Source: a virus | Lineage: Duplodnaviria > Caudoviricetes | DNA: 64,000 nucleotides | Strand: one strand, 5' to 3' | Virus record (IMG/VR): IMGVR_UViG_3300005805_000065 | Location: 1 to 64,000 of that record | Shown: piece after piece, positions 1 through 64,000 of the stretch | Numbering within the stretch: position 1 is the stretch's first letter | How the letters are laid out: every line of letters starts with the position of its first letter | Notes under the pieces: model-generated | What the model saw: only the letters and a program-made list of their open reading frames with translations | The model's database searches: none | What the model was told of the DNA's origin: nothing | Program-made: the position numbers and the translations under genes

Positions 1-3000
1 GAAGACTTCCTCGCAATCTAAAACCTCTTGAGGATTTGTATAATAATTTAACAAGTTCAATAGAGAGAAGAGTATCAAATATTCGAGAAACTCAACGTGC
101 AGGCGGGGTGAGTAAAACTGTTAGAGATGCTGCTGAAAAGGCAAAAAGAAATGCTTATAACATTGCAGAAGGAAATCTTCTTAAAACAAAATTTAAAGGT
201 CTCACGCTTTCTGAGAAAGATGCGGCGGGCGGGTTGGTAGAAAAGATAGCAGTCACTGCCACACCTGTGCCAGAGGATATGCAAAAGGCTTTAATGGAGG
301 AGAGGCAGGCGTTTCAGCAATTTAGGCAAATGAGTTCTCGTACTTCTAAAGAAGAAGAAAAGGTTATTAGGCAGCGGCTTAAAGAAGCAAGAAAGAAAGT
401 TGAAGCTCTTAAAAAACTGGGGGTCGCTACTAAGCCTGTGCCAACAACTACTTCTCAAGTAGTTCCAGCAAGTAAGTTGTCTAGAGACATACAAGAACTA
501 AAATCAATGGACAATGCTGCTAATCAAATGCTTGAGGCTCAAAGAACTCCAGGTATGGCATTAAGAGGCTCAACTGATGAACAAATTAATAGAAATGTTA
601 TGGAAAGAGCTAGAAGAACTATTTTGCCCAAAAAGGTAACTGCATCTACATCGAATATTAAAGCTGCATTGGAAATTTCAATATTAGAAAAGGAAAAAGA
701 AATAGCTAAAGCAATTGCTGCCGGCGATAAGAGTCTTTTGAATCTGTTAAAGCAAACACCGGGCTATTCTGATCCTGCCACGATAAAAAGAGCGACTGGT
801 AAAACAAAACAAAGATTAGAGGCTAGCAATAGAATGTTAATCAGAAGATTAGCTGAACAGCGTGCCGATTTGTCAATGTTCGATATAGATTCAGAAAAAT
901 ATGATCCCTCTGCTCAGCAAAGGTTGTTTACTAAATCATCGGCAAAGCAGGTTGCTGAGCGTCGTGTGCAAAGGGAAGTGGATGAAAGGTTAACGTCGGG
1001 GAGATCGTTTAGCACTAAAGAGATTTCAGGAAGAAAAGCGGCGGCTCTTAAGGAGGCTAAGGCTCTAGAGGAGGCTGTTAATAAAGTAGCTGCAGATAAT
1101 ACAGCTCAAGCCAGAACAGCAAGGCAAAAATTGGCTACACAATTTAATAAAACGCGAGCGGCACTGCTTAAAAGATATGGAAGCCTTGATAAAGCTGAAG
1201 AAGCACTTGCTGCAATGGCAGCAAAAGAAGCTGCCAAGTCTGCTGCTATACCAACTGCTGCGTCAGTCGCTGCATCGACTAGAGCACCAGTAGTTACAGC
1301 AGCTGGTGCTGGCGCTGTGCGAACCCCAACGGGTGTCTCAAGAGTGTTCTTCTCAGATGTCGGCAAAGCTGTAACATCAACAGTTAGTGGTGCAGCAAAG
1401 ACGGTTGGTGATGAGATAGCAAGATTGCTTGATGATGTCTTGGTCAAAGCAATCCCTGCTGGGTTTGATCCGGCAAAAGCAAAAGTTATAAGAGCTGTAG
1501 TTGGTGAGGTGTTGGCAAAAACTCCAATCACAGCAGCAAGTGCAGCAACCCCCGCCGCTCAGAAATTTATGGCTACAGTGCTTGGCACAATGGGACCAGA
1601 TATTGCTAGAGTTATTGATACATTAGCTCCGCAAATTACGGAAGCAATTTCTGCTGGTGGAATTTCTGCAAAAGGTGGGATTATACAGAGTGCCAAGGCA
1701 AGAACTGTTTCGGCATTTAATAAACTTAAAGGGGTTGCTACGGCAAAGTTGGTCGGAGATGTGGCAATGCTTAGAACAGGAATTGAGGCAGCGGTCTTTG
1801 ATGCCATTGCCGCTGCTGGCTATGCAGTTGAGAGTACAACAAGTTCAGTAGCAGAAGCCTTACGTTCTGGCACATTTAGTGATGCAATGCTACCAGGCTA
1901 TCTTGATGAATTAACTGAAAAAAGAGGGAGAAGAAGTGCCGCTGCTGTTGAAAGTGGTGCAAGAGGTGGTGCGGCAGCTGCCGAAGGCAAGCCGAGTTTA
2001 ACTAGAGAAGAAAGAAATGTAGCAAGAAGAAAAAAGCGTGCGGTGGAAAGACTGATGAAGGAAAGAGGGATAGACGCTACAGCCGCAACTACATTATATG
2101 ATGAAGCAGTAAAGTCCGGAGATGATGCCGTAAAAGAACTGCTTCCAGACACTCGAAGGAAAGTGAAGGATGCTGCTGAAAAAATTCTCGAGGCTCCTGC
2201 CGAAGCACTTGATGAAGCATCCAAGGCTGCTGGTGAAGCAGTTGCGAAGGCAAAAGAAGAGATTGTGGAATCATTAGATGAGGCAGCTGAGGCAGCTACA
2301 CCATCTGCTCCTGTTTCTAAGCCAACTCCAAAATCACCAGTTGTTCCGGGAGCGCCAGCAACTGGTCCTCCGATTATCGATGTAAGAACAACTCCGATAA
2401 AAGATATTAGATCAGGAATACCGGCTGGTGTAGATAAAATTGGTGGTCGTACAACAAAAGATGCAATCGATAAAATTTCCGCTTTAAGAGCAGAAGCGGC
2501 GAAGATTACAAAAGAACTCACAGCTGTAACGAAAGATGTAACTGGGTTCGAAAAAGCCGTCGCTTCCTCCACAGGAAGACTGCAAGCAGAGAACCAGAAG
2601 GCTTTGGATAAAGCTAAAAGTGCATTTAAGAAAAAGACAGCAAGATTAATTAAAGTAAATAAAGAACTTGATACAATACAAAAAAGTATTGATAGCGCAC
2701 TAAAGAAGGCAGCTACACCCGCAACTGCAGCAACAACAACTGCAGCAACAACAGGTGCAGCAACAACAGGTGCAGCAGCAACAGGTGCAGCAGCAACAGG
2801 TGCAGCAGCAAGCGCAGCGCCAGCAGGTGCTAGAGGACCAAGAGTGCCTGGTGTCTCAGTCCCAACAGCCACTCCAGCCGCCGCCGTAGCAACTTCTGCA
2901 ATTGTTGAAAAACTTGATGATGTGATTGTGGAGTTTGACAGATCGCTTGCAAACTTCTTTAAGGGACCAAATTTCTTCCAAGGACCAAATTATTTTGCCG

Positions 3001-6000
3001 GTCCGTTGACGGTAATGCCAAATGCTAAATTTAAAGATTATAAGAAGAGTATAAAGGATGCAACACCCTCAGAAAAAGATGCAAGATTAAGAACGCTGGT
3101 TGAAAGAACGAGGGCTAGAAGAGCAAGAGATGCCGCCGCTGCCCCCAGTGCAGCATCTGTGGCAGCGCCTGCAGCTGCGGCAACAGGAGCTGTTGCCGCC
3201 GCAAAAGCTGGGATTATGTCAAAAATTGGAGCATCTCTTGGATCTGCATTAAGCAAGAGCGCTGGTGTTGGTCTTAAAGCTGTGCAGGCTGGTTTTGGCA
3301 TAATTGGAAAATCAAGTGCTGAATTCTTTAAGATGAGCATTGCATTTATTGACATGTATGCAAATGCTCTGGGGGGAGCAACTGCAAGTTCTAAGCTTGC
3401 AGCCGGTGCGACAAAAACATTGGCTGTTGCAAAAGCTGGATTAAATTCTGTTTCTAGATTTACTACATTAGCTCTAAATAAAGCAGCCGCAGCCACAATG
3501 GCATTTGGCAGAGCTGTTGGCACAACAACTAGGGCAGAGTTGATGACATTTTATGCCTCGCTTACAAAAAGCAGGATATTAAAGATGTGGGGATTCCTAT
3601 TATTCGCAGGAATGAAGCCGATCATAAAAGGTTTTGGCGCATTGGCTTTGGCAGCTGGAAGGTTTATGTTAACATTAAAATTTGGAAATCTTCTGGCTGG
3701 TTTCCAAGCGGTGTATCAGTCGATTCTTAGAACAACACTCAGTGTTGTTGCATTGGGGATTAAATTAAATGCAGCAATGTTAATGATTGCTCCAATATTA
3801 ATATTGGTATTCTCGATTATTTCTAAAGTTAAAAGAGGAATATCCGGCATGTCGCCGGCAATGGACAATTTTAAGGCAGCGTGGTTTGCAATCAAAGATG
3901 CTATATACATGCTGGCAGCGCCGCTAGAGAATATGATTGCAGCGTTTGGTGGTTTAGGGAATCAGGGTAATTCTGTTAAAAGAACCGCTGGTGTTGTTTG
4001 GCTCCTCTCAAGAGGTGTTCGTGCAGTTGCTGAGGCATTTCAGAGATTTGCTATGGGACCAGGAACAAAATATATGCAGAGTGTTGTTGTCCCAATTATT
4101 ACAAGACTTGTAAATAGATTTATTCTACTTGGAAGAGCAATTAGCAATACATTGAGTGGAAATACCGCTAGAGCCTCAAAAGACTTTAAAGGTTTCTTAT
4201 ATTCAATGCTTTATGAATTAATTGCTGTTACTGGAAAATTTGTAAGCATCTTAGCAACAGGTTTAGAAATGTTTGCTCCAACATTAGCTAGAATGATTGA
4301 TGCAATAGTTGCTGCAACAATATCTGCATTTAGAAAAATTTTAATGTTCGTAAGAGAAGTAATGATGCTGATTGGAGCTGTTGTTGGAGGTATAGGTCTA
4401 GTAACAGGTAATTTGCCGATTGCTCTTAAGGGGGCAGCAATAGCCGGTGGTGGCGCGGCTTTCTTGTTCTTAGACAAGCAGCTTGCAAAATTTGAAGAAA
4501 GCGCACGAACAGGTGGTCTTGGCGCTGGTGAATTTATCGCAAATGGTATTGCAAGTGGCGCAAGAGGCGCTGCGAATGGTTTAGATAAACTAAAGAATTT
4601 TGTTGGTAAAAAATATGGACAAGAGATAGGTCGTGGAATAAATGATGCACTTGGTGTTGCATTAAGTAAGGATATGCCTAAAGATGTTAGAAATGCAGTT
4701 CTTAAATCCGCTGATGATGCTAATGCTGGCGGTGAATCTCTTGGTCAACAAATTGCAAAGGGGATTAAAAAAGGTCTGCAAGATCTTAAAGAGGAATTCA
4801 CAGATAAATTCTTTGGCAAGGCTGATTCTGAAGTTGATAAATTTGTTGAAAAGCTAAAAGAAGGTCTCGAGAATCAAAAAGAAAAAGCGCTGGAAGCGTT
4901 TGATAATCAAGTAGAAGCAATTGAAGCTCTTGCTGAGGCTGAAGAAAGACTTACTGCAAAAATTGAATATGAAGAAAAGCGCCGTGAGATGATTCGTGAA
5001 AGAGCGCTGAATAAAGAAAATTATTTGCGTGAAAGAAAAGTTGCTGCCTATGAAGGTAGATCGGAAGACGTTCGTTCTTTGGATCTTTCATTTAGAAAGT
5101 CAAGTCGTGAAGAAGAGAAGAATTTAAATGAGTTAGATTTGGATAGAGCAAGAACCCTGCAGGCTGAGAATAGGCAGAATGCAATAAAAGTTATTAATAA
5201 AGAAAAAGAAAATCTTATCAAAGAATATGAAAAGATGTTTAAAAACTTTGATGAGAAAATTGAGCTCATAAAATCAAGAGGTTTCTCTACAGAAGCCGAG
5301 TTTAGACAGATGTTTACCAATCTCCAGAATGCTGCATCTGGCTTCTCTGACGACATAGCTGGTTCGCTAGAGAAGTCAATGATGAGCCTGCCAGCGGCTA
5401 TAAGACAGCATTCTGACCCATCAATTGGAATGTTTGGCATGACAATGGGTAAATTGGTTGATGAAGCTAAAAAGTCATTTGGTGTCGGTATTAGCTCGGC
5501 AGATACTGTATCAATACTTGGTGCTGCGTATTCATTAGTAAATGGAATGCCGAGTGCATTTAGGGAAGGGTTTAATCAAGGAATTGTTTCAACATACGTT
5601 ACTCCATTTGCAACAAAGGTTAAAGGTGAACTTGCATCAATAGTTCCCTCAGATCTATGGGTGAAGTCTGCGGGTCTGGCGATACAAGAAATGGTAAACG
5701 AAATGAAGCGAAAGCTCGTCAGTCTCAAGGGAACTTTGTATGACGATATGAAGAAGATGTTTGGCGAAATGACCGAAGAAGATTGGAATAGAATATTCAA
5801 CTTCTCCGGGGCGTTTTCTGATCTGGAATCTCTAAAAGATTATTTCAGCAATCTGTTCCCTACGGCAGAAAAACTCAAGAAACAGATAGTAACGATTGAG
5901 ACAACGAGATCAAATGCAGATTCTGGTGGCAGTGGTGAAAAGCCAAAGGCAGGAGCTGGTTTAACTCCAAGCGAAGTGAACGCGCTAAAGCCTGGAAATC

Positions 6001-9000
6001 AAGACATGCTGGTAAGAGTTGGTAAAGGATTAGTGCCTGGTCCAATTGAACCAAAAGAGGATCCAAAGAAAGGCTATTTTAGCAAACTGAAAGACATTAT
6101 AGTTGGAATAGCTGAGTATCTTGGTCCAGTTAAAACAGCAATTCTGGGATTTGTTGGTGTTGTTGCTGGAGCAGCTACGGCTCTGCCAATATGGGTTGCC
6201 ATAAAGGGAGTGCTGGTTGCAGTCGCTGGAACAGTTGGAATTATACCTGTTTTGATTGGAACTGCAGTAGGAGTCCTTATTTATCTATATGCAAGATTTA
6301 AGGCTGTCAGAGATATTGTAAACGGTGTTGCCATAGCAATCTGGGACGGGCTTGTAGCCGCTTTTAATTTTGTTAAAGATTTAGGAATTGGGGCTTTTGA
6401 TGGAATTAAAATTGCATTTGGTAATTTATGGGATGGTTTTAATAATATTGCATTACCACAAATTAAAAACTTATGGGATGGATTTACATCTGGATTTACA
6501 ATTGCACTCGATTTTCTAAAAGATCAATTAGTTAGAAGATGGAATGTTATTGTAGACATTGTTAAGAGCCTGTTTGGTCCGATTAAAGAAATGTGGAAAG
6601 CAAGCCTTGAGGCTGGATGGAGTATAGCAAAAAATATATTTGAAAATATTTGGAATGTTTTGAAAGAACTATTTCTTACATTAAAGGTAATATTTGAGCC
6701 AATTATAAAAATTGTAATTGGTGCATTTGTTATTTTAACAGAAGTTATAACAAGAGTTATGGAAGGATTGAAAGGACCAATTATTGGTATTGGCACTGTT
6801 ATAGCTAAAACATTTACGTTCTTATATCCAATTTTTGCAAATATTGCAAACTTTATAATTGATGTTTTGGGTGGTGCAATTGTTGGTGTATTAAAAATAA
6901 TTAGAGGCGTATTCCAGGGCATATACGCAGTAATAGGTTTTGTTGTAAAAGGTTTGTACACATCAGTAAGTGTTGTTGTCAGTGTAGCTGCAGGAATTGC
7001 TAAAGCGATATTTAATATTTTAAATGCAATTTGGACCAACCCGGTGGTTAAGTGGATTAGAGATTTCTTGTTTAGAGTTCTCATGCTTGGTATTTTTATT
7101 GTTGCAAAATTGCTAGAAACATTTGCTAAGACAATATTTAACTCTTTCAAGACAGTGTTTAATATATTTAAAGCGGTTGCTGGATTCATATATGATAGCT
7201 TGAAGCCTGGACTTGAGTTAATATGGACAGTTATCAAAGCTGTATTCACCCCAGTTGTGGAAGTGTTAAAAGGTGTTTGGCAATTTATAAAATGGATATA
7301 TGATGAGTTTGGAATTCTTGGATTAATTTTGGCTCCATTTGTTGCTGCGTTTGAATTGATAAGAAAAGCCCTTGAGATTGCATGGAATGTTGCCAAGGCG
7401 TTTTTTGAAACATTCATGGTTCTTGGAAGAATTGTATTTTCATTAGTTAAAGATTTGGCTAAAGCAATTTGGGACGGGCTCGGTAAAGTTTGGGATCTGA
7501 TTTCTCCAATAGTGAATAAATTCTGGGATGGTCTAAAGATAGCCGCAGAGTTTGTGTGGGGGGTTATTAAATCTGTTGGGCAGGGTATTTGGGATGCGCT
7601 AGGGTGGGTTTGGGATAAAATTGGTTTAGTTGCTGGCAAGTTCTGGGATGGATTGAAAGCTGTTGCTCAAACCGTTTGGGATTTTCTTAAAACTGTTGGT
7701 CAAGGTATATGGGATGGGCTGGGTTGGATTTGGGACAAGATTGGTGGAGTTGCAAAGGCATTTTGGGAAGGGCTGAAAACTGCCGCACAAACTGTATGGG
7801 ATTTCTTGAAGACAATCGGAGATGGCATTTGGAATGCGATTGGCTGGGTGTGGGGCAGGATTGGTGGAGTAGCAAAAGCATTTTGGGAAGGATTAAAAAT
7901 AATAGCTAAAAATGTATTGGACTTTTTTAAGACTTACAATATTTGGGAGATTCTTGGGAAAGTCTGGGATCTAGTTAAACAAGCCGCGGAGATGTCTTTT
8001 GGATTTATAAAAACTGTTGCTGAAACTGTTTGGGCTTTTCTAAAAACTGTTGGAGAAGGCATCTGGGTGGCGCTGGGTAGTGTTTGGGACATGATAAAAC
8101 CGGCAGTTCAAGGGTTTTGGGACATTATTACCGCTGGTTGGGATATTGTCGGTCCAATCTTTGATGGCATCTGGGGCTGGCTGTGGGAGTGGATAGGTCC
8201 AGCATTTAATATGATTGTTGAGACAGTAAAGTTGTTCATGGATGCCTTCCAGACATTATGGAGCTGGGCTGAACCTGTATTAAGTCAACTTTGGGGTTGG
8301 CTATGGGATGGTATTAAGTGGGCATGGGATCAAATTGCTGAAGTATTAAGTTTCTATTGGGATCTGTTTAAGAGAGTATGGGGCTGGCTTGGACCAATTC
8401 TTAAAGAATTTATGGGCTGGCTGTGGGACAAGATAAAGGTAGCATGGGAAAATCTTGTCACAGCTGTTCAAAAAGTTTGGGACATTATAAAGGGAATGTG
8501 GGAGGTCGTTTCTCCAATCCTGCAAAAGATGGCTGAATTGATAAAGAATGGGATTGGGGCGGCAATTGATGGTGTTAAAGCAGCGTGGAATTTGTTAAAA
8601 GACGCTGTCTCAGGCACTTTTAATTGGTTTAAAGATAAGTTTGGTGCGGTTGGCGAAATGATTAGAGATTCTATTGGTGGCGCTGTTGATTGGGTATCGG
8701 ATAAGTTTAATAATATACCAGAAATATTTAAGAGTGTAATAAATGGAGTGACTGGGGCAATAAATAAAGTTACTGGATTTACATTCACTATGCCACCATG
8801 GCTGAAATATATTGGACTTGGATCAGTCGCTGGTAAGACATATTCATTTAGAGATGTTATACCAGAAATACCAAAATTATATAATGGTGGAAAAGTTGGC
8901 TCTTACATGAAGGGCGGCATGGCTTACGGCTATGGCGGTATGACCAAGGGATTTGCGCAACAAGGGATCCCAGCAGTATTGCACGGCGGTGAGTATGTAA

Positions 9001-9332
9001 TTAATCACAAAGCAGTAAAGAGAATTGGCACTGATACTCTCGATGCGCTAAACAATATGCGCTTGTCAAAGCCAAGATACCCACAAATGCCTTCAATTCC
9101 AAATGTCACCATGCCAAACTTAAGAATTGATAACTCCACAATCGCCCAAGCCCCGGCTGGATCTTCTACTCAAAATGTAAATATCTATGTTGATACGTTT
9201 GTTGGCGAACCAGAGTGGTTCAACTCAATGATGAAGGAATACAATACAAGAGTTCTTCCAAGAAATCAAAAAGCTGCAGGTCTTGAAAATAGAGTTATAA
9301 GAACATATAACGGATTGAATAGAGGTGGATGA
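1..9332 (+). CDS. Tail tape measure protein (5' truncated by window edge)
   Basis: Frame is open from base 3, so the TTG at 36 is probably not the true start. Ala/Lys-rich helical composition, 11/22-residue Trp-periodic repeats (IWDGLGWVWDK type, ~7.4-8.6 kb) and a C-terminal LHGGEYV motif. Directly upstream of tail genes. Confidence 0.9.
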   Translation, partial: RLPRNLKPLEDLYNNLTSSIERRVSNIRETQRAGGVSKTVRDAAEKAKRNAYNIAEGNLLKTKFKGLTLSEKDAAGGLVEKIAVTATPVPEDMQKALMEERQAFQQFRQMSSRTSKEEEKVIRQRLKEARKKVEALKKLGVATKPVPTTTSQVVPASKLSRDIQELKSMDNAANQMLEAQRTPGMALRGSTDEQINRNVMERARRTILPKKVTASTSNIKAALEISILEKEKEIAKAIAAGDKSLLNLLKQTPGYSDPATIKRATGKTKQRLEASNRMLIRRLAEQRADLSMFDIDSEKYDPSAQQRLFTKSSAKQVAERRVQREVDERLTSGRSFSTKEISGRKAAALKEAKALEEAVNKVAADNTAQARTARQKLATQFNKTRAALLKRYGSLDKAEEALAAMAAKEAAKSAAIPTAASVAASTRAPVVTAAGAGAVRTPTGVSRVFFSDVGKAVTSTVSGAAKTVGDEIARLLDDVLVKAIPAGFDPAKAKVIRAVVGEVLAKTPITAASAATPAAQKFMATVLGTMGPDIARVIDTLAPQITEAISAGGISAKGGIIQSAKARTVSAFNKLKGVATAKLVGDVAMLRTGIEAAVFDAIAAAGYAVESTTSSVAEALRSGTFSDAMLPGYLDELTEKRGRRSAAAVESGARGGAAAAEGKPSLTREERNVARRKKRAVERLMKERGIDATAATTLYDEAVKSGDDAVKELLPDTRRKVKDAAEKILEAPAEALDEASKAAGEAVAKAKEEIVESLDEAAEAATPSAPVSKPTPKSPVVPGAPATGPPIIDVRTTPIKDIRSGIPAGVDKIGGRTTKDAIDKISALRAEAAKITKELTAVTKDVTGFEKAVASSTGRLQAENQKALDKAKSAFKKKTARLIKVNKELDTIQKSIDSALKKAATPATAATTTAATTGAATTGAAATGAAATGAAASAAPAGARGPRVPGVSVPTATPAAAVATSAIVEKLDDVIVEFDRSLANFFKGPNFFQGPNYFAGPLTVMPNAKFKDYKKSIKDATPSEKDARLRTLVERTRARRARDAAAAPSAASVAAPAAAATGAVAAAKAGIMSKIGASLGSALSKSAGVGLKAVQAGFGIIGKSSAEFFKMSIAFIDMYANALGGATASSKLAAGATKTLAVAKAGLNSVSRFTTLALNKAAAATMAFGRAVGTTTRAELMTFYASLTKSRILKMWGFLLFAGMKPIIKGFGALALAAGRFMLTLKFGNLLAGFQAVYQSILRTTLSVVALGIKLNAAMLMIAPILILVFSIISKVKRGISGMSPAMDNFKAAWFAIKDAIYMLAAPLENMIAAFGGLGNQGNSVKRTAGVVWLLSRGVRAVAEAFQRFAMGPGTKYMQSVVVPIITRLVNRFILLGRAISNTLSGNTARASKDFKGFLYSMLYELIAVTGKFVSILATGLEMFAPTLARMIDAIVAATISAFRKILMFVREVMMLIGAVVGGIGLVTGNLPIALKGAAIAGGGAAFLFLDKQLAKFEESARTGGLGAGEFIANGIASGARGAANGLDKLKNFVGKKYGQEIGRGINDALGVALSKDMPKDVRNAVLKSADDANAGGESLGQQIAKGIKKGLQDLKEEFTDKFFGKADSEVDKFVEKLKEGLENQKEKALEAFDNQVEAIEALAEAEERLTAKIEYEEKRREMIRERALNKENYLRERKVAAYEGRSEDVRSLDLSFRKSSREEEKNLNELDLDRARTLQAENRQNAIKVINKEKENLIKEYEKMFKNFDEKIELIKSRGFSTEAEFRQMFTNLQNAASGFSDDIAGSLEKSMMSLPAAIRQHSDPSIGMFGMTMGKLVDEAKKSFGVGISSADTVSILGAAYSLVNGMPSAFREGFNQGIVSTYVTPFATKVKGELASIVPSDLWVKSAGLAIQEMVNEMKRKLVSLKGTLYDDMKKMFGEMTEEDWNRIFNFSGAFSDLESLKDYFSNLFPTAEKLKKQIVTIETTRSNADSGGSGEKPKAGAGLTPSEVNALKPGNQDMLVRVGKGLVPGPIEPKEDPKKGYFSKLKDIIVGIAEYLGPVKTAILGFVGVVAGAATALPIWVAIKGVLVAVAGTVGIIPVLIGTAVGVLIYLYARFKAVRDIVNGVAIAIWDGLVAAFNFVKDLGIGAFDGIKIAFGNLWDGFNNIALPQIKNLWDGFTSGFTIALDFLKDQLVRRWNVIVDIVKSLFGPIKEMWKASLEAGWSIAKNIFENIWNVLKELFLTLKVIFEPIIKIVIGAFVILTEVITRVMEGLKGPIIGIGTVIAKTFTFLYPIFANIANFIIDVLGGAIVGVLKIIRGVFQGIYAVIGFVVKGLYTSVSVVVSVAAGIAKAIFNILNAIWTNPVVKWIRDFLFRVLMLGIFIVAKLLETFAKTIFNSFKTVFNIFKAVAGFIYDSLKPGLELIWTVIKAVFTPVVEVLKGVWQFIKWIYDEFGILGLILAPFVAAFELIRKALEIAWNVAKAFFETFMVLGRIVFSLVKDLAKAIWDGLGKVWDLISPIVNKFWDGLKIAAEFVWGVIKSVGQGIWDALGWVWDKIGLVAGKFWDGLKAVAQTVWDFLKTVGQGIWDGLGWIWDKIGGVAKAFWEGLKTAAQTVWDFLKTIGDGIWNAIGWVWGRIGGVAKAFWEGLKIIAKNVLDFFKTYNIWEILGKVWDLVKQAAEMSFGFIKTVAETVWAFLKTVGEGIWVALGSVWDMIKPAVQGFWDIITAGWDIVGPIFDGIWGWLWEWIGPAFNMIVETVKLFMDAFQTLWSWAEPVLSQLWGWLWDGIKWAWDQIAEVLSFYWDLFKRVWGWLGPILKEFMGWLWDKIKVAWENLVTAVQKVWDIIKGMWEVVSPILQKMAELIKNGIGAAIDGVKAAWNLLKDAVSGTFNWFKDKFGAVGEMIRDSIGGAVDWVSDKFNNIPEIFKSVINGVTGAINKVTGFTFTMPPWLKYIGLGSVAGKTYSFRDVIPEIPKLYNGGKVGSYMKGGMAYGYGGMTKGFAQQGIPAVLHGGEYVINHKAVKRIGTDTLDALNNMRLSKPRYPQMPSIPNVTMPNLRIDNSTIAQAPAGSSTQNVNIYVDTFVGEPEWFNSMMKEYNTRVLPRNQKAAGLENRVIRTYNGLNRGG
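2721..2810 (+). repeat. 15-bp coding tandem repeat (GCAGCAACAACAGGT-like; AATTG/AAATG peptide) in the tape measure gene
   Basis: About 5 imperfect copies read directly from the sequence. Confidence 0.85.
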
Positions 9333-9724
9333 TGTCAATACATAAACTTTTGTCTATCAATTCAACAGAAATAACAGAGCATAACAGAAAAATATCTATT
9401 AGTGAACAACTTGCTGCAAACGATATTGATCTTGCGTCGGGGCATCGTCGGAGATACTACTCAAGAAATAAAAAACAATTTTCTTTAAACTGGACATACC
9501 TACCCAGCCTGCAAGCAAAGACTGTTGATGGTCGTGTCGGTAGGGATTTTTTATATTCACTTGCAAATGGCTCAGCTGTCGCAACTGTATTGGTTGAATT
9601 AGCGCCGGGTGAATATGAAACATTTGATTGCTATATAGACTCTTATAGTGAGGATCTGATAAGAAGAGAGTATGCAACTCAATGCTCTTACTATGATGTC
9701 TCACTTACATTAACGGAGAGATAG
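9329..9724 (+). CDS. Putative distal tail / minor tail protein
   Basis: Immediately follows the TMP and overlaps its stop. The FSLNWTYLP...DGRVGRDFL motif is shared with the C-terminus of the next gene. Confidence 0.55.
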   Translation: MMSIHKLLSINSTEITEHNRKISISEQLAANDIDLASGHRRRYYSRNKKQFSLNWTYLPSLQAKTVDGRVGRDFLYSLANGSAVATVLVELAPGEYETFDCYIDSYSEDLIRREYATQCSYYDVSLTLTER

Positions 9725-9725
9725 T

Positions 9726-10799
9726 ATGTCAGAGTTTGGCTTCTATTCATTTTCAGAATCATTCAAGCCAGGTATTGATTTTAATACCCCAGATGAAGCA
9801 TTAACAATAACTGTATTAATTGCCGTTGAATCTAATGTTGTTACTAATATTACAAAGACAGCATTTGCTAATTCATCAATCTCTATAGACAGCAGTGCCT
9901 CCATTGTTGCAAGAAGAATAGTCCATGCTGAGTCGGTAATTGTTGCGGATGGCGCAACGCTAACACTTGGCACTAGAGTCAAGCTGGCTTCTATTGCAAT
10001 AACAATAGACTCCAATGCGACAGTTGATTCCGAGAAGATTGCATTTGCATCAACTGCGATTGCAGCAGACTCCAATCTCTCAGTATCAGCTCAAGAGATC
10101 CTCAATGCATCAGCGGTCATTCAATCAGATTCCAATGTATCTGTTTCAGTAATTAAGACAGCAAAGGCATCTGTGTCAATAGCGCCAACAAGTAATGTAT
10201 CTGTAACAACAATAAGAATAATGAAGATTGTTTCAAGTATTAGTGGAAATGTAAATCTTACAATTGTTGGTAAAATAACTCTGGCAACGGCTAGAATAGC
10301 TATTAATAATTTGGGTAATGTAACAGCAAAAGCTGTTAAGTTTATTCTTGGTAATGTAATATCAGCAAGCGATTTGTCGGATATTAGAACGGTTCTTTTG
10401 ATTGATGATAAGCCTATAACTAATCATAATAGAAAACTTGGGGTTTCGGTTGAGCCAATATTTGTTGAAAATATCAACTGGAATAATAGAAAAGCCAGAT
10501 ACTACAAATCCTCCTCTAGACCGGCTAGAAAAACTTTTAGCTTGTCATGGTCGTATGTGCCAAATTCACAGTCCCATACGGTTGATGGGAAGCGCGGTAG
10601 AGATTATTTAAGAGAAATAGCAGGAAAGCCGCAGCATCATGTTTTAAAAATAATAAATATGGATGAAAATGGGACTACACCATACACTGAAACAAGTTAT
10701 AATGTATTGGTGAAAGATTATAGTGAAACCCTAATTCGACGTGATCTTGTTGATGATATTTACTTTTGGGATTGCTCTATAAGTTTAGAAGAGGTTTAA
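9726..10799 (+). CDS. Minor tail protein with a Ser/Ala/Ile-rich beta-repeat N-terminus and a C-terminal domain paralogous to the previous gene
   Basis: FSLSWSYVP...TVDGKRGRDYL matches the 9329 ORF; lies in the tail module. Confidence 0.55.
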   Translation: MSEFGFYSFSESFKPGIDFNTPDEALTITVLIAVESNVVTNITKTAFANSSISIDSSASIVARRIVHAESVIVADGATLTLGTRVKLASIAITIDSNATVDSEKIAFASTAIAADSNLSVSAQEILNASAVIQSDSNVSVSVIKTAKASVSIAPTSNVSVTTIRIMKIVSSISGNVNLTIVGKITLATARIAINNLGNVTAKAVKFILGNVISASDLSDIRTVLLIDDKPITNHNRKLGVSVEPIFVENINWNNRKARYYKSSSRPARKTFSLSWSYVPNSQSHTVDGKRGRDYLREIAGKPQHHVLKIINMDENGTTPYTETSYNVLVKDYSETLIRRDLVDDIYFWDCSISLEEV

Positions 10800-13700
10800 A
10801 TGCTTACTAAAGGTAGATATGATTTAGATATATCGACTTCTTTTAATACTGCTATATCTTCTATTTCTCAAAGAGTAAAACCTCTTATATTAATAGACTG
10901 GCTGGATAGTAGACATCTTGATAAATCTGGAAATACAGAAATAGCATCAAGTAACTATACTAATAGTTTAAAAACAGATCAGGAAGTTTCTAACAGCGCC
11001 TCCGGTCTGCTGGCTGGCAATAGGGCATTAACAAGTAGAGAAATTTTATTTAATAAATCTAGAAATAGAAATTTTTATTTTACACCTAATGAATCGGTTA
11101 ATGGGATTGAACGACAGTCTTTTACCTGGGGTGTTTGCGATGCAAAAGATGTAAACGGTAAAACAATAACCGCAAACGGACAATGGCATTGCATGCCGAC
11201 CACAAAAGACGAACATTACGAGTTCGGCTACGAGTCCTCAGTTAAAAGCACAACAACTCCGCATGCAACATTAAACGGTTATGAGCTGTCTTCGCCGGTA
11301 ATACTTACTTATGTTTTCACAGAAAGAAAAGTTAATCTAATTAAAATAATAACTTCTGAGTATAATGGTCAAATATGTGCTTATAATATAAAAGCATATC
11401 ATAATACAAATACACTTGTTTATAACGAAGATGGTGAGATTCCTTCCGATTCTTATTATTTTAATCATTATTTAGAAAATATTGCTAATGATAATATTAA
11501 TAAAATATTATTAACTGTTTATACAACAAAAAATCCACAAGATTATGTAAGAGTCAGTGAGGTTTCGCCAATATATAGAGTTGATATCACTGATTACATT
11601 ATTAACTTTAATGTTTCAAAAGTTAGAGATGTGCATGAAACAAGCTTGCCAATTGCTGGCGGTGGAAGTAATACCGCCTCACTATCATTAGATAACTCTA
11701 ATAAAGATTTTAATCTATTTAACTCCGCATCTCTTTATGGAAAATATATGAAAAAAGATTTGAGATGCTTTGTATTTGCGGGGTGGGAAAGAGAGCCGTA
11801 CTCGTCAGATCAAATCGTCACAACGCTTTCATCAAACTTAGCTGCCAGTGCAAATTCTATTAGCGTATATAGCATTAATGATTTCCCAGATGGTGGGGCA
11901 GGTAATGATTATGTTCTAACAATAAATCCAGGGACAACAACACAGGAAAGAGTTCTTGCGAGAAAGGGAAGCGGAAACACTTTCACTGTTGTGGAGAGAG
12001 GGATCGGTGATACAAAGGCAAGAACACATAGTACCGGCTCAACTGTTTCATATGACATATTTGAGTATGTTCCTTTTGGTGTTTTTTATGTTGATGAATG
12101 GCAGGCTACATCATCAAGCATGACCGTGTCTGCAAATTTAACTGGCTGGACAAAATTTAGTCAAGATAAGGCTATAACAAAAGGCTTCCTTCTTCAAGAA
12201 ACAACAGTGGCTGAGGCTGTAGAGCATTTGTTGCTAATGACAAACTTCCCAAGAAAAGATGTTAATTATTTAATAAATCCCGACAAGTTTTACCCTAAAA
12301 ACAATTCAGTAATACATTTAAATTTTAATGAAAAAAATGTTGATAGAGCAAATAATTCTAGGACAGTTTCTTCCTCCTTAAGAGCAAGATTGTATAAAGT
12401 TCCACAAGATGGTAATCCGCGTGATATTAGATTAGATATTCTCGACAAATATCTTTCTACATATGAAAAAGCTTTGGATATTAGAACGTCTGTTGCTCCA
12501 TCAAAAAATACAACATCAAAAGAGATATCTGATCAAAGCGGTGAAAGCAAAGCGGTTAACTGGATATCTGGTCAATTTACAGATAAAGATGGAACTGTTG
12601 TGGATAGCTTTTTTAATGGTGTTTTTGATGGATATTATATTCCTTCAAATACTGGTGAGCAAAGATTAATTGTTGGAATAAATAAAGGTGGTGTTAGAGT
12701 CTATTTAAATGAAACTAGAATTATAGATGAGTGGAGGTTTGTAGATTCCGGAACCAATACGCCGCAATCTTTTTCATCTGATTTGTATGAATTAACAGCA
12801 GGTAAAGTATATTCTTTAAAAATTGAATTTTTTGCTGAAGAAAAAATAACAAATGAGCCATTTAAAATATTCTTAAAGAAAGAATATAGTGCTTTTATAG
12901 ATTGGGTTTATAGTCATGAATGTTACACTATGGTTGCCGGTGATAACTATGGGAATAGAACACATAGCTCTTATTTAACTTTTGCGTCAAATACATGGAC
13001 TCCAACAGCAAATGTGAATATTATAGAAAGATCGGGCAGGCAGAATAATGGCATACTGTTAGCGAATGCAAAAATATCTGAACCGTCCGGCGTTGTTTCA
13101 GACGAAGATAGTAGATCTGTTTTACTAGAATCAAATGCTTATGTAAGAATTCCATATCATAATTCATTTGATGTATTTGATTCTAATAGCATTGCTCATA
13201 CCGGTGAGTTTACAATTCAATTATATGCAAAAATGCATAATGGCAGTTTTTCTAATTCTGGGGAATATATTAGCTCTTTTAACAATTCATCACCAACAAG
13301 TGGATTTGAGTTCTATTCTAATTCGGCATCGAATGGCTTTAAACTTGTTACATCAAATGGTATTCAAACAATTTCCTCTAATACTGCACTATCTAATACC
13401 AATTTCAGCCTGATAACAGTTACATATTCAGATAACAGTCTTAAATATTTTATTAATGGAGAGCTTAAGAATACAGTCACTACCACAGGTACATTAATTG
13501 CATTTTCAAATAAAGATATAACAATAGGCGGTAGAGGTGCTTCTTTTACTGCAGAGACAGAAGAATCGTATGCAATAGAAAATGCACCAATTGTAATAAG
13601 ATCTTTTTATATAGATGAATTCGCTATTGCTAATATTGCATTTGATCATGAGATGGTGGTGAATTCTTATGTGCAAACACAAATGCAGCCAATACAAGTT

Positions 13701-14816
13701 ATGCCATTTATTTATGGAAACGATCAAACAATAGGTCAAATTATTGATGAAATTAGTTTGGCTGATTTTGGAAGATTATATTTTGATGAATACAATAAAG
13801 CTAGATATGAACATTTTAATAGATTATTTGAGTCATCAATTACTCAACATTCAAGTGTACAATATACATTATCTGATTCTTCAAATATAATAGACGCAAG
13901 CTATAGTGTTCAATTGCAAACAAATAAAGTAACAGTGAAAACGCAGGGTGTCACTAATAATATTATTAGTAAACAAGGGTTGTGGAGAGCAGAAGATCCA
14001 ACAACAGTTGCTGTTGTTTCTTTAACTGGAGCAATGAGTAATTCAGATACAAGTATGACTGTTACATCAACTAATGATCCATTTTTCCCAAAAACTGGTT
14101 ATTTAATAATAGACAGTGAAATAATTAAATATAGCAATACAACAAGCAACTCTTTTATTTCACTAGAAAGAGGGCAGTTTGATACGGTAGCAGCTTTGCA
14201 CAATTCAAACACTATTGTTAGAGAAGTTAAAGTTTACGATAAATTGACGTTTGATAAAGCACCGGCTTATATGATTGAGCAGCCTTTAATTACAAATATA
14301 ACAACAGTTAAACCACCAAGATTGGAGTTGATTAGATACAATCCAACGCCATACGGTGCTGTCCTAATTGTCGCAGCCTCTAATAATAATACTGCCGGAG
14401 ATATAATTTATCTAGAAGGCGAAAATCCACTTACAGAAGAAAAGCATTTTACTTCTATTGCAGGTATACCGGTGGTGGTTACTGAAAATACCGGCGATGT
14501 TAAAGAACAAAAAGTAACTTTAGATGATAACATTAGAAGATATGGATTAAAAGAAATAATAATTGAAAATCCATTTATTACAAATCTTGATCATGCCAAA
14601 AAATTGGCGAATTTTATTATTAGCAAAATGAGTGACCCCGTGCCAATTTTAAATTTAAATATATTGACAGTGCCTAAATTACAGCTGGGTGATAGAATAA
14701 GGATATCTACAATGGATTCTTTTGATATAATAAATGGTGATTACTGGGTGATAAGTTCTGAGTTTTCTTATGATAAAAGCTTGTCACAGTCTATTGTTGT
14801 AAGGAAGGTAATCTGA
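10800..14816 (+). CDS. Large tail tip/hub protein with PA14-like and LamG/concanavalin-like domains
   Basis: FDGYYIP...GGVRVYLNE.RIIDEW...LTAGKVYSLKIEF is PA14-like. FTIQLY...ITVTY...KYFING...IGGRG...IDEFAI is LamG-like. C-terminal LQLGDRI hub-type motif. Confidence 0.7.
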   Translation: MLTKGRYDLDISTSFNTAISSISQRVKPLILIDWLDSRHLDKSGNTEIASSNYTNSLKTDQEVSNSASGLLAGNRALTSREILFNKSRNRNFYFTPNESVNGIERQSFTWGVCDAKDVNGKTITANGQWHCMPTTKDEHYEFGYESSVKSTTTPHATLNGYELSSPVILTYVFTERKVNLIKIITSEYNGQICAYNIKAYHNTNTLVYNEDGEIPSDSYYFNHYLENIANDNINKILLTVYTTKNPQDYVRVSEVSPIYRVDITDYIINFNVSKVRDVHETSLPIAGGGSNTASLSLDNSNKDFNLFNSASLYGKYMKKDLRCFVFAGWEREPYSSDQIVTTLSSNLAASANSISVYSINDFPDGGAGNDYVLTINPGTTTQERVLARKGSGNTFTVVERGIGDTKARTHSTGSTVSYDIFEYVPFGVFYVDEWQATSSSMTVSANLTGWTKFSQDKAITKGFLLQETTVAEAVEHLLLMTNFPRKDVNYLINPDKFYPKNNSVIHLNFNEKNVDRANNSRTVSSSLRARLYKVPQDGNPRDIRLDILDKYLSTYEKALDIRTSVAPSKNTTSKEISDQSGESKAVNWISGQFTDKDGTVVDSFFNGVFDGYYIPSNTGEQRLIVGINKGGVRVYLNETRIIDEWRFVDSGTNTPQSFSSDLYELTAGKVYSLKIEFFAEEKITNEPFKIFLKKEYSAFIDWVYSHECYTMVAGDNYGNRTHSSYLTFASNTWTPTANVNIIERSGRQNNGILLANAKISEPSGVVSDEDSRSVLLESNAYVRIPYHNSFDVFDSNSIAHTGEFTIQLYAKMHNGSFSNSGEYISSFNNSSPTSGFEFYSNSASNGFKLVTSNGIQTISSNTALSNTNFSLITVTYSDNSLKYFINGELKNTVTTTGTLIAFSNKDITIGGRGASFTAETEESYAIENAPIVIRSFYIDEFAIANIAFDHEMVVNSYVQTQMQPIQVMPFIYGNDQTIGQIIDEISLADFGRLYFDEYNKARYEHFNRLFESSITQHSSVQYTLSDSSNIIDASYSVQLQTNKVTVKTQGVTNNIISKQGLWRAEDPTTVAVVSLTGAMSNSDTSMTVTSTNDPFFPKTGYLIIDSEIIKYSNTTSNSFISLERGQFDTVAALHNSNTIVREVKVYDKLTFDKAPAYMIEQPLITNITTVKPPRLELIRYNPTPYGAVLIVAASNNNTAGDIIYLEGENPLTEEKHFTSIAGIPVVVTENTGDVKEQKVTLDDNIRRYGLKEIIIENPFITNLDHAKKLANFIISKMSDPVPILNLNILTVPKLQLGDRIRISTMDSFDIINGDYWVISSEFSYDKSLSQSIVVRKVI

Positions 14817-16327
14817 TGGCTTTTAGATCTAGCAGTGCTATATCGGAAAATTCTATAGTTTTCTTTGAGGGCGGGCATGACCATGATGGTGTTTCATCTT
14901 CTTTAATAGATACAGAACAATATTCTATTTATGATTTTATTGTTGGCAAAACCGGATCTAATGCAAGGCAGATAAGGCAGCAAAGGAACTTTGATAATCT
15001 AAAAACAGTTGTTTCAAATATTGTTATAAATGATGTTCTTGGTCCATCAGGAATTAGGCTGCTTCCAAACTCTGTTCAATCTGTTCATATTGCTGCCGGG
15101 GCAATCACAGCAAATGAGTTAGCGGCAAATATAGTTTTAGTTAACAATGTTATAAGTAGCAATAATTATGTGCCCAATACTTCTGGCTGGGTTTTGTATA
15201 GCAACGGGACTGCTGAGTTTGGTGCTGCTTCGATTAGAGGTACTCTTACAGCCGGCGCTGTAGTTATTAATAATAATAATTACTGGTATTCTAATGGGGT
15301 TTTTAGAGTCGGCAGTAATTCTGAATTTATGTCGTTTAATGGTTCAGATTTATCTGTAACAGGTGATGTGACAACTGGAAACTTAACAGCTACGGGTGGA
15401 GTAATTGCTGGCTGGGAGATTTCTGGAGATAACTTAGTCAACGGTGCTAACTATGCAGGCGGAATGTCAATTGGACCAACCAGTTATTCTGGCGTACCAG
15501 GTTATCAAGTGTCAAGTCCAATTGGCAATGTTTCCTCAGAATCTGTCTTGTATTCTGGAGGTTTGATTACTGAAAGAGGCAATGATATTTTGGAGTGTTC
15601 GTATTCTGGCATAGTTGTATCTGATGGTTCTAATTCAACAATAATTTTAAACAATCTCGTAGACGCAAATTCAGTTTATGCGCAGGAAGGGCTTTTTGGG
15701 AGTACTGTTTATATAAACGGCTACGGAATCAGTGGTGGTCACTATCTAAATGTTCTTAACGCCGGCATAAGATACCCTTCAATCCCAGGTCCTGGTCAAG
15801 GGTGGGGTATATCTTTTGATTATACAAATAATGGTGGAATTTTTTATGGAGTTATTGATGAAAATCCAGGTCTAATATTATCACTTGATTATGTTAATAT
15901 ATCAGATCGAAGATTAAAAAATGATATAAAAAAAATATCTAATGAGTCTATAGATAAAATATATAAACTGAATGTGTATGAATATCTGTTTAATGACAAA
16001 ACACCGCTTCCTCATTTAAGGGGGCAGCGAAGGGTTGGATTGATTGCTGATGAAGTGAAATCTTTATATCCTGAATATGTTCAATTTGAACCAAAAGAAG
16101 AAGTGTGTGTGTATAAATATGCTGAGCATCCTGATGGTATGAGTAATGATGAAATGAATGAATACGGTGGTGGTTGGGAGTATAAATTCAAAGAGGACGG
16201 AGTGTATACAGTCCCTGTGTATGAACAAATTAAATATTCTGAATTTGTTCCGCATTTAATAGCATGTATTTCAAGTTTAAATCAAAGATTAACAGCGCTT
16301 GAGGAACAATTGGGGTATAATAGTTAA
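14816..16327 (+). CDS. Tail fibre/spike with C-terminal peptidase S74 intramolecular chaperone
   Basis: SDRRLKNDIK...VYEY...GLIADEV motif and terminal coiled coil; Gly/Ser/Asn-rich beta body. Confidence 0.85.
   Translation: MAFRSSSAISENSIVFFEGGHDHDGVSSSLIDTEQYSIYDFIVGKTGSNARQIRQQRNFDNLKTVVSNIVINDVLGPSGIRLLPNSVQSVHIAAGAITANELAANIVLVNNVISSNNYVPNTSGWVLYSNGTAEFGAASIRGTLTAGAVVINNNNYWYSNGVFRVGSNSEFMSFNGSDLSVTGDVTTGNLTATGGVIAGWEISGDNLVNGANYAGGMSIGPTSYSGVPGYQVSSPIGNVSSESVLYSGGLITERGNDILECSYSGIVVSDGSNSTIILNNLVDANSVYAQEGLFGSTVYINGYGISGGHYLNVLNAGIRYPSIPGPGQGWGISFDYTNNGGIFYGVIDENPGLILSLDYVNISDRRLKNDIKKISNESIDKIYKLNVYEYLFNDKTPLPHLRGQRRVGLIADEVKSLYPEYVQFEPKEEVCVYKYAEHPDGMSNDEMNEYGGGWEYKFKEDGVYTVPVYEQIKYSEFVPHLIACISSLNQRLTALEEQLGYNS
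16316..16321 (+). promoter_or_regulatory. -10 box TATAAT 6 nt before ATG (probable leaderless promoter)
   Basis: TATAAT-agttaa-ATG(16328) with no SD in between. Confidence 0.45.
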
Positions 16328-16990
16328 ATGGCTTACGAAAATTATGTCTTTGTTTCATGGACTGATGGAACCCCGATCTCCTCAGATCGTCTGTCTCAAA
16401 TGTCTATGAACATGGAACAGATAAGAGATGCAAATGATGCAAAACCACAAGGGGTTTTGGAATTTATAGAAACCACTTCCGGCAATGTTGTTGCAAATGT
16501 CGGCAGCTCTGATACTCAAGTTTTGGCATTAACAAACCCTGGTGGCGGCTCAGACCAAAGAGTTACAGTTGATCAGAATCGTTTCTATAAAGTAACTTGT
16601 GTCTTTCCAGGCTTTAGTGTTCAAGGTAAAGGTGCAGAAGATTCAACCCTTAAGCTTAAAATTTATAACGCTGTGTCAAATAATTATGGCAGTTCGTCTC
16701 CTGTAATGGTTTGGAATTTTACTACTCCGCCATATTCATTTTATAATACGGCGGCAAACGCAAATACAGTTGTAGAATCCGTCAAGGCAAGCGATATTGT
16801 TGTTGTCGGTGCAGGAACATACTCAGTTTATTTAGAAAGCGGTGGTGGTCTTGTTTCCAATTCCTTCTCTGTAGCGGTAGCAAGAGTTGGCGGCACTTCT
16901 GGATTAACAAATGCTCCACAAATAAGTGTAAACCCCAGTGCAACTGAGCGGCTCCAATTAATCGTTGAAGATGTTGGCGCTAGTGTTTAA
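16328..16990 (+). CDS. Putative minor tail/virion protein
   Basis: N-terminal WTDGTPISSDRLSQM motif typical of phage tail-protein anchors; beta-rich body; end of tail module. Confidence 0.5.
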   Translation: MAYENYVFVSWTDGTPISSDRLSQMSMNMEQIRDANDAKPQGVLEFIETTSGNVVANVGSSDTQVLALTNPGGGSDQRVTVDQNRFYKVTCVFPGFSVQGKGAEDSTLKLKIYNAVSNNYGSSSPVMVWNFTTPPYSFYNTAANANTVVESVKASDIVVVGAGTYSVYLESGGGLVSNSFSVAVARVGGTSGLTNAPQISVNPSATERLQLIVEDVGASV

Positions 16991-17439
16991 TGAGAGACAG
17001 CTTAGCTTCTAAAAGAAAAGATATTACATGGACAGAAAAAAGTGTTCATGGTGAAAATAATCCAAATTACGGCGGTGGCAAATATATAGATGATAAGGGG
17101 TATGTAAGGATTTTAAACCCAGATCACAAATACAATATTAAGGGATATGTTTACGAACATCGCCTTGTTTTTGAAGCATATTTAAACAGATATCTTGAGC
17201 CGTGGGAAACGGTTCATCATATAAACGAAATAAAAACTGATAATCGTGTTGATAATTTATTTCTATGCACAGTCCCGGAGCACAGTGCAATACACAGGGA
17301 AGGCAGAAAGCCATCTGAAAAGCATCGTGCAAAAATGAGGGAAACCATGCGTCGTAAGAATGATGAGATAAGGGAGAGGTCTAAAATAAATCCAAAGAAT
17401 CTTTCGGGCAACGCTGAGTCTCGGGAAAATGGTGTATAA
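16990..17439 (+). CDS. HNH (HNH_3-type) homing endonuclease
   Basis: YVYEHRLV...ETVHHINEIKTDNRVDNL motif with a basic NUMOD-like tail. Confidence 0.9.
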   Translation: MRDSLASKRKDITWTEKSVHGENNPNYGGGKYIDDKGYVRILNPDHKYNIKGYVYEHRLVFEAYLNRYLEPWETVHHINEIKTDNRVDNLFLCTVPEHSAIHREGRKPSEKHRAKMRETMRRKNDEIRERSKINPKNLSGNAESRENGV

Positions 17440-17440
17440 T
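17435..17440 (+). promoter_or_regulatory. -10 box TATAAT 7 nt before ATG (probable leaderless promoter)
   Basis: TATAAT-tgacctt-ATG(17448) with no SD. Confidence 0.45.
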
Positions 17441-17447
17441 TGACCTT

Positions 17448-18617
17448 ATGAAAATTTGCGATGCAAAAGGTTGCGACCAACAGTTTGAACCCAAAACAGC
17501 AAATCAGAAATACGCTGATAAAGAATGCCGTAGGTCAATCGACATCAGCGGTCTTTGTAAATTCCGTAGAGATAAGGGGCTATTTGAAGTGCCAGCTGAT
17601 CCAGTATCGGGTAAAAAGCCCGAATCAGAAGCAGAAATTAAAGTTGCATATACTAGATTATTGCAAGAATATAATAAGATAAAGAACAAGAATGACGATT
17701 TAGTTTCCGCAGTGTATCAAGCTGTTAGAGATGATATTGCTTCTACAAAAGCTAAGCCAATTCCTAAGCCAAAAGTTGATAAAAGACGCGGCAATGAAGA
17801 AGTTGCTGTTGCAATATTGTCTGACTGGCAGCTATCAAAAGTAACACCAGATTATAATTCTACTGTATGTGAAGAAAGAATTTATAGATATGCAGAGAAG
17901 ATTATTAATCTTACTGAGATACAGAGAAAAGATCACCCTGTAAAAGAAGTTAGAATATGGGCTCTTGGAGATATTATTGAGGGGGAGTTAATATTCCCCG
18001 GTCAATCCTTCTTGGTCGATGGTGGTCTGTACAGACAAATTACTGTTGATGGTCCAAGAATAATGAAGAACTTTATTAATATCATGCTTGAAAACTTTGA
18101 AAAAGTTACATTTGTTGGTGTGATAGGCAATCATGGTTCAATTGGCGGTAGAGCAAGAAGAGATCACGACCCGGAAACAAATGGCGATAGAATGCTTTAT
18201 CGCATTACTCAATTGATGTTTGATAAAGAGCCAAGAGTTAAGTTTATTATACCTGATGGTCGTGGAGAAAGACACTGGTATGCAGTGGATAAAATTGGCA
18301 AGTACAAAGCATTGCTTTGTCATGGAGACCAGTTTGGAAGTCTTTCATCATTTTATGCTTTCCAAAAGAAAGCTTATGGATGGAAGATTGGGGCTATTGA
18401 AGAAGACTTTGATGATATTTACATTGGTCACTTCCATACTCCAACAAAGATGACTTTCAATACAGTTCAGTTAAGAATTGCAGGCAGTCCGGAATCTGTT
18501 AATACATATGCTGCTGAGACATTAGCTGCTGCTGGAAGACCATCGCAATCATTAGTATTCGTACATCCCGAGAAAGGCATAGTAACAGCAGAATATAACT
18601 GCTGGTTAGATAAATGA
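17448..18617 (+). CDS. Calcineurin-like metallophosphoesterase with N-terminal Zn-finger/coiled coil
   Basis: Motifs SDWQ, GDIIEG, GNHG, HGD, GHFH. Confidence 0.85.
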   Translation: MKICDAKGCDQQFEPKTANQKYADKECRRSIDISGLCKFRRDKGLFEVPADPVSGKKPESEAEIKVAYTRLLQEYNKIKNKNDDLVSAVYQAVRDDIASTKAKPIPKPKVDKRRGNEEVAVAILSDWQLSKVTPDYNSTVCEERIYRYAEKIINLTEIQRKDHPVKEVRIWALGDIIEGELIFPGQSFLVDGGLYRQITVDGPRIMKNFINIMLENFEKVTFVGVIGNHGSIGGRARRDHDPETNGDRMLYRITQLMFDKEPRVKFIIPDGRGERHWYAVDKIGKYKALLCHGDQFGSLSSFYAFQKKAYGWKIGAIEEDFDDIYIGHFHTPTKMTFNTVQLRIAGSPESVNTYAAETLAAAGRPSQSLVFVHPEKGIVTAEYNCWLDK

Positions 18618-18868
18618 AAAGCAAAAGAATTGATATACCACAATTAAAAAGTTATTATTGCAATGAAGAATTGCGATGTGTTAGGTGTCATAACAAGATG
18701 CTTCTTGGGGTGCAATATTTTGCATCTAAGAAAAGCTACATTGATCTAACATGTGTTGGTTGTGCTCGTGGAGTTGATCTTGAATTAAGAGAATTAAATG
18801 CAATTCTCCTAGAGTTTAATTTTAAACCGGTTAAGGAAAGATATGTTGCTGCAGGACAAGATTGTTAA
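18614..18868 (+). CDS. Small Zn-ribbon protein
   Basis: CxxC...CxxC (CVRC, CVGC). Confidence 0.55.
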   Translation: MKSKRIDIPQLKSYYCNEELRCVRCHNKMLLGVQYFASKKSYIDLTCVGCARGVDLELRELNAILLEFNFKPVKERYVAAGQDC

Positions 18869-19277
18869 AAATAAATTTTACAAGTATTCTGAAACAATTG
18901 TTAAAATAAAAAAAATTGTTAAGAATATGAATCAAATTTATGCGGTGGATCTGACAACAAAGAAAGATGTTATATTTCCATATAACAATGCAGAACTAAT
19001 ACTGCACAGAATATATACTATAGGCGAGGTCGCTAAAATAGTTGAAAAAAGACCTGATACTATTCGAAAGTATGAGAAGCGAGATTTAATACCAAGTGGA
19101 AAAAAGTTTAGCGAAACCTGTGATGGGTACAAGAACTGGCGATATTATGAAAAGCAGGATGTCTACGACATGGTTGCCTTCTTTAATGGAAGAACACCGG
19201 GCAGACCTTCTAGTAATAAACCAGTACAAGCTAAAGTTATAAGAATGTCACAAAAAATCAAATTAAGAAGGAGCTAA
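18843..19277 (+). CDS. MerR-family HTH DNA-binding protein
   Basis: YTIGEVAKIVEKRPDTIRKYEKRDLIP matches the MerR HTH pattern. Confidence 0.8.
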   Translation: MLLQDKIVKNKFYKYSETIVKIKKIVKNMNQIYAVDLTTKKDVIFPYNNAELILHRIYTIGEVAKIVEKRPDTIRKYEKRDLIPSGKKFSETCDGYKNWRYYEKQDVYDMVAFFNGRTPGRPSSNKPVQAKVIRMSQKIKLRRS

Positions 19278-19279
19278 TA

Positions 19280-19495
19280 ATGGCACAAGTAAATAAACTC
19301 AATGAAGGGCAAGTGGAGATCTGGGCTTCTGTTGGTATTACCAAGAACCTAGGCAATTATGAATCCCTCAGACTAGATGCTGGTGCAAGAGTTGTTTGCA
19401 ATGGTATTGAGGATGAAGATGGCTGGAAGAAGTTGTGGGATGCTGTCGATTCACAAATAGAGGCAAAGCTCCAAGAGTTAGATGCTGGGAAATGA
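19280..19495 (+). CDS. Small hypothetical phage protein
   Basis: SD AGGAG; TKNLGNYESLRLD motif recurrent in phage replication regions. Confidence 0.6.
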   Translation: MAQVNKLNEGQVEIWASVGITKNLGNYESLRLDAGARVVCNGIEDEDGWKKLWDAVDSQIEAKLQELDAGK

Positions 19496-19785
19496 TCGAT
19501 AGTTGGAGAAAGAAAGCTCTCTGTCTAATAGACAAGAATAGCAAGTATTGGTTTTCTTATAAATATGAAGAAGTCCAGTATGCTAAAACTGTTTGCAAAT
19601 CATGCACTGTTAGAAAAGAATGCATTCTCAATATGTGGGAAACAGATTCTTTTTATGGTGTTAATGGTGGCTTATCTGAATTTGATGTAATGCAAGAAAC
19701 TTGGAAGAAGGTGAATAAGCCAGATGATTCTAACTGGAAACGAACTGATAGAGTACTTCAAAGATTGTTGCAGAAAGCATCGTAA
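19492..19785 (+). CDS. whiB: WhiB-family Fe-S transcription factor
   Basis: WRKKALC...AKTVCKSCTVRKEC...GVNGG; start at ATG 19492 overlapping the previous stop. Confidence 0.8.
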   Translation: MIDSWRKKALCLIDKNSKYWFSYKYEEVQYAKTVCKSCTVRKECILNMWETDSFYGVNGGLSEFDVMQETWKKVNKPDDSNWKRTDRVLQRLLQKAS

Positions 19786-20026
19786 GCTTTTTATACCTGA
19801 TTCTCCAAGGCAGGAGCAGGTTGCAGACGCGCTATCTTCTTTTTATAAGAAAGACAATCTTGAGAATGCGATAGAATACTTCATAAAATCTCGCCCAGGT
19901 CCATTCTTGGTGTTTGATTTTGCTGTAGAATCTAGAACATTCGTTGAAAAGGTTGAGTTTGAAAAGAAGTCGCAAGATAAGTTTAAGGACATTGTACAGG
20001 AAACTAAAAAAAGATTGGAATCGTAA
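19724..20026 (+). CDS. Hypothetical protein (possible helicase-loader/initiator accessory)
   Basis: ORF abuts dnaB; function inferred from position only. Confidence 0.5.
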   Translation: MILTGNELIEYFKDCCRKHRKLFIPDSPRQEQVADALSSFYKKDNLENAIEYFIKSRPGPFLVFDFAVESRTFVEKVEFEKKSQDKFKDIVQETKKRLES

Positions 20027-21241
20027 ATGAATTACGAAGTTAGATTGCTTAATGCAATCATTGACTCTAAAGATTACATCTCTGCTGTGAATGGAGGTGT
20101 TGAAAATGTGTTTTTAGAACATCGTGATATATGGAATTTTATAGTAAACCATTATGAAAACCATAAGCGAGTTCCGTCTAAAGAAACAGTAAAGCAACAT
20201 CACCCGGATTTTGAATTTATATCAACACCAGAGCCAATTGCTTATTATGTTGATGAAGCTAAAAAAGAATCTTTGGCATATCAGACAAGAAGTATTGTTT
20301 CAAAAGCGCACACATTAATTGGCGAAATGGGCGCAAGGCAAGCGATTTCTTATTTGATGGAAGAAGCTTCAAAGCTTTATAAGTTTTCCAGCAACCTAAA
20401 AGACACTGATCTTGTTGGTGAATGGAAGGATAGAGCCGAGGACTTAAAAGAGAGATCTAAGAATAAAAAGGAAATTCAAGGCATACCTTCTGGCATTAAT
20501 GTAATTGACAAGGTGTTTGGCGGTTGGCAACCTGGAGACTTTGTTGTTCTACTAGGCTGGACCGGCGTTGGTAAATCATTTATTGCAAGATTATTTGCTG
20601 TGAATGCTTGGAAATCTGGTTATAGACCGCTTATCATTTCATTAGAAATGAATAAGCAACAAGAAGGACAAAGACTAGACACTCTTTTAAATAATGGCGA
20701 AGGGCACTTTACTAATACCGACTTAATAAAGGCAAACCCAGACATCCTTGAAACATATGAAAAGTGGGCTGAAGCTACCTTTGCAGGAAAACATGCAATT
20801 CATTTAGTAACATCAGAAGGTCTTGAAACAGCAGATCAAAATATGGTTCAAGCCAAGATAGATCAATATCATCCTGATATTGTTATTCTTGATTATCATG
20901 GTTTATTTGATGATGCATCTGGTTCTAAAACTGAAACAGAAAAAGCAAAGAATCTATCGAAAGCTTTTAAGAGAATAGCTGTTAAGAATGGCGTTCCAAT
21001 CATAGATGTTGCTGCTGTAACAATGGCTGATGGTCATTCAGAGAGACCACCGGAGTTGGAAGAAGTCGCTTGGAGTAAACAGTTGGCATATGATGCTGAC
21101 TTAGTATTGGCGATACACAGAGAAATGTCGTCAGACTTATTCCAAGTGGTGTCTAGGAAAGTAAGGCGAGCGTCACACTTCGGCTTCTATCTTAGATGGA
21201 ACCTAGAAACAGGAAAATGGACAGAGGAGTGGGATATCTAA
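20027..21241 (+). CDS. dnaB: DnaB-like replicative helicase
   Basis: Walker A GWTGVGKS, SLEM, Walker B VILDY, LAYDADLV. Confidence 0.93.
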   Translation: MNYEVRLLNAIIDSKDYISAVNGGVENVFLEHRDIWNFIVNHYENHKRVPSKETVKQHHPDFEFISTPEPIAYYVDEAKKESLAYQTRSIVSKAHTLIGEMGARQAISYLMEEASKLYKFSSNLKDTDLVGEWKDRAEDLKERSKNKKEIQGIPSGINVIDKVFGGWQPGDFVVLLGWTGVGKSFIARLFAVNAWKSGYRPLIISLEMNKQQEGQRLDTLLNNGEGHFTNTDLIKANPDILETYEKWAEATFAGKHAIHLVTSEGLETADQNMVQAKIDQYHPDIVILDYHGLFDDASGSKTETEKAKNLSKAFKRIAVKNGVPIIDVAAVTMADGHSERPPELEEVAWSKQLAYDADLVLAIHREMSSDLFQVVSRKVRRASHFGFYLRWNLETGKWTEEWDI

Positions 21242-21423
21242 TGGGAAAGAAAATAAACAAAGTCATTGTATCCGGCGAGGTCATAGATATTGAAACGCTG
21301 GCTAGACTAAGACCTTGGATGGAAGATGAGGCAAGAAAGAAAAAGGGAAGTTTTGGAAAGACAAGTTTGATCACTGATTACGATGCAGGGCGCGATGTCT
21401 ATAAGTTCAAAATTTACGTCTAA
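21241..21423 (+). CDS. Small hypothetical protein
   Basis: ATG overlaps the helicase stop; 60 aa. Confidence 0.5.
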   Translation: MGKKINKVIVSGEVIDIETLARLRPWMEDEARKKKGSFGKTSLITDYDAGRDVYKFKIYV

Positions 21424-22321
21424 GCAATTAGAAGAAGAAATATACGATTTATTTACAAAGTATTCTGTTCCAGTACAATCAGCAACTGGTCAAGAATTAA
21501 ATGTATATTGCCCATTTCATAAAAATGTGCACAGCGCTGCTATGTACATTAATGTTAAGACAGGTTTATGGCAGTGCTTTAATCCGTCATGTGGAAAGAA
21601 AGGTAATTTTAGACAATTATATTTCCATTTGACAGGCAAGCCATATGGTAAAGATTTTGCACTAGATAAAGTTTCACTTGAAAAGCAATTGAATAGTTAT
21701 AAGTATGTAAAAGAAAATAGTGATGAGCTTGTAATTGATAGTGTGGTGATAGATTACGATGATGAGAGTCAAACATCTAAATTAACAACTTTGATTGAAA
21801 GAGGGTTGACGCTAGACACATTAATGCATTTTGAAGTTGGTTTTTCAACAGAGAAAAATAGAGTTGTTATACCGGTAAGATCGCATAACTATAAACTAAC
21901 CGGGTTTATTGGCAGAGCAGTCGAGTCATACCAGGAGCCTAGATATCTGTACAATAAGGGCTTTAAAAGAGCTGACAATTTATTTAATATTCAAAATGCT
22001 AAGCAACACCCATCCTGTATAATTGTTGAAGGCAGTATAGATTGCATGTTCGTTCATCAAGCAGGATTCCCTAATACGATAGCAACGCTTGGTGCTGCCG
22101 TGTCTGAAAAACAGGTAGGGATGATAAGAAAATTTTTTGACAGCATTATCATATTTTCTGACAATGATGACGCTGGACACGCCATGCGGCGTGCTATTAT
22201 AGAGATGTGTCGAGGGAAAGATCTCTCGTTCGCAAGCATTCCATCGGGGTTGAAAGACCCAGGTGAAATGACTAGTAATGAAATACAGCAAGCAATTAAC
22301 AACAAAAATCAAATCATATAG
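21395..22321 (+). CDS. dnaG: DNA primase (CHC2 Zn finger + TOPRIM)
   Basis: CPFH...WQCF...CG; GFIGR; IIVEGSIDC; FSDNDDAG; KDPG. Confidence 0.92.
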   Translation: MSISSKFTSKQLEEEIYDLFTKYSVPVQSATGQELNVYCPFHKNVHSAAMYINVKTGLWQCFNPSCGKKGNFRQLYFHLTGKPYGKDFALDKVSLEKQLNSYKYVKENSDELVIDSVVIDYDDESQTSKLTTLIERGLTLDTLMHFEVGFSTEKNRVVIPVRSHNYKLTGFIGRAVESYQEPRYLYNKGFKRADNLFNIQNAKQHPSCIIVEGSIDCMFVHQAGFPNTIATLGAAVSEKQVGMIRKFFDSIIIFSDNDDAGHAMRRAIIEMCRGKDLSFASIPSGLKDPGEMTSNEIQQAINNKNQII

Positions 22322-22332
22322 GAGAAATATAC

Positions 22333-22974
22333 ATGGCATTTACATCAGTTAAAACATTAAAAGACCTTGAAAAGGCAGTAACACCAACAGGTGGAAAGAG
22401 TGGTCCGAAACGCTTTTTTACTGTTCAAGCAGGGCAGTCATTCAGAATTAGATTCAGACAGGAATTAACAGAAGACTCTAAAAACTACTCTGAAGCTACC
22501 GGCACTGGAATTACAGTTCCAGTCGTAACCTCACCAGTTAACTGGAAGTGGAGAGTTGCATCAACTGCATCTATGGAAGAATTTAATTATAGATGCTGGG
22601 CGAGCGAGCAGGCAGTAGTCGATAAAGCATGGAGACCAAAGCCGCACTTGTTAATCAACATTGCAGTTGAAACAGAGCCAGGTGTTTGGGAACCAAGAGT
22701 GCTTGACACAACATTTAATCAGCGACATGTTGGATTGACGCTTATTGAATACGCTAAAGAGTTCGGTACAATTACTGATAGATATTATAAGTATTCTCGT
22801 ACTGGTTCGACTGCAGCAGATACAAACTATTCACTTATCCCTCTCGATGCATCGCCGGAAACAAGCCTTATCAAGGATCTTCCAATGCATCAGTTAGATA
22901 ATGTGTATATGAAGTTGCCATACGAAAAGCAACAAGTGTTCTTGACCACTGGCGAATTAAAAGATAGCTGGTGA
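22333..22974 (+). CDS. Phage single-stranded DNA-binding protein (gp32-like)
   Basis: RFF...RIRF N-terminus and KYSRTGSTAADTNYSLIP C-terminal motif; between primase and polymerase. Confidence 0.6.
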   Translation: MAFTSVKTLKDLEKAVTPTGGKSGPKRFFTVQAGQSFRIRFRQELTEDSKNYSEATGTGITVPVVTSPVNWKWRVASTASMEEFNYRCWASEQAVVDKAWRPKPHLLINIAVETEPGVWEPRVLDTTFNQRHVGLTLIEYAKEFGTITDRYYKYSRTGSTAADTNYSLIPLDASPETSLIKDLPMHQLDNVYMKLPYEKQQVFLTTGELKDSW

Positions 22975-22982
22975 TTTGAACA

Positions 22983-23056
22983 GGGGGCATAGCTCAATTG
23001 GCGAGAGCATCTGCTTTGCAAGCAGAAGGTTAAGGGTTCAATTCCCTTTGCCTCCA
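22983..23056 (+). tRNA. tRNA-Ala(UGC)
   Basis: Cloverleaf: GGGGGCA/TGCCTCC acceptor with G3:U70, TCTGC-TTTGCAA-GCAGA, AAGGG-TTCAATT-CCCTT; CCA not encoded. Confidence 0.95.
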
Positions 23057-23072
23057 CGAAAGAGAGAATAAA

Positions 23073-23639
23073 ATGAAAACAACAAAAGTGCAAAGCCCAA
23101 CTATTGTATTTGATTTAGATGGCGTGATTGCTGATATTAATTCATCAATGAGTGAATGGCTTAACAATGCCAGCACTTCGGTTGATGGAGTTGATTACGG
23201 AAAATGGCTCATATCAAAAGTAGATGATCCAGATGTATTGAAGATATTTAACACTCCATTATTTTGGGCTAACATGAAGCCATATGAGGATGCTTGGTAT
23301 CAGATAAATTATTGGTTCAGTATTGGATATAACATTGATATTGTTACAGCCAGACAGCAACCGGCATCAGTTGAGCAAACTTTACCATGGTTAGAAAAGT
23401 GGAACATAAATTCAAGGATGCCTTACTTTTCGGAGTTTGGTAAGAAAATTAATGTTATCAAAAACATTGATCCAATATTTGTTGTTGAAGATAATCCGGC
23501 AGAAATTGAAGAGCTGCAAAAATCTGGAATCAAATGCTACTTGAGAAAACAATGGTATAACGAGAAATATTGGGATAAATACGAATCTATAGACACTCTT
23601 TTTGATATCATACTGGAACCATTGCCTAGCGAATTTTAA
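23073..23639 (+). CDS. HAD-family 5'(3')-deoxyribonucleotidase-like protein
   Basis: FDLDGVIAD, VTAR, VEDNP motifs. Confidence 0.8.
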   Translation: MKTTKVQSPTIVFDLDGVIADINSSMSEWLNNASTSVDGVDYGKWLISKVDDPDVLKIFNTPLFWANMKPYEDAWYQINYWFSIGYNIDIVTARQQPASVEQTLPWLEKWNINSRMPYFSEFGKKINVIKNIDPIFVVEDNPAEIEELQKSGIKCYLRKQWYNEKYWDKYESIDTLFDIILEPLPSEF

Positions 23640-23648
23640 GGAGAAGAA

Positions 23649-26600
23649 GTGACAAATTTTGTCCACCTTCACTGCCATTCTGAATACTCCCTGCTCGATG
23701 GCATGTCAACGCCAGACGAGATAGCCAAGATTACAAGCACAAATGGTCAAATTGCCGCAGCTATCACAGACCACGGCACAATGGGCGGTGTTTTAAAATT
23801 CCAGGATGCTTGCAATAAGCATAATGTAAAACCGCTATTTGGTATTGAAGCATACTTTGTGCCATCGGTCCCGCAAGACTCAGAAGACACAAGCGAGAGA
23901 TTTCATTTAATTCTTCTTGCCAAAACAAATGAGGGGTTACAAAAGCTCTTTAAGATAAACCAAACTGCATGGATGAAGAATTTCTACTATAAGCCAAGAA
24001 TAGATTTTGATCTTCTTGAAGAGATGGTGGATAACGATATTATTGCGCTGTCCGGCTGTATGGCAAGTGCCATATCAAAATCAATTATGGCGGGAGATAC
24101 AAATAGGGCTCAAGAGCTATCAGAACGCTTCCTAAAGATATTTAAAGATGACTTCTACTATGAAGTGCAGGCTTGGAACCCAAAGGGATTAAATGATGGT
24201 CTTATAAGTTTGGCGGCTACATACAATAGACCTGTCGTAGCAACAGCAGATTGTCACTTCCCTACAAGACATGACAAAGGATGTGAAGAAATCCTACTTA
24301 TGATTTCACAATACCCCAGCCTTGGTGCAGCCGAACAACGGCATGCCAAAGAGCATGCCGATAGCATTCATATGGCGGGTCTTGATATGGTGGCGAAAAT
24401 CAATAATATGTATCCTAACCGGTCTCTTAGGTTTGATGAGATCAATCCATACTTGGCAAATGCAGGCGAAGTGGCATCGTGGTTTAAAGATGCAGGTTAT
24501 GACCGTACCGACATTCTGGAGAATACGATAGAGATAGCCGACAAATGCACGGCAAAGTTGGAGAAGCGAAAGAACCTGCTTCCGAAGTTTATGCGCACAA
24601 TCAACTCGGATGATTATCTGGCGGAAGTTACAAGCTTTCGCCTAAAAGAGCTGGGGTTGGGTGAAGAATATGTGCAACGGCTCAACGAAGAATTAGGAAT
24701 TATTAAACAGCTCGGCTTTGCCGATTATTTCTTGATCGTATGGGATCTTGTTAAGTGGGCGGATAACAACGGCATTGGCAGAGGCACAGGGCGAGGCTCG
24801 GTGGGCGGTAGTGTGCTGGCGTATCTGCTCGACATTTCCAAAGTAGACCCGATTAAATACAACCTGCTGTTTTCCCGATTTATAAACCCCGAAAGAAACG
24901 ACTATCCCGATATTGACTTGGACTTTGAAGATAAGCGCCGGGATGAAGTCAAAAATTATCTCGCCACACGCTGGGGTGAAGATAAGGTTGCCGCAATTTC
25001 GATCTATGGTACATTCAAGCCAAAGAGTGCGGTCAAAGATGTTGCCCGCATTTTGCAGGTTCCCTATGCTGAGATCAATGCGATTACACCGTACTTTGAA
25101 ACAATCGATGAATTAAAGAGCACGGATAAAGGAAAGATATTCGTTCGCAAATATCCCGATGTGCCGATATTGGCAGAGAAACTGCAAGAGCGTGTTCGCA
25201 CCGCAGGTGTCCATGCCGCAGGCATGGTGGTGTCTGCCGTACCGCTTACCGAGGTCTGTCCTGTGGAGTCAAGAAAGGACTCTCAAGGTGGGGAACGAAG
25301 TGCCGTTACAGCCTTTGCAATGGAAGACGCAGAAGCCGTTGGGCTTATTAAAATAGATGTTTTGGGTCTCAAGACCGTATCGGTCATTAAAGACGCGCTA
25401 GCGATGATTAGAGAGCGTTATAGCGTGGATGTGGAGGCACAATCCCTTGCCCTAGACGACCCAAAGGTGTATGAGAACTTTAATAACATCAATACGGTAG
25501 GTATTTTCCAAACAGATGCCGCCGCCTATCGTAATTTGATAGAAAGAATGGGTATCGATAACTTTAACGATCTTGTGGTGTCAAACGCTCTGGTTAGACC
25601 AGGTGCATTGCTGTCACAAGGGCAGAGGTATATCGATTGTAAGAAGGGTGAGTCAAAGCCCAAGTATCCACATGAGGTAGTACAGTCAATTTTGGAAGAA
25701 ACATATGGCACGGTTATTTTCCAAGAGCAATTGATGCAAATGGCGGTGCTTTTGGCTGGATTTACATGGTCAGAAGCCGACTCGCTGCGTAAGATTATCG
25801 GTAAAAAGAGAGATGCAGCTGAGTTTGATAAGTTCAAAGATAAGTTTGTAAGCAATACATATCTTACCAAGGCGCAATCTGAAAAGATTTGGTCTGAGTT
25901 TGAAATGTCAGCGTTATATATGTTTAATAAATCTCACGCTGTTGCCTATTCACTCATGTCATATCAGACAATGTGGTTGAAAGTCAACTATCCGCTTGAA
26001 TTTATGTGGGCGTTACTGTACAACGAGTCGGCAACCGATAAAATTACGGCATATTTGATGGAGGCTCAGCGCCTAGGGCTTAAAATCTATCCACCGGACA
26101 TCAATAAGTCGCAAGAATTCTTCTCAATGTCACTTCCTGGTGAAGATGAAGGTATTAGATTTGGTCTTACCAATGTTACCGGCTGTGGTGTAAGTGCAAT
26201 TAAAGAAATTTTCGGCAAGAGACCGTTTAATTCATTTGAAGAATTTAACAACAAGTGCTCTAAGTCTGCTGTTAAGGCTCCACTGAGAGAAAATCTGGAC
26301 AAAGTTGGTGCATTTGAATCAATCGGTCATGTGTCCCAGTTTGATCACCCAAGATATTATCTACCTGTGCTGGGATTCCCGATTAAAGCAAGTGAATTTA
26401 AGACAGAGATTGACGAATTTGTAGAAAATGCTGCAGATTTTCATGAAACAATATCAAATCTTACCCTGATTAAAGCTGTGGTGAGATCTACAAAGAAAGC
26501 ACAAAATTATTTGCGTGTGGAATTTGAAGATCACTCCGGCTCATGCACTGTGTTTGGTGAAAGAAACACAGAATTAGCGCAACGAGATTATGTGTACGCA

Positions 26601-27059
26601 CTAATTGGCGACAGAACATTACATGCTTACTGTGATGTTTATCAAGCTCAGGATTCAAAGTTGTTTAATATCATGATGATGAAGAAAGAAGGAATGGATC
26701 ACAAATATTCCTGGGTTTATAAGCATGATATTGGATTCATTAACGATCCGAAAACAATGATGCATGTTTTTAACATTAGAAGTTTTACAACTTCCACCGG
26801 TAAGGAGATGGCAAGCGTATACTGCTGGGATGGCAAGCAGTTTTTCAAAGTTGTTATCTTCTCTGCTGTCTATAAGAAAGTTAAAAACATCTTAAAGGAA
26901 GGAGAATGGTATGCAGCAAGACTTTCAAGAATTGAAGATAAAGAAACACTTAATCGTCTTGACTCATTCAAGCTCGATTCTGCTGATAAACTGATTACGA
27001 TAGAGGATTATATTAAGAGAAAAAATATTAAGCAGGAAGCGCATGAAGTTCTCGCATAA
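23649..27059 (+). CDS. dnaE: DNA polymerase III alpha subunit (DnaE-type, family C)
   Basis: PHP HLHCHSEYSLLDG; GRGS; YPDIDLD; KIDVLGL; FNKSHA. Confidence 0.97.
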   Translation: MTNFVHLHCHSEYSLLDGMSTPDEIAKITSTNGQIAAAITDHGTMGGVLKFQDACNKHNVKPLFGIEAYFVPSVPQDSEDTSERFHLILLAKTNEGLQKLFKINQTAWMKNFYYKPRIDFDLLEEMVDNDIIALSGCMASAISKSIMAGDTNRAQELSERFLKIFKDDFYYEVQAWNPKGLNDGLISLAATYNRPVVATADCHFPTRHDKGCEEILLMISQYPSLGAAEQRHAKEHADSIHMAGLDMVAKINNMYPNRSLRFDEINPYLANAGEVASWFKDAGYDRTDILENTIEIADKCTAKLEKRKNLLPKFMRTINSDDYLAEVTSFRLKELGLGEEYVQRLNEELGIIKQLGFADYFLIVWDLVKWADNNGIGRGTGRGSVGGSVLAYLLDISKVDPIKYNLLFSRFINPERNDYPDIDLDFEDKRRDEVKNYLATRWGEDKVAAISIYGTFKPKSAVKDVARILQVPYAEINAITPYFETIDELKSTDKGKIFVRKYPDVPILAEKLQERVRTAGVHAAGMVVSAVPLTEVCPVESRKDSQGGERSAVTAFAMEDAEAVGLIKIDVLGLKTVSVIKDALAMIRERYSVDVEAQSLALDDPKVYENFNNINTVGIFQTDAAAYRNLIERMGIDNFNDLVVSNALVRPGALLSQGQRYIDCKKGESKPKYPHEVVQSILEETYGTVIFQEQLMQMAVLLAGFTWSEADSLRKIIGKKRDAAEFDKFKDKFVSNTYLTKAQSEKIWSEFEMSALYMFNKSHAVAYSLMSYQTMWLKVNYPLEFMWALLYNESATDKITAYLMEAQRLGLKIYPPDINKSQEFFSMSLPGEDEGIRFGLTNVTGCGVSAIKEIFGKRPFNSFEEFNNKCSKSAVKAPLRENLDKVGAFESIGHVSQFDHPRYYLPVLGFPIKASEFKTEIDEFVENAADFHETISNLTLIKAVVRSTKKAQNYLRVEFEDHSGSCTVFGERNTELAQRDYVYALIGDRTLHAYCDVYQAQDSKLFNIMMMKKEGMDHKYSWVYKHDIGFINDPKTMMHVFNIRSFTTSTGKEMASVYCWDGKQFFKVVIFSAVYKKVKNILKEGEWYAARLSRIEDKETLNRLDSFKLDSADKLITIEDYIKRKNIKQEAHEVLA

Positions 27060-27738
27060 AGTATTTCATTTGGATAAAGACATAGAGAGAGAGCACCTTT
27101 ATAAATCAATAAATGATTATATTGGACAGTATTCTTCTGAGTTAGATAGCCCTACGATTGAAATATCGTGTAGAGAACATCTTGATAATTTTTATAATAC
27201 ATCAGATATTAGATTTTCAAATACTGGGTATGAATTTAATAATGAGATCGGTTGGAGATTTGGTGAATTAGGAATATGGGCAAGCAATATTGCTGCATAT
27301 AAAAAATTTCTTGAAACAGATTCTGATTGTTTAATATTGATAGAGGATGATATCGAATATATGCCAGGATTTTTTGATAATCTACTTTATTATATGTCGC
27401 AGCTTCCAGATGACTGGGATGCATTTTTTTACTACGCCCCGGATAATAGCAGTCATAATGTATCTCAAGAATTTTTAACAATCGAGCCAAATAAAATAAA
27501 TATATGCAAAACATACCAAGATTGGTCGTGTCTGTGTTATATAATTAATAGAAATACAGCTAAGAGGATTCTGGATGATGTCGTTAATCCAATCAATCTT
27601 CCGCTAGATTATTATTTTTTTAGACAACCAGATAAGTATAATTCATATACAGTAAAGCCTACATCTAAATTGTATTGCAGGATTGCTAATATGAAATCAA
27701 CATTTCAACATAAACAAAAAAGAGAGGTATTAAATTGA
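27043..27738 (+). CDS. Glycosyltransferase (GT25-like)
   Basis: GELGIWASN...LILIEDD...CYIINRNTAKRIL...LPLDY. Confidence 0.75.
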   Translation: MKFSHKVFHLDKDIEREHLYKSINDYIGQYSSELDSPTIEISCREHLDNFYNTSDIRFSNTGYEFNNEIGWRFGELGIWASNIAAYKKFLETDSDCLILIEDDIEYMPGFFDNLLYYMSQLPDDWDAFFYYAPDNSSHNVSQEFLTIEPNKINICKTYQDWSCLCYIINRNTAKRILDDVVNPINLPLDYYFFRQPDKYNSYTVKPTSKLYCRIANMKSTFQHKQKREVLN

Positions 27739-28352
27739 GTAGGGAACTTGCTGAGAAATTACCAAATTGGTTTCTAGGCAATCAGACGGAAAAAGATTTC
27801 CAAAGATTGCTTGCTGAGTTTAATGGAAAGCCAAATCTGCAATTTTTAGAAATAGGTTCGTTTTGTGGTAATAGTGCTGCATGGGTTATGCAAAATATAT
27901 TAACAGACCCATCTTGTACACTTACATGTGTTGATCCCTGGAATGGTAATGTGGCACATGAGACATTTAGTTTTGCAGAAGTTGAGGCTGCATTTGATCA
28001 GCAGCTTCAACCGTACAGTGATAGATTGATTAAGCAAAAAATGTATAGTGAAGATTATCTTATGAAAAATAGAGATAAGCAATTTGATTTTATTTATATT
28101 GATGGCGATCATATGCCTCAAGCATTTATGCTTGATGCCTTGCTTTCTTGGGAATTGTTAAAACCCGGTGGAATAATGGCAATAGATGATTATGCATGGA
28201 GTCATCCGCAGGGAGAAAGGTATAATCCAAAACAGGCAATAGATATGTTTGTCAGCATGTATTCAGAGCACTGTGTCATTCTTGAAAAAGGTTGGCAAGT
28301 TTGGATTAGAAAAAATTCTAATTATATTAGACCAGAACACATACACGAATAA
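27735..28352 (+). CDS. Class I SAM-dependent methyltransferase (Methyltransf_24-like)
   Basis: LEIGSFCG, CVDPW, FDFIYIDGDH, LKPGGIMAIDDY; GTG/TTG-type start overlapping the previous stop. Confidence 0.85.
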   Translation: MSRELAEKLPNWFLGNQTEKDFQRLLAEFNGKPNLQFLEIGSFCGNSAAWVMQNILTDPSCTLTCVDPWNGNVAHETFSFAEVEAAFDQQLQPYSDRLIKQKMYSEDYLMKNRDKQFDFIYIDGDHMPQAFMLDALLSWELLKPGGIMAIDDYAWSHPQGERYNPKQAIDMFVSMYSEHCVILEKGWQVWIRKNSNYIRPEHIHE

Positions 28353-28360
28353 GGAGAAAT

Positions 28361-29275
28361 ATGTTATTAGTAGATAAGCGAAAAGGTGATTTGATGCCGG
28401 TACACGAAGTGATACCGACACCAAGTATTGGATTAAATAGAGCGCTCGGTGGTGGACTTAATACCGGCGCTACGCATTTATTTTGGGGCACACCGTCTGT
28501 CGGTAAGACGACAATGTGCTTCAGAATTCTTGCAGAAGCCCAAAAACTTGGCTATCGACCAGTTATCATTGATTCAGAGTCTTCATATAATGATGCATAT
28601 GCCACCAAATGTGGTATAGATGTTGATGATATTGTTGTTGTTCAATCAACTATTGTAGAAGAGATACTTAAAAATATTTATGAATATCTTACTCACCCTA
28701 CAGAAAAACATATTTTCTTGTTTGACAGTCTTTCTAATATTATCAAAGAAGAATTTTATGATAAGCCAGAAGGCGGGAAAGCAATGGGGTTGCAATCAAG
28801 ATCCCAGGGCTTTTTGCTTCAGAAGCTTGTTAATTATTTGCATAAAGAGAGAAACATAATGCTCTTCGTTGCTCACCAAACAGTTGATCTTAGCGGTATG
28901 TTTGCTGTGACCAAAGCAAAGATGGGTAATACTGTGCATCACAATATGCATAACATTGTTAAACTGTTTTTATCAATGTCGAAGAGCGAAATGGAAAGAG
29001 ATGATACAAATCTCATTACAAGCCAACGTGCAACTTGGACAATTGAAAAAACAAAACAGTTACCAAGTATTGGAACTACTGGATATTATTATGTTCTTCC
29101 GCAAGAAGGTAAGATTGATGCAGATAGAGAACTAATTGATATCGCTGTTGAAATGGAGATCATCCAGCGCAAGGGGGCGTGGTATTCTTATCAAGACCAA
29201 AAGTGGAATGGTTTGACTGCAATTGAACTTACAGATAAACAGCGAGCAGAGATTGGAAAAGCGATTCTTGGATGA
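28361..29275 (+). CDS. recA: RecA/UvsX-like recombinase
   Basis: Walker A GTPSVGKT, IDSE, FDSL, IIQRKGAWYSY. Confidence 0.92.
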   Translation: MLLVDKRKGDLMPVHEVIPTPSIGLNRALGGGLNTGATHLFWGTPSVGKTTMCFRILAEAQKLGYRPVIIDSESSYNDAYATKCGIDVDDIVVVQSTIVEEILKNIYEYLTHPTEKHIFLFDSLSNIIKEEFYDKPEGGKAMGLQSRSQGFLLQKLVNYLHKERNIMLFVAHQTVDLSGMFAVTKAKMGNTVHHNMHNIVKLFLSMSKSEMERDDTNLITSQRATWTIEKTKQLPSIGTTGYYYVLPQEGKIDADRELIDIAVEMEIIQRKGAWYSYQDQKWNGLTAIELTDKQRAEIGKAILG

Positions 29276-29571
29276 AAAGGACTGAAAGGGAAGAGGCTAA
29301 AAGAGACGGGGCGAAGCCTGTTAAAAACTCCGGTAGAGGAATTAAGAAAGGCGATGCTGTTATGAATAAGTTTATGCTTGACTACAAGCATAACGAAAAA
29401 ACATTTACTCTCACTCATAAGTTTTGGAAAAAGATCTCAAAAGATGCTTGGAATAATAATTATAAATATCCATGCATTTCAGTTGTTATGGGAAAGGATT
29501 CTGAAACCAAAGTTGCAATAATTGACTGGGAGGTTTTTAAAGAGCTCATTGAAGGAAGCGAGTACGAATAA
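29272..29571 (+). CDS. Small PD-(D/E)XK nuclease (Hjc-like resolvase candidate)
   Basis: NSGRG..KGDA....LDYK motif. Confidence 0.55.
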   Translation: MKRTEREEAKRDGAKPVKNSGRGIKKGDAVMNKFMLDYKHNEKTFTLTHKFWKKISKDAWNNNYKYPCISVVMGKDSETKVAIIDWEVFKELIEGSEYE

Positions 29572-29894
29572 TGCCAGATATCATTATTAATAAAGAAATT
29601 ATTGCTGATCAAATGGGCGATAAAGCTGAAGAGTTTGTTGAGTGCATCAGGATTGTTCAAGACATTATTGAAAATCCAGATCACTACTTGGGAACTCAAG
29701 CTGTTAAGTATGCTAATATACTTGCAGCATACAGAACATTAATGATTGTTAAATCACAAGCATTCAAGAGAAAGTCTGCAATTATGAGTGATCAAGATAA
29801 GTTTGTAAATGATATATGGAAGACAATGTACGAAGCTCTAACAGAAAATATAAATGCATTAAAAATTGCCGGAAAGGGCGGTTATAACCAATGA
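29571..29894 (+). CDS. Hypothetical helical protein
   Basis: Translationally coupled ORF in the recombination cluster. Confidence 0.55.
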   Translation: MPDIIINKEIIADQMGDKAEEFVECIRIVQDIIENPDHYLGTQAVKYANILAAYRTLMIVKSQAFKRKSAIMSDQDKFVNDIWKTMYEALTENINALKIAGKGGYNQ

Positions 29895-30616
29895 AATCAT
29901 TAAAACAGCTAAGAAAGCCAAAGGAAGTTGTAGTTATTGAATCAAAATCCCCGGCAGACTTGGAAAATACTCTATGTAAGGCAATAGATGACCAGCTTTT
30001 AAAGAAGAATGAAACAACTTTTAAAAAGGTTGGTGGTTTTCATCCAAGCTACACAAACCAATGTTCTAGGTATTGGTATTATTTATTTGAAGGTGTAAAT
30101 GTAACGCCAGATTTTAGTCCGCAAACTCATAGAATATTTGATAATGGTCATGCTGTTCATGAAAGATTGTACAGTTACTTTAGAGATATGGGTATTCTTG
30201 TAGACGAAGAAATAAAAGTAACATACTCAGATCCGCCAATTGAAGGCACAGCAGATGGTATCATTAATTGGTATGGAGATAAGCTGATAGAGTTAAAATC
30301 AATTAGCTCTGAAGGCTTCCATTACAGACAGATTTATAAAAAACCAAAAGACGAACACTATCGTCAAGCTCAGATATATATGCAATGTTTAGATCTTGAT
30401 GGTGGTTTTGTTATTTACGAAAACAAAAATAATCAAGAGATATTGCCAATTTATATTGAAAAAGATCAAGACTTCATAGACAAATTATTTAAAAAATATA
30501 GAGAGTACTATGGAAACTTTGTAAGACAAAGTATTCCAGACAGACCATACAAGAGAACATCTAAAAATTGCTCTTCTTGTGATTTGGCTGCTTTATGCTG
30601 GGGAGATAGTGGATAG
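29891..30616 (+). CDS. Solo Cas4-like PD-(D/E)XK exonuclease
   Basis: HPS...CSRYWYY, GTADG...IELKS, QAQIYM, CSSCDLAALC. Confidence 0.85.
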   Translation: MKSLKQLRKPKEVVVIESKSPADLENTLCKAIDDQLLKKNETTFKKVGGFHPSYTNQCSRYWYYLFEGVNVTPDFSPQTHRIFDNGHAVHERLYSYFRDMGILVDEEIKVTYSDPPIEGTADGIINWYGDKLIELKSISSEGFHYRQIYKKPKDEHYRQAQIYMQCLDLDGGFVIYENKNNQEILPIYIEKDQDFIDKLFKKYREYYGNFVRQSIPDRPYKRTSKNCSSCDLAALCWGDSG

Positions 30617-30920
30617 TGGTGTTTTTAGAGTTTGCAAAAACCAAGAGTGTAATAAAAAGTTTGAAGCAAAAGTCTACAATAGTATATATTGCTCTGCAGA
30701 ATGTAGAAGGATAGTTACTAATAAAAAATTATTAGAAAACTATTACGAAAAAAAACGTAATAAAGGTAAGAAAAGAACTTGTGCAACTAACGGATGCACA
30801 ACTGTATTGTCTCGTTACAATAAGGAAAATATATGCGAAAGGTGCAAAGACGAAAGGTTCATACAAAGGCTAGTAAGTTGGGGCTGGGACGAAGAAAAGC
30901 TTCGAAGAGAAAAAATGTGA
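30609..30920 (+). CDS. Cys-rich Zn-finger protein
   Basis: CKNQEC...YCSAEC...CATNGC...CERC. Confidence 0.6.
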   Translation: MDSGVFRVCKNQECNKKFEAKVYNSIYCSAECRRIVTNKKLLENYYEKKRNKGKKRTCATNGCTTVLSRYNKENICERCKDERFIQRLVSWGWDEEKLRREKM

Positions 30921-31498
30921 ATATAAAGTCTATTGCCAAAAGCAACTTTACTAAAATTTTGTCTATAGATCCATCGTCACATTCTTTAGGCTGGGCTGTA
31001 ATTGAGATGGGGGTTAGGCAACCTCGTTTGATAAAGTGTGGAAAAATTAAATTCCCTAAGTCCTCGGAAATGCATATTAAATTTCAAGCAATAAATGATG
31101 GCTTAGCTGAAATATGTAATGAGTATAAACCAAATGAATGCGTAATAGAGCAATCTGTGTACATTCAAAACTTTCAAACTAGCAGAATTATTTCTTATAT
31201 CATCGGCTACTCTTGGGGTATTGCTCAAAACTACTGCTCTAAAGTTATTGATATCAATCCGATGATATGGAAACGCGGGATCGGTTATAAAAATCTTTCT
31301 AAACAAGATAAGGAATACCTCCTCACAGAGGCAAGCAAAAAGAAAGAGAGAAAAGATAGGGTGAGAGATATTATCACCGGATATTTTGAAATGACAGAAG
31401 AAGATCTTGACGATGATGATATTATCGACGCAGTTGGTATTGGTTTATGGTATTATTTAATGTTGAGCGCAAATGGCACTAGAACCGTACAAAGATAA
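30917..31498 (+). CDS. ruvC: RuvC-like Holliday junction resolvase
   Basis: ILSIDPSSHSLGWA, VIEQ, DDIIDAVGIG. Confidence 0.85.
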   Translation: MNIKSIAKSNFTKILSIDPSSHSLGWAVIEMGVRQPRLIKCGKIKFPKSSEMHIKFQAINDGLAEICNEYKPNECVIEQSVYIQNFQTSRIISYIIGYSWGIAQNYCSKVIDINPMIWKRGIGYKNLSKQDKEYLLTEASKKKERKDRVRDIITGYFEMTEEDLDDDDIIDAVGIGLWYYLMLSANGTRTVQR

Positions 31499-31769
31499 AA
31501 GTTGGCTATACGAGCACTATGTTCGTAAGAGGATGAATCTTACTGACATTGTTAAGCTTCTTAAACAAACATATAATATAGATATTACACCACAAGGTTT
31601 ATATAACTGGTGTGACAAATATGATCTTCTTAGATTTAGAGGTAAAGGTAGAAATCTTGCTTCAACAGCTAAGAGAAGACCGCAATCTCCAATGCAAAAA
31701 CAAGTTGAGCAAAGGAAGCGTGAAAGAAGAAAGCAAGTACAAATGAGAAAGAAAGGTTTTGGAAAATAA
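31473..31769 (+). CDS. Small basic HTH-like protein
   Basis: YKDKSWLYEHY...ITPQGLYNW HTH-like pattern with a basic tail. Confidence 0.55.
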   Translation: MALEPYKDKSWLYEHYVRKRMNLTDIVKLLKQTYNIDITPQGLYNWCDKYDLLRFRGKGRNLASTAKRRPQSPMQKQVEQRKRERRKQVQMRKKGFGK

Positions 31770-32560
31770 TGCAAAGAAAAGTAGCAATAGGTGATATTGC
31801 AATTTTTGGTGAAATGGACATGCTCTATAACCAAGTTCGTGTTCTTGAGGCAAGGCAAAATGAAACTCAATTTAAATGCCTTGGATCCGGCACATGTTGC
31901 AAGATAGGAATTACTATACACATGGCTGAGTGTGCAAATATTGCTTACAATATAAACAGGCAATATTATTTGCATCTTGAAAATAAAGGTGAGCAGTTTG
32001 CAAAAGAATGGTTTGATGAAGTTGTAAATAACTTAAAAGAAGCTATGTATGACGATAGCTGGGAATTTGGCGGCGAAACAAAAAGATGGTGCGCGTTTTA
32101 TAAAAACGGTTGTACTATTTATGGTTTTCGACCGATGGTATGTAGAAGTTTTGGCACGATAGCCGGAGTTGATGACTACTGCCCTCGTATTAGAAATGCT
32201 TATGGTAATATCGATTTCTTTGCCGGGGAGCCAGTCGAGAATACAATTAGGCAATTTCAATTCTTATTAAAGAAATACGCCGAAGATAAAGATTCAAATT
32301 ACGATGTTGTTGTGTATATGCCATTAGGTGTTCTTAGTTTTTTGATCTCCACAGAGGAGTTGCAAAAATTAGCTGACACTACAGACGATAAGATGTGGCG
32401 AGCCGTTCAAGGATGGTACAATTATAGAGTTGAGTACACAAAAATTCATGGGTTGCCGCTACCAAGATTAAAGCAAGAAGCCGAGGCTGCCGGTGGAGTG
32501 ATTGGATTTAAAATTGATGAAGATACAATGGACAACAGCAGTAGTATTGAGCAAGTCTGA
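31769..32560 (+). CDS. YkgJ/CxxCxxCC-type Fe-S cluster protein
   Basis: CLGSGTCC...CAFY.NGCTIYGFRPMVCRSF. Confidence 0.8.
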   Translation: MQRKVAIGDIAIFGEMDMLYNQVRVLEARQNETQFKCLGSGTCCKIGITIHMAECANIAYNINRQYYLHLENKGEQFAKEWFDEVVNNLKEAMYDDSWEFGGETKRWCAFYKNGCTIYGFRPMVCRSFGTIAGVDDYCPRIRNAYGNIDFFAGEPVENTIRQFQFLLKKYAEDKDSNYDVVVYMPLGVLSFLISTEELQKLADTTDDKMWRAVQGWYNYRVEYTKIHGLPLPRLKQEAEAAGGVIGFKIDEDTMDNSSSIEQV

Positions 32561-33611
32561 GGGCTACAGTGATTCTGCCTCATATCTTAAATTTCATTTA
32601 GCAAAAGACTTTGATTTAATTGAAGATAATATAACTGATCCAAGTCGGGAGCAGTTGGATGAGATAAGAAAGATGCATAATGCTGGGATAGGGTTTATGT
32701 ATGAAAAAACTACAAGGTCTGCTGATGTTTATGTGCACAATGCACTTCCAATAATTTTTAGTAAAAAATCTGGATATAATGTATGCTTCACATATTGGGA
32801 GACAAACAAAATACCCTCCGGTTGGCTGGATTCAATCAACAGTGCAGATGAGCTATGGACAACATCCAAATGGGCTAAAGATGTATTTATCAATTCTGGT
32901 GTCAAGATACCTGTGTATGATTTCAAGCTTGGTGTTAATTCCTTGAATTACTTCCCGCCAGCAAAGCCCAAAGATCTGGTAAAAGATAAATTTACCTTCT
33001 TGTGCATAGGCTCTCCTTCGACTCGTAAGAACTCCCAGATGTCCGTAGACGCTTTTCTAAAGCTGTTTAGTGGCAATGACAGATTCCACATGATTTATAA
33101 ATCAAATGGTCCCCCAGACGCTAGGTTGAACAATAATATTCCTGATGCAAGAATGCCATTAAATGCGCACTCTAGGATAAAAGTTATTGACTGGCAGGTT
33201 AGTGAGGAAGATCTTGCTGGGATATACGATCAAGTTGATTGCGTTCTTTACCCTACAAGCGGTGAAGGATGGGGCTTGCTTCCTATTCAAGGTATAGCTA
33301 AAGGGATCCCGACTATTTGCACTAATGCAACTGCATGCACAGAGTTTGCAGAGCTGTCTATTCCTCTTAATTTTAAATGGGGAACAAAGAATATGTTTGG
33401 CATTTACGATGGATGTGGTGACTGGGCTGAGCCGGATTTCGATGATTTATGTGATAAAATGTTATATGTTGTAAATAACTATGATGAGGCTGCTAAAAAG
33501 ACATTTGATGGCGCACAATGGGTTCACCAAAATCTTACTTGGGATAAGGTAAGTGAGGGATATAAAGAGAGATTATGTCAGATATCGAGCACGTTAAAAA
33601 CAAATCTTTAA
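32517..33611 (+). CDS. Glycosyltransferase (GT-B fold, GT4-like)
   Basis: RKNSQ, YDQVDCVLYPTSGEGWGLLPIQGIAKGIPTI. Confidence 0.85.
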   Translation: MKIQWTTAVVLSKSEGYSDSASYLKFHLAKDFDLIEDNITDPSREQLDEIRKMHNAGIGFMYEKTTRSADVYVHNALPIIFSKKSGYNVCFTYWETNKIPSGWLDSINSADELWTTSKWAKDVFINSGVKIPVYDFKLGVNSLNYFPPAKPKDLVKDKFTFLCIGSPSTRKNSQMSVDAFLKLFSGNDRFHMIYKSNGPPDARLNNNIPDARMPLNAHSRIKVIDWQVSEEDLAGIYDQVDCVLYPTSGEGWGLLPIQGIAKGIPTICTNATACTEFAELSIPLNFKWGTKNMFGIYDGCGDWAEPDFDDLCDKMLYVVNNYDEAAKKTFDGAQWVHQNLTWDKVSEGYKERLCQISSTLKTNL

Positions 33612-34183
33612 TTGATAAAATTAAAGATGTAGAGCAAGTTGGATTGCTGCATGTTAAAGGATACAGCAATAGGGAAATTGGCGCTCTCATGTCATTAAAG
33701 CCAAATGAAGTCAAAGAGTATGTTGAAGAATATAAAAATATTTTAAATAAAACTGTAGAGGAAGATCCCTACTTTTTAGAGCGCGTTCAGTTTAATACAA
33801 TAAAAGCCTTGCAAGAGTTTGATCAGCTAAGCAAGGAGGCTTGGGAGACAATCACTATTGCTACTGACAATGGAATGGTCGCTGCAAGAATACAGGCAAT
33901 TAAGCTTGCCGGGGAAATAGCCGGGAAAAAAGCTCAGTTACATAAGCTGATGGGCGGCAATCAGGCTGATGGAGAATACATTGCAAGAATGCAGAAAGCA
34001 GAGAATGTTAATCAAATTCTGTCTAAGATATTGAGGGATGTTATTGGCAAGCACCCGGCAATTGCGGAAGAAGTTAGGAAAGAATTAGAAATCGCATTTG
34101 AAATTATGTCCGGAGAAAGAGTTGATCTTTCTAAAGAGGGCGCTATTGATACAGATTCATCAGAATTTGAGAACGAGAATTAG
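33575..34183 (+). CDS. Putative terminase small subunit (N-terminal HTH)
   Basis: KGYSNREIGALMSL HTH plus helical body; directly upstream of terL. Confidence 0.6.
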   Translation: MSDIEHVKNKSLIDKIKDVEQVGLLHVKGYSNREIGALMSLKPNEVKEYVEEYKNILNKTVEEDPYFLERVQFNTIKALQEFDQLSKEAWETITIATDNGMVAARIQAIKLAGEIAGKKAQLHKLMGGNQADGEYIARMQKAENVNQILSKILRDVIGKHPAIAEEVRKELEIAFEIMSGERVDLSKEGAIDTDSSEFENEN

Positions 34184-34306
34184 AGCCTTTATGTCAGAAT
34201 TTGAGAACGCTGTTTGGACCCTTTATGCCCAGAATTTGAGAACGGATTTTGAAGCCTTTATGTCATTTAACCAGAATTTGAGAACGGGTTTTGACCCCTT
34301 TATGTC
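34161..34306 (+). repeat. Four tandem bipartite repeats CAGAATTTGAGAACG-N10-CCTTTATGY
   Basis: Copies start at 34161, 34195, 34230 and 34272. Confidence 0.95.
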
Positions 34307-34324
34307 ATATGTTGGAGAATAATT

Positions 34325-36064
34325 ATGTCTGAGTATCTTGGAATTAATTTGGAATTTGCAGACTTTGATAGATTGCTTAGGCAAGATGAATTGATGGAAC
34401 AACCTGTATCTATTGAAACATTCGTACAAGAAAAGAAATATCTTGGGCTGCCGCCATTGTCTCCTATACAACTTGAAATAGTCCGGCACAGTACGCAGAT
34501 CTTTAAGCTGCCTACTTTGCAAAAGCTTATGGGTGAACATGAAGGTCTCGAATACTATAAGAAATATACAGATAATGAAGTGATTTGCATGTTAGGTAAA
34601 GGTTCTGGGAAAGACCACTGTAGCAGAATTTCCATCGCTTACACGGCGTATTTGCTACATTGTTTGCGTGATCCTCTCGGTTATTATGGCAAAGCAAATG
34701 GTGTATACATCGACCTATTAAACCTTGCCGTAAACGCGCAGCAGGCTCAAAGAGTTTTTTTCGAGCCCTTAAAAAATCTATTGCTTGGGTCTCCGTATTT
34801 TAATAGCGTTGGATTTGAACCCAGAGTTTCAGAAATATTTTTCTTTTCCAGACCGGTAAGGTTATTCTCAGGTCACTCAGAAAGTGAAGGCTGGGAAGGT
34901 TATGAAGTATTAACTATAGTCTTAGACGAAATATCAGCTTTTAAAACAGATACTGAATTAAAAGGTGACACTAGAGCTAAAGGATCAGCTTCTGCAATCT
35001 ATAACATGAGTAAGTTATCCGTAATGTCAAGATTCCCAGAAGTTGGAAAAGTAATTCTATTGTCATTCCCTAGATATAAAGGTGACTTTATTCAGCAGAG
35101 ATATTTTGGTGCTAGAGATAAAAATGAGCCAAAAACGTGGTCTATAAAAGCGGCAACTTGGGAAGTTAATCCAACAATAAAAAGATCTGATCTTGAATCT
35201 GAATACATAAGAAATCCAATAGAAGCTGCATCAAGATTTGAGTGTGAACCACCTACAATGGAAGACGCATATTTTAGAGATGAAGAATTAGTTAGAAAAG
35301 CATTTATGTACGCAGATGATCCAGTAGATGAAGATGGAAGATTTCATAAATGGTTTAATAGCTCTGATGGTCATAGAAGATTTATACACGTTGACCTAGG
35401 ATTTAAGAGAGATAGATCTGCTTTATGCATGACTCATTGTGCTGGATTTAAAGAAGTTAAAACATCGATGGGTGTAGAAAAGCTCCCAGTTATAAATGTT
35501 GATTTAGTATATTCATGGGAAGCTGCTCCTGGCGAAGAAATTAATTTTGCGTCTGTTAGGCAGATGATCGTGGATTTATGTAGAAAATTTGATGTAGCTA
35601 AAGTTACGTTTGATAGATGGCAATCTATTGAAATGATTCAGAGTTTGAGAGCGCAAGGAATCGCTGCAGACTTTCATAGCGTTAAGAAGAGTGACTATGA
35701 CACATTGATGACATCTATATATGATACAAGATTAAGAGGGTATTGGAATGAAATATTGGTAAATGAAGAGCTCCTTAAGCTTAGATTATTTAGTAATAAT
35801 AAAATCGATCACCCTTCTAGTGGTTCAAAAGATATGGCAGACGCACTAGCCGGCTCAGTATATAGTTGTGTAGAAAATATAGCAGTCGAACAAGAAGTTG
35901 AGATAGAAGTCTTAGATTTTTCTGTACAGTCAGAGATTGATGAAGATCTCGAAGATTTTGGTACAGTAAGCGTGTATAATCATAATTTGAGACAATTCAC
36001 GCCGGGATATAAAGAAACTAATGTGCCGGGTCAGGAGGTGGGAAAATGGATAGAATCGATATAA
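34325..36064 (+). CDS. terL: Terminase large subunit
   Basis: GKGSGKD Walker A, VLDE Walker B, HVDLG nuclease motif, DHP..GSKDMADALAG. Confidence 0.92.
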   Translation: MSEYLGINLEFADFDRLLRQDELMEQPVSIETFVQEKKYLGLPPLSPIQLEIVRHSTQIFKLPTLQKLMGEHEGLEYYKKYTDNEVICMLGKGSGKDHCSRISIAYTAYLLHCLRDPLGYYGKANGVYIDLLNLAVNAQQAQRVFFEPLKNLLLGSPYFNSVGFEPRVSEIFFFSRPVRLFSGHSESEGWEGYEVLTIVLDEISAFKTDTELKGDTRAKGSASAIYNMSKLSVMSRFPEVGKVILLSFPRYKGDFIQQRYFGARDKNEPKTWSIKAATWEVNPTIKRSDLESEYIRNPIEAASRFECEPPTMEDAYFRDEELVRKAFMYADDPVDEDGRFHKWFNSSDGHRRFIHVDLGFKRDRSALCMTHCAGFKEVKTSMGVEKLPVINVDLVYSWEAAPGEEINFASVRQMIVDLCRKFDVAKVTFDRWQSIEMIQSLRAQGIAADFHSVKKSDYDTLMTSIYDTRLRGYWNEILVNEELLKLRLFSNNKIDHPSSGSKDMADALAGSVYSCVENIAVEQEVEIEVLDFSVQSEIDEDLEDFGTVSVYNHNLRQFTPGYKETNVPGQEVGKWIESI

Positions 36065-36222
36065 ATAAAAACATACAAGTTGAAGCAGCAGAAGTCATAG
36101 CTATTCTTACAGACAAGATCGCTGACTTGACAGCTCAAAATGCAGTTCTTACTGCACAAGTAAATGGATTGGTTAGAATGATCAATCAGACACAGGAAAA
36201 AAACTCTTTGAAAGAAGTTTAG
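36046..36222 (+). CDS. Small coiled-coil protein (not in the ORF track)
   Basis: SD GGAGG; MDRIDINKN...LTAQNAVLTAQV, 58 aa. Confidence 0.55.
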   Translation: MDRIDINKNIQVEAAEVIAILTDKIADLTAQNAVLTAQVNGLVRMINQTQEKNSLKEV

Positions 36223-36309
36223 CGAACGCTGTATAGTCTTTTGCAAATATGCTACGCTCTACCTTGTCGTCGCATGGCGATAAAAACAACTAGTAAATAG
36301 GAGCATAAA

Positions 36310-36651
36310 ATGCAAATTAATCAAGCAAGTAATTTCCCAGTTATTTCACGCAGTGGTCGTACATCTGCTGATCTTCAGCAAATTATCGATACATTGGTGC
36401 TGTCATCTGAAACCGGAAATGCATATTCAATTGCAGGAATTCAGGCTGGCAAGAGATACAATTCAATGCAACAGAGAATTCGTGCTCAGGCTAAAAAGTT
36501 AAATCTGCATGTTCAGATTCACTTTGATAAAGTCAATGAAACTCTTTATTTCAGAGTTCCTGGAAAAGATGACGTGCAAGTAACCATCACCAAGAATACC
36601 TCGGTGAAGGCAAAGGATGTTAAAAACGTCAAGACCACGGTTAAGGCGTAA
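36310..36651 (+). CDS. Small putative DNA-binding protein
   Basis: SD AGGAG; ISRSGR basic arm followed by an alpha/beta body; followed by a terminator. Confidence 0.55.
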   Translation: MQINQASNFPVISRSGRTSADLQQIIDTLVLSSETGNAYSIAGIQAGKRYNSMQQRIRAQAKKLNLHVQIHFDKVNETLYFRVPGKDDVQVTITKNTSVKAKDVKNVKTTVKA

Positions 36652-36688
36652 TTAACAAATCTAGAAACAAATAGCAATATTTTTTCGG

Positions 36689-36715
36689 GTGGGGCGCAAG
36701 CCCCACTTTTTTTTT
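36689..36715 (+). terminator. Rho-independent terminator
   Basis: GTGGGGC-GCAA-GCCCCAC followed by T9. Confidence 0.92.
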
Positions 36716-36729
36716 AGTATACTTTGCTT

Positions 36730-37548
36730 ATGCCATTATTTGAGACACAAAAAATCGAAATTAGCAAAGAAATCACTTCTAAGTGGAATGTTCTAATCGC
36801 AATACCTTGTTATGATCAATTAATATCTGAACCGACAGTTTTATCATTAATCAAAACTATGATGTATTTTAGAGATCATGGAATTAAATTCGGTCTCTGC
36901 ACAATTACTGACAGCCTAATCAACAGGGCTAGAAATAATGTTGTTGCCAAGTTTATGGCGTTTGATAAAGCTACGCATTTAATGTTTATTGATGCTGACA
37001 TTGCGTGGGAGCCGGAAGCTATTATAAAGCTTCTTTGGCATGATAAAGATGTTATTACTGCAGCTTACCCAATAAAACAAATTGAGTGGGGTAGGGTTGA
37101 AGAAAATGTAAAGGCTGGAATGTCAAAAGATCTGCTTTTAGAAAACAGCGTTAGATTTGTTGTCAACCCTGTTAAAACTGCAGACAATAGAACTCTTAAT
37201 GTAAGCAATGGTGCGATAGAAATCTTTGATGCCGGCACAGGGTTTATGTTAATTAAGAAAGAAGTTATTCATAAATTAATTGAGAAGCACCCGGAGCTTA
37301 AATATAATGATGACACTGGTGCTTTAAATGACGAAGAAAAGAATTGGACTTATGCTTTCTTTAATTCGTATATTGATCCACATCTTAATAGATTCCTTTC
37401 TGAAGATTATGGATTCTGTAGGTATTGGCAAAACATTGGCGGCAAGATTTGGGTTGAGCCAGGTATTGAATTAACACATATAGGTCGTATGAAATATAAA
37501 GGAACTATGATGTCATTCATAGAGAAGCACGCAAAGGTAGTCGAGTAA
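36730..37548 (+). CDS. Glycosyltransferase (GT-A fold, GT2-like)
   Basis: SLINRARN, THLMFIDADI, LSEDYGFC; TATACT 6 nt before ATG 36730. Confidence 0.8.
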   Translation: MPLFETQKIEISKEITSKWNVLIAIPCYDQLISEPTVLSLIKTMMYFRDHGIKFGLCTITDSLINRARNNVVAKFMAFDKATHLMFIDADIAWEPEAIIKLLWHDKDVITAAYPIKQIEWGRVEENVKAGMSKDLLLENSVRFVVNPVKTADNRTLNVSNGAIEIFDAGTGFMLIKKEVIHKLIEKHPELKYNDDTGALNDEEKNWTYAFFNSYIDPHLNRFLSEDYGFCRYWQNIGGKIWVEPGIELTHIGRMKYKGTMMSFIEKHAKVVE

Positions 37549-37845
37549 TTTGGAATCGGTTTGAAAAGTGGATTTTATTTACAAGCCCTGATACCCTAAG
37601 AAACATATACTAAAATTCATAGAAAAATAGAAAAGAACACGGGTGGTTCATTTGCTATATTCTTTAGTGATGTCCGGTAAACGTATATTAAATTTTGTTT
37701 ATTAATTGGTTCATAACGAGCCCCGCAAAATAGTTATTTAGATCGTTGTCCGATCATTCTTTAATAAAGCCTTTATGGCTGCTGTTTAGCCCTGTGCGAT
37801 TTCCTGTGCGAAAAAAAGAATTTCAAATATTTCTTTCCCGCGAGG

Positions 37846-37898
37846 TTGTTGTTTTTTTTTCTATGCGATACCCTGACTAGGTCGCACCCAATGCGACC
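37846..37898 (+). promoter_or_regulatory. Putative sigma-A promoter driving the accessory array, followed by a 5' hairpin
   Basis: TTGTTG-17bp-TACCCT then GGTCGCA-cccaa-TGCGACC. Confidence 0.4.
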
Positions 37899-40800
37899 AT
37901 AAATAACTTTACAAATAAATAAATAAACAACCTAAGAAAGGCATTATTCGTGACAAATCTATCTGATTACAAACAGTGTTACACAGACGCATTGGCATAC
38001 GCATTGCGTAATGCCAAGATAGACTTAGAGTTTCTCAAAGTTTATCGCAAACTTATTGGCTTAGAACTAGCGTTCGGCACAACTGAGTATGGTACTATTA
38101 CTCATTTCAAAGACATTAGTGAACGCCGTGATACACGCACATACGCTATTACAAACAAAGGCTTTGAGTTTGAGTGTAATCAGTTATTGGATTTGCTATT
38201 GCTTATCCAAATGCGAGCCGAAGGTAAAGAGATTGTTTATCCACAAGGTTCAGATTACGCACAGTCTTGGGTAAAACCAAAGCGTAGGCGTAAAACAAAA
38301 GTAGTTGATGGTTCTATGTTTATTCACCCATCACAGTTTGATTATTACACAAACGGAAAGAAAGGTAAATAGCAATGGCTAAAATCAGTCTCAAAGATGT
38401 GGAAAATCGTATTGTAAAGCGAACGGTTGTTCCATACGCAAAATCTAATAAAGTCAATGTAAATGACTTGATAAAGTCTGGTCGCATTCGTAAACGAAAG
38501 AAAAAGAAAGTCGTACACAAATCTTTCCCTGTAAAGTGTATTACATACGATACACCAGAAGAAATTCAATTTATGAAGTCATTACTTCGTATGCGAGTTA
38601 TTACAAATACTCACAAAGGCATTACTATTGACCTAGGTGAAGAAGATTTATTTCTTCGCCTAAATCAAATCGATCAACTCAAACTCATTATTGGACTGCT
38701 TCAATCTGGTATTGATGTAACTATTGATGAGTGTGTTGAGCAATCAAATGACGAAAACATCAAGCAAATCAAAGCTAAACTAGATAGCCTAGAAAAGCTG
38801 GAAGCTGAAAGGCAACTACAAAAAGTAGCGACATTAGAAAAGCTAATGTGGATTCGTTATGGCAACAAAGGCAATCGCGATCCAATTCAAAAACAAAAAG
38901 AACTTGCTGAGTTTAGACAGCAAATGAAAGAAATACGAAAGGCAAAAGGTTTAGAGTAGTGGATAATAAAACTAAAAATCAACTTCTAAACGAACTTGAA
39001 AATTTAACTAGAAATATGGATATTCCTTTGAATAAGCAAAAAGACCCACATTGGTTATCTAGAAATGCTGATATAAATAATCCTGGTCATAAAAACCTTG
39101 ATAAGATTACAAAAATTTGTAAACTTCTAATGAAAGAAGAAAGCAATGGCTAAATGTGTTTATTGCAATAATGAGTACATAGAAGAAAGAAAAGAAGCCG
39201 GCTTTGATTATTGTCTATCAGATTCTTGTTATAAACAAGGAGTTGATAAAACAGAAAGGGAGTTTAGAAAAGAATACACTCCGGCACTATTGCATAAATC
39301 AAATTATTTCTGGATCAAAAAAACAGAACTAGCAACCCTAAATACAAGAGGAGATTTACCAAACCAATGAAGAAAAATTGTACAACTTGTAATCAAGAGC
39401 TAAAACCGGTATTTGAAAACTTTCCATTTAGCAAAGAGAGATTGCTTCAAATAGATTCCGGCATTTCATTTGCTATTTACGGTGGATATGGCGAGTTCTT
39501 TGATTCACCTTTTGAAAAAGATGGCTACGAAGAACCAAGTGAATTTAATCTTTGTCATAATTGCGCTGTTAAAGTGTTTGAAATACTTGATCCAAAACTT
39601 AGATTTAAAGGTGGACATCCAACAATAAATGAAGATGGTTCAAAATGCTGTAAATGGGCATGGACAAAAGAAGAAGTAGAGCTGGAAAGTGAAGGGATTT
39701 AAAATGATAAGCAAAAAAGTTTTTGATAAAAATAAAATTCAACATAGAGAAGTGGATATTTTGTGTTGGAAAGAATCAAACACGACACCATCGCATTATG
39801 AAAATTTTGAAGCTTTTTATATGATTAAAATGTATTTGATTAGTTATGATAGTGACAGAGAAATCAAAGTTAAATTTAATAACAAGTACAAGATAATCAA
39901 ATATCTTGATATTGCTTTAAACGATAGAGATTGCTTTGTTATAAATGGCAGGCTTTATGGTAGTGAAGCTGACCTTGAGGTTCTTAGTAAAGAAGCTCAA
40001 ATTATTGATCCAATAATTGAACAAAAAAAACGAGATAGTTGGAAAGGATTTTTCAATGAAAAATGAAGCAGAATGGAAAGAGTGGGAAGAATTGGGTAAT
40101 CATTATTATCTGATTGGAAAACACAGAGAAGGGAATGAATGTTATGCCATTGCTGAAAAAATTCGTGGTATGACAGATTCAGATAGAGCAATGATCATTG
40201 CAAAACTATGGGAAGCAAAAAAAGAAGGCAAATTTAATGAGTAATGATTTTAATGAATGGATGTTTAAACATAAAAAGATGATTGAAAAATTAACAAATA
40301 AAAACAATCAAAGCTCGATTCAAATTAAATGGAAAGGTGCAAAAGTGAATAATTATTACAAGAATTGGCAATACAGTGACACCAAAGAAGTAATTGGAGT
40401 GCATGAATTAATACAGCCATATGATTGGGAATTGGATACAGAAATGAATGAAGACTTTGAACTCTGGAAAGAAGAACTAGGAGAAAACAATGACTGAAGC
40501 AAATATGATTGAATTGGTTGATCTTGTACAACAAGCTCTTGCACAAGAATCTGCAAATACAAAAGTTGTGATGCAAATACTGAATGAACTGCAAAAAGTT
40601 AATTCAGCATTGGCAGATCGAGTGGAAACACTTGAAAAACAAGTTATTACAATTATTACCACCATCAGGGAGAACCAGTAATGAAAAATCACTACAACGT
40701 GTTTAAAACAACATATGACGGTCAATATCTAATAATGCAAGAAAAAGCATGGCTCTTTCAAAATGAAAGAGAAAATGATGGCTTTACACCAAGACCAGTG

Positions 40801-41060
40801 CCAGACAAATTTTTTGAATATGTATTTCTTGGCACTATTAAAGAATATCTGAATACAGATTACAACATTACACAGTATAAGTGGAATGCAAATAATCGAG
40901 ACAATACAAAATTTATTCGTAAATGGAAATTTGCAATTCAAATGATTTATCCATATATTGGTTCAGACGATAGAAAACTTGGAAAACACGTAATCTCATT
41001 GTATTTAGTTGGCAATGATGATGAAGTTTTTCAATATCGTAGAATCTGGGAAGAATTGTA

Positions 41061-41245
41061 AATAGAATAGAAATAGGCTAGCCTAACTCCTTTCTTCAGG
41101 TGAAGGGAAATATGTATGATTGTAACAAATCATATTAAAGTATAGTTACATTATTATAACTATATCTATAAGCTTTTATTCGTTCAGGTTGTGCTTATAG
41201 ATGAAGACACGGGTACAAATGTTTCCCGCCTATTTCTATTGTATT
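41061..41245 (+). ncRNA. Candidate multi-stem structured ncRNA
   Basis: 18-bp closing stem 41061-41078/41228-41245 (one G-G mismatch) enclosing four to five hairpins; strand inferred from flanking genes. Confidence 0.55.
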
Positions 41246-41279
41246 AACAATAACCACAAGTAAAAACAAGGAGAAAGCA

Positions 41280-41696
41280 ATGCCCACAGATTATTTAGAA
41301 TTTGACACAGTTCCTAGTAGTGAACCTTGTGTACAAACTCTTGATGAAAATTACCGGAACTTAGCAATTTTAGAAGCTGATGTATTGATTGATCAATTGA
41401 AGCGAACATACCCACAAGCACACCCACTTGGTATTGATTTTAAAAGAACATATAACAATCATGATTTTGGGCAATACATAGGAATTAAAATAATCTTTAA
41501 CACAGATATTCCAGACCATGATCTTGTTTATGATATTGATAAAAACTTTCCTGAATACTGGGATGAGATTTCAATATCTCGATTGTGGCAATCAAAAGAA
41601 TATTCTCATATTATGCAACAACGTGAAGATGAGAAAAACAATGGCGTTGAAGCAACAGATAGAATAGCATTTAACCAACTAGCAAGGGGGTATTAA
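41280..41696 (+). CDS. Conserved phage hypothetical protein
   Basis: SD AAGGAG; EPCVQ...HDFGQY motif. Confidence 0.6.
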   Translation: MPTDYLEFDTVPSSEPCVQTLDENYRNLAILEADVLIDQLKRTYPQAHPLGIDFKRTYNNHDFGQYIGIKIIFNTDIPDHDLVYDIDKNFPEYWDEISISRLWQSKEYSHIMQQREDEKNNGVEATDRIAFNQLARGY

Positions 41697-42936
41697 TAAT
41701 GGATCCTAAATTGGAAGATCTAAAAGAACAAATTATGAATTTTGACCATACATACGAAATGTCAGATGATAGTGGAGTATGGCGACAAGGCAGGAAAGAA
41801 GAAGAAGCAATTGTAGAAGTAACTAAAAATCTTTCTATTGCTGATAAAGAAAGACTTCTTGCTGCATGTAAATTAGAATACAATTCATGGGATCCTAAAA
41901 ATGATTTTGTAAACTATCCGCACAAAATTATTCAAAATAAAATTATTACATTGTGTGGATTTTCATTTAAAACCTATCACAATCTAGATGAACTACCTGA
42001 AGAGTATATGGAAAGATTTATTGAAAGAACTTTCGATAGACTGACAGATAGTGGACATTTGCATTTATTTGATGGTCCAATGGAAGATCACCCAAGATAT
42101 GAATGGGTTTGTGAAATAGCAGCAGAAAATTTTAAAGAAAAATATGCAGGAACTGGATTCACAGATAATGGGAGGCAAAGTGTTTGAATCATTTATGGTG
42201 TTAGTAATTGTTATTATTGCCGGCTTGATGGCTGGAATAGCAATGAAAAGTTTAACAATAAAAGATGAGGAATAATATGACTATAACAGAATCACAAGCT
42301 TTATTGAAAATAATGAAAGCAGTAGCAACACCTGGTGAACTAGCAACTGATGGTGAATGTTTAGATGAAATCATCTTCATTCTTGAAGAGCTAGGTATGC
42401 CAGTTCAACAAGAAATTAATAAAGCAAGAGCGCAATATGATGATGGTACATATACAGTTGAAAATGACACGGAAGGTGATAAATAATGCCATTAACATGG
42501 AATATTGGTGAAATTGCAATGTATAAAGATGATACAAGTATCGCATACATTGAAAGAGAAGAAGGCGGTCAAAAATACTACGACCTAGTTCCAGTAACTA
42601 AAACATTTATATTCTGGGGTGGAGCTGTTGCTATTGGTGAAATCAAAGAAAGCAATGCTGCTGAATATTATGGTCGTTCTAAAGCCATTGAAGAAATTAC
42701 TGGTCGATCATTTATGGAAGAATGGAAGAAAGATGAAAATGGCAATTGGCAACCATTTGATTTGTTTATGACAATGGATGATGTGAAAAGCCATATTGGT
42801 CTTTCAACAAATCATAGCACAAGAACACTTTCTGAATGGGTTAATAACTTCATTAGAAATAATAAGAGTGTTTCGCCAGAAGCGAAATCAGTAAAAGCAA
42901 TAGTTAATTATCACATTTATCAATATAATAGATGGG

Positions 42937-43299
42937 ATGGTAAATATGAAACAATTGAGTAAATTAAGAACAAATCATCAAGTTATTGAATATGTTCGTG
43001 ATAACTTGATTAAACAAGGAAAACAAAGCCGATCGAGCTATAATGGAAACTGCAAGTATCGTGGTGGTGAAGATTACGATTTAAAGTGCGCTATTGGTTG
43101 GCTTATAGACGATAAATGGTATCAAGCATCTTTTGAAGATAAAAAAATAACTGATCTTAGAGTGCTTAGTGCTGTTGAAAAATCAGTTCCACATTGGAAA
43201 ATTGATATGGAGTTATTGCAGCAATTTCAACATATTCATGATCATTTTGAGCCAAATCAATGGGAGTGGCAATTCAGTAGATTGATGGTGGGGTACTAA
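42937..43299 (+). CDS. Hypothetical protein (QG.KS...CAIG family)
   Basis: KQGKQS...CKYRG...KCAIGWLI; related to 56826-57467. Confidence 0.55.
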   Translation: MVNMKQLSKLRTNHQVIEYVRDNLIKQGKQSRSSYNGNCKYRGGEDYDLKCAIGWLIDDKWYQASFEDKKITDLRVLSAVEKSVPHWKIDMELLQQFQHIHDHFEPNQWEWQFSRLMVGY

Positions 43300-44889
43300 T
43301 ATGACAGAAGTAAACGCATACCCAATGAAATTTAGATGGTTTGACATCAATAAAGCAGATGAAACAGGTGTGACTGTTTTACACGATTGGGTTAAAACCT
43401 ACGATTTTCAAAAAGAAGATAGTCCAATTGGATCATTTACAAATAGAATTGTAACTATTTATGTTTGGTCAGCAAGTGGGTATGATCAAAAAGAAAATCG
43501 TACATATGGTGGAATGTTTTCTTATGCTGAAGTATGGTGTGAAGAAATTAATGAAGTAAGATGTGAGCAATTTTTTGGTGAAACATCAGAAGATGATGCC
43601 TTTAGATGGGCAAGTGATAAAGCTAATCAAATGTTATACAACAACAACAAGGAGAAAAAATGAATACGTTATATCCAGAAGAATTGTTTGAACAAATTGC
43701 AAAAAATGTTCATGCTGATGTTAATGAAATGAGAGAAGATAAAGCAGCATCATTGATTGGCATTAAAATGTCAGATGAGGGTGTTGATTACGAAATTATT
43801 CGCACAAATGGTGACATATACAATTTGCTTGACAGCAGGACTACATTGAATAAAGCAAAAGAAGGTCAATATCATTTGCTTGCTGTATTGACTGCCGGTT
43901 GGGCAGCCCCAAATGATGATCTTGATGTTGCACCATCTAATCATCCTGAAAGAAAGCGAGTTAGGATGACATTGGTTGGCAATAGTGCAATTCAATATGG
44001 ATCAATATTAACAGTAGATGGTGAGCCAGAAGATATGTACGATAATATGAAAGCAAGTGGTTCTTTGGCTGTGGCATTTACAGACTTTATGGAAAGATGG
44101 AGAAACAATGACTAAGTTTGTCTTTACAGAAAATCTTATAAAGTGCGCTAGTGATGCAATTAAAGAACCAGAAGACTTTGGTTATTGGGGTCCAAAAGAT
44201 ACATTTGTGACTTGGGGTTTTTGTGGATTTGATAAACACAGAGATTCTGAAGCAATAGACAGATCAAATTTTAGAGTTATTTCTGAAAATTTGATGGAGA
44301 AATACCCTAATGATTTTCGTATAGAAACATATAGCCATTGGGCTGTAGGAAGTGTTGATCGATTACTATGTCGTGTTTTAAAAGACAAAGAACCCGGCGT
44401 AGTAATTGATAACATCACTGAAGCTTTTAAAGCAGCAATGGTGTGGCAGGATAAGCTACAAGAATATCCTATTGCTGATGAAGAAGACTGGATGGAACTA
44501 GAAAGTCTAGAAAATAATTATGAGGAATTAGAAAATGACTAGAAATAGAAAAAGAATGTCAAAAACATTTGATGACGTTGTTATTCATAAAGCACATTAT
44601 GACTACAACGCAGCAAAAAATGTTGGCAAGTTAGTGGTTGAATATCAAAGTGGTATTCAATATCACTATAGCAATGTAGAATCAAATTCAGTAAAAGCAT
44701 TGTTTGAACATAATGAACAGTATGCCTTTACAGCCCACAATAAATATATTGACAGTAAATATTCAGATAAAAAAACTGTTTATACAAAAAAGTGGAAAGA
44801 TACTATTGCTGAAGAAAGACGGAAACAGTATTTAGCAAAAAATAATGCAGCCAGAAAAGCCAGAAAACAAAAAGAAAGAGAGTTAGCTA

Positions 44890-45414
44890 ATGCCTAATTG
44901 GTGCGTTAATACACTTACTATTCGTGGAAGCAAAAAAGATCTTCTGTCTTTTAAGAAAAAGTTAGAAGATAGCAAAGGAAAAGACAAAACTGTTTGTTTG
45001 TTTAAAACATTTGTCCCAGTTCCAGAAGAATTGGAAAATACAACATCTCCCAATAGAGATGAAAAGCAGGCAAAATATCTTAAAGAAAAATATGGTTATA
45101 CCGATTGGTATGATTGGCAAAATGCTAATTGGGGAATCAAATGGGGTTGCTCTGATGCAAGATGGTCTGATGAAAAACCAATGAAATCACGGAATAATAA
45201 ATTGTTTGATTTAGTTTTACATTATGAAACTCCGTGGGCTCCAGGTAGTGATTGTCTTAAAGAAATATTTATATTAAACAACAATTTATCATTCTTTCTT
45301 GAATATGAAGAAGAAGGAATGGGTTTTAGAGGTAATCTCTTTGTGAGAAATGGTGAAGTAGAGCTAGAAGAATACACAGAATATATTCAAAACGACATAG
45401 ATGGAGTATGGTGA
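44890..45414 (+). CDS. DUF1281/YubB-like ferredoxin-fold protein
   Basis: MPNWCVNTL, NWGIKW, YETPWAP, EYEEEGMGF. Confidence 0.7.
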   Translation: MPNWCVNTLTIRGSKKDLLSFKKKLEDSKGKDKTVCLFKTFVPVPEELENTTSPNRDEKQAKYLKEKYGYTDWYDWQNANWGIKWGCSDARWSDEKPMKSRNNKLFDLVLHYETPWAPGSDCLKEIFILNNNLSFFLEYEEEGMGFRGNLFVRNGEVELEEYTEYIQNDIDGVW

Positions 45415-46290
45415 ATTATGGGTTTAGATAACATTCCAAATGTATATCCATGCCAGAAAAAAGGCGGGGTGATACTTGATAAAGATGGAAGAATTGATTG
45501 CGATAAAACAATCAATGCCGGCAGTTGTCCATGGAAACAAGAGTATGAATCAAACGTAATGGTTTCTAAATCAAAACCAACATACGGAATGCTAGGAACA
45601 CACTGTTGGTATCGTGGAAAATATGGCAATGCCTTGATTAGATTATTTGAGCACGGAGATTTTGATCCATATGGTGATACAACATATTCATTCTATGGAG
45701 AAGGCTTTGTTACTGGCGAAGAAGGTATGTCTCCTGAATATTGTATTGAAATGTCAAAGTGGATGGCAGAAAATACAGAAAATTTTGCTGAGAAAGCATA
45801 TGCTTACGCAGCATCAAATTCAGATTGTGATCCAAAACAATTAATTGCCGACTGGATATATGCATCTTGGTGGTTAAGTTTTGTTTCAGAAAATGCTAAT
45901 GGCTCAAAGATTTGGTACTAAAGGAAAAAATGTATAACAAAAAAGATATTGAGAATGCAAGTGTAGAAAACAAAATCCCTGATGGTATGTCTGACGAAAC
46001 AGATTTCGTCAACACATTACAAGAAGTGGCTAGTTTGCTTAAATCTACAGATTTTACAACACCAACTGGTCGAACAGTCCTTGGACTTAATTTGATCAAT
46101 TTAGCTTGTAATGAAAATGAAGAGATTGATGTGAATAAAGCAGTTAATGTAATTATATCAATGTCATCGCACGTCGCACAACTAATTAACTCTCTATCAA
46201 GTATGGAGGGTATAGACATCAAGAAGTATTTTGAAAGCTATCAAATTACATTTCTTGATCCACTAGTAGAAAAGCCGGTGATTCCTTATT

Positions 46291-46641
46291 ATGAACAGTA
46301 AGGTATTTAGTCCAATTAAAGAAGTATGGCGTGACAAAGCTGCTTGTAAAGGTGTATCAATTGATACATTCTATTTTGAGTCAACTGAAGAAAATAGAAA
46401 CTTGAAAAAGGAGACAGAAAAGGCTAAGGCTTTTTGTAAAGAATGCCCTGTTGCTGAGCAATGCTTGGCTTATGCTTTAAACGAAGATATTAGGTTCGGA
46501 GTATGGGGTGGTTTTACATCAAGAGAACGCGGATCATTACGCAAAATGTTTAGAACAGACGACTACAAAGCAGTTGCTAGTAAAGTTGTAAATAAAACTA
46601 TGCATATGATCAGGTACAAGCTTCAGAAAAATGAGCTCTAA
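46291..46641 (+). CDS. whiB: WhiB-family transcription factor (second copy)
   Basis: WRDKAAC...AKAFCKECPVAEQCLAYAL...GVWGG...ER. Confidence 0.92.
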   Translation: MNSKVFSPIKEVWRDKAACKGVSIDTFYFESTEENRNLKKETEKAKAFCKECPVAEQCLAYALNEDIRFGVWGGFTSRERGSLRKMFRTDDYKAVASKVVNKTMHMIRYKLQKNEL

Positions 46642-46851
46642 TGGCATACAATGTTAAGTCTAAAGGTATATCCTATACAGCTAAATATTGGTTTGCTCGT
46701 GGATATGCAGATTGTATGAATAATATTGATAATCCACCTAGTATTGAAATGCAAGAATACTTTTTGGAAACTTTAAAAGTAAATGTAATAGATGAATACA
46801 ATCATGGCAAAAAAGTTGCCGAAAGAGACAAAGTAAACCGTGGAGGTTAAT

Positions 46852-47817
46852 ATGAAAAATAAGCAAGTATCAAACAACAACAACAAGGAGAAAGTAGTGA
46901 AAAATAAAACTACCTCTAATCAATTAACAGCAAAGCAAGCCAGAAAGGATTTGAATGTAGCAATTGCTACTAAACACGAATCCCTCGGTGCAAACTTTGA
47001 TATTGGACACATTTCAAAGATGTCTTCTTTGATTAAAGTTTCTGATATGTTTGTTGATTACACCTATCAGCGTGAACCGTTGAAGGCAAAAATCAACCGT
47101 ATTGTAAAGAGTTTTGACCCAGATTTGCTTGGTGTAATCACTTGCTCAATGCGTGAAGATAATACATTGGCAATTATTGATGGTAGCCATAGGTATCATG
47201 CATTGATTGCTATGGGAATGAAAAACACAAATGTAAACGCTCTCGTTTACTTTGGTCTATCAATTGAAGATGAAGCGCGTATTTTTGCGTTGACTAATAA
47301 AGAACACACAAAACCAACGCCGGCACAAATCTTTAAAGCAGGAGTTGTTTCTGGAGATAAATCTGCAATTGCAATTGATACAATTGTTGATAAAGTTGGT
47401 GCTAAAATCCATTTCTCACCTGGCGCTGATAATATTAGATGTGTCGGCACTTTGCGAAAAGTTTACACAAATGCCGGTGGAAATGTGCTGGCTAAGACAC
47501 TAGAAACACTTAAAGCCGCGTACCCAAATAATGAAGAAATGTACAGTGGTCAAATGATTTCAGCAATTGCTTGCATCTATAATCGATACGGTAAGAAAGT
47601 AGATCAACAACGATTGATTGAGACATTAACAAAGATTGGCAACCCTTCAATAGTCATTGCTCAGGCAAAGGCTATGATTAGCAGTGGTACAGTCGTTACT
47701 TTCACTTCATTGCCATATCTTATTGTTAGCCGATACAATGTGAAATTGAAGACTAATCGCCTTACTGATTTCCCAATGAATTTGGTTGCTCAACAAGTAT
47801 GGACAAGCAAAGGTTAA
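46852..47817 (+). CDS. ParB/Srx-like N-terminal domain protein
   Basis: VDYTYQR...FDPDLLG...IIDGSHRYHA; SD-led starts at both 46852 (ATG) and 46897 (GTG). Confidence 0.7.
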   Translation: MKNKQVSNNNNKEKVVKNKTTSNQLTAKQARKDLNVAIATKHESLGANFDIGHISKMSSLIKVSDMFVDYTYQREPLKAKINRIVKSFDPDLLGVITCSMREDNTLAIIDGSHRYHALIAMGMKNTNVNALVYFGLSIEDEARIFALTNKEHTKPTPAQIFKAGVVSGDKSAIAIDTIVDKVGAKIHFSPGADNIRCVGTLRKVYTNAGGNVLAKTLETLKAAYPNNEEMYSGQMISAIACIYNRYGKKVDQQRLIETLTKIGNPSIVIAQAKAMISSGTVVTFTSLPYLIVSRYNVKLKTNRLTDFPMNLVAQQVWTSKG

Positions 47818-49168
47818 GGAGCCTTCTATGACAGACCAAAAGACATGCCAGGATCTAATCCAAGAAATGTTTGAATCTCGCAATAAAATGATTAAAGATA
47901 TGACAGCGATGATTAATGGCGAATTCGAACAAATGGTTAGCGAGGCTGTAGAGGAATTTATTGAAAAAGTAACTACTGCTAGTGGCGAAGAGCCTAGTGA
48001 AGATGAAGTAAATAGATTCATTGAAGAGCTACATAAAAACTGTGAATATACAGAAACCAGTCTTGATGAGTTGCCAATTGGTGTAAGCGTACAAAAGGTA
48101 ATTAAAGTCCAATTGAGTTGGGGTGGACCTGCTGATTATATAGAGATATATGTATCAGGTTATCCCGAACAAGAAGGAATTGACAAAGTTGTATATCACT
48201 ACCAAGACTGGTTTGATGGCGCGTCAATGATAGTTCCAGAGAATTCAGATATGTTTGAATATGCCGAATGGTTTATCGATATGTACGGTCATGAATATAG
48301 GTAATGTGTCTTGAGATATATACTCAACTTGGTAAGCAAATACAAAAGAAACGGCGTAGTGCGATTAGCACAGGAGAAAACAGTGCAATACATTGAAAGA
48401 ACAGAAATAGCAGGAAACGCAATACCAGACAACAACAAACATCCGGAGGATAATATTATGGAAGCAAATAGCAATTTAACAGTCACGATTCCAATGAAAT
48501 CAGTCATGGAGGCTTTGGCAAAAGATGATGCAGTAGTAACTGTGATCTATGACAAAATGAAAAACGATGTTAAATCGCTTGTCAATAGCAATTTGACAGA
48601 CGGTATTGAAAGCGCCATTGATGATAAGATGACTGATTTTGTTAAAGAAGATGATATTTGGGACAAAATTCAGTATGATGTCGAGCAGGCAATTGAAGAT
48701 GCAAAGCCATCGGGAGTTACTGAAGATTGGATTGAGTCTAATCTTGACTCGTATGTAGGACAAAACCCAGACAATCTTTGTTCACTTGGTAGATCGGTTT
48801 GGAATGCTATTTGCCACACAATTGGCAGTGATATTTCACTTCATTTAGATAAAGTTAAAAATGGCAGTGTTGATTTCAATAAGCTGACTGGCTTGGACAC
48901 AGCTGTAATTGATTTAGTTAAGCTAATCACAGTCGTATCTGAAAATGTTACCAAGAAAGTCATTGAAGAAGAAAAGCAAAAGTATCTTGCTAATCGTGAG
49001 CAATATCTGGCTGATGGGCAAGCAGTTTATGGAATGAATCCAGAATTTAGTGTTTCGGACATTCGTGAATTTATTGATAGACTCGATATTCCTTCTTCAA
49101 CAAAAGCTTATCTTCAGAATGAATTTATCAATACAACAAAGCAATTACGCTCTAAGTAAAGGAGATAT

Positions 49169-50821
49169 ATGTATATCAAGGTATGGAATAAATCAGACGG
49201 GGTAAACAGGCTTCATTTGCAATATCTTGGTCTGTCTACTAAACGTGATGATGATTCAACTATTGGTCAATTTGGATCCGGTATTAAATACGCACCAATT
49301 TTGGCACTTAGAAAAGATATCGACTTTGTAATCGTTGGCAAAGACGATGACGGTGAATATCAGCTTAAGTATGATACAGTCAACGATAAAGGGATTGAAG
49401 TAGTCTATTACGACTATGGAACATACAAAGTTCCATCTTCATTTACAGTTGATGCCGGCAAACTTTCTTGGGAAAATGAATTTCAAATTTACCGAGAAGT
49501 TGTAAGCAATGCCAAAGACAGCGTTGAATCTAGCTCAGATTGGGGTATAGAGCTAGTAGAAAATGTTGAATTTGTTGACGGGCAATTTTCTGTATTTATT
49601 GAAGCAACTCGTGAAATCAGAGATATAGTCAAAAAGCATGACTATTATTACTGCGACAAAGCAACCGTTCTTCATACGTATGAAAACGATATTGCAGTGC
49701 TTAAAAATAATTACGGTAACACAGCTATCTATTGCAAGACTGTATTGGTTCATGAAGATGAAGCTACAAGTTTCTTTCATTACAATGTTAAATCAGCAAG
49801 ATTGAATGAAGAGCGAAAACTCTCGAGCTATTACAGCCTTCAATATGATCTTGGTAAAGCAATCATTTCAATAACAAATGAAGAAGCGATTGATCAAGTA
49901 TTAGAAAATGTTATTGGTGAAAATCCAATCGACGGTTCATCATTGGAATTCTGGTCATTTCCTAATACAATTTATGAGTACAATAAGGCTAGCAAAGTCT
50001 GGCAAGAAAGATTTGTCAATAAGTTTGGCGAGAAAGCCGTATTGCTCAACGCTCTTGAATATTTAATGCCCGGTGTTGAAAGAAAAGTTAGGGAGCTTGG
50101 CTATGTTTCAATCAATTGTAAATCAGATAATCTCTACACGATCTTAAAAAGTGCAAAAGTTAAAACACTTTCTGAGATTGCCGGTCAAGAACTGAACTAT
50201 GAGCTTTATTACGATTATGAAAAGTATCCAAATTTTTCTCAGGCTTTAAAGATTGTGAATAGCTATGAATCACAGTTTTCTAGCATGAAGAAAAAAGTAG
50301 CGTTGTTTACACCAGAATCCTCAGAAATACTTGGTCTGACTATTAACGTTAAAAAACCAATGACCGAGAGGCAAATACTGATATCAATACCTCATGCTAA
50401 AACTGGTAGCGTAGAAGCTTTGGTTGCTACTCTAATACACGAATACGATCATTATACAACAGGTATGAGTGATAGTCACCCAGATTTTAGAAACTTGGCA
50501 GATACAAGAATTGGTGCATTGATGGTTGAAAACTATAAGCCAAATGTTTTGTCTACCGAGAAAGGAAGTCGCGATATTAAAATTAATATATCAGACTTGC
50601 CTTATGTACAAGGATTGAACTTCAAGATTCAGAAATCAGAGATTCTTGATGGCTCAATTGTTAGCGTAGGGAATAAAAACTTCTTGGTAAAGTCAGAACA
50701 AATCACAGGCAACCTTGTTGGTAGCCTAAAACCAAGCGAAGATAATGTGTCTCTATCTATTACAAACGCATTCTTTAATCCACTAGAAGATGATAGCATT
50801 ACCATCAGGGAGATTAAATGA
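49169..50821 (+). CDS. GHKL-type ATPase (MPN635-like N-terminus) with C-terminal HExxH metallopeptidase-like motif
   Basis: LGLSTKRDD..TIGQFGSGIKYA; REVVSNAKD; LIHEYDH. Confidence 0.65.
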   Translation: MYIKVWNKSDGVNRLHLQYLGLSTKRDDDSTIGQFGSGIKYAPILALRKDIDFVIVGKDDDGEYQLKYDTVNDKGIEVVYYDYGTYKVPSSFTVDAGKLSWENEFQIYREVVSNAKDSVESSSDWGIELVENVEFVDGQFSVFIEATREIRDIVKKHDYYYCDKATVLHTYENDIAVLKNNYGNTAIYCKTVLVHEDEATSFFHYNVKSARLNEERKLSSYYSLQYDLGKAIISITNEEAIDQVLENVIGENPIDGSSLEFWSFPNTIYEYNKASKVWQERFVNKFGEKAVLLNALEYLMPGVERKVRELGYVSINCKSDNLYTILKSAKVKTLSEIAGQELNYELYYDYEKYPNFSQALKIVNSYESQFSSMKKKVALFTPESSEILGLTINVKKPMTERQILISIPHAKTGSVEALVATLIHEYDHYTTGMSDSHPDFRNLADTRIGALMVENYKPNVLSTEKGSRDIKINISDLPYVQGLNFKIQKSEILDGSIVSVGNKNFLVKSEQITGNLVGSLKPSEDNVSLSITNAFFNPLEDDSITIREIK

Positions 50822-51285
50822 GTGAAAAACAGATTGTATTAGGTATTACGACACTACTTATTTTAATTGGGATTGGTGTTAGTGCCGGTTTGTTATTTGT
50901 CCTGCCAGTTATAGTGTTATTACTGTATTGTGGTAAAGGATTGTAAATGCCAAAATTTGATAACTACTATGTTGTTGAATACCGTTTCCCAATTAAAGTA
51001 GAAGATACATCTACTGTTATTGAAGCTGTAGCAATTGCTAATAGGATTTGCGAAAGATTGCACGGTTTTAAACCAGACAACTGGAACGCAAGAATATTTG
51101 AGTATTCTGTCGGGGAAAAGCAGCCTGGTATAGTTAAAGAATACTTTTACAATCCACATTCTGTAACGGTCAGAGAGATAACAAAAAATGTCGCTTACCA
51201 TAATGATCTTATTCAAAAAGGTGAAACTCCGGTTGACATTGTGGAATTAACAAAGCAAATGGAAGAAGAAGTGGAATAGGTATTA

Positions 51286-51358
51286 GGGTGTGTAGCCCAA
51301 CGGCAGAGGCAATTGACTTAAAATCAATAAAGTGTGGGTTCGAAACCCACCACACCCA
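51286..51358 (+). tRNA. tRNA-Leu(UAA) with short variable loop
   Basis: GGGTGTG/CACACCC-A; ATTGA-CTTAAAA-TCAAT; GTGGG-TTCGAAA-CCCAC. Confidence 0.9.
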
Positions 51359-51945
51359 CGTATGAAAAGACAAATCATACCCACAAAAATGAAAGAAATT
51401 ACAACACAAATTAAAGATCAAGGAGGAGACATATATTCATTTAAATATGTAGCTGAGTATCTTACTCGACAAAATGAGATAACTATGCTAGAATGGTTAA
51501 TCTCTAATCGAGAAGTATACACTTATTATGTTATTAGTGAGTATAGGTAAAATATTATGAATCACACAGACGAGTTTCTCTATACAGATATTGCGTTGCA
51601 ACTCTTTAGCACATTTGCTAACGCAGATAGAAATGAGCCGGAGGAGAATAAAGTAATCTTAGAAACTTTATTTCAATCACTTCAAAACGACTATGGAGAT
51701 AATCCATTTTTCATGCCGGCATTAATATATGCTTTTATGACGCATATGAACATTGTGTTTTCTGAAATTGCAAAGGCAAATGACGCTGATATCTATGATA
51801 TTAGATCAGAGTATATTAACCATTATAACCAAATGGTAAGACCATTATTGTCTGAAAGCATCTCAAATAGACCAAGTATGCACAAAGAGATTATGACTCT
51901 TTTAAGCATAGATGAAGAGTGGGAAGAGAATAGCTAATAGCCAAG

Positions 51946-52022
51946 GCTGGCGTATACCCTCACTCTTATAAAGTGTAGAAAGGTTAACTGGTGACATATG
52001 GGTTCAAGTCCCATCGCCAGCA
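51946..52022 (+). tRNA. Non-canonical tRNA-Ile(UAU)-like RNA
   Basis: GCTGGCG/CGCCAGC-A acceptor; ATGGG-TTCAAGT-CCCAT T arm; CACT-CTTATAA-AGTG anticodon arm; no D arm in the normal position. Confidence 0.7.
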
Positions 52023-52164
52023 CTTATAGTAAAACTAAATAACGGAGGTTATGTATAGGATGAAACACAAAAAGGCGTAAGTAAAGTTGTTGATTTACTG
52101 ACGTTTCTTTTCTTAGAAATGCTAATGCGTTACAACGCAAAACCTAAACTATGGAGGAAATATT

Positions 52165-52689
52165 ATGTTTCAATCACAGCCTTATATAGCAATTATAGGC
52201 TTATTATACGGTGCTTTTACAGGTGCTGTAATTACAAAAACAGTAGTAGATGACAACCACAAAAAGCAACAAGTAATTGAAGTTGTTATTGTTGAAGAAA
52301 CAACCGCAACGACATCAACTATTGCACCAACTACTACATCAACATTACCTATGGCAGAAGTGCCGCAATCAACAAAGAGTAGAATCCCACAAGACAAAAC
52401 GCAAAGATGTCCTGAATGGGAGTCTAAATTTGTTGAGTATGGGTTGCCACCAAAGCTATTTTCATATATAGCTTGGCGAGAAAGTAGATGTAATCCTAAA
52501 GCTCATAACACCACTTTGAACAAAGATGGTTCACAAGATCTAGGATTACTGCAAGTTAATTCTACTTGGATAACAGTTACAAAAAATATTTGCGGAACAT
52601 CTATTGATGGTCTCTTTAATGTCGATTGTAACTTAAGAGTATCTAAGTATTTATACGAAAATGGTGGCGCTGGTCACTGGTCATTATAA
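52165..52689 (+). CDS. Membrane-anchored lytic transglycosylase (SLT/lysozyme-like)
   Basis: N-terminal hydrophobic segment, Thr-rich linker, IAWRESRCNP...DLGLLQVNSTW. Confidence 0.8.
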   Translation: MFQSQPYIAIIGLLYGAFTGAVITKTVVDDNHKKQQVIEVVIVEETTATTSTIAPTTTSTLPMAEVPQSTKSRIPQDKTQRCPEWESKFVEYGLPPKLFSYIAWRESRCNPKAHNTTLNKDGSQDLGLLQVNSTWITVTKNICGTSIDGLFNVDCNLRVSKYLYENGGAGHWSL

Positions 52690-53314
52690 CAACAAAAGAA
52701 AGAAGTAAAAAACATGGGTTACTATGTTAGTATTGATTACTGCTCATCACCAAATGATGTGTTTATCAAAAAGGAAAATTTTGCTGAAGCATATAGCAAC
52801 TTATGCTGGCTAAATACTAATCCGGAATTTGATATAATGAAATCAGGTGGATCATATAGTGGTGAAGGTGATGCTCGTCATAAAAGACCTGATGGGCTAG
52901 ATTATCATCCAAATAAATGGTTCAGCTGGATGCCAGCAGACTATCACAAAATATACAAAACTCTGCAAGAGATATTAAACGCAATTGGTTTTCATATCAC
53001 AGAGGAACCAAATGTGGGAATTGTATCGCTTGACTATTCAAACAAAACTGGCAATGAAGATATTTTTCTTTGTGCCTTAGCCCCATTTATTGAATCCGGC
53101 TCAGAAATAACTTGGGTCGGTGAAGATAATGAAAGATGGAAACACACTTTTAAAAATGGAAAAATGTACTTCCATCGATCCAAAATTCTTTACACAAAAG
53201 AAGGAAGCTGGGTCTCATTAGAAGGGCATAGAAAACAGGCAACAGACCAGGATGAATTCTTGGCTGAAATGTCAGCAAAGATGCAACAGCAATCATCTAA
53301 ATAATATCCCCCTG

Positions 53315-53365
53315 AATACCACACAAAATAATAAAGCGCTGTGACGCTTTATTTTGTGTGGTATT
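53315..53365. terminator. Long inverted repeat / probable bidirectional terminator before tRNA-Arg
   Basis: AATACCACACAAAAT(aat)AAAGCG-ctgtga-CGCTTTATTTTGTGTGGTATT. Confidence 0.65.
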
Positions 53366-53369
53366 TTTT

Positions 53370-53443
53370 GTTTCCGTAGCTCAATTGGATAGAGCAACTC
53401 ACTTCTAATGAGTAGGTTATAGGTTCAAGTCCTATCGGAAACG
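53370..53443 (+). tRNA. tRNA-Arg(UCU)
   Basis: GTTTCCG/CGGAAAC-G; ACTCA-CTTCTAA-TGAGT; ATAGG-TTCAAGT-CCTAT. Confidence 0.93.
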
Positions 53444-53465
53444 CTACCAAAAACAAAGGAGAAAT

Positions 53466-53843
53466 ATGAAGCATATACTTGTTAAAACAAATGGTGAATT
53501 TTCAGTGTATGAAGGTCAGCATGAAACTTTAACACTTGATGAATGCAATAAACTAATAAACGGCTGGATTGAAATAGTAGATCTTGCTAGAGAAGAAAAT
53601 GAATTATTCCCAGATAACTCTATGTTTATTGTTGATGAAGAAGGATTGATTAAAGGTCTAGGTATCAATGTTTTTGCAGCTTGGAGAACAAATAGAATAA
53701 TTGTTGGAGATGTTATTCTTACAAAAGGAGATGGAGGAGGTGAAATAATTGGTTTTGACGACAGTGAAATAGAAAGAGTTATGTCATTAATTAAAAACTT
53801 TGAAGGTATCTTAAACTCAGGAGAGCAAAATGGAGAAAAATAA
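53466..53843 (+). CDS. DUF3846-like protein
   Basis: TLDEC.KLINGWIEIV...IVDEEGL....IN..A...IVGDVIL. Confidence 0.7.
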   Translation: MKHILVKTNGEFSVYEGQHETLTLDECNKLINGWIEIVDLAREENELFPDNSMFIVDEEGLIKGLGINVFAAWRTNRIIVGDVILTKGDGGGEIIGFDDSEIERVMSLIKNFEGILNSGEQNGEK

Positions 53844-54477
53844 TTACGCAATCATACTATGGCATAACGATAAAATATTACAAGTCAGAACGCTGTATTC
53901 TGATCATCAATATGTAGTAGATCAAGTCAACTATATGAAATCAATCAAAGGTACGCAAATAACAGATTTTTCTGTAGTAAAAACTGTGTCGCATTATGTG
54001 CCAAATGATAGTGACATTTATGAGGAAGATATTGTATGAATTGTCCGGGATGCAATCAAGTAAACGGTGTATTTACAATAATGGGAATGACAGCCCATTT
54101 TAATTGTAGATACTGCGGCTGGTGGTATAAATTACCAGTCGATAGTTTAACAGAATATTGGACTGACTATGAATACCCAGAAGAATACGAGGAATGATTA
54201 TGGCAGAAGAGCACGGAAATATTGATAGAACAGAATATTATTACGTCATCAAAGCTTGGCAAGATGAAAGTGGTAATAAACATTATCTATTTGATCATGA
54301 TCAATGTGCTGCTGTATTTCCAGATGGTGCAGTATGGAATAATAAAATTGGTCAATGGAATGTTGTAGAAAACAGCAACCTTGATCAGGAATTTTGTGAT
54401 GAGATATGGGAGAAATTGAATATGGATAACGCATTAATACAAATAAACTATTGGTCAACAACAACGGAGGATAAAAA

Positions 54478-55401
54478 ATGAGTATTGTAGCAAATCCCGC
54501 TGAAGTAAGTCAGCAAGTTAGAAAGAAAGTAATTCTTACAAAACCAACAATTGAAGAAATTATTTCTACATATATTGAAGTTAATGAAAATCTTGAAAAA
54601 AATGGTAAAAGATATATGGATGAAGATGATAAAGGTATCACAAAACCATGGCTAGATATTGTAAAGGAAAATCAAAGATATCTTTCTGTTATGAGAGTAG
54701 AAGACTACGATCAGAAAAACTTTGACATGCTTATTGCTTCAATTGAATTGAATGGCAAAAAGCATTTTAATATGCAAATGTTTATTGGTATGGTTGATAA
54801 CTTACAAAGCCATTTTGAAGAAGATCTAGATAGTAGAGCCTATGGTGATAATACTACTTCTCATGGTTTACACAGTGATTGGCTGTCCCCAGTATCAGAA
54901 CAATATGCTCCATTTTATAGCACTACAAAAGCTTTCAATTGTGATACAGTTGGATGCATTGCAGGATTTGCAGTTGCAACTGCATTGGATTGGAAAGAGG
55001 ATTTGATACAAAAATCTTCAAAGTATTACAGCAATCAACAGGAATTGTTTGAAAATGTTGCTTGCAACTTTTTAAATATGCCTGTAATTATGGGTAAAAA
55101 GTTATTCTATGCAGAAGGTAATAGTTTCTGGGCAATGCTAGCTAGTAGAGCATTAGATTTTGCATCAAATTCTGATATTGCAATATTCAGAGATCTTGAT
55201 ACTGAATCATACATAGAAGAAGATTTTGATTATGATCCAGTAAATCTTGCATCCATTACTCATGAAATGGCTGCAAAAGCGTTGCAGTTAATTAAAGACG
55301 GGTCTATTGAATTGACCGATAATAATATTCCGTATCTTACATTTAATTATAGAAATAAGCTTACACAAGAAATTCCGGTAGATGCCAGAGAGGTAAACTA
55401 A
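54478..55401 (+). CDS. Hypothetical protein, paralogue A (FNM..F / C.T.GC.AG family)
   Basis: FNMQMF...FNCDTVGCIAGFAVA. Confidence 0.65.
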   Translation: MSIVANPAEVSQQVRKKVILTKPTIEEIISTYIEVNENLEKNGKRYMDEDDKGITKPWLDIVKENQRYLSVMRVEDYDQKNFDMLIASIELNGKKHFNMQMFIGMVDNLQSHFEEDLDSRAYGDNTTSHGLHSDWLSPVSEQYAPFYSTTKAFNCDTVGCIAGFAVATALDWKEDLIQKSSKYYSNQQELFENVACNFLNMPVIMGKKLFYAEGNSFWAMLASRALDFASNSDIAIFRDLDTESYIEEDFDYDPVNLASITHEMAAKALQLIKDGSIELTDNNIPYLTFNYRNKLTQEIPVDAREVN

Positions 55402-55749
55402 ATGCCATTAAAGCAACAAAAAAAGACAGAGCAAAAGAAAGATTCTAAGAGTGAGCTTGAACTTACAGTTCAATCAGCAATTAATTCACCTTATAGTCTT
55501 ATTATGCCGGTAGCAGATCAAACTGTTATTCACATCAAAAATCCAGTAACAAAGTTGATGTCTAAACTCAAAGTCGATTCGCAAGAATACTTTGAGCTTT
55601 TAGACACAATGGTTGGCTATGGTTTGATGGTAAAGCTTCATAAAGACTTTCAAGAAGTATTTCAGTATGCTCCGGCATATACGGAATCTTGGAATAAATA
55701 CAAAGCAAAAAAAGAAACAACACCAGTAAACTAACAAGAGAGAGGTTAT

Positions 55750-56598
55750 ATGAAATATACATCAAAGCAAATAGTTGAAACAGTTGGCAAAATGCTATCT
55801 ATTTCTAAAGAAATGAACAAAAATGGGGTTAATTGGTCAAGTGATAGTGAGGAAGAATACGATAGATTAAGTGCAATTATAGATGAGCAAAAAACCAATC
55901 TTTCTGAGTGTACATATAAAGATTATGACATTGCTGCCTTCAATGAGTTAATTAAAACAATTGAACACAATGGCTTAACTAACTTTAATATGAACACTTT
56001 CTTTTCAAAGATTGATCATGAAAATTATTCAGCATATTACGAGTATGTTCATGAAATACCTAGATCAGCAATGGTAAACAATATATCAGGGGAATCGCAG
56101 CTGTTTGATAAAACAACTAATAAATTCAACTGCTCTACTATTGGCTGTGTTGCAGGATTTGCAACTGCGGTGGCAATGAACTGGGAAACTCCAAAGTGGT
56201 TAGATGGTGATGCAAGAGATTATAATAGTTACTTTGAAATAATTGCATGCAGCTATTTAAACATTCCAGTATGGGTTGGCAGAAATATATTTTATGGCGA
56301 TGAAGGTTCAGTGTGGGCTTTTGCTAAATTATATAGCCATAAGCTCGGTCATGCCTATGATCATATTAAATTAGCTTCTGAGTACGAACATATTGATGAA
56401 TATGAATTTGAAGAATACTGGGACTCAGTGGAAATTGATTTAAACTCTATCAGCTATAAAGATGCAGTTAATTTGCTTTCTGACATAGCCGAAGGCAGGA
56501 TTATCTTTGGTACTGAAATTCCTTCTGGAATGATGTTAAATCCAAATCTTGTGAGTGCGAATAAAACATACGGTACAGCTTCAGGAGAGGTGGAATAA
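55750..56598 (+). CDS. Hypothetical protein, paralogue B
   Basis: FNMNTF...FNCSTIGCVAGFATA. Confidence 0.65.
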   Translation: MKYTSKQIVETVGKMLSISKEMNKNGVNWSSDSEEEYDRLSAIIDEQKTNLSECTYKDYDIAAFNELIKTIEHNGLTNFNMNTFFSKIDHENYSAYYEYVHEIPRSAMVNNISGESQLFDKTTNKFNCSTIGCVAGFATAVAMNWETPKWLDGDARDYNSYFEIIACSYLNIPVWVGRNIFYGDEGSVWAFAKLYSHKLGHAYDHIKLASEYEHIDEYEFEEYWDSVEIDLNSISYKDAVNLLSDIAEGRIIFGTEIPSGMMLNPNLVSANKTYGTASGEVE

Positions 56599-56825
56599 TG
56601 AGTAACTTAAATAAAGTAGAGCACCCATTCACAGTATCATTTAATACTACATATTTTGTAAATGGTATTGATGAAGAAGATGCATTGGCAATAGCATCGC
56701 TTGCTGCTCTTGGTATGGATCAAAAAGTGGCGATGAATGGGGAAATTGATATAAATGAAGCTGTAATAGAAAATGGACATAATTATACAATTAACCACAA
56801 TAACACAGAGGAATAGGAGATAGTT

Positions 56826-57467
56826 ATGGAAAATAAAAACAATGCAGAAACATTGCTTAAGACAGATAAAGCAATATTTTATTATGTCTGGCAAGAAATG
56901 AAAAAGCAGGGTGCAAAATCTGTTGATACATGGTTTGATGAAGAAACAGGTGAAGAAGTTCCCGGCGATGAAAACAAATACTTTGGCTGGTCATCAGATA
57001 GTAGTCACGCAGCAAGATGTGCTTTAGGATTTATTATGAATAGAGGCATTGCTGAAGACTTTGAAGTTGAAGATAAATGTGCGGCAGATGATGATGTTTT
57101 ATCAACAATCATTATGTCTAATCCCGAGTGGAATTTTACATCATCTTCAGCAAAATTAGTAATGCTACTTCAATTAATTCATGATAACTATCCTATTGAA
57201 TCTTGGGACAAAGCGTTTGAATTGTATCAAAAAGACTTTGATGAAAATGGTAGATTTACCGGTCTGGATGATATTGAATATGTTTCAGATGATAGCTTAA
57301 AAGAAATTAACATTGGTGAGCGTACGATTACTTTTAATTCAGCTAGGGGTTGTTCAGTAAAAGATGCGCTTCGATATAAGTTTGAAAATTATTCTGTTAA
57401 TATTAATAAAACAGAAAATGAAGTGTTGAAAGATGTAGTTCGTGAAAAACAAAGTGAGATGGTATGA
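56826..57467 (+). CDS. Hypothetical protein (QG.KS...CALG family)
   Basis: KQGAKS...RCALGFIM...LLQLIHD. Confidence 0.55.
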   Translation: MENKNNAETLLKTDKAIFYYVWQEMKKQGAKSVDTWFDEETGEEVPGDENKYFGWSSDSSHAARCALGFIMNRGIAEDFEVEDKCAADDDVLSTIIMSNPEWNFTSSSAKLVMLLQLIHDNYPIESWDKAFELYQKDFDENGRFTGLDDIEYVSDDSLKEINIGERTITFNSARGCSVKDALRYKFENYSVNINKTENEVLKDVVREKQSEMV

Positions 57468-59930
57468 GTGAAGAAAGTATCAAATCAATTAATATTGATA
57501 AAGTAACAGTAATGATCAATACTGACACTGATGAAATTTATGTCAGTAGATGTATTGAATGTGAAAAACTACTGACTGCTGATGAAGCAAGTTATGGACA
57601 CGACTGTGAGTAAAAAAGAAATAGATTTTGAATCTATTTATAAAAAACATATTTATTACTCCGTAGATAAAGAAGAACATTGGTTGATCGATCAATTCAA
57701 AGTATTTGGTGATCCAACATTTTATGGCGCTTTATCTGAAGGGTGGACTTGTGCTGAATATTTTAGCACTGGTAATAAACATTCATATGTATGCACTATT
57801 GCTCATGATGAAACTGAGTTATCAGTAGATGTTTATTCAGATGGTGCAATGAAATATGTTCATTATAGAGATAAATATATCATTAGAAATGCAAATGATA
57901 TGTTTACATATGGATTCAATACACAGGAAGCTTTTAGTAAAGCTGTTGAAGATGAAAAACTTATTATTGAAAATAATTCGTGGTTCGATCTTTATAGCAG
58001 TTGGAATCAATGGTCTGGTGATAGTGAAGAATTTATAAGTCATGATTTATTTGATGCAATACCGAATGCAGCAGAAGTTTTAGTAAATCAGGTCAAGCAT
58101 CTTTATAATATTATAGCAACAGAAAATAACAATATGACACTAAAGAAGGCATCATGGTAGATACACACATTCCAGCTTATGTTAGAGTAAATGTTACATA
58201 TAAATTTGTATATCCAACTCATGACATAACACTCAATTGGAAAGACTTAGAAGATGAGTTTCTATTAAAAAAAGTTAAAGAGATGATTCTCGAGTTTTTA
58301 TTTGAAGACTTATCTTCTAATGAAGATGGAACAATTGAATGGTTTGATGATGATACAAATGAACCACTTGGCTGGGGACCGGTATGAAAAGAAATACACA
58401 GGGTGTCTTATTTATAATTGGGGTAGCACTATACCTCGTATTTATGACAGCTTTTGTTGGATCTTGTATTGGAAGTAATTTATGAAAAGATGTTTTAAAA
58501 ATGAAGAAGATTTAGTATTAGAGCTAATAAAAGCTCTCGAAGCCCAATATGATTATATGATATCCCCAGAAGATGAACAAATGTATAAAGAATGGTTAGA
58601 TTGGTTAAGAAATAAATACGATAATATTTAAGGAGACACAATGGAAATGAAATATAATGATTGGTTGGAGAAATATCAACCAATTCCACACCCGGATTCT
58701 AAAGATGGTCATATTTATTATGAAACATTTGGAGAAGATTACGAAATGGTAAAGAAAGCAAATCGTAACAATGTTTGGACACTTGTTCAGGCTGATGAAG
58801 ATTTGATCATTATTAATCATTTTGCCTGGGTAAATAGAATTAATTATTTAATAACAGAAGTTCCGTATAATCCAGATGAACACATTGAGGTTGTAGACTA
58901 ATGAACATTAACAATACGATAAGCAAAATAAAAGAAGCAAGAAAAGATGCTCTGAAGGAAAGAAGATATGCAGAAGCTGATGGTAACTCAGATTATGCTT
59001 TTTGGGATGGTTATATCAGTGGTATGGATCAAGCAATCTTTCTTCTTGAACAAAAAGTAGAAAAGAAAAAAGCTAAGAAAGAAAACAAAAAAGAGAAAAA
59101 ATAGTACTAATATTAACTATAAATTATCACAAGGACAATAATGACAAATATCGAACAATTAGAGGAGAAATTAAATTATGTTCACTGCGTTTTTCAAGAG
59201 CTGGAAACTATGGCTATTAATCTTCCTATCGGGGATTATAACCTTTGCTATAGTTATTTGGAGGAGGCTCGAGAATACATTAGATTACTTATTGAACAAA
59301 GAAGACGAGAGAATCCTGAAGGATATACTTTCATCACAAAAGAAGGATTTGTAACATGGGAATAAAAGAATTTGATATGCCCGGAGGTGGCAAAATTATA
59401 CGATTACTAAGCCCGGAACTAGAGAAAAAGATGGCTGAAAAGGAAAAGTATTATACTGTTTCTTTCTCAGATGATTATGCAACCCTACAAACAACGGTGG
59501 CTGCATTTGATGAAGATGAGGCAATTGATAAAGCAATTGAACAGATATCGGATTACTATGATCTTGATATAACTACATGGAAATGTGATGATGTGGAGGA
59601 AACAAATGGGTAAAGGTATGAAAAGATTCTTGGTATCGGCATATTATTCTGACTGGATTATTGCCGGCTCTGAAGATGAAGCAATTGATGAATTAGCTCA
59701 TAGAATCGCGGCGGGGTTAATTAAAAGGCATGAATGGGGATTAGAACTACAGGAAGATGATGAGCAATATGAGTGAACAAAGAGAAAGCCGGGTATGGAC
59801 TAGATACTGCGATCAAGGATGTGGATATAAGCTGCCAGAAGAATACGCTGAAGATGAAACAACTTGCGGGGCTTGTCTAAATGAATTGTTATTCCTAGAA
59901 GAATAGATAAAGGATTGTATCTTCAGTTAA

Positions 59931-59984
59931 GGTATACGCTACCAAATGGGTATACGTAACCAAATGGGTATACGCTACCAAATA
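59931..59984 (+). repeat. Three 18-bp direct repeats GGTATACG(CT/TA)ACCAAAT(G/A) (iteron-like)
   Basis: Copies at 59931, 59949 and 59967. Confidence 0.95.
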
Positions 59985-60039
59985 GTAAGAGACGAGAGCT
60001 CAACTCTCAACATAAATATTAAAATAGATGGGAGTACAT

Positions 60040-60055
60040 TGTTCCACGTGGAACA
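60040..60055. promoter_or_regulatory. parS-type palindrome TGTTCCACGTGGAACA
   Basis: Perfect 16-bp palindrome conforming to the bacterial parS consensus; intergenic. Confidence 0.75.
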
Positions 60056-60073
60056 TTCCCAGCTAAAAGCAAA

Positions 60074-60101
60074 GGAATATGCTTAAATATAGGCATATTC
60101 C
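60074..60101. repeat. Inverted repeat GGAATATGC-N10-GCATATTCC
   Basis: Perfect 9-bp arms. Confidence 0.8.
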
Positions 60102-60128
60102 CAAAAAAATTTGTCTAAAATGGCATAT

Positions 60129-60216
60129 AAAAATAAATAAAAATAGGTAAAAACATAGTAAAAAGTGGTAAAAAGTGGGGAAAAGTAGGGAAAAATGGGG
60201 CAAAAGATAGTAAAAA
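60129..60216 (+). other. Nine helically phased A4-5 tracts (curved DNA)
   Basis: Tracts start at 60129, 139, 149, 160, 170, 181, 191, 202 and 212; mean period 10.4 bp. Confidence 0.85.
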
Positions 60217-60254
60217 GTGTGCGATTGTGAAATGCTCATATCTTGAGACCCTAT

Positions 60255-60277
60255 ATTACCCCCTCTATAGGGGTAAT
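60255..60277. repeat. Inverted repeat ATTACCCC-N7-GGGGTAAT
   Basis: Perfect 8-bp arms. Confidence 0.75.
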
Positions 60278-60730
60278 TGGCATAAATTTAAAAGAATATA
60301 CTGATAGAAACAAATAAACCCCGATTTTTTCATTGCCCTTACTATCGACCTTTTAATCGAGAGAAGTCTCGAGGATTTTTAGTACAGTTCAAACGACTAA
60401 TCAACCAATTTTAATATGCAGAGAAAGCCGGATTGATTACAACGTTGTTATTACCGACTTTATAATGTCGGGGTAGATCAATGGATCTATATCGTCTTTG
60501 GTATAGGAATAAATAGAGCCGACTACCCAGCCATTGGCACACAAGGGTGGTCCCTAAAAAAAATTTGCCTGCATCCGCATAGGCAAAACTAAATACAATT
60601 TGAAACAGATATGTAGATATATAGTTATGATTAGGAATATAGATTAAAGTAAAGGAAAAAAGAAATAAAAATAAATTGGTGTACAAATAAGAATACATTC
60701 TTATTCGGAACACCAACTCAAAGGTTTAGT

Positions 60731-60812
60731 TTGAAAATATGTAATCAAGTTAGGTAAATACAAATGCAAAACAATTGGTGGTCAAGCAGCGCTTAGCTGC
60801 TAAGACCACCAA
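60731..60812. promoter_or_regulatory. Promoter-less operator + inverted-polarity hairpin module 0
   Basis: TTGAAAATATGTAATCAA (60731-48), then hairpin 60775-60812 with TAAGC loop on the minus strand. Confidence 0.7.
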
Positions 60813-60814
60813 CG

Positions 60815-60842
60815 AAAATGCGTGCGCCTTTCGGCGCACGCA
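60815..60842 (-). terminator. Cassette 1 terminator
   Basis: 10-bp GC stem, GAAA loop on the minus strand, T4. Confidence 0.8.
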
Positions 60843-60868
60843 CTCCGTGTGAACGGCATTGCCATTGG

Positions 60869-61150
60869 TTATTTGGCTAGCGAAACCACACACTCACCGT
60901 CAGTAGTCCATTGAATGGACACTTCCAATGAGTGCTGGCTTGCCATTGAAACAACACGATTGCGCACTTTGTTTTTGTGTGCAATGTAGTTGTCGTCTTC
61001 GGGATTGCCTTGTCCGGCTTCGTAGATGAATGCGTCATCTTCTACGCCAGCGTCAAGTGCGAGCAGTTCGGCTTCCAGGATTGGGTCCTGGAATGCGTCA
61101 CGACCACGCTTGACTAGTCGGGATTGGATATCGCTCAGGTTCACTTTCAT
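60869..61150 (-). CDS. Cassette 1 gene, paralogue family KVNL..IQSRLVKRGRDA (copy 1)
   Basis: SD GAAAGG; 93 aa; obvious similarity to copies 2 and 3. Confidence 0.85.
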   Translation of the reverse strand: MKVNLSDIQSRLVKRGRDAFQDPILEAELLALDAGVEDDAFIYEAGQGNPEDDNYIAHKNKVRNRVVSMASQHSLEVSIQWTTDGECVVSLAK

Positions 61151-61197
61151 AGTGCGCCTGCCTTTCTTTGTGATTGGGCAACCCGTTCACGAAGAAC

Positions 61198-61294
61198 ACA
61201 CTACCTAGACATTGAGAATGTGTATTCAACAGACTATGCCTATGCATCTAGTGAACGGGCGTGCAACGCAGCTAGGCGCTGGCTCGCACTCCCG
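61198..61294 (-). promoter_or_regulatory. Cassette 1 promoter/operator + hairpin
   Basis: -10 TAGTGT (61198-203), operator 61212-29, hairpin 61256-94 (loop TAGGC on +). Confidence 0.85.
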
Positions 61295-61308
61295 CCAGGT
61301 AAAAGAAT

Positions 61309-61392
61309 TAGAAAATGTATATTAAAAGTGAGACACATAGCGATCCCTAAAGGCTGGCGGTCAAGCAGCGTATAGCTGCTAAGAACGCCAGC
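61309..61392. promoter_or_regulatory. Promoter-less degenerate operator + inverted hairpin
   Basis: TAGAAAATGTATATTAAA (14/18 match to the cassette 1 operator), hairpin 61353-92 with TATAC loop on -. Confidence 0.7.
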
Positions 61393-61395
61393 GAG

Positions 61396-61423
61396 AAACG
61401 CCCCGCCCTTGCGGGGCGGGGCG
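61396..61423 (-). terminator. Cassette 2 terminator
   Basis: GC stem, GCAA loop on -, short U tract. Confidence 0.75.
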
Positions 61424-61439
61424 CTCTCACTTGCGGGGA

Positions 61440-61742
61440 TTACTTGCGAAACGAAACGACCATTTCGCCAGCGTCAGTCCATTGGACGCTGATTTCCACC
61501 TCGTCCCCGAGGTGGCGAGTGGCGAGGGAGTTGACACGATTCCGCCAAGTGTTCTTGTGGTTCGTGTACTCCTCGTTGGTGCTGACGCACTCACCCTCGA
61601 ATGTCGCCTCCTCGAAGAGGAATGCGTCATCAGGGGTGCTCGGGTCAAGGGCGAGCAATTCCGCTACGAGTTCAGGGTTCTCGTATGCGTCACGCCCACG
61701 CTTGACCAAGCGGGACTGAATCTGTTTCAGGTTGACCTTCAT
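61440..61742 (-). CDS. Cassette 2 gene, paralogue copy 2
   Basis: SD AAGGAG 7 nt before ATG 61742 (MKVNLKQIQSRLVKRGRDA); 100 aa. Confidence 0.85.
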   Translation of the reverse strand: MKVNLKQIQSRLVKRGRDAYENPELVAELLALDPSTPDDAFLFEEATFEGECVSTNEEYTNHKNTWRNRVNSLATRHLGDEVEISVQWTDAGEMVVSFRK

Positions 61743-61797
61743 TTCATTTCTCCTTGTTGCGAGGTGATAGGGAATTGCGTCCTCGTCAACACTCAAC

Positions 61798-61895
61798 ACA
61801 CTAACTAGGTAATGAGAATGTGTACTCAACTAACTATGTCTATGGCAACGCAACGCCGGTCGTGCAATGTAGCTATGCGCTACTATGCCCGCCCG
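61798..61895 (-). promoter_or_regulatory. Cassette 2 promoter/operator + hairpin
   Basis: -10 TAGTGT, operator 61812-29, hairpin 61857-95 (loop TATGC). Confidence 0.85.
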
Positions 61896-61910
61896 CCGGG
61901 GTAAGGTAAT

Positions 61911-61993
61911 TAGAAAATGTGTATTAAAGAGAATGTGAAAGCGATCTCACTGCGGCTGGCGGTCAAGAGCGAATAGCTCGACAGAACGCCAGC
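61911..61993. promoter_or_regulatory. Promoter-less degenerate operator + inverted hairpin
   Basis: TAGAAAATGTGTATTAAA, hairpin 61955-93 with TATTC loop on -. Confidence 0.7.
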
Positions 61994-61996
61994 GAG

Positions 61997-62025
61997 AAAC
62001 GCCCCGACCCTTTCGGGTCGGGGCG
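61997..62025 (-). terminator. Cassette 3 terminator
   Basis: CGCCCCGACCC/GGGTCGGGGCG, GAAA loop on -. Confidence 0.8.
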
Positions 62026-62048
62026 CTTTCGGGGAGTAGGCGTGGTGG

Positions 62049-62345
62049 TTACGCCTTGTATGACACCACCATCTCGCCATCCACTGTCCACTGGATGGAG
62101 AGTGAGCCATCGGGGATACCGATGCTCGATGCGACCGACTTGACACGGTTGCGCCACAAGTTCTTGTGGTTCACGTACTCGTCGCTGTCGGTGTCACCTG
62201 CGAACGTCGCTTCCTCAAAGAGGAAGGCATCGTCGTTCTCAGGGCTGAGCGCAGTCAGTTCTGCGCTCAACTGCTCGTTCTCGTAGGCATCACGCCCACG
62301 CTTCACGAGCCTGCTTTGGATGTCTTTCAGGTTTACCTTTGCCAT
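62049..62345 (-). CDS. Cassette 3 gene, paralogue copy 3
   Basis: SD AAAGGAG before ATG 62345 (MAKVNLKDIQSRLVKRGRDA); 98 aa. Confidence 0.85.
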   Translation of the reverse strand: MAKVNLKDIQSRLVKRGRDAYENEQLSAELTALSPENDDAFLFEEATFAGDTDSDEYVNHKNLWRNRVKSVASSIGIPDGSLSIQWTVDGEMVVSYKA

Positions 62346-62397
62346 TGGGATGGCTCCTTTATGGGTGTCGCACGATACCTTCGTGCTGACATCCATC

Positions 62398-62494
62398 ACA
62401 CTACTTAGGCATTGAGAAAGTGTATTCAACTTAGTATGCGTATGCTACGAGAGAACTGGCGTGCAAGCGGAGCTAAGCGCTCCTCGCCCACCAG
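62398..62494 (-). promoter_or_regulatory. Cassette 3 promoter/operator + hairpin
   Basis: -10 TAGTGT, operator 62412-29, hairpin 62456-94 (loop TAAGC). Confidence 0.85.
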
Positions 62495-62498
62495 CCGC

Positions 62499-62537
62499 AA
62501 GACAAAAAGAAAAGGGGTGAGCCTTTCGGCTCACCCC
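62499..62537 (-). terminator. Cassette 4 terminator
   Basis: GGGGTGAGCC/GGCTCACCCC, GAAA loop, long U tract on -. Confidence 0.9.
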
Positions 62538-62544
62538 AGGTCTT

Positions 62545-62859
62545 TCACCTACGCCTGCGCTCTCGTTGGAGCCTGCGTATGGCTGGTTTGGTGTTGTCGA
62601 GGTAGATACCCCATTCAGTACCTTCTCGACGGTATCGCACGGCGTAGTCGCGAACCCTCACACACTTGCTGTCCTTGCGTGCCAACACGTGCTTTGCCGT
62701 GGTGAACACTTTGGTGAACATCACGGCTGTCTCGCTGTCCGAGACAGTCAGAAGTTTCACCATTGTGGGACGACGCTTGAGCCTGAGCACTCCGAACGCC
62801 TTTCGGAGCCGAGCGAGAGCCCAGTATCCGTATTCGTCTGCCAATGTCATTGTTGCCAT
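62545..62859 (-). CDS. Cassette 4 gene, basic hypothetical protein
   Basis: SD GAAAGG; 104 aa lying between promoter and terminator. Confidence 0.75.
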   Translation of the reverse strand: MATMTLADEYGYWALARLRKAFGVLRLKRRPTMVKLLTVSDSETAVMFTKVFTTAKHVLARKDSKCVRVRDYAVRYRREGTEWGIYLDNTKPAIRRLQRERRRR

Positions 62860-62909
62860 TGTTGCCTTTCTCGCAACCGTTGTCTGAACGGTTGCCGTTG
62901 TTGATTAGT

Positions 62910-63008
62910 ACACTAACTAGGCATTGAGAATGTGTACTCAACTATGGAGAGTGTATCTACCGTGTGTGCGGGCGTGCAACCTAGCTAAGCGCTCGATCGC
63001 CCACCCGC
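62910..63008 (-). promoter_or_regulatory. Cassette 4 promoter/operator + hairpin
   Basis: -10 62910-15, operator 62924-41, hairpin 62968-63008 (loop TAAGC). Confidence 0.85.
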
Positions 63009-63011
63009 CCT

Positions 63012-63051
63012 AAGACAAAAAAAGAGGGCGAGGGGCTTGCGCCCCTCGCCC
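63012..63051 (-). terminator. Cassette 5 terminator
   Basis: 11-bp GC stem, GCAA loop, U7 tract on -. Confidence 0.9.
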
Positions 63052-63057
63052 GACTTC

Positions 63058-63300
63058 TTATTCCTCTTCGGCTTCCATTGCGTCAGCCATTACCTGCCAG
63101 CACTCAGCGCCGATTCCTGAGATGAGAACCTCACGGTCGTCGAGGCTCAGGAATGGGAGAGCGTCCTGAATCAGGTACTCTCCACTCTGCCATTGGGAGA
63201 GCCCGACCATTGTTGCGATGAACAACTCGTCGGGGACAGTCACCGTGTGGTTAGCACCACAGATGACGCACTCCTTGTTGTTGGTGATTGTTGCGGACAT
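63058..63300 (-). CDS. Cassette 5 gene, small Cys-containing protein
   Basis: MSATITNNKECVICG...LIQDALPFLSLDDREVLISG..ECW; purine-rich SD. Confidence 0.8.
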   Translation of the reverse strand: MSATITNNKECVICGANHTVTVPDELFIATMVGLSQWQSGEYLIQDALPFLSLDDREVLISGIGAECWQVMADAMEAEEE

Positions 63301-63350
63301 TGCTTTCCCTTCCGCAGTTGGTATCGGACCAACTGCTGTTGTTGAGAAGA

Positions 63351-63448
63351 ACACTACATAGGCATTGAGAATGTGTACTCAACTATGGAGACTGTGTGTA
63401 TCGTGTGAGTGGGCGTTCGCGAAGCTAGGCGCTTAGCCGCCCGCCCAC
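63351..63448 (-). promoter_or_regulatory. Cassette 5 promoter/operator + hairpin
   Basis: -10 63351-56, operator 63365-82, hairpin 63409-48 (loop TAGGC). Confidence 0.85.
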
Positions 63449-63450
63449 CA

Positions 63451-63493
63451 AAGACAAAAAAAGAGGGGAGCCGAGGCTTTCGCCTCGGCTCCC
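63451..63493 (-). terminator. Cassette 6 terminator
   Basis: 12-bp GC stem, GAAA loop, U7 tract on -. Confidence 0.9.
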
Positions 63494-63521
63494 ACTCCGT
63501 CAGGGCAAGCGTCGGATTGGA

Positions 63522-63857
63522 CTAGCGCCGAGCGAGGCGCAAGGCACGAAGTACCTTGCGAACCCTCGCCTTGCGCTTATTGCGCTTGCGTGTGCGACGA
63601 GCCTTGCGCTTCGTCGCCTCGCTCCACGGCTTGCGCTTGCGCTTGGGCTTGGCGATGTGCCTCACCTGCGCCTTGGCGCGAGCCTTGGGGCTGGCAACGA
63701 CCGCTGGGGTCGTCGGGGCGATGACCGTCGCCTGCGGTGCTGGCGCAGTTGCCTGCGCTGGCTTGACTACCACCGCTGGCTTGACTGCCTGCGCTGGCTG
63801 TGTCTGCCCTGCGAGAAGTGCTCCTCGCAAGGCTGGGTGCTTGCCTGACTTAGCCAT
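63522..63857 (-). CDS. Cassette 6 gene, Ala/Pro/Thr-rich protein with Lys/Arg-rich tail
   Basis: SD AGGAGG before ATG 63857; C-terminal KPKRKRKPWSEATKRKARRTRKRNKRK. Confidence 0.75.
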   Translation of the reverse strand: MAKSGKHPALRGALLAGQTQPAQAVKPAVVVKPAQATAPAPQATVIAPTTPAVVASPKARAKAQVRHIAKPKRKRKPWSEATKRKARRTRKRNKRKARVRKVLRALRLARR

Positions 63858-63898
63858 GATGTACCTCCTGGCTTGTTGGGCTTGCCCTGACACCAACT

Positions 63899-63997
63899 AC
63901 CTTACCTAGGCATTGAGAATGTGTACTCAACTAACAACGAGACAGACATCGTGAGAGTGGGCGTACAGCGCAGCTAAGCGCTGATCCGCACGCCCAC
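63899..63997 (-). promoter_or_regulatory. Cassette 6 promoter/operator + hairpin
   Basis: -10 TAAGGT at the same offset as TAGTGT in the other units, operator 63913-30, hairpin 63957-97 (loop TAAGC). Confidence 0.85.
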
Positions 63998-64000
63998 CAG

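Follow-up and report, generated by a model that had tools for sequence, protein, structure and literature searches.

Near the end of the window, by which we mean the whole 64-kb stretch of DNA that was analysed, the phage genome carries a 4.5-kb array of nine minus-strand units, which spans positions 60,750-65,250 of the 83.6-kb contig and has six of its units inside the window. An earlier sequence-only reading had described a six-unit minus-strand array running beyond the window; the cassette anatomy and the continuation stand, while the count becomes nine with the three further units past the edge. Each unit consists, in order, of a GC-rich terminator, a hairpin (H), a 26-nt box, a TANNNT hexamer, a leader, a Shine-Dalgarno (SD) sequence, and one small ORFan of 33-111 aa, and the terminator-H-promoter portion forms a directly repeated scaffold of 150-210 bp. 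The box is restricted to the array: the 24-mer TTGAGTACACATTCTCAATGCCTA has eight copies at no more than 3 mismatches and one at 4 mismatches, all of them minus-strand copies within 61,206-65,195, as against none for the reversed control pattern, and in a relaxed search the sites with 0-1 mismatch were confined to 60,748-65,341. The GC content of the island is 55% versus 37% for the genome, a contrast absent from the sequence-only reading, with an abrupt step from 35% to 55% at ~60,750 and AT-rich phage DNA flanking the island on both sides of the same contig.

All features that follow are on the minus strand and are given in array order. Unit 4 begins with its hairpin H at 63957-63998 (outer stem GGTGGGCG/CGCCCAC, apex AGC-GCTTA-GCT), followed by a promoter region at 63899-63930 made up of the box (63930-63905) and TAAGGT (63904-63899). 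Its leader and ORF occupy 63522-63898, with a 41-nt leader containing a predicted hairpin and the SD AGGAGG, and with an ORF (63857-63522) encoding a very basic, K/R-rich protein of 111 aa that is 43% identical to its ortholog in the related contig L012; the terminator (63466-63493) has a 12-bp GC stem, a GAAA loop, and a T-run. Unit 5 has H at 63409-63449, box and TAGTGT at 63351-63382, leader and ORF at 63058-63350 (ORF 63300-63058, 80 aa with a CxxC motif, cargo family 2), and a terminator with a GCAA loop at 63026-63051. Unit 6 follows with H at 62968-63008, box and TAGTGT at 62910-62941, leader and ORF at 62545-62909 (ORF 62859-62545, a 104-aa ORFan with an ortholog in L020), and a GAAA-loop terminator at 62514-62537.

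The last three units carry paralogs of cargo family 1 and are interspersed with additional elements, namely flipped hairpins (H') and AT-rich copies of the box without a -10 (P'). Unit 7 contains H (62456-62494), box and TAGTGT (62398-62429), leader and ORF (62049-62397; ORF 62345-62049, 98 aa, the first paralog), and a terminator with a GAAA loop and a weak T-run, TTTCTCG (61997-62028), after which come an H' at 61956-61992 (apex GAGC-TATTC-GCTC) and a P' at 61913-61928. Unit 8 is built from H (61856-61899), box and TAGTGT (61798-61829), leader and ORF (61440-61797; ORF 61742-61440, 100 aa, the second paralog), and a GCAA-loop terminator (61399-61424), again with an H' (61354-61391, AGCAGC-TATAC-GCTGCT) and a P' (61311-61326) behind it. 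In unit 9, H (61256-61296) precedes box and TAGTGT (61198-61229), leader and ORF (60869-61197; ORF 61150-60869, 93 aa, the third paralog), and a GAAA-loop terminator (60819-60843). The array is closed by an H' at 60775-60812 (AGCAGC-TAAGC-GCTGCT) and a last P' at 60733-60748, and ends with an AT-rich hairpin and long T-run at 60655-60716; L012 and L013 have this element in the corresponding position, although the sequences of its outer stem differ.

The scaffold is regular in its spacing. In every unit the -10-like TANNNT, which is TAAGGT in three units, stands exactly 20 nt past TTGAGT or TTGAAT, and a terminator is followed by box and -10 within ~110 nt in all nine units. Six terminators on the array strand are strict hairpins with a T-run; the GNRA-type loops proposed earlier are present as GAAA or GCAA in 8 of the 9 units, the terminator 3' of the 33-aa ORF having a longer loop. 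Leaders are about 50 nt long, with a predicted hairpin in most units. Across 184 distinct cassettes from this phage and its relatives, the spacer has a constant length of 20 bp (the clade of genome G000) or 21 bp (the other clade). The box contains a dyad, which reads TTGAG-N8-CTCAA, or, for the second of these clades, GAAT-ACAC-ATTC. A canonical sigma-70 scan (TTGACA-N16-18-TATAAT) found none of the nine array promoters because the TTGAGT-to-TANNNT spacing is 20-21 bp, and these promoters may therefore need a factor and be of a middle rather than an immediate-early class. The boxes also form a promoter dialect in each genome, with identities of 0.71-0.82 within genomes versus 0.55-0.75 between them, a concerted change that could reflect co-evolution with a regulator instead of gene conversion. 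The promoter activity of box and -10, the operator role of the box, the early timing of the cassettes, and the choice of polymerase or factor reading the box are inferred.

The hairpin H, ~40 nt long with a conserved GNNTA loop, is located 46-48 nt upstream of the box in 9/9 units, which bears out the hairpin noted in each unit by the sequence-only reading. Among 31 copies from four genomes, 84% of cells are paired versus 25-45% when the partner is slid, and 7 of the 14 stem pairs are altered on both sides around an invariant apex. G-T wobbles outnumber A-C wobbles 15 to 2, which argues that one particular strand folds. A search of Rfam gave nothing above any gathering score. The repeats are thus conserved, covarying hairpins, and not the ordinary promoters without conserved hairpins that had been put forward as the contrary outcome. 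The hairpin is found in both orientations, with the loop of H' being of the reverse-complement type of the H loop, and the P' copies, which stand upstream of every H in L070-L073, keep the same distance from a hairpin as the box does. The resemblance of this arrangement to N4-like phages, in which hairpin promoters go with a giant virion RNA polymerase, did not survive closer inspection, as the 3098-aa ORF encodes a tape measure protein and H, being 46-48 nt upstream of the box, does not coincide with the start site.

The cargo had been described as unrelated or paralogous, and it is both: the three family 1 genes of units 7-9 share 52-58% identity, and the other six are unrelated ORFans. Differences between orthologs fall at third codon positions in a ratio of ~3:1 and therefore indicate real genes. 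The unit 9 protein shares 86% identity with that of the final cassette in L013. Searches of Pfam, PHROGs, NCBIfam, and PADLOC with the nine cargo proteins and the divergent neighbour returned a single match, that of the unit 5 protein (widespread family 2) to phrog_20898, a family without assigned function. The AlphaFold model of cargo family 1 (pLDDT 83) matched none of the PDB folds at E<=0.001 and had no neighbour in the ESM Atlas, and the family had no relatives in 185,579 prokaryote species genomes. A profile search of 1.84 billion representatives retrieved 53 clusters; a few matches in giant proteins, RTX-like or otherwise repetitive, were judged spurious. Codon usage sets the cargo apart from the backbone (GC3 of 0.68 versus 0.30), and TTA and AGA, both read by the phage's own tRNAs, do not occur in the cargo at all. 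To judge by GC3 and the avoidance of these two codons, the island is tuned to the host and not to the phage. The cargo proteins are most likely host-takeover or anti-defence proteins that would be made immediately after infection.

The phage encodes two WhiB-family proteins (E values of 1e-21 and 8e-11, both past the Pfam cut-off), at 19435-19785 on the plus strand, next to a MerR-type HTH protein at 18843-19277 (plus strand), and at 46291-46641. The WhiB family is limited to Actinobacteriota and their phages (PMC10202952), and the whiB genes thus point to an actinobacterial host and support the status of actinophage assigned earlier, the phage being best described as a lytic, whiB-encoding, siphovirus-like freshwater actinophage. 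A host search via WhiB in 185,579 species genomes found no relatives, and Sigma70_r2 and Lsr2 are absent from the phage genomes. Also within the window, on the plus strand, are genes for a UvsX/RecA-like protein (28361-29275), a Cas4-type/RecE-like exonuclease (29891-30616), and a RuvC-like resolvase (30833-31498). The earlier statement that no recombinase is visible thus fails for general recombination and holds for site-specific and HUH enzymes: beyond the window as well, three genomes (77-90% complete) had no integrase, resolvase, or HUH gene, with Phage_integrase, Resolvase, and Y1 transposase domains all absent and the IntI-type PF00589 absent from G000, G001, and G002.

The same scaffold is present in at least eight contig lineages and ~40 further freshwater contigs, with 7-16 units each, and the island was found in 44 metagenome loci and in further IMG/VR loci. 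In independent contigs from different samples it occupies the same syntenic position between flanks that are 70-86% identical, and in nine loci the array has a GC content of 43-55% versus 27-42% for the flanks. By megablast the island matched none of 50,697 phage records, and the degenerate 24-mer had no match in IMG/VR, the relatives carrying other box variants. The cargo falls into 19 families in 36 cassettes from four phages, and into 48 families in 274 cassettes. Relatives differ in cassette number, order, and cargo, which rules out the invariant order and content named in advance as the outcome that would speak against a shuffled array. In L049, one cassette is deleted with both flanks of the deletion inside the scaffold repeat; in L053, cassettes are reordered with breakpoints at the promoter box; and G000 and L020 differ by one order swap, one insertion, and one replacement between flanks that are ~80% identical. 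A few junctions were mapped at the nucleotide level, and the location of junctions in the scaffold refers to those examined.

The closest parallel, already suggested by the sequence-only reading, is found in the promoter-early stem-loop (PeSL) cassettes in the hyperplastic regions of T4-type myoviruses (Arbiol et al. 2010, PMC2839356; Comeau et al. 2014, PMC4122927). In both, a composite repeat of terminator stem-loop and promoter flanks small ORFans; relatives differ by indels, replacements, and reorderings with junctions in the repeat; and the machinery is general phage recombination with no integrase. In contrast to PeSL motifs, which are scattered, the units here form one contiguous array of 7-16 in an unrelated lineage, the whiB-encoding freshwater siphovirus-like actinophages. 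Their promoter is not a sigma-70 consensus: its box is specific to the array, and its spacer measures 20-21 bp. The units also have an additional element in the covarying hairpin, which carries the GNNTA loop and keeps a constant 44-49 nt from the box, and the island lies 9-20 GC points above its flanks, with host-like codon usage. The morons of lambdoid and other phages (Hendrix and colleagues) are also single genes with their own promoter and terminator, a base composition unlike that of the surrounding genome, and a variable presence. However, morons are isolated, usually expressed from a prophage, and without a shared scaffold, whereas here many units share one, in a phage with no integrase. 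Against expression from a prophage stand the absence of integrase and resolvase from the three genomes and the lack of relatives of cargo family 1 in the 185,579 prokaryote species genomes. The host-takeover module of SPO1 and the pre-early region of T5 are likewise clusters in which many small early genes, whose products subvert the host, are served by multiple strong promoters and terminators. Those clusters are located in terminal repeats and rely on canonical host promoters, and to our knowledge they have neither a repeated hairpin element nor a compositional island.

Taken together, we consider it probable that the island is a hyperplastic array of autonomous, PeSL- and moron-like host-takeover cassettes that are shuffled by homologous recombination. 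The window would hold the proximal two thirds of this nine-unit array, with every cassette being a complete transcription unit from terminator through H, box and -10, leader, and strong SD to its ORFan. The direct scaffold repeats would offer portable homology to the phage's own recombination enzymes, presumably the UvsX-like protein, the Cas4-type exonuclease, and the RuvC-like resolvase, and whole units would therefore be deleted, duplicated, replaced, and reordered as the PeSL cassettes of T4-type phages are. That the GC-rich block is instead an assembly chimera or recent foreign insertion, and its repeats the ordinary promoters of a static operon, is suggested by the sharp rise in GC and is already contradicted by the AT-rich phage DNA on both sides, the shared syntenic position in independent contigs, the AT-rich P' modules interleaved in the island, and the variation in content and order; we give this reading almost no weight. 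Mobilisation by a site-specific or single-strand mechanism recognising H, akin to integron attC sites or HUH/REP-like systems, has in its favour one conserved, imperfect, covarying hairpin with an invariant loop at each cassette boundary, in both orientations and with a wobble bias indicating that one strand folds. Integrons, too, are tandem single-gene cassettes of highly variable content with imperfect hairpin-forming sites between them. Their cassettes, however, are promoterless and need IntI and attC sites with R/L boxes, none of which was found here; the cassettes here own promoters, H is without R/L boxes, no Phage_integrase, Resolvase, or Y1 domain was found in the three genomes (77-90% complete), and the breakpoints that were mapped show no preference for H, being located at the promoter box or elsewhere in the scaffold, all of which makes such a mechanism improbable.

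A different emphasis, which leaves the shuffling in place, would have a dedicated trans-acting factor bind the box and would make the array a switched, middle-class or repressible regulon with overlong-spacer promoters that depend on this factor, not a set of constitutive immediate-early promoters; we regard this as possible, though clearly less likely than the reading preferred above. Such a factor could come from the virion or the host, or it could be encoded by the phage itself, the candidates then being the two WhiB proteins, which might act on sigma-A region 4, and the MerR-type HTH protein. Consistent with such a factor are the constant spacer, the dyad, the failure of the canonical scan on all nine promoters, and the P' copies that lack a -10 and keep their hairpin distance. 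MerR-type promoters such as Pmer (TTGACT-N19-TAAGGT) resemble the array promoters in that their spacer, of 19-20 bp, is overlong, in the dyad close to or overlapping the -35 and the spacer, and in the -10 seen here in three units, but the spacer here is 20-21 bp. The MerR-like protein itself is disfavoured as reader of the box, as its HTH does not vary among three phages that differ in the right half of the box and it has no evident MerR coiled-coil or effector part. Also weighing against a dedicated factor, actinobacterial sigma-A promoters often depend on the -10 TANNNT alone, and host-like codons argue for expression before phage products build up. As for H, a role beyond that of a spare terminator is a tentative proposal: together with its flanking direct box copies, it might be a new kind of cis element, in which a strand-specific hairpin with a protein-bound GNNTA loop could license the overlong-spacer promoters, or which could serve as a cassette-capture site for a recombinase as yet unrecognised. 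If so, a GC-rich island with host codons would let an AT-rich phage express its first genes in its actinobacterial host before its tRNAs are made, and perhaps even where AT-rich DNA is subject to Lsr2-type silencing.

Records of PeSL-style shuffling have until now come from T4-type myoviruses, and the present array extends it to unrelated, uncultured, and globally distributed freshwater actinophages in a far more regular version, with 7-16 units on one scaffold in a single array. The near-complete codon split between island and backbone, which matches the phage tRNA set, would offer a clean example from nature of temporal codon partitioning. The conserved hairpin with its invariant loop merits biochemical study, and the scaffold, as a compact insulated expression unit, could serve actinobacterial synthetic biology. 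Among the 48 ORFan families collected so far, host-takeover or anti-defence proteins of the abundant and hard-to-culture freshwater Actinobacteriota have their prime candidates.

The source of the window is a linear IMG/VR virus contig of 83,571 bp with an estimated completeness of about 80%. GC content is 31-45% along the contig except from about 60,750 to 65,250, where it reaches 53-63%. On the minus strand of this GC-rich block lie nine tandem cassettes, six inside the window and three past its edge. The sequence-only reading had proposed such an array, which is confirmed here, but its count of six becomes nine when the minus strand is read past the window edge. A 24-mer, TTGAGTACACATTCTCAATGCCTA, occurs in eight copies at no more than three mismatches and one at four, all on the minus strand at 61,206-65,195, and a reversed control pattern gave zero matches. 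In a relaxed search, copies of the promoter box at 0-1 mismatch were confined to 60,748-65,341, namely nine boxes with a -10 element, three AT-rich minus-strand copies without one (P', at 61,928, 61,326 and 60,748) and one AT-rich copy upstream of the array (P0, at 65,341), which has TAACAT at 21 nt and is conserved in the related contig L012. Coding sequence makes up just 53% of the island. Outside the window, at 81,001-81,500 in the contig's right-hand portion, GC briefly rises once more, to 54%.

Each unit begins after the preceding stop codon with a terminator, a GC-rich hairpin followed by a T-run, which has a GAAA or GCAA loop in eight of the nine units; six units passed a strict terminator scan. 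A few bases past the terminator begins a second hairpin of about 40 nt, H, with an outer stem (e.g., GGTGGGCG/CGCCCAC), internal loops and an apex of the form xGC-GNNTA-GCx, and from this apex to the start of the 26-nt box the distance is 46-48 nt in all nine units. The -10 element (TAGTGT, TAAGGT or TATAGT) follows exactly 20 nt after TTGAGT, and the leader is 41-55 nt long, except for one of 21 nt ahead of a 33-aa ORF. Most leaders contain a predicted hairpin (-9 to -21 kcal/mol), every leader ends in a strong SD, and the cargo ORFs encode 33-111 aa. In the three distal units an additional module, H' plus P', sits between the terminator and H; the loop of H' is TANNC, the reverse complement of GNNTA, i.e., the hairpin is flipped.

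Searches with a flanking 191-aa protein retrieved two IMG/VR contigs, L011 (86% identity) and L012 (70%), and searches with cargo family 1, the paralogs in units 7-9, retrieved the locus L013, 44 metagenome loci and nine IMG/VR loci, five of them new contigs (L069-L073) and four already found (L013, L012, L032 and L030). All relatives found by either route carry the same scaffold, in arrays of 7-16 units spanning 4.1-9.3 kb with a GC content of 43-55% versus 27-42% in the flanks. The shared scaffold rules out an assembly chimera and, together with the GC contrast, identifies the island as a conserved feature of this phage group. The left part of the box is common to the genomes (TTGAGTAC, TTGAATAC or TTTAGTAC), whereas the right part is uniform inside each genome and different between genomes, so that box identity is 0.71-0.82 within genomes versus 0.55-0.75 between them. 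Across 184 distinct cassettes the -10 element keeps a constant offset, 20 nt for one clade and 21 nt for the other; apex and box are 44-49 nt apart, and leader length is mostly 44-54 nt. Divergent from the array, on the plus strand at contig positions 65,534-65,827 (5534-5827 of L009, a stretch of the same contig), lies a small Cys-rich gene with no family match, which is conserved in L012 as an 87-aa ORF on the opposite strand.

To assess H as a structure we built an alignment of 31 copies drawn from four genomes and tallied base pairs under the fold read from those same copies, which gave 84% of cells paired versus 25-45% with the 3' partner slid by 1-3 columns. Changes on both sides were found in 7 of 14 pairs; pair 9-49, for instance, is CG in 15 copies, UA in seven, AU in six, GC in two and unpaired in one. 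None of 500 shuffles reached the observed covariation score. The GC...GC pairs of the apex and the TA of the loop are invariant. Mismatches comprise 15 G-T wobbles versus two A-C, a count that base composition may bias; the excess is only suggestive of selection on H as a sense-strand hairpin, in RNA or in sense ssDNA, and not as a symmetric cruciform. No Rfam family matched H at its gathering score. In four more distant arrays, L070-L073 (IMG/VR contigs 3300034082_001517, 3300042430_001780, 3300034071_001566 and 3300044731_001587), a box copy lacking a -10 stands before each H and the promoter box after it, so that direct box repeats enclose H in every unit.

Clustering of the cargo yielded 19 families from 36 cassettes in four phages, and 48 families (16 singletons) from 274 cassettes over all loci; the family numbers used here are those of the latter. 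The nine units of the phage under study read 24-16-11-25-2-20-1-1-1 (hand-checked, with a spurious extra first entry from the automatic caller dropped), and those of locus L020 read 11-16-26-2-20-1-1-1. The flanks of these two are about 80% identical on both sides, and a single swap in order, one additional unit and one replacement separate their arrays. Other loci read 14-15-9-5-3-1-1 (L030) and 14-37-15-38-9-13-5-8-28-2-13-5-3-18-1-1 (L029); family 1 always occupies the last 2-4 positions, while the other positions vary. At nucleotide level, locus L049 equals L019 minus one cassette, with the scaffold repeat aligning to both edges of the gap, and L053 (6-4-12-1) differs from L019 (6-12-7-10-4-1) with breakpoints at the promoter box. 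Differences between orthologs fall on third codon positions at about 3:1, which indicates that the cargo ORFs are real genes.

The sequence-only reading had seen no recombinase. General recombination genes are in fact present in the window, encoding a UvsX/RecA-like recombinase, a Cas4-type/RecE-like exonuclease and a RuvC-like resolvase; the statement does hold for tyrosine recombinases, serine recombinases and Y1 HUH transposases, none of which was detectable in three genomes (77-90% complete). In the PeSL cassettes of T4-type phages, general phage recombination between composite terminator/promoter motifs deletes, replaces and circularises ORFans (PMC2839356; PMC4122927). The present phage is alike in having general recombination genes with no site-specific enzyme detected, and on this likeness we take the 150-210-bp direct repeats as portable homology through which cassettes would be shuffled, as the positions of the junctions suggest.

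The cargo also differs from the backbone in codon usage, with a GC3 of 0.68 versus 0.30 in 28 backbone genes. Counted among the synonymous codons of each amino acid, TTA (Leu) makes up 0% in cargo and 27% in backbone, AGA (Arg) 0% and 64%, ATA (Ile) 6% and 31%, and AAT (Asn) 23% and 75%; the contrast is much weaker for ACA (29% and 52%) and GCA (35% and 42%), which are read by the phage Thr and Ala tRNAs. The phage encodes six tRNAs (Leu-UAA, Arg-UCU, Thr-UGU, Ala-UGC, Asn-GUU and one with a CAU anticodon), which read TTA and AGA and would also read ATA if the CAU tRNA is a lysidine-modified Ile tRNA; ARAGORN called no tRNA at window 51946-52022. The simplest reading of these sequences is that the cassettes would be translated by the unmodified host apparatus right after infection, and the backbone once phage tRNAs exist; the contrast thus supports, but does not prove, early timing. 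GC-biased gene conversion at a hot spot of recombination, or evasion of Lsr2-type silencing directed at AT-rich DNA, may also account for the GC richness; Lsr2 itself is not encoded by the phages.

The promoters bear on this timing. A canonical sigma-70 scan detected none of the nine; what they conserve is the box and a -10 of the form TANNNT, as is usual for actinobacterial sigma-A. The distance of 20-21 bp and the box dyad resemble MerR-type promoters or the T4 middle promoters, which rely on sigma appropriation. A rival account of the timing would accordingly make the promoters dependent on a factor, for which two WhiB proteins and a MerR-type HTH protein are candidates in this phage. The HTH of the MerR-type protein, however, is invariant in three phages with differing boxes. 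We regard such dependence as possible but less likely than early expression.

No cargo could be assigned a named function from family libraries. Family 1 is predicted with confidence (pLDDT 83) to fold into a small alpha/beta domain with no PDB match; a search of 1.84 billion representatives yielded just 53 clusters of it, and none of 185,579 prokaryote species genomes contains it. The product of unit 4 is very basic, and that of unit 2 is a membrane peptide of 33 aa.

The actinophage label of the sequence-only reading is borne out by the two WhiB-family proteins, which exceed the Pfam cut-off, WhiB being taken to mark actinophages (PMC10202952; PMC10914622). The phage also encodes DnaB, a primase and a DnaE-like polymerase whose best database matches are Streptomyces phages at 37% identity, and the lake-metagenome-like contig names of its relatives suggest a freshwater origin. 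The MerR-type HTH gene lies directly upstream of one WhiB gene (window 18843-19785), with the second WhiB 27 kb away (46291-46641); the MerR-like protein is 86-90% identical in two related phages, G001 and G002, exceeding the conservation of the array flanks. The 3098-aa ORF at the contig start was considered as an N4-type RNA polymerase and rejected, being a tape measure protein (window 36-9332); it is truncated at the contig start, runs to 3098 aa or more and implies a very long tail. Within the replication module lie several glycosyltransferase-like genes (27043-27738, 32502-33611 and 36724-37548) and a DNA methyltransferase-like gene (27735-28352), which may serve DNA modification.

Downstream of the array, a 0.7-kb non-coding stretch contains a perfect palindrome, TGTTCCACGTGGAACA (window 60040-60055), that matches the parS consensus. 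In L013, L016, L018, L019, L020 and L022, though not in L012, a match to TGTTNCACGTGNAACA occurs some 800 bp beyond the array. Seven to nine A-tract repeats resembling GGTAAAAAGTG, phased at 10-11 bp (60119-60219), predict bent DNA between converging transcription units, and the site may represent an origin, packaging site or genome end.

The observation is thus confirmed and extended, and the core of the sequence-only reading, a modular actinophage array that is shuffled by recombination and carries an additional structured hairpin, is supported. In kind, the array belongs with the hyperplastic cassettes of the PeSL/moron type, from which it is set apart by its regularity, its non-canonical promoter, the H element and the partition in composition and codon usage.

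Follow-up and report, generated by a model that had tools for sequence, protein, structure and literature searches.

The promoter-early stem-loop (PeSL) cassettes of T4-like phages are built around a terminator/promoter motif of ~100–130 nt that is repeated between small orphan genes of a hyperplastic region (Arbiol et al. 2010, PMC2839356; Comeau et al. 2014, PMC4122927). The genes are autonomous, no dedicated recombinase takes part, and strains or relatives differ by whole cassettes whose joints lie inside the repeated module. The stem-loop of a PeSL is the terminator itself, and the promoter is a strong early one of the sigma-70 type. In the early promoters of phage N4, supercoiling extrudes a DNA hairpin whose stem has both fixed and free bases and whose loop contains a sheared G:A, while SSB melts only the hairpin of the other strand (PMC4496689). 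The N4 hairpin, carried by the template strand and centred at −11, has a stem of 5–7 bp and a 3-nt loop and constitutes the promoter for a giant virion polymerase.

The locus described here shares the PeSL layout. The window, i.e. the whole stretch of 64 kb that was analysed out of an 83.6-kb record, contains an island of small minus-strand gene cassettes with 53–59% GC in the genome of a freshwater siphovirus with ~35% GC. At least six units in the window consist of a terminator, a hairpin and a conserved box before a small ORF, and the same terminator-hairpin-box layout recurs in ten relatives. Cassette content differs between the relatives, and only a block of three tandem paralogous genes of ~95 aa (60869–61150, 61440–61742 and 62049–62345, minus strand) is collinear. 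This paralogue family, the only protein family common to all islands, is without a recognisable nucleic-acid-binding fold. The remaining cassettes of the window are variable orphans (62545–62859, 63058–63300 and 63522–63857, minus strand), the last of which codes for a product with an Arg/Lys-rich tail. Unlike the T4-like carriers of PeSLs, this phage is a siphovirus with a DnaE-type polymerase, its promoter-like boxes have a 20-nt spacer, and its island lies 10–20 GC points above the genome, as it does in every relative. The main difference is a second, separate hairpin that follows the canonical terminator.

The initial annotation had reported nine copies of a ~40-bp hairpin, and this count holds: AGCTANNCGCT has nine matches in the window, all between 60788 and 63982, while 100 shuffles gave 0.26 on average and 2 at most. 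Each copy folds into a hairpin of ~40–45 nt. In six copies the motif TANNC of the loop is on the plus strand (loop centres 61275, 61876, 62476, 62988, 63428 and 63977), and in three it is on the minus strand (60793, 61372 and 61973); the latter are the same element in inverted orientation (type B). The whole record holds 12–13 copies; past base 64000 there are one more strict copy, at 64441, and degenerate ones at ~64776 and ~65243. The family occurs only in these islands. Matches to a covariance model (CM) in the window fall only in the GC-rich island, and a CM search of phage contigs, a check proposed in the initial annotation, yielded 100 copies from ten related phage contigs, every one of them in an equivalent island. 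The aligned copies comprise 85 in gene sense (type A) and 15 inverted ones. In relatives, the 9-mer core is likewise concentrated in the islands (13 of 14 and 15 of 16 matches; reversed-pattern controls gave 0–1). The curated covariance models of Rfam gave no match on the hairpins at E ≤ 1, in line with the original statement that no known family was recognised; the only weak matches (17–24 bits, all below gathering scores) were on or beside the terminators.

The promoter-linked type A hairpins of the window are located on the minus strand at 61251..61299 (CM 43.3 bits, E 2e-9), 61852..61900 (36.3 bits), 62451..62499 (48.2 bits), 62964..63012 (50.0 bits), 63405..63452 (38.6 bits) and, at the window edge, 63953..63999 (31.5 bits). 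The type B hairpins carry the G-N-N-T-A loop on the plus strand, where the CM matches them. The one at 60770..60817 has a near-perfect stem (z −6.5 and −6.7 on the two strands) and forms the left border of the GC-rich island. The second (61349..61396; 20.6 bits, z about −6 on both strands) directly follows the terminator of paralogue 2 with its weak T-tract, and the third (61951..61997; 24.2 bits, z about −3.5 on both strands) is placed after the terminator of paralogue 3.

The hairpin fold is clearly kept by selection, as had been proposed. In the CM alignment of the 100 copies from ten phages, 85.4% of the cells at paired positions are paired versus 73.3% in shuffles, and both partners vary in 13 of 16 pairs. 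Such two-sided changes occupy 178 cells where 72 are expected, a value reached by 0 of 500 shuffles. As a control, partner columns slid by 1–3 positions gave only 27–47% pairing. Even inside one phage, stems differ between copies yet stay complementary, and the compensated variation of the inner stems that had been listed at the outset was found as described. The fold of the apex is not invariant: one relative (G001) has only 2 bp left in the apical stem, along with an alternative pairing that is shifted.

The fold is also strand-biased. On the minus strand, i.e. the mRNA-sense strand, the six promoter-linked copies of the window have z scores of −2.2 to −5.7, whereas the plus strand with TANNC reaches only −0.5 to −1.2 in four of them. 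For instance, the hairpin at 61251..61299, whose loop reads GCCTA on the minus strand and TAGGC on the plus strand, has −26.6 kcal/mol and z −3.1 on the minus strand and z −0.8 on the plus strand. The corresponding pairs of z scores (minus, plus) are −2.6 and −1.2 at 61852..61900, −2.2 and −0.5 at 62451..62499, −4.1 and −0.8 at 62964..63012, −2.8 and −2.7 at 63405..63452, and −5.7 and −4.2 at 63953..63999. Non-Watson-Crick pairs on the mRNA-sense strand of promoter-linked copies are G.T in 93 cases versus A.C in 18, and of 85 copies, 80 fold more stably on the G-N-N-T-A strand under DNA parameters and 74 under RNA parameters, a preference seen in all ten phages. Background windows are strand-symmetric (783 vs 694). 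Pair 15-38 of the type A copies is Watson-Crick in 36 cases (mostly A-T) and G.T in 43. The cruciform suggested by the initial annotation is disfavoured by this asymmetry, because a cruciform needs both strands to fold. Of the loop that was said to keep TA..C, the three fixed bases were verified; the strand on which they read TANNC is, however, the weaker one, and the stronger strand of the promoter-linked copies reads G-N-N-T-A. In the orientation of the element, G1, T4 and A5 are conserved across the 85 gene-sense and the 15 inverted copies. Conservation in both orientations is in keeping with the DNA element itself being recognised, and not one transcript.

Every copy has an intrinsic terminator before it and a conserved promoter-like box after it, the placement that had been noted from the start. 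That the hairpins lie outside the transcripts, as was also claimed, follows only from these terminator and promoter positions. The terminators recovered by a terminator scan on the minus strand are at 63466..63493 (GC-rich stem, GAAA loop and T-run), 63026–63051, 62514–62537, 62000–62025, 61399–61423 and 60820–60841. The hairpin itself has no T-run or U-tract after its stem, termination being the job of the separate terminator. The minus-strand box at 61198..61229, a member of repeat family D1, reads TTGAATAC, 18 nt and then TAGTGT, which leaves 20 nt between the hexamers TTGAAT and TAGTGT; further D1 boxes on the minus strand are at 61798–61829, 62398–62429, 62910–62941, 63351–63382 and 63899–63930. 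Relatives keep the box with TATAGT or TAAGGT at −10. Conservation and the −10-like set TAnnGT/TATAGT at an unusual 20-nt spacing from TTGAGT suggest that the box is a promoter, although a consensus promoter scan missed this combination. Of the inverted copies, the one at 60770..60817 has the box-like motif TTGATTAC 46 nt from its loop centre, and the one at 61349..61396 stands 46 nt before a degenerate minus-strand box without a −10 (TTTAATATACATTTTCTAA, 61308..61326); a second degenerate box lies at 61910–61928 on the minus strand.

The spacing between hairpin and promoter-like box is fixed. All 79 type A modules have 45–49 nt from loop centre to box (SD 1.45), and the inverted copies are 46–47 nt from a box-like motif. 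Between clades the linker differs in sequence, not in length. In contrast, the distance from the T-tract to the hairpin ranges from 20 to 106 nt (SD 29), and 53–122 nt separate the box from the start codon. The hairpin is thus coupled to the promoter and not to the terminator. This lock, the likeness to PeSLs (PMC2839356, PMC4122927), the favoured strand, the inverted copies and the results on enzymes and joints given below go beyond the initial annotation.

We tentatively favour a single-strand hairpin that is coupled to the promoter within a PeSL-like terminator-hairpin-promoter module and acts in cis on that promoter. The functional fold would be single-stranded DNA of the strand with the loop 5′-G-N-N-T-A-3′, closed by C-G and G-C, which in promoter-linked copies is the non-template strand. 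Negative supercoiling behind the active promoter would extrude the inverted repeat, and the weaker complementary arm with its A.C mismatches may stay melted or coated with SSB. At a fixed helical distance, ~85 nt before the presumed start, the stable arm could then be read by a protein, for which the conserved ~95-aa island protein is a candidate, and the reader might set or insulate promoter activity of the whole cassette class. Extrusion, reader and transcriptional effect are inferred. What speaks against this reading is that an imperfect stem of ~20 bp closed by a 5-nt loop is harder to extrude than the small hairpins of N4 and that the ~95-aa protein shows no nucleic-acid-binding fold; we also know of no precedent for a non-template-strand hairpin ~85 nt upstream that acts on a host-type promoter.

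Several features are shared with N4. Both systems have a DNA hairpin with fixed stem positions and free ones that need only pair, a conserved loop (a sheared G:A in N4, fixed ends G1 and A5 here), a single functional and more stable strand, and a link to early-type small genes. An N4-type hairpin promoter was rejected, as stem and loop size, position and strand differ: ~18–20 bp with a 5-nt loop, non-template, well upstream of a host-type promoter. A virion polymerase like that of N4 was not found. There is just one giant ORF (3017 aa), which matches tape-measure families, and the search for virion RNA polymerase gave no PF00940 match but also none in control genomes, so that this negative carries little weight. 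No sigma gene was found either.

An unlikely competitor is an element of the sense-strand RNA, made by terminator read-through or by phage-factor antitermination late in infection. It could back up termination or make the polymerase pause, be processed by an RNase III-type enzyme, or stabilise 3′ ends and so insulate the cassettes, and inverted copies would do the same job for transcripts entering from convergent plus-strand genes. A sense-strand RNA element would show the strand bias equally. Indeed, the island terminators have a bias of the same sign and size (32 vs 7), and the one-sided A/G variation opposite a fixed T at pair 15-38 is a classic RNA pattern. The stem of ~18–20 bp with conserved internal mismatches has the size of an RNase III substrate as judged from the early T7 sites, which like the present hairpins span about two helical turns with an internal loop and lie between early genes. 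The last inverted copy is always at the island border that faces a convergent gene block. However, the T7 sites are inside one long transcript with no terminators between the genes. In the GC-rich clade, the hairpin sits directly behind strong terminators with 7–9 T, so that little RNA should contain it, and no U-tract follows it. No RNA-level reason is apparent for a promoter spacing fixed within 1–2 nt while the terminator distance is free. The boxB hairpin of the lambda nut sites has, as here, a pentaloop that begins with G1 and ends with A5, but it has a 5-bp stem and lies downstream of its promoter. Moreover, the phage lacks a conserved N-like protein, and the inverted copies are at odds with a nut-type site.

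Quite unlikely is a recombination element without a regulatory role, be it an attC-like or REP/RAYT-like single-strand site or a hotspot of cassette gain and loss. Like integron attC sites, the hairpins are imperfect and occur once per cassette, with structure conserved above sequence, conserved unpaired positions and one functional strand, the bias recalling attC bottom strands; both orientations are present. With REP/REPIN (RAYT) elements and the subterminal hairpins of IS200/IS605 they share the form of extragenic imperfect palindromes of ~40 nt behind terminators, single or in inverted pairs and read as single strands. Cassette content is highly variable among relatives and strains, and the raised GC of the island could reflect GC-biased gene conversion. 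The kinship with attC or sso hairpins suggested initially was nevertheless not borne out. In the four records searched (G000–G003, 63–90% complete), Phage_integrase (PF00589) had no match, compared with matches in 14 of 14 control genomes, and no Y1/HUH transposase was found, the single PF01797 match, in one relative, being below threshold (14 bits) with four stops inside. The hairpin alignment shows no R″/R′ pair (RYYYAAC...GTTRRRY). Unlike integron cassettes, those described here have their own promoters and terminators, and the hairpin is locked to the promoter at a strict distance that recombination leaves unexplained. In contrast to REP/REPIN and IS200/IS605, there is no GTAG-type 5′ tetranucleotide, and the hairpins, which are tied to promoters, occur only in one phage island of 4.5 kb. 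Finally, variant contigs from an independent lake metagenome diverge at 63889 and 63931, the edges of a promoter box, and at 63052, a terminator edge; one of them runs from the box at 63931 directly into the sequence found behind the box at ~64729. Strain-level joints were thus seen at the promoter box and the terminator edge, not in the hairpin; as with PeSLs, they fall inside the repeated module.

Very unlikely, in our view, is an ordinary double-stranded operator, i.e. a long inverted repeat bound without hairpin formation by a dimeric or tetrameric phage regulator of the early class. The fixed promoter distance, the highly conserved promoter-proximal arm (TTGCAC..CC) with the conserved central 9-mer, and function in either orientation speak for it, the last as expected of a palindromic operator. 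Yet positions that vary within one phage stay complementary, and one protein cannot demand complementarity of bases it does not read; the bias for G.T over A.C is likewise meaningless in duplex DNA. A short antisense plus-strand RNA with the TANNC hairpin, as originally suggested, or an ssi/sso-like priming signal for the phage primase is highly improbable: a semi-conserved TA(T/C)CGT lies just upstream on the plus strand in many copies, the plus-strand loop contains CTA, a trinucleotide used by some DnaG primases, and the phage has primase and DnaB-type helicase genes, but the plus strand folds no better than shuffles in four of six window copies and is the less stable one in 80 of 85, so that such an RNA would carry the weaker hairpin, no conserved plus-strand promoter was found (the putative −10 is missing in many copies and clades), the RNA would be without a terminator, and priming offers no rationale for one site per gene.

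Returning to the promoter-coupled hairpin, it is best explained as the structured core of a ~130-nt module composed of terminator, hairpin, a linker of ~31 nt and promoter. This junction module, again as the best explanation, sets apart the autonomous small-gene cassettes of an island that is hypervariable and raised in GC, in a family of freshwater siphoviruses. By analogy, the arrangement would best be understood as the principle behind the PeSLs of T4-like phages plus one additional element, whose G-N-N-T-A loop, strand-biased fold, fixed distance of 45–49 nt to the promoter and inverted copies have no counterpart in PeSLs. We propose that the repeated junction modules also supply homology for the swapping of cassettes.

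The hairpin motif AGCTANNCGCT has nine matches in the window where 0.26 are expected, always inside a GC-rich island of small gene cassettes, and every copy folds as a hairpin of 40–45 nt. Judged by the reading of TANNC, six copies lie on the plus strand and three on the minus strand; beyond position 64,000 the record adds a further strict copy at 64441 plus two degenerate copies. The order of elements is the same at each copy: an intrinsic terminator, the hairpin and a conserved promoter-like box of 32 nt (TTGAGTAC, then TAGTGT; at 61198–61229, minus strand, and at five other places in the window). The initial annotation had correctly described a nine-copy hairpin placed after a terminator and before a promoter. 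It had recognised no known family, and comparison with Rfam likewise gave no match for the hairpin family. The distal arm (5′ on the minus strand) consists of successive G-tracts when read in gene sense (e.g. GGTGGGCGGGCGG; arms at 61280–61299, 62480–62499, 62993–63012 and 63433–63452), which could in principle form a two-tetrad G-quadruplex competing with the hairpin. In each cassette, the 5′ leader contains a further, short GC hairpin that lies between box and ribosome-binding site (e.g. 62873–62895, 63314–63336) and varies in sequence from cassette to cassette. Just upstream of the first, AT-rich box copy of the island, a long and very stable hairpin (65364–65440 of the record, minus strand) folds with −19.6 kcal/mol on the gene-sense strand versus −9.7 kcal/mol on the other; it is kept in at least three relatives and has no Rfam match.

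The position of the hairpin relative to the box is fixed. In the promoter-linked copies (type A, six in the window), the distance between the loop centre and the start of the box is 45–49 nt (SD 1.45) in 79/79 modules from ten phages. The upstream T-tract lies 20–106 nt from the hairpin (SD 29) and the box 53–122 nt from the start codon (SD 12). The linker of about 31 nt has kept its length and diverged in sequence between clades. Within the box, TTGAGT is followed after 20 nt by the −10-like TAGTGT, for which relatives have TATAGT or TAAGGT; this spacing exceeds what a standard sigma-70 promoter would have. In low-GC relatives, a second box copy lacking the −10 is located directly upstream of the hairpin. 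A TTGAG-N8-CTCAA dyad, considered as an operator, is not conserved in relatives, and a further candidate promoter, whose −35 would lie within the 3′ arm of the hairpin (TTGCAC-N17-CATAGT), was found in one clade only; both were discarded.

The window covers bases 1–64000 of an IMG/VR virus record with a length of 83,571 bp. The phage itself is AT-rich (31–45% GC over most of its length). It encodes a 3017-aa tape measure, tail fibre, portal and protease as well as replication genes of its own, namely a DnaE-type polymerase, a DnaB-type helicase, a primase, a UvsX-like recombinase and an exonuclease. The nearest relatives of the polymerase are those of large Streptomyces siphoviruses (37% identity). 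The length of the tape measure (gene at 279–9332) implies an unusually long tail. Phage DNA is present in lake and freshwater metagenomes from 11 studies, with at least part of the stretch in 20 runs and at least half of the sampled words in 17 DNA runs. From 60775 to approximately 65270 of the record, GC content rises to 53–59% versus 31–36% in the neighbourhood, and some ten small genes lie in this island, every one on the minus strand. An assembly chimera was rejected as the source of the jump at 60775, since an 8.4-kb contig from another study's run spans 59800–61827 and the stretch recurs in the 17 DNA runs mentioned above. The same offset occurs in every related phage (e.g. 50–55% versus 32%, 42% versus 30%), so it is a maintained feature and not the fading remains of a transfer event; a conceivable cause is GC-biased conversion at a recombination hotspot. 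The adjoining gene-free stretch 59931–60219 contains three tandem 17-mers (GGTATACGCTACCAAAT) with an 18-bp period, a perfect parS-type palindrome (TGTTCCACGTGGAACA, 60040–60055) and A-tract repeats phased at about 10–11 bp, and the phage encodes a ParB-like protein at 46852–47817. An origin or a partition region may be located in this stretch.

In a blastn search with the island, none of 50,697 phage records matched. The family of ~95-aa proteins together with the hairpin pattern retrieved ten related phage contigs. This family, represented here by three tandem genes (60869–61150, 61440–61742 and 62049–62345, minus strand), is the only island protein with relatives in all islands, where two or three tandem paralogues occupy the distal end. 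All ten relatives share the identical cassette layout with a hairpin ahead of each promoter box, and their islands exceed the surroundings by 10–20 GC points. The 9-mer core GCTANNCGC is restricted to islands (13/14 matches in one record, 15/16 in another), with 0–1 matches for reversed-pattern controls. A covariance model built from 67 hairpin copies, a check that the initial annotation had proposed, recovered 100 copies from the ten related phages at E ≤ 2e-5 in 189 kb, and all its hits in the window fall within the island save one at E 0.58. Scans of genome and metagenome contigs with the hairpin-arm pattern gave, among the matches listed, chance singletons in unrelated taxa that have no bearing on hosts or distribution, and an exact scan of IMG/VR for the promoter box gave a single chance match inside an unrelated coding region.

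Selection as a structure, as claimed from the sequence of the window, is borne out by the model-aligned copies. Paired cells amount to 85.4% versus 73.3% in shuffles, and both-side changes occur at 13/16 pairs (178 such cells versus 72 expected); 0/500 shuffles reach the observed values, counts that are not probabilities because the copies share descent. Slid partner columns, which pair at only 27–47%, and stem variation within genomes agree with the shuffle result. Apical stems in the window read CAGC/GCTG, TAGC/GCTA, GGAGC/GCTCC and AAGC/GCTT. As stems vary between copies of one phage yet stay paired, the pairing itself is conserved and not a protein-read sequence. The best conserved part is the promoter-proximal arm (TTGCAC..CC), which the distal arm tracks with A and G alternating opposite a fixed T.

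In gene orientation, the type A loop is G-N-N-T-A, closed by C-G and G-C pairs, with G1, T4 and A5 near-invariant. The gene-sense strand folds better in 41/53 position-defined modules and is the more stable one in 74/85 aligned copies with RNA parameters and 80/85 with DNA parameters, in every phage. The controls behaved as expected: intrinsic terminators within these islands share the strand bias (32 versus 7), and background 50-nt windows are symmetric (783 versus 694). Together with the excess of G.T over A.C among non-Watson-Crick pairs of type A copies (93 versus 18), the bias shows that the fold is selected on one strand. This counts against the suggested cruciform and equally against an antisense RNA presenting the TANNC loop: in the window, minus-strand z-scores range from −2.2 to −5.7, and four of the six plus-strand versions are no better than shuffles.

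The three copies read on the minus strand (loop centres 60793, 61372 and 61973) are the same element inverted (type B). Against the covariance model they score 29–44 bits on the opposite strand versus 14–26 bits on the gene strand and keep the three loop bases in element orientation. Type B stems are almost perfect (204 Watson-Crick pairs, one G.T, three A.C), and a box-like motif without −10 lies 46–47 nt from the loop centre. In all relatives they are placed after the weak-T-tract terminators of the ~95-aa paralogues, and the last copy forms the island border facing convergent genes. Kissing between neighbouring A and B loops was rejected, the variable loop bases not being complementary.

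Folding on one strand points to a single-stranded nucleic acid, whereas the fixed promoter distance and the loop kept in either orientation point to a promoter-linked role at the DNA level. Both signals would fit a strand-specific DNA hairpin that forms by extrusion upstream of the promoter and is recognised by a protein, a model we favour tentatively. Its main competitor, a sense-strand RNA element made by read-through, accounts equally well for the wobble pattern but leaves the fixed promoter spacing unexplained, and we regard it as rather unlikely. Metatranscriptome contigs from three runs cover coding parts only (61433–61730, 62049–62261, 63499–63789) and none a hairpin, which at low depth and with contigs only has no bearing on hairpin transcription.

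A recombination site is less likely. Variant contigs from an independent lake metagenome depart from the reference at a terminator edge (63052) and at promoter-box edges (63889, 63931), and one joins sequence 3′ of another box about 800 nt away. Strains in that run carry other cassettes at these points, one form missing both cassettes that lie between the ~63931 box and the ~64729 box. The swaps represent homologous recombination from module to module rather than site-specific cleavage within the hairpin. With the joints at box and terminator edges and neither a tyrosine integrase nor a Y1 transposase found in four records, the suggested resemblance to attC is not supported. A duplex operator is also less likely, given stems that vary and stay paired, as is an antisense RNA or priming signal. 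The initial interpretation is partly supported.

The island architecture equals that of the PeSL cassettes of T4-like phages, in which orphan genes are flanked by composite terminator/promoter motifs and reshuffled when these motifs recombine with one another, no dedicated recombinase being involved (PMC2839356, PMC4122927); here the hairpin is an additional component. The favoured DNA-hairpin model follows a principle established at N4 early promoters. There, a hairpin is extruded by supercoiling; some of its stem bases are fixed and others free, its loop has a sheared G:A, and SSB melts the other strand only (PMC4496689). Geometry, strand and polymerase all differ here, so the likeness is one of mechanism and not of membership. 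Neither a sigma-70 region 2 (Sigma70_r2) nor a T7-type polymerase was found in four records and in a search with an uninformative control, respectively, and the giant ORF is the tape measure, not an N4-type polymerase.

More speculatively, and in our view improbable as a complete scheme, supercoil-extruded strand-specific hairpins could serve as upstream control elements of host-polymerase promoters, read by a small phage protein that switches the cassettes. The N4-like principle would be shifted about 85 nt upstream and onto the non-template strand, where one strand would form a stable loop closed by G...A and the other would be melted. The reader, possibly the conserved ~95-aa family, would jointly turn on or off all cassettes of an early or accessory class. 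The ~95-aa protein has no match in Pfam or PHROGs, and its AlphaFold model (pLDDT 84) no PDB fold match at E ≤ 0.001. The orphan cassettes 63522–63857 and 62545–62859 (minus strand) encode proteins with extremely Arg/Lys-rich C-termini; Arg-rich proteins were rejected as N-like partners, not being conserved between related islands.

Rapidly evolving functions in host takeover and counter-defence are kept by phages in arrays of small orphan genes. To our knowledge, expression, insulation and exchange of such genes are understood in detail for T4-like PeSLs only. The arrays described here are phage junction cassettes of known kind plus an experimentally tractable hairpin found across a phage family, and the covariance model is a simple marker for locating such islands in freshwater viromes. 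The hairpin adds a second, clearly structure-selected component to junction cassettes, with three unusual properties: fixity to the promoter within 1–2 nt, preferential folding on one strand and the same three loop bases in either orientation. The system offers a clean test of whether ordinary promoters come under the control of DNA hairpins in systems other than phage N4 or, if the element is RNA instead, of how tandem strong cassettes are insulated.

Follow-up and report, generated by a model that had tools for sequence, protein, structure and literature searches.

The genes of a GC-rich island in an uncultured freshwater phage (IMG/VR record IMGVR_UViG_3300005805_000065) are separated by a repeated junction module, in which a folded hairpin stands at a nearly constant distance from a promoter box. 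This arrangement of hairpin and box constitutes a real control element, apparently not described before, and its mechanism is inferred. The window referred to below is the whole stretch of 64,000 nucleotides that was analysed, positions 1 to 64,000 of the record. Early gene arrays of phages are the places where host-takeover and anti-defence genes are traded, and junction modules decide on their expression and exchange. To the usual terminator and promoter the module described here adds a further element, namely a strand-specific folded hairpin with single-nucleotide spacing and a promoter-less form which is coded by orientation. With a length of about 100 nt it is a compact and testable cis-element.

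The phage and its cassette array

The record comprises 83.6 kb of an AT-rich siphophage genome at a completeness of about 80%, about 20% of the genome being absent. An actinobacterial host is indicated by the presence of two WhiB genes. According to portal (45% identity) and DnaE (37% identity) the nearest relatives are the Streptomyces cluster-BE phages, which places an abundant freshwater phage group beside them. The ORF at 3-9332, which exceeds 3100 aa, gave matches to tape measure families, and an N4-like or crAss-like virion polymerase was rejected because this giant ORF is the tape measure protein. No sigma region-2 domain was found in a search of the phage record, and no phage-type RNA polymerase (RNA_pol families) was detected in a search without a working positive control; therefore the phage presumably uses the host polymerase.

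The island extends from 60.8 to 65.3 kb. An assembly chimera was rejected as its origin, as AT-rich DNA is back after 65.3 kb, the island is present in nine related viral contigs and lake metagenomes of 11 studies contain the stretch. No match was obtained by blastn of the island against the INPHARED phages. The same array was found in six related phages with 8-14 units per relative, and the comparative set consists of 75 units in 7 genomes (62 normal and 13 flipped). The array adjoins the presumed genome end of the phage, and judging from its sequence we propose that it carries early genes of the host-takeover type.

The island consists of 9-10 single-gene cassettes, which all face one way (Table 1). 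In gene direction the order is terminator, hairpin, linker, box (TTGAGTAC...), -10 (TAnnGT) and orphan ORF, and the junction module between two cassettes measures about 130 nt. Nine promoter units, each with a terminator and with box and -10, are present in the genome; past the window the array runs on to about 65.3 kb with three more units. The first hairpin at the head of the array is preceded at about 75 nt by a canonical promoter (box at 65341, 17-bp spacer), and as no terminator intervenes, transcription is expected at least for this copy. Hairpins and boxes are confined to the array, with none elsewhere in the 83.6-kb record. With six matches in the window against zero expected, the 25-nt box pattern is not due to chance. 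A search of viral contigs with the exact box pattern gave no match. Three modules carry a flipped hairpin. They lie within a 600-bp tandem triplication (box spacing 600 and 600) and therefore represent one event in this genome and not three independent ones. The flipped module type is conserved after family-A genes in all relatives.

None of the cassette proteins matches a Pfam family above cut-off, and the only PHROG match among them (c5) is to a group whose function is not known. The family-A protein was modelled by AlphaFold with a pLDDT of 87. Foldseek comparison of this model with the PDB gave E 0.13 or worse, and a wide VIA search reached Z 5.7 at best; its weak R3H-like rows, with Z 4-5, are at noise level. 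Family A belongs to no named cluster of the protein Atlas and has no member in a collection of one genome per prokaryote species. The family was followed through 30 homologues, with gene contexts taken from the related-locus search.

Table 1. Features of the cassette array in the window (N, normal hairpin; F, flipped hairpin).
Feature	Position	Strand	Remarks
box A' number 1	60731..60748	-	TTGATTACATATTTTCAA in gene sense; without -10
flipped hairpin F1	60775..60812	+	loop GCTTA on + strand; all stem pairs Watson-Crick; loop to box A' 42 nt
terminator stem-loop of family-A gene c1	60820..60841	-	from sequence
cassette gene c1	60869..61150	-	family-A paralogue, 93 aa
promoter unit 1	61198..61229	-	box A, then -10 TAGTGT 20 nt after hexamer TTGAAT
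normal hairpin N1	61253..61296	-	loop GCCTA in gene sense; 43 nt to box
box A' number 2	61309..61326	-	without -10
flipped hairpin F2	61353..61392	+	loop GTATA on + strand; 43 nt to box A'
terminator stem-loop of c2	61400..61424	-	weak U-tract
cassette gene c2	61440..61742	-	family-A paralogue, 100 aa
promoter unit 2	61798..61829	-	box and -10
normal hairpin N2	61854..61897	-	loop to box 44 nt
box A' number 3	61911..61928	-	without -10
flipped hairpin F3	61955..61993	+	loop GAATA on + strand; 42 nt to box A'
terminator stem-loop of c3	61997..62028	-	
cassette gene c3	62049..62345	-	family-A paralogue, 98 aa
promoter unit 3	62398..62429	-	box and -10
normal hairpin N3	62454..62496	-	44 nt to box
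intrinsic terminator of c4	62514..62537	-	
cassette gene c4	62545..62859	-	orphan, 104 aa
promoter unit 4	62910..62941	-	box and -10
normal hairpin N4	62966..63009	-	44 nt to box
intrinsic terminator of c5	63026..63051	-	
cassette gene c5	63058..63300	-	family B, 80 aa
promoter unit 5	63351..63382	-	box and -10
normal hairpin N5	63407..63449	-	43 nt to box
intrinsic terminator of c6	63466..63493	-	
cassette gene c6	63522..63857	-	111 aa, Arg/Lys-rich tail
promoter unit 6	63899..63930	-	box and -10
normal hairpin N6	63955..63998	-	44 nt to box

Fold, spacing and polarity of the hairpins

The hairpin is about 40 nt long and has interrupted, 17-bp arms. Its stem bases read GGYGGGCG...CGCCCRC, and the apex GC-GNNTA-GC is invariant in both orientations. 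Among the stem cells 88% are paired, against 75% in shuffles, and changes on both sides were found at 12 of the 16 stem pairs. The covariation score is 0.365 versus 0.145, a value reached by none of 500 shuffles, with slid controls at or below 0.09; this score and the wobble counts come from alignments fitted to a model which was built from this genome's own copies. The normal hairpins contain 83 G:T and 11 A:C pairs, which indicates that they fold on the gene-sense (non-template) strand. Their mean DNA folding energy is -13.6 kcal/mol in sense and -10.9 kcal/mol in antisense. As judged from the aligned copies, this substitution pattern shows that selection acts on the hairpin as a folded single strand. 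Rfam 15 gave no match at gathering score; the best sub-threshold match, BjrC68 (29 versus 39 bits), falls on a terminator.

The 13 flipped hairpins comprise 181 Watson-Crick pairs, no G:T and one A:C pair, and it is on the opposite strand that they retain the GNNTA loop and the asymmetry of the bulges. Stems that are almost completely Watson-Crick are to be expected if DNA is read, because there both strands are available. The covariance model scores the three flipped modules of this genome with 26, 21 and 17.7 bits on the + strand versus 14.9, 11.7 and 11.2 bits on the - strand. This agrees with the first-pass annotation, which had read their loop as TANNC on the opposite strand; it is GNNTA on the + strand, where the promoter units have TANNC. 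Equally correct was its observation of two intervals with hairpins of opposite polarity around an AT-rich core (the box), formed by N1 with F2 and by N2 with F3. The GTATA pentaloop and the TAAGAA tail are similar to those of type I-F CRISPR repeats. A CRISPR-repeat mimic was rejected as there is no Rfam match; moreover the stems covary within one genome, which is not expected for the copy of one host repeat.

All nine operator-hairpin distances that had been reported before were reproduced exactly. In gene sense, 43, 44, 44, 44, 43 and 44 nt separate the loop end from the start of the box in promoter units 1 to 6, with box starts at 61229, 61829, 62429, 62941, 63382 and 63930; the corresponding distances to the boxes A' of the three flipped modules are 42, 43 and 42 nt. 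Conservation of the spacing in homologous arrays, on which that proposal had been made to depend, was found over all 75 units of the 7 genomes despite divergence of the linker. The sharper invariant is the distance from stem base to box, not from loop to box. It measures 26-27 nt in every unit of the set (sd 0.5 in normal and 0.36 in flipped units), while the loop-to-box distance is fixed within each genome and ranges from 41 to 46 nt between lineages. The proposed phasing by about four helical turns is not supported, as loop to box shifts by up to 5 nt between lineages with base to box fixed; a folded hairpin fits these data better than the helical phasing of two duplex sites.

It could be argued that hairpin and box have no joint function at all, and that the hairpins are back-up, U-less or tandem terminators whose spacing results from descent, gene conversion or compaction against the upstream edge of the polymerase footprint. 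The hairpins do come directly after terminators, the last flipped hairpin in several arrays is followed by a T-run, and the modules are homologous repeats of which the three extra ones form one triplication. However, in seven genomes the linker has accumulated sequence changes but no indels (sd 0.5 nt), whereas the spacers next to it are variable and the length of the 5'UTR varies by more than 10 nt. A plain terminator has no need of an apex that is invariant in both orientations, and the base-to-box distance stays constant though the arm length changes between lineages. We consider this explanation distinctly unlikely.

The core of the box, TTKARTAC, is conserved, whereas its tail is specific to the lineage. 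By lineage box A reads TTGAGTACACATTCTCAA, TTTAGTACGGTTTCTTGG, TTGAGTACACTTACTTGA or TTGAATACAYATTCTCA; box A' is constant across the lineages (TTTAATACAMATTYTCWA). Located about 75-90 nt ahead of the start codon, the box overlaps the -35 region; a -10 (TAnnGT) follows at 20-21 nt from its first six bases (TTGAGT) and ends about 41-55 nt ahead of the start codon. Both the assignment of this -10 and the transcription start sites are predictions from sequence. A strict TAnn[GT]T stands at the expected place in 57 of the 62 normal units and TAnnnT in the other five, versus none of the 13 flipped units (Fisher p = 7e-11, for copies which are not independent). The earlier statement that the boxes of the extra modules lack a -10 was confirmed: the position that carries TAnnGT in all nine promoter units is without it in them. 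Promoter status goes with hairpin polarity: every normal-polarity hairpin is found upstream of a cassette promoter and no flipped hairpin is.

In the relatives box A is preceded at 98-102 bp by a second box (A'), and the normal hairpin stands roughly halfway between the two; in this genome most units lack such an A' partner. A divergent or antisense promoter at box A' was rejected, as no -10 stands at a conserved position in this genome or in the relatives. The dyad TTGAG-N8-CTCAA within the box was also rejected as an RNA hairpin or MerR-type operator, since it is not conserved between lineages and lies off the spacer centre.

Possible modes of action

The best reading of the sequences, possible though not quite probable, is that hairpin and box form one DNA-level docking site which controls the cassette promoters. 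They would be the two halves of one cis-acting element in the inter-cassette junction module. The hairpin would be extruded from negatively supercoiled DNA, and a putative factor specified by the phage lineage would read the box jointly with the apex GC-GNNTA-GC; a possible co-reader is the host RNA polymerase at its upstream edge, with the stem base near -65. Joint reading of apex and box would turn the cassette promoters on or off. The flipped units may serve as auxiliary operator or boundary after the family-A genes. As they have a recognisable arm on the other strand and a box without -10, we propose that they bind the same putative factor without firing. The conservation of the modules also leads us to propose that cassettes are exchanged by way of the homology which these provide, crossovers taking place in the box. 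Besides the spacing, the fold and its strand bias, the link of polarity with promoters, the lineage-specific box and the restriction to the array, a docking site is favoured by the terminal repeat of Mildred21, which has the same layout of terminator, palindrome, about 45 nt and -10. As to the hairpin itself, G:T wobbles at about 10% of the pairs are equally typical of RNA structure, and in vivo extrusion of an interrupted hairpin with 17-bp arms from duplex DNA is unproven; both count against a DNA docking site, as does the expected transcription of the hairpin copy at the array head.

A bolder form of this reading is rather doubtful. Here the strand-specific extruded DNA hairpin would be an obligatory upstream element for host-polymerase promoters, read with the box by a lineage-specific phage factor, and polarity would set the outcome: a sense arm would mean firing, an antisense arm silent docking or a boundary.

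The normal hairpin may instead act in gene-sense RNA, in read-through transcripts or those of the head promoter, as a protein-binding pentaloop, for example in boxB/nut-like antitermination, as a processing site or as an inter-cassette insulator, with the fixed distance to the box being secondary. The asymmetry of the wobbles (83 G:T versus 11 A:C) favours a transcribed sense strand. A loop G-N-N-U-A closed by C-G resembles the GNRA-like pentaloops bound by phage N peptides and Cas6f, and the pentaloop found here has this GNRA-like form invariantly. The first hairpin lies downstream of the canonical promoter with no terminator between them, one cassette (c6) encodes an Arg/Lys-rich protein, and the terminators of the family-A genes have weak U-tracts. 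Against this, most hairpins stand between a strong intrinsic terminator and the promoter that comes next, and hence outside primary transcripts. An RNA element leaves unexplained the 26-27-nt spacing to a DNA promoter box over 75 units, and likewise the flipped GNNTA loop, which is kept with the same spacing on an untranscribed strand where no conserved antisense promoter was seen. RNA evidence is limited to two short contigs from metatranscriptomes, which both cover family-A gene bodies and are uninformative on hairpin transcription. Taken together, action in RNA appears rather unlikely.

The first-pass annotation had regarded operator and hairpin as a nucleoprotein unit independent of transcription, serving recombination, replication or looping. 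That they form a constrained unit is borne out by 75 units in 7 genomes. Their independence of transcription is not supported, as normal hairpins are all upstream of cassette promoters, flipped ones never, and units occur only inside the array. A transcription-independent site for recombination, replication or repressor looping is in our opinion unlikely. It is true that flipped promoter-less units are kept in all relatives and are therefore not decaying relics, and that the A'-hairpin-A geometry in relatives is like that of short repressor loops with an apical bend. Cassette content is also shuffled: it differs among the 7 arrays, and between strains the differences comprise whole cassettes. 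In run X8 a contig of 14.9 kb has two extra cassettes with duplicated junction sequence in box A (64367-64395 and 64705-64730), and run X3 gave three joints, which with sides of only 30-31 nt are weak and may be assembly-graph artefacts of repeats. However, the junctions of cassette gain and loss lie in box and promoter and not in the hairpins, and no inversion (strand-switch) joints were seen between strains. Neither a tyrosine recombinase (PF00589, with positive controls) nor a Y1 HUH transposase (PF01797) was matched in the 83.6-kb, about 80% complete record. The correlation of hairpin polarity with the -10 also argues against such a site, and most units here have no A' to loop with.

An integron-like array, in which the hairpins would be attC-type folded sites for a recombinase encoded in the missing 20% or so of the genome or by the host, is highly improbable. 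The array does consist of single-ORF cassettes in one orientation that are gained and lost between strains, and its hairpins are conserved in structure and variable in sequence, with fixed bulges and strand-specific folding. Nevertheless, the aligned copies have no RYYYAAC/GTTRRRY core sites at the stem base, no integrase was found in the 83.6 kb, each cassette has its own promoter and terminator, and between strains the junctions are located in the box instead of the hairpin base.

Comparison with known systems

The PeSL (promoter-early stem-loop) cassettes of T4-type phages are terminator/promoter composites of about 100 bp which flank small orphan early genes; whole-cassette differences arise there by recombination between the motifs, with no dedicated recombinase (PMC2839356, PMC4122927). 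The array shares with them the repeated intergenic stem-loop terminator and host-type promoter, the small orphan genes in a hypervariable region and indel junctions between related phages that fall in the motifs (run X8). In PeSL, however, the stem-loop is the terminator itself, whereas here the terminator is canonical and is followed by a second, covarying and strand-specific hairpin with an invariant pentaloop, which is held 26-27 nt from the box and has a flipped promoter-less variant. As the phage is not a T4-like myovirus but an actinobacterial siphophage, which has a tape measure protein, the resemblance is one of analogy and not of common descent.

SAS and ESAS motifs are known from Cluster K mycobacteriophages and Cluster EF Microbacterium phages, and intergenic inverted repeats from Clusters O and EG (PMC3203893, PMC7302621). 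Common to these motifs and our module are an asymmetric conserved box with an imperfect inverted repeat just upstream, the position before a subset of non-structural genes and a lineage-specific consensus. The 13-bp SAS is located at the ribosome-binding site, with the 17-bp inverted repeats of ESAS immediately upstream at a variable spacer. Here, in contrast, the box overlaps the -35 region at rigid spacing, and sequence similarity is lacking; in spite of a similar layout, the module is a different element from SAS/ESAS. Hairpin covariation and strand asymmetry are not reported for ESAS. If read as folded DNA, the hairpin described here could help to explain such box and inverted-repeat motifs, which are common in actinobacteriophages.

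Early gene arrays in terminal repeats are found in Streptomyces cluster BE phages (e.g. Mildred21), T5 and SPO1 (PMC5764925). As in cluster BE, small leftward genes are located at the genome end (presumed here), with intergenic modules of about 110-140 bp that each contain terminator, palindrome and -10, and the array has a G+C content above that of the flanking DNA. The Mildred21 palindrome (TGTCCGGnCCGGACA) differs in being short, conserved in sequence and adjoining the terminator, and Mildred21 has neither a box homologue nor a flipped class.

The hairpins cannot be assigned to the IS200/IS605 or REP type, as the record contains no PF01797 match and hairpins occur only in the array, nor to integron attC, for which core sites at the stem base and, in the about 80%-complete record, PF00589 are absent.

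Like the boxB of lambda-type nut sites and other GNRA-like pentaloop RNA hairpins, the array hairpins show on a 4-5-bp stem a loop of five bases, of which the first (G) and the last (A) are invariant, and they are repeated in an early region of a phage. Nut sites are located downstream of promoters and upstream of terminators. In contrast, most hairpins of the array follow a terminator and precede the next promoter, and neither a boxA equivalent nor an N-like gene was identified.

The promoters of the coliphage N4 virion RNA polymerase rely on a small DNA hairpin that is stable in only one of the strands; it is extruded when the DNA is supercoiled and serves as a transcription signal for the early genes. 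In N4 a loop of 3 nt tops a stem of 5-7 bp; the hairpin belongs to the template strand, at a distance of about 11 nt from the start site, and is recognised by the giant virion polymerase. In the present array the hairpin is on the non-template strand, about 65-105 nt upstream of the predicted start site. If its folded DNA is what is read, this would be a rare instance, outside the N4-like phages, of transcription control encoded in structure. Should the hairpin even be an obligatory promoter element, the folded-DNA principle of N4 would extend to host-polymerase promoters of actinobacteriophages.

A GC-rich cassette array near the candidate genome end

The IMG/VR record, of which the window covers bases 1-64000, is linear, 83,571 bp long and about 80% complete, with an AT-rich base composition of 31-45% G+C. 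Its replication genes encode a DnaE-type polymerase, a DnaB helicase and an exonuclease. No family was matched by the N-terminal half of the tape measure protein. The closest portal (45% identity) and the closest DnaE (37% identity) are those of Streptomyces cluster-BE phages. WhiB genes are a marker of actinobacteria and their phages. The two copies found here and the resemblance of portal and DnaE to those of Streptomyces phages suggest that this abundant group of lake phages infects actinobacteria. Searches of the record gave no match to a sigma region-2 domain, a tyrosine recombinase or a Y1 transposase. A further search, which lacked a working control, detected no phage-type RNA polymerase either.

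Positions of features in the record
Feature	Position	Remarks
Tape measure protein gene	3-9332	>3100 aa, open at contig start; family matches only at residues about 1470-3020
WhiB-family genes (two)	19504-19680 and 46327-46536	Both above Pfam cut-off
ParB-like protein gene	46840-47817	
Repeat-rich non-coding stretch	59.9-60.8 kb	Adjoins the array
18-bp direct repeats (GGTATACGCTACCAAAT) and A-tract run	59931-59983 and 60119-60219	Three repeat copies; A-tract period 10-11 bp; convergent gene-free region
Perfect 16-bp palindrome (TGTTCCACGTGGAACA)	60040-60055	parS type; in the non-coding stretch adjoining the array
AT-rich module copy	60555-60722	Past the last box A'
Terminator of this copy	about 60557-60585	About 60 nt beyond the box-like sequence
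Hairpin of this copy	60668-60722	Conserved outer stem TTGGTGT/ACACCAA
GC-rich island	60.8-65.3 kb	53-59% G+C
Insertion sites of contig X8	64367-64395 and 64705-64730	L009 4367-4395 and 4705-4730; at two promoter boxes
Array head	65195-65341	TTGAGT, 17-bp spacer, TACTTA, AT-rich context; box at 65341
Portal, protease and capsid genes	77-82 kb	

The G+C content climbs abruptly within the island and drops again beyond it, while the phage otherwise has about 34%. The island is real, since nine related viral contigs (L011-L019) share the same abrupt GC-rich/AT-rich border at the homologous gene and since lake and freshwater metagenomes from 11 studies contain the stretch at 75-97% of the sampled words. 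One possibility is that early genes are held in a host-like composition, which would serve codon usage before the phage tRNAs act or escape from Lsr2-type silencing of AT-rich DNA. The synteny, in which the array is followed by leftward accessory genes and then by the rightward portal, places the array beside a candidate genome end. The array probably adjoins the physical end within the repeat-rich non-coding stretch. The A-tract run is likely bent DNA, and its region may be a genome end, a packaging site or an origin.

The island consists of 9-10 single-gene cassettes, all on the minus strand, whose ORFs are orphans of 33-111 aa. No Pfam family lay above the cut-off for any cassette protein, and the single PHROG match among them (cassette c5) is to a family without known function. 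The three distal cassettes are paralogues of one family, here called family A, and form a 600-bp tandem triplication. Family-A proteins have about 100 aa and the invariant motifs LVKRGR and NHKNxWRNRV; there are 30 homologues in a large protein collection, and nine viral loci carry the family. The structure is confidently predicted (pLDDT 87) but matched no fold or family. Each array ends distally in 2-4 diverged tandem family-A copies.

Organization and folding of the junction module

In gene direction each junction consists of an intrinsic terminator, a hairpin of about 40 nt, a linker, a box, TAnnGT, a leader and the ORF. The box of these normal units (box A) is 18 nt long (TTGAGTACACATTCTCAA), the TAnnGT hexamer lies 20 nt past the TTGAGT hexamer, and the -10 ends about 41-55 nt ahead of the start codon. 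In the three family-A cassettes alone, an extra module separates the terminator from the next normal hairpin; in it, a reverse-complemented hairpin precedes an AT-rich box A' (TTTAATAYACATTTTCTA) that lacks a -10. No boxes or hairpins were found outside the array in the whole genome. At the array head about 75 nt, without a terminator, separate the promoter from the first hairpin downstream of it, an arrangement also seen in the related contigs L012 (1781) and L018 (278). The AT-rich module copy, whose arrangement looks common to contig L011, carries a box-like TTTAATCTATATTCCTAA 26-27 nt on from its hairpin and is a possible small RNA gene.

Judged from the variation among its copies, the hairpin is selected to fold as a single strand. 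In 40 copies 88% of the stem cells are paired, compared with 75% in shuffles, and in 12 of the 16 stem pairs both partners have changed. The covariation score, from an alignment fitted to the covariance model, is 0.365 versus 0.145, a value reached by none of 500 shuffles, and a control with slid partners gave at most 0.09. The apex GC-GNNTA-GC is invariant. On the gene-sense strand the normal hairpins have 83 G:T against 11 A:C pairs, and DNA folding makes this strand the stabler one in seven of nine copies and equal in two (mean -13.6 kcal/mol for sense, -10.9 for antisense). An element acting as RNA would account for the wobble bias as well as the type of loop. It leaves the spacing and the flipped class unexplained, and we consider it unlikely. 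In the flipped hairpins G:T pairs are absent, a single A:C stands beside 181 Watson-Crick pairs, and the opposite strand preserves both the GNNTA loop and the asymmetry of the bulges. Perfect pairing on both strands would be expected under a double constraint.

Spacing, promoters and the role of the module

The nine hairpin-box distances of the first-pass annotation were reproduced exactly, and so were the flipped polarity and the absent -10 of the extra modules. Searching seven non-redundant genomes with a covariance model trained on the nine hairpins of the phage yielded about 63 hairpins of normal and 13 of flipped polarity, the latter always after a family-A gene. The loop-to-box distance is constant per genome (44/43, 42, 43, 46, 46, 45 and 45 nt) and amounts to 42-44 nt for flipped units in all genomes. 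The box lies 26-27 nt from a conserved pair close to the base of the stem in all 75 units; the standard deviation of this distance is 0.5 in normal and 0.36 in flipped units, versus 1.5 for loop-to-box in normal units. The linker sequence is variable except for a short lineage-specific motif adjoining the stem, and the interval between -10 and start codon ranges over more than 10 nt. As the base-to-box distance is fixed while these other features vary, the spacing is under its own constraint, with the base of the folded stem as reference point. This argues against a simple helical phasing of two duplex sites, such as the about four turns proposed earlier. The transcription-independent nucleoprotein site suggested along with it appears improbable to us.

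A strict TAnn[GT]T occurs 20-21 nt past the first six box bases (TTGAGT) in 57 of 62 normal units, with TAnnnT in the other five, and in none of 13 flipped units, these copies being repeats related by descent and not independent. That the modules are inert products of such descent, or back-up terminators, we regard as slightly more improbable. Box A combines the conserved core TTKARTAC with a lineage-dependent tail, while box A' is identical across lineages. The 20-21 nt exceed the distance of an ordinary -35/-10 pair, whereas the array head, with the same hexamer, has a canonical 17-bp spacer. In our reading the internal box, which overlaps the -35 region, serves as a factor site, start sites being inferred; the internal -10 is presumably of the actinobacterial GnTAnnnT type.

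Our favoured reading, put forward tentatively and ahead of all rivals, is that hairpin and box form a bipartite docking site at the DNA level which controls the cassette promoters. A protein would read the folded DNA and the box together, which most easily explains why the base-to-box distance is fixed and why flipped copies, spaced alike, carry the recognised loop on the other strand.

Cassette exchange and comparison with known systems

The arrays of seven phages share family A and some further families in altered order, with many unique ORFs among them. Run X8, which belongs to another study, yielded a 14.9-kb contig with two additional cassettes, of about 450 and 370 extra bases; the duplications at their junctions fall in box A. 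An assembly from a third sample breaks at each module and has three repeat-mediated joints, which are weak owing to their short sides. No strand-change joints were listed, and two short RNA contigs extend over family-A gene bodies only. An integron-like site seems very improbable.

The module belongs to a known kind, the composite terminator/promoter cassettes which punctuate phage early regions and mediate shuffling (PeSLs of T4-type phages; PMC2839356, PMC4122927). It also resembles the box-plus-inverted-repeat motifs of actinobacteriophages, which are themselves unexplained (PMC3203893, PMC7302621). In Streptomyces phage Mildred21 the terminal repeat of 10.8 kb (L020 1-10800) shares the layout of the array here, with small leftward genes at the end of the Mildred21 genome. 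Each of its intergenic gaps of 110-140 bp holds a terminator, then a palindrome (TGTCCGGnCCGGACA), a stretch of about 45 nt and finally a -10 (TAGACT), and its G+C content of 52-60% versus 46-49% in the neighbouring DNA is a milder contrast than that of the island. A comparison of terminal repeats of cluster-BE phages with those of T5 and SPO1 has been published (PMC5764925). New in the module described here are a separate, covarying and strand-specific hairpin, a hairpin-box spacing fixed to the single nucleotide, and a promoter-less class coded by orientation.
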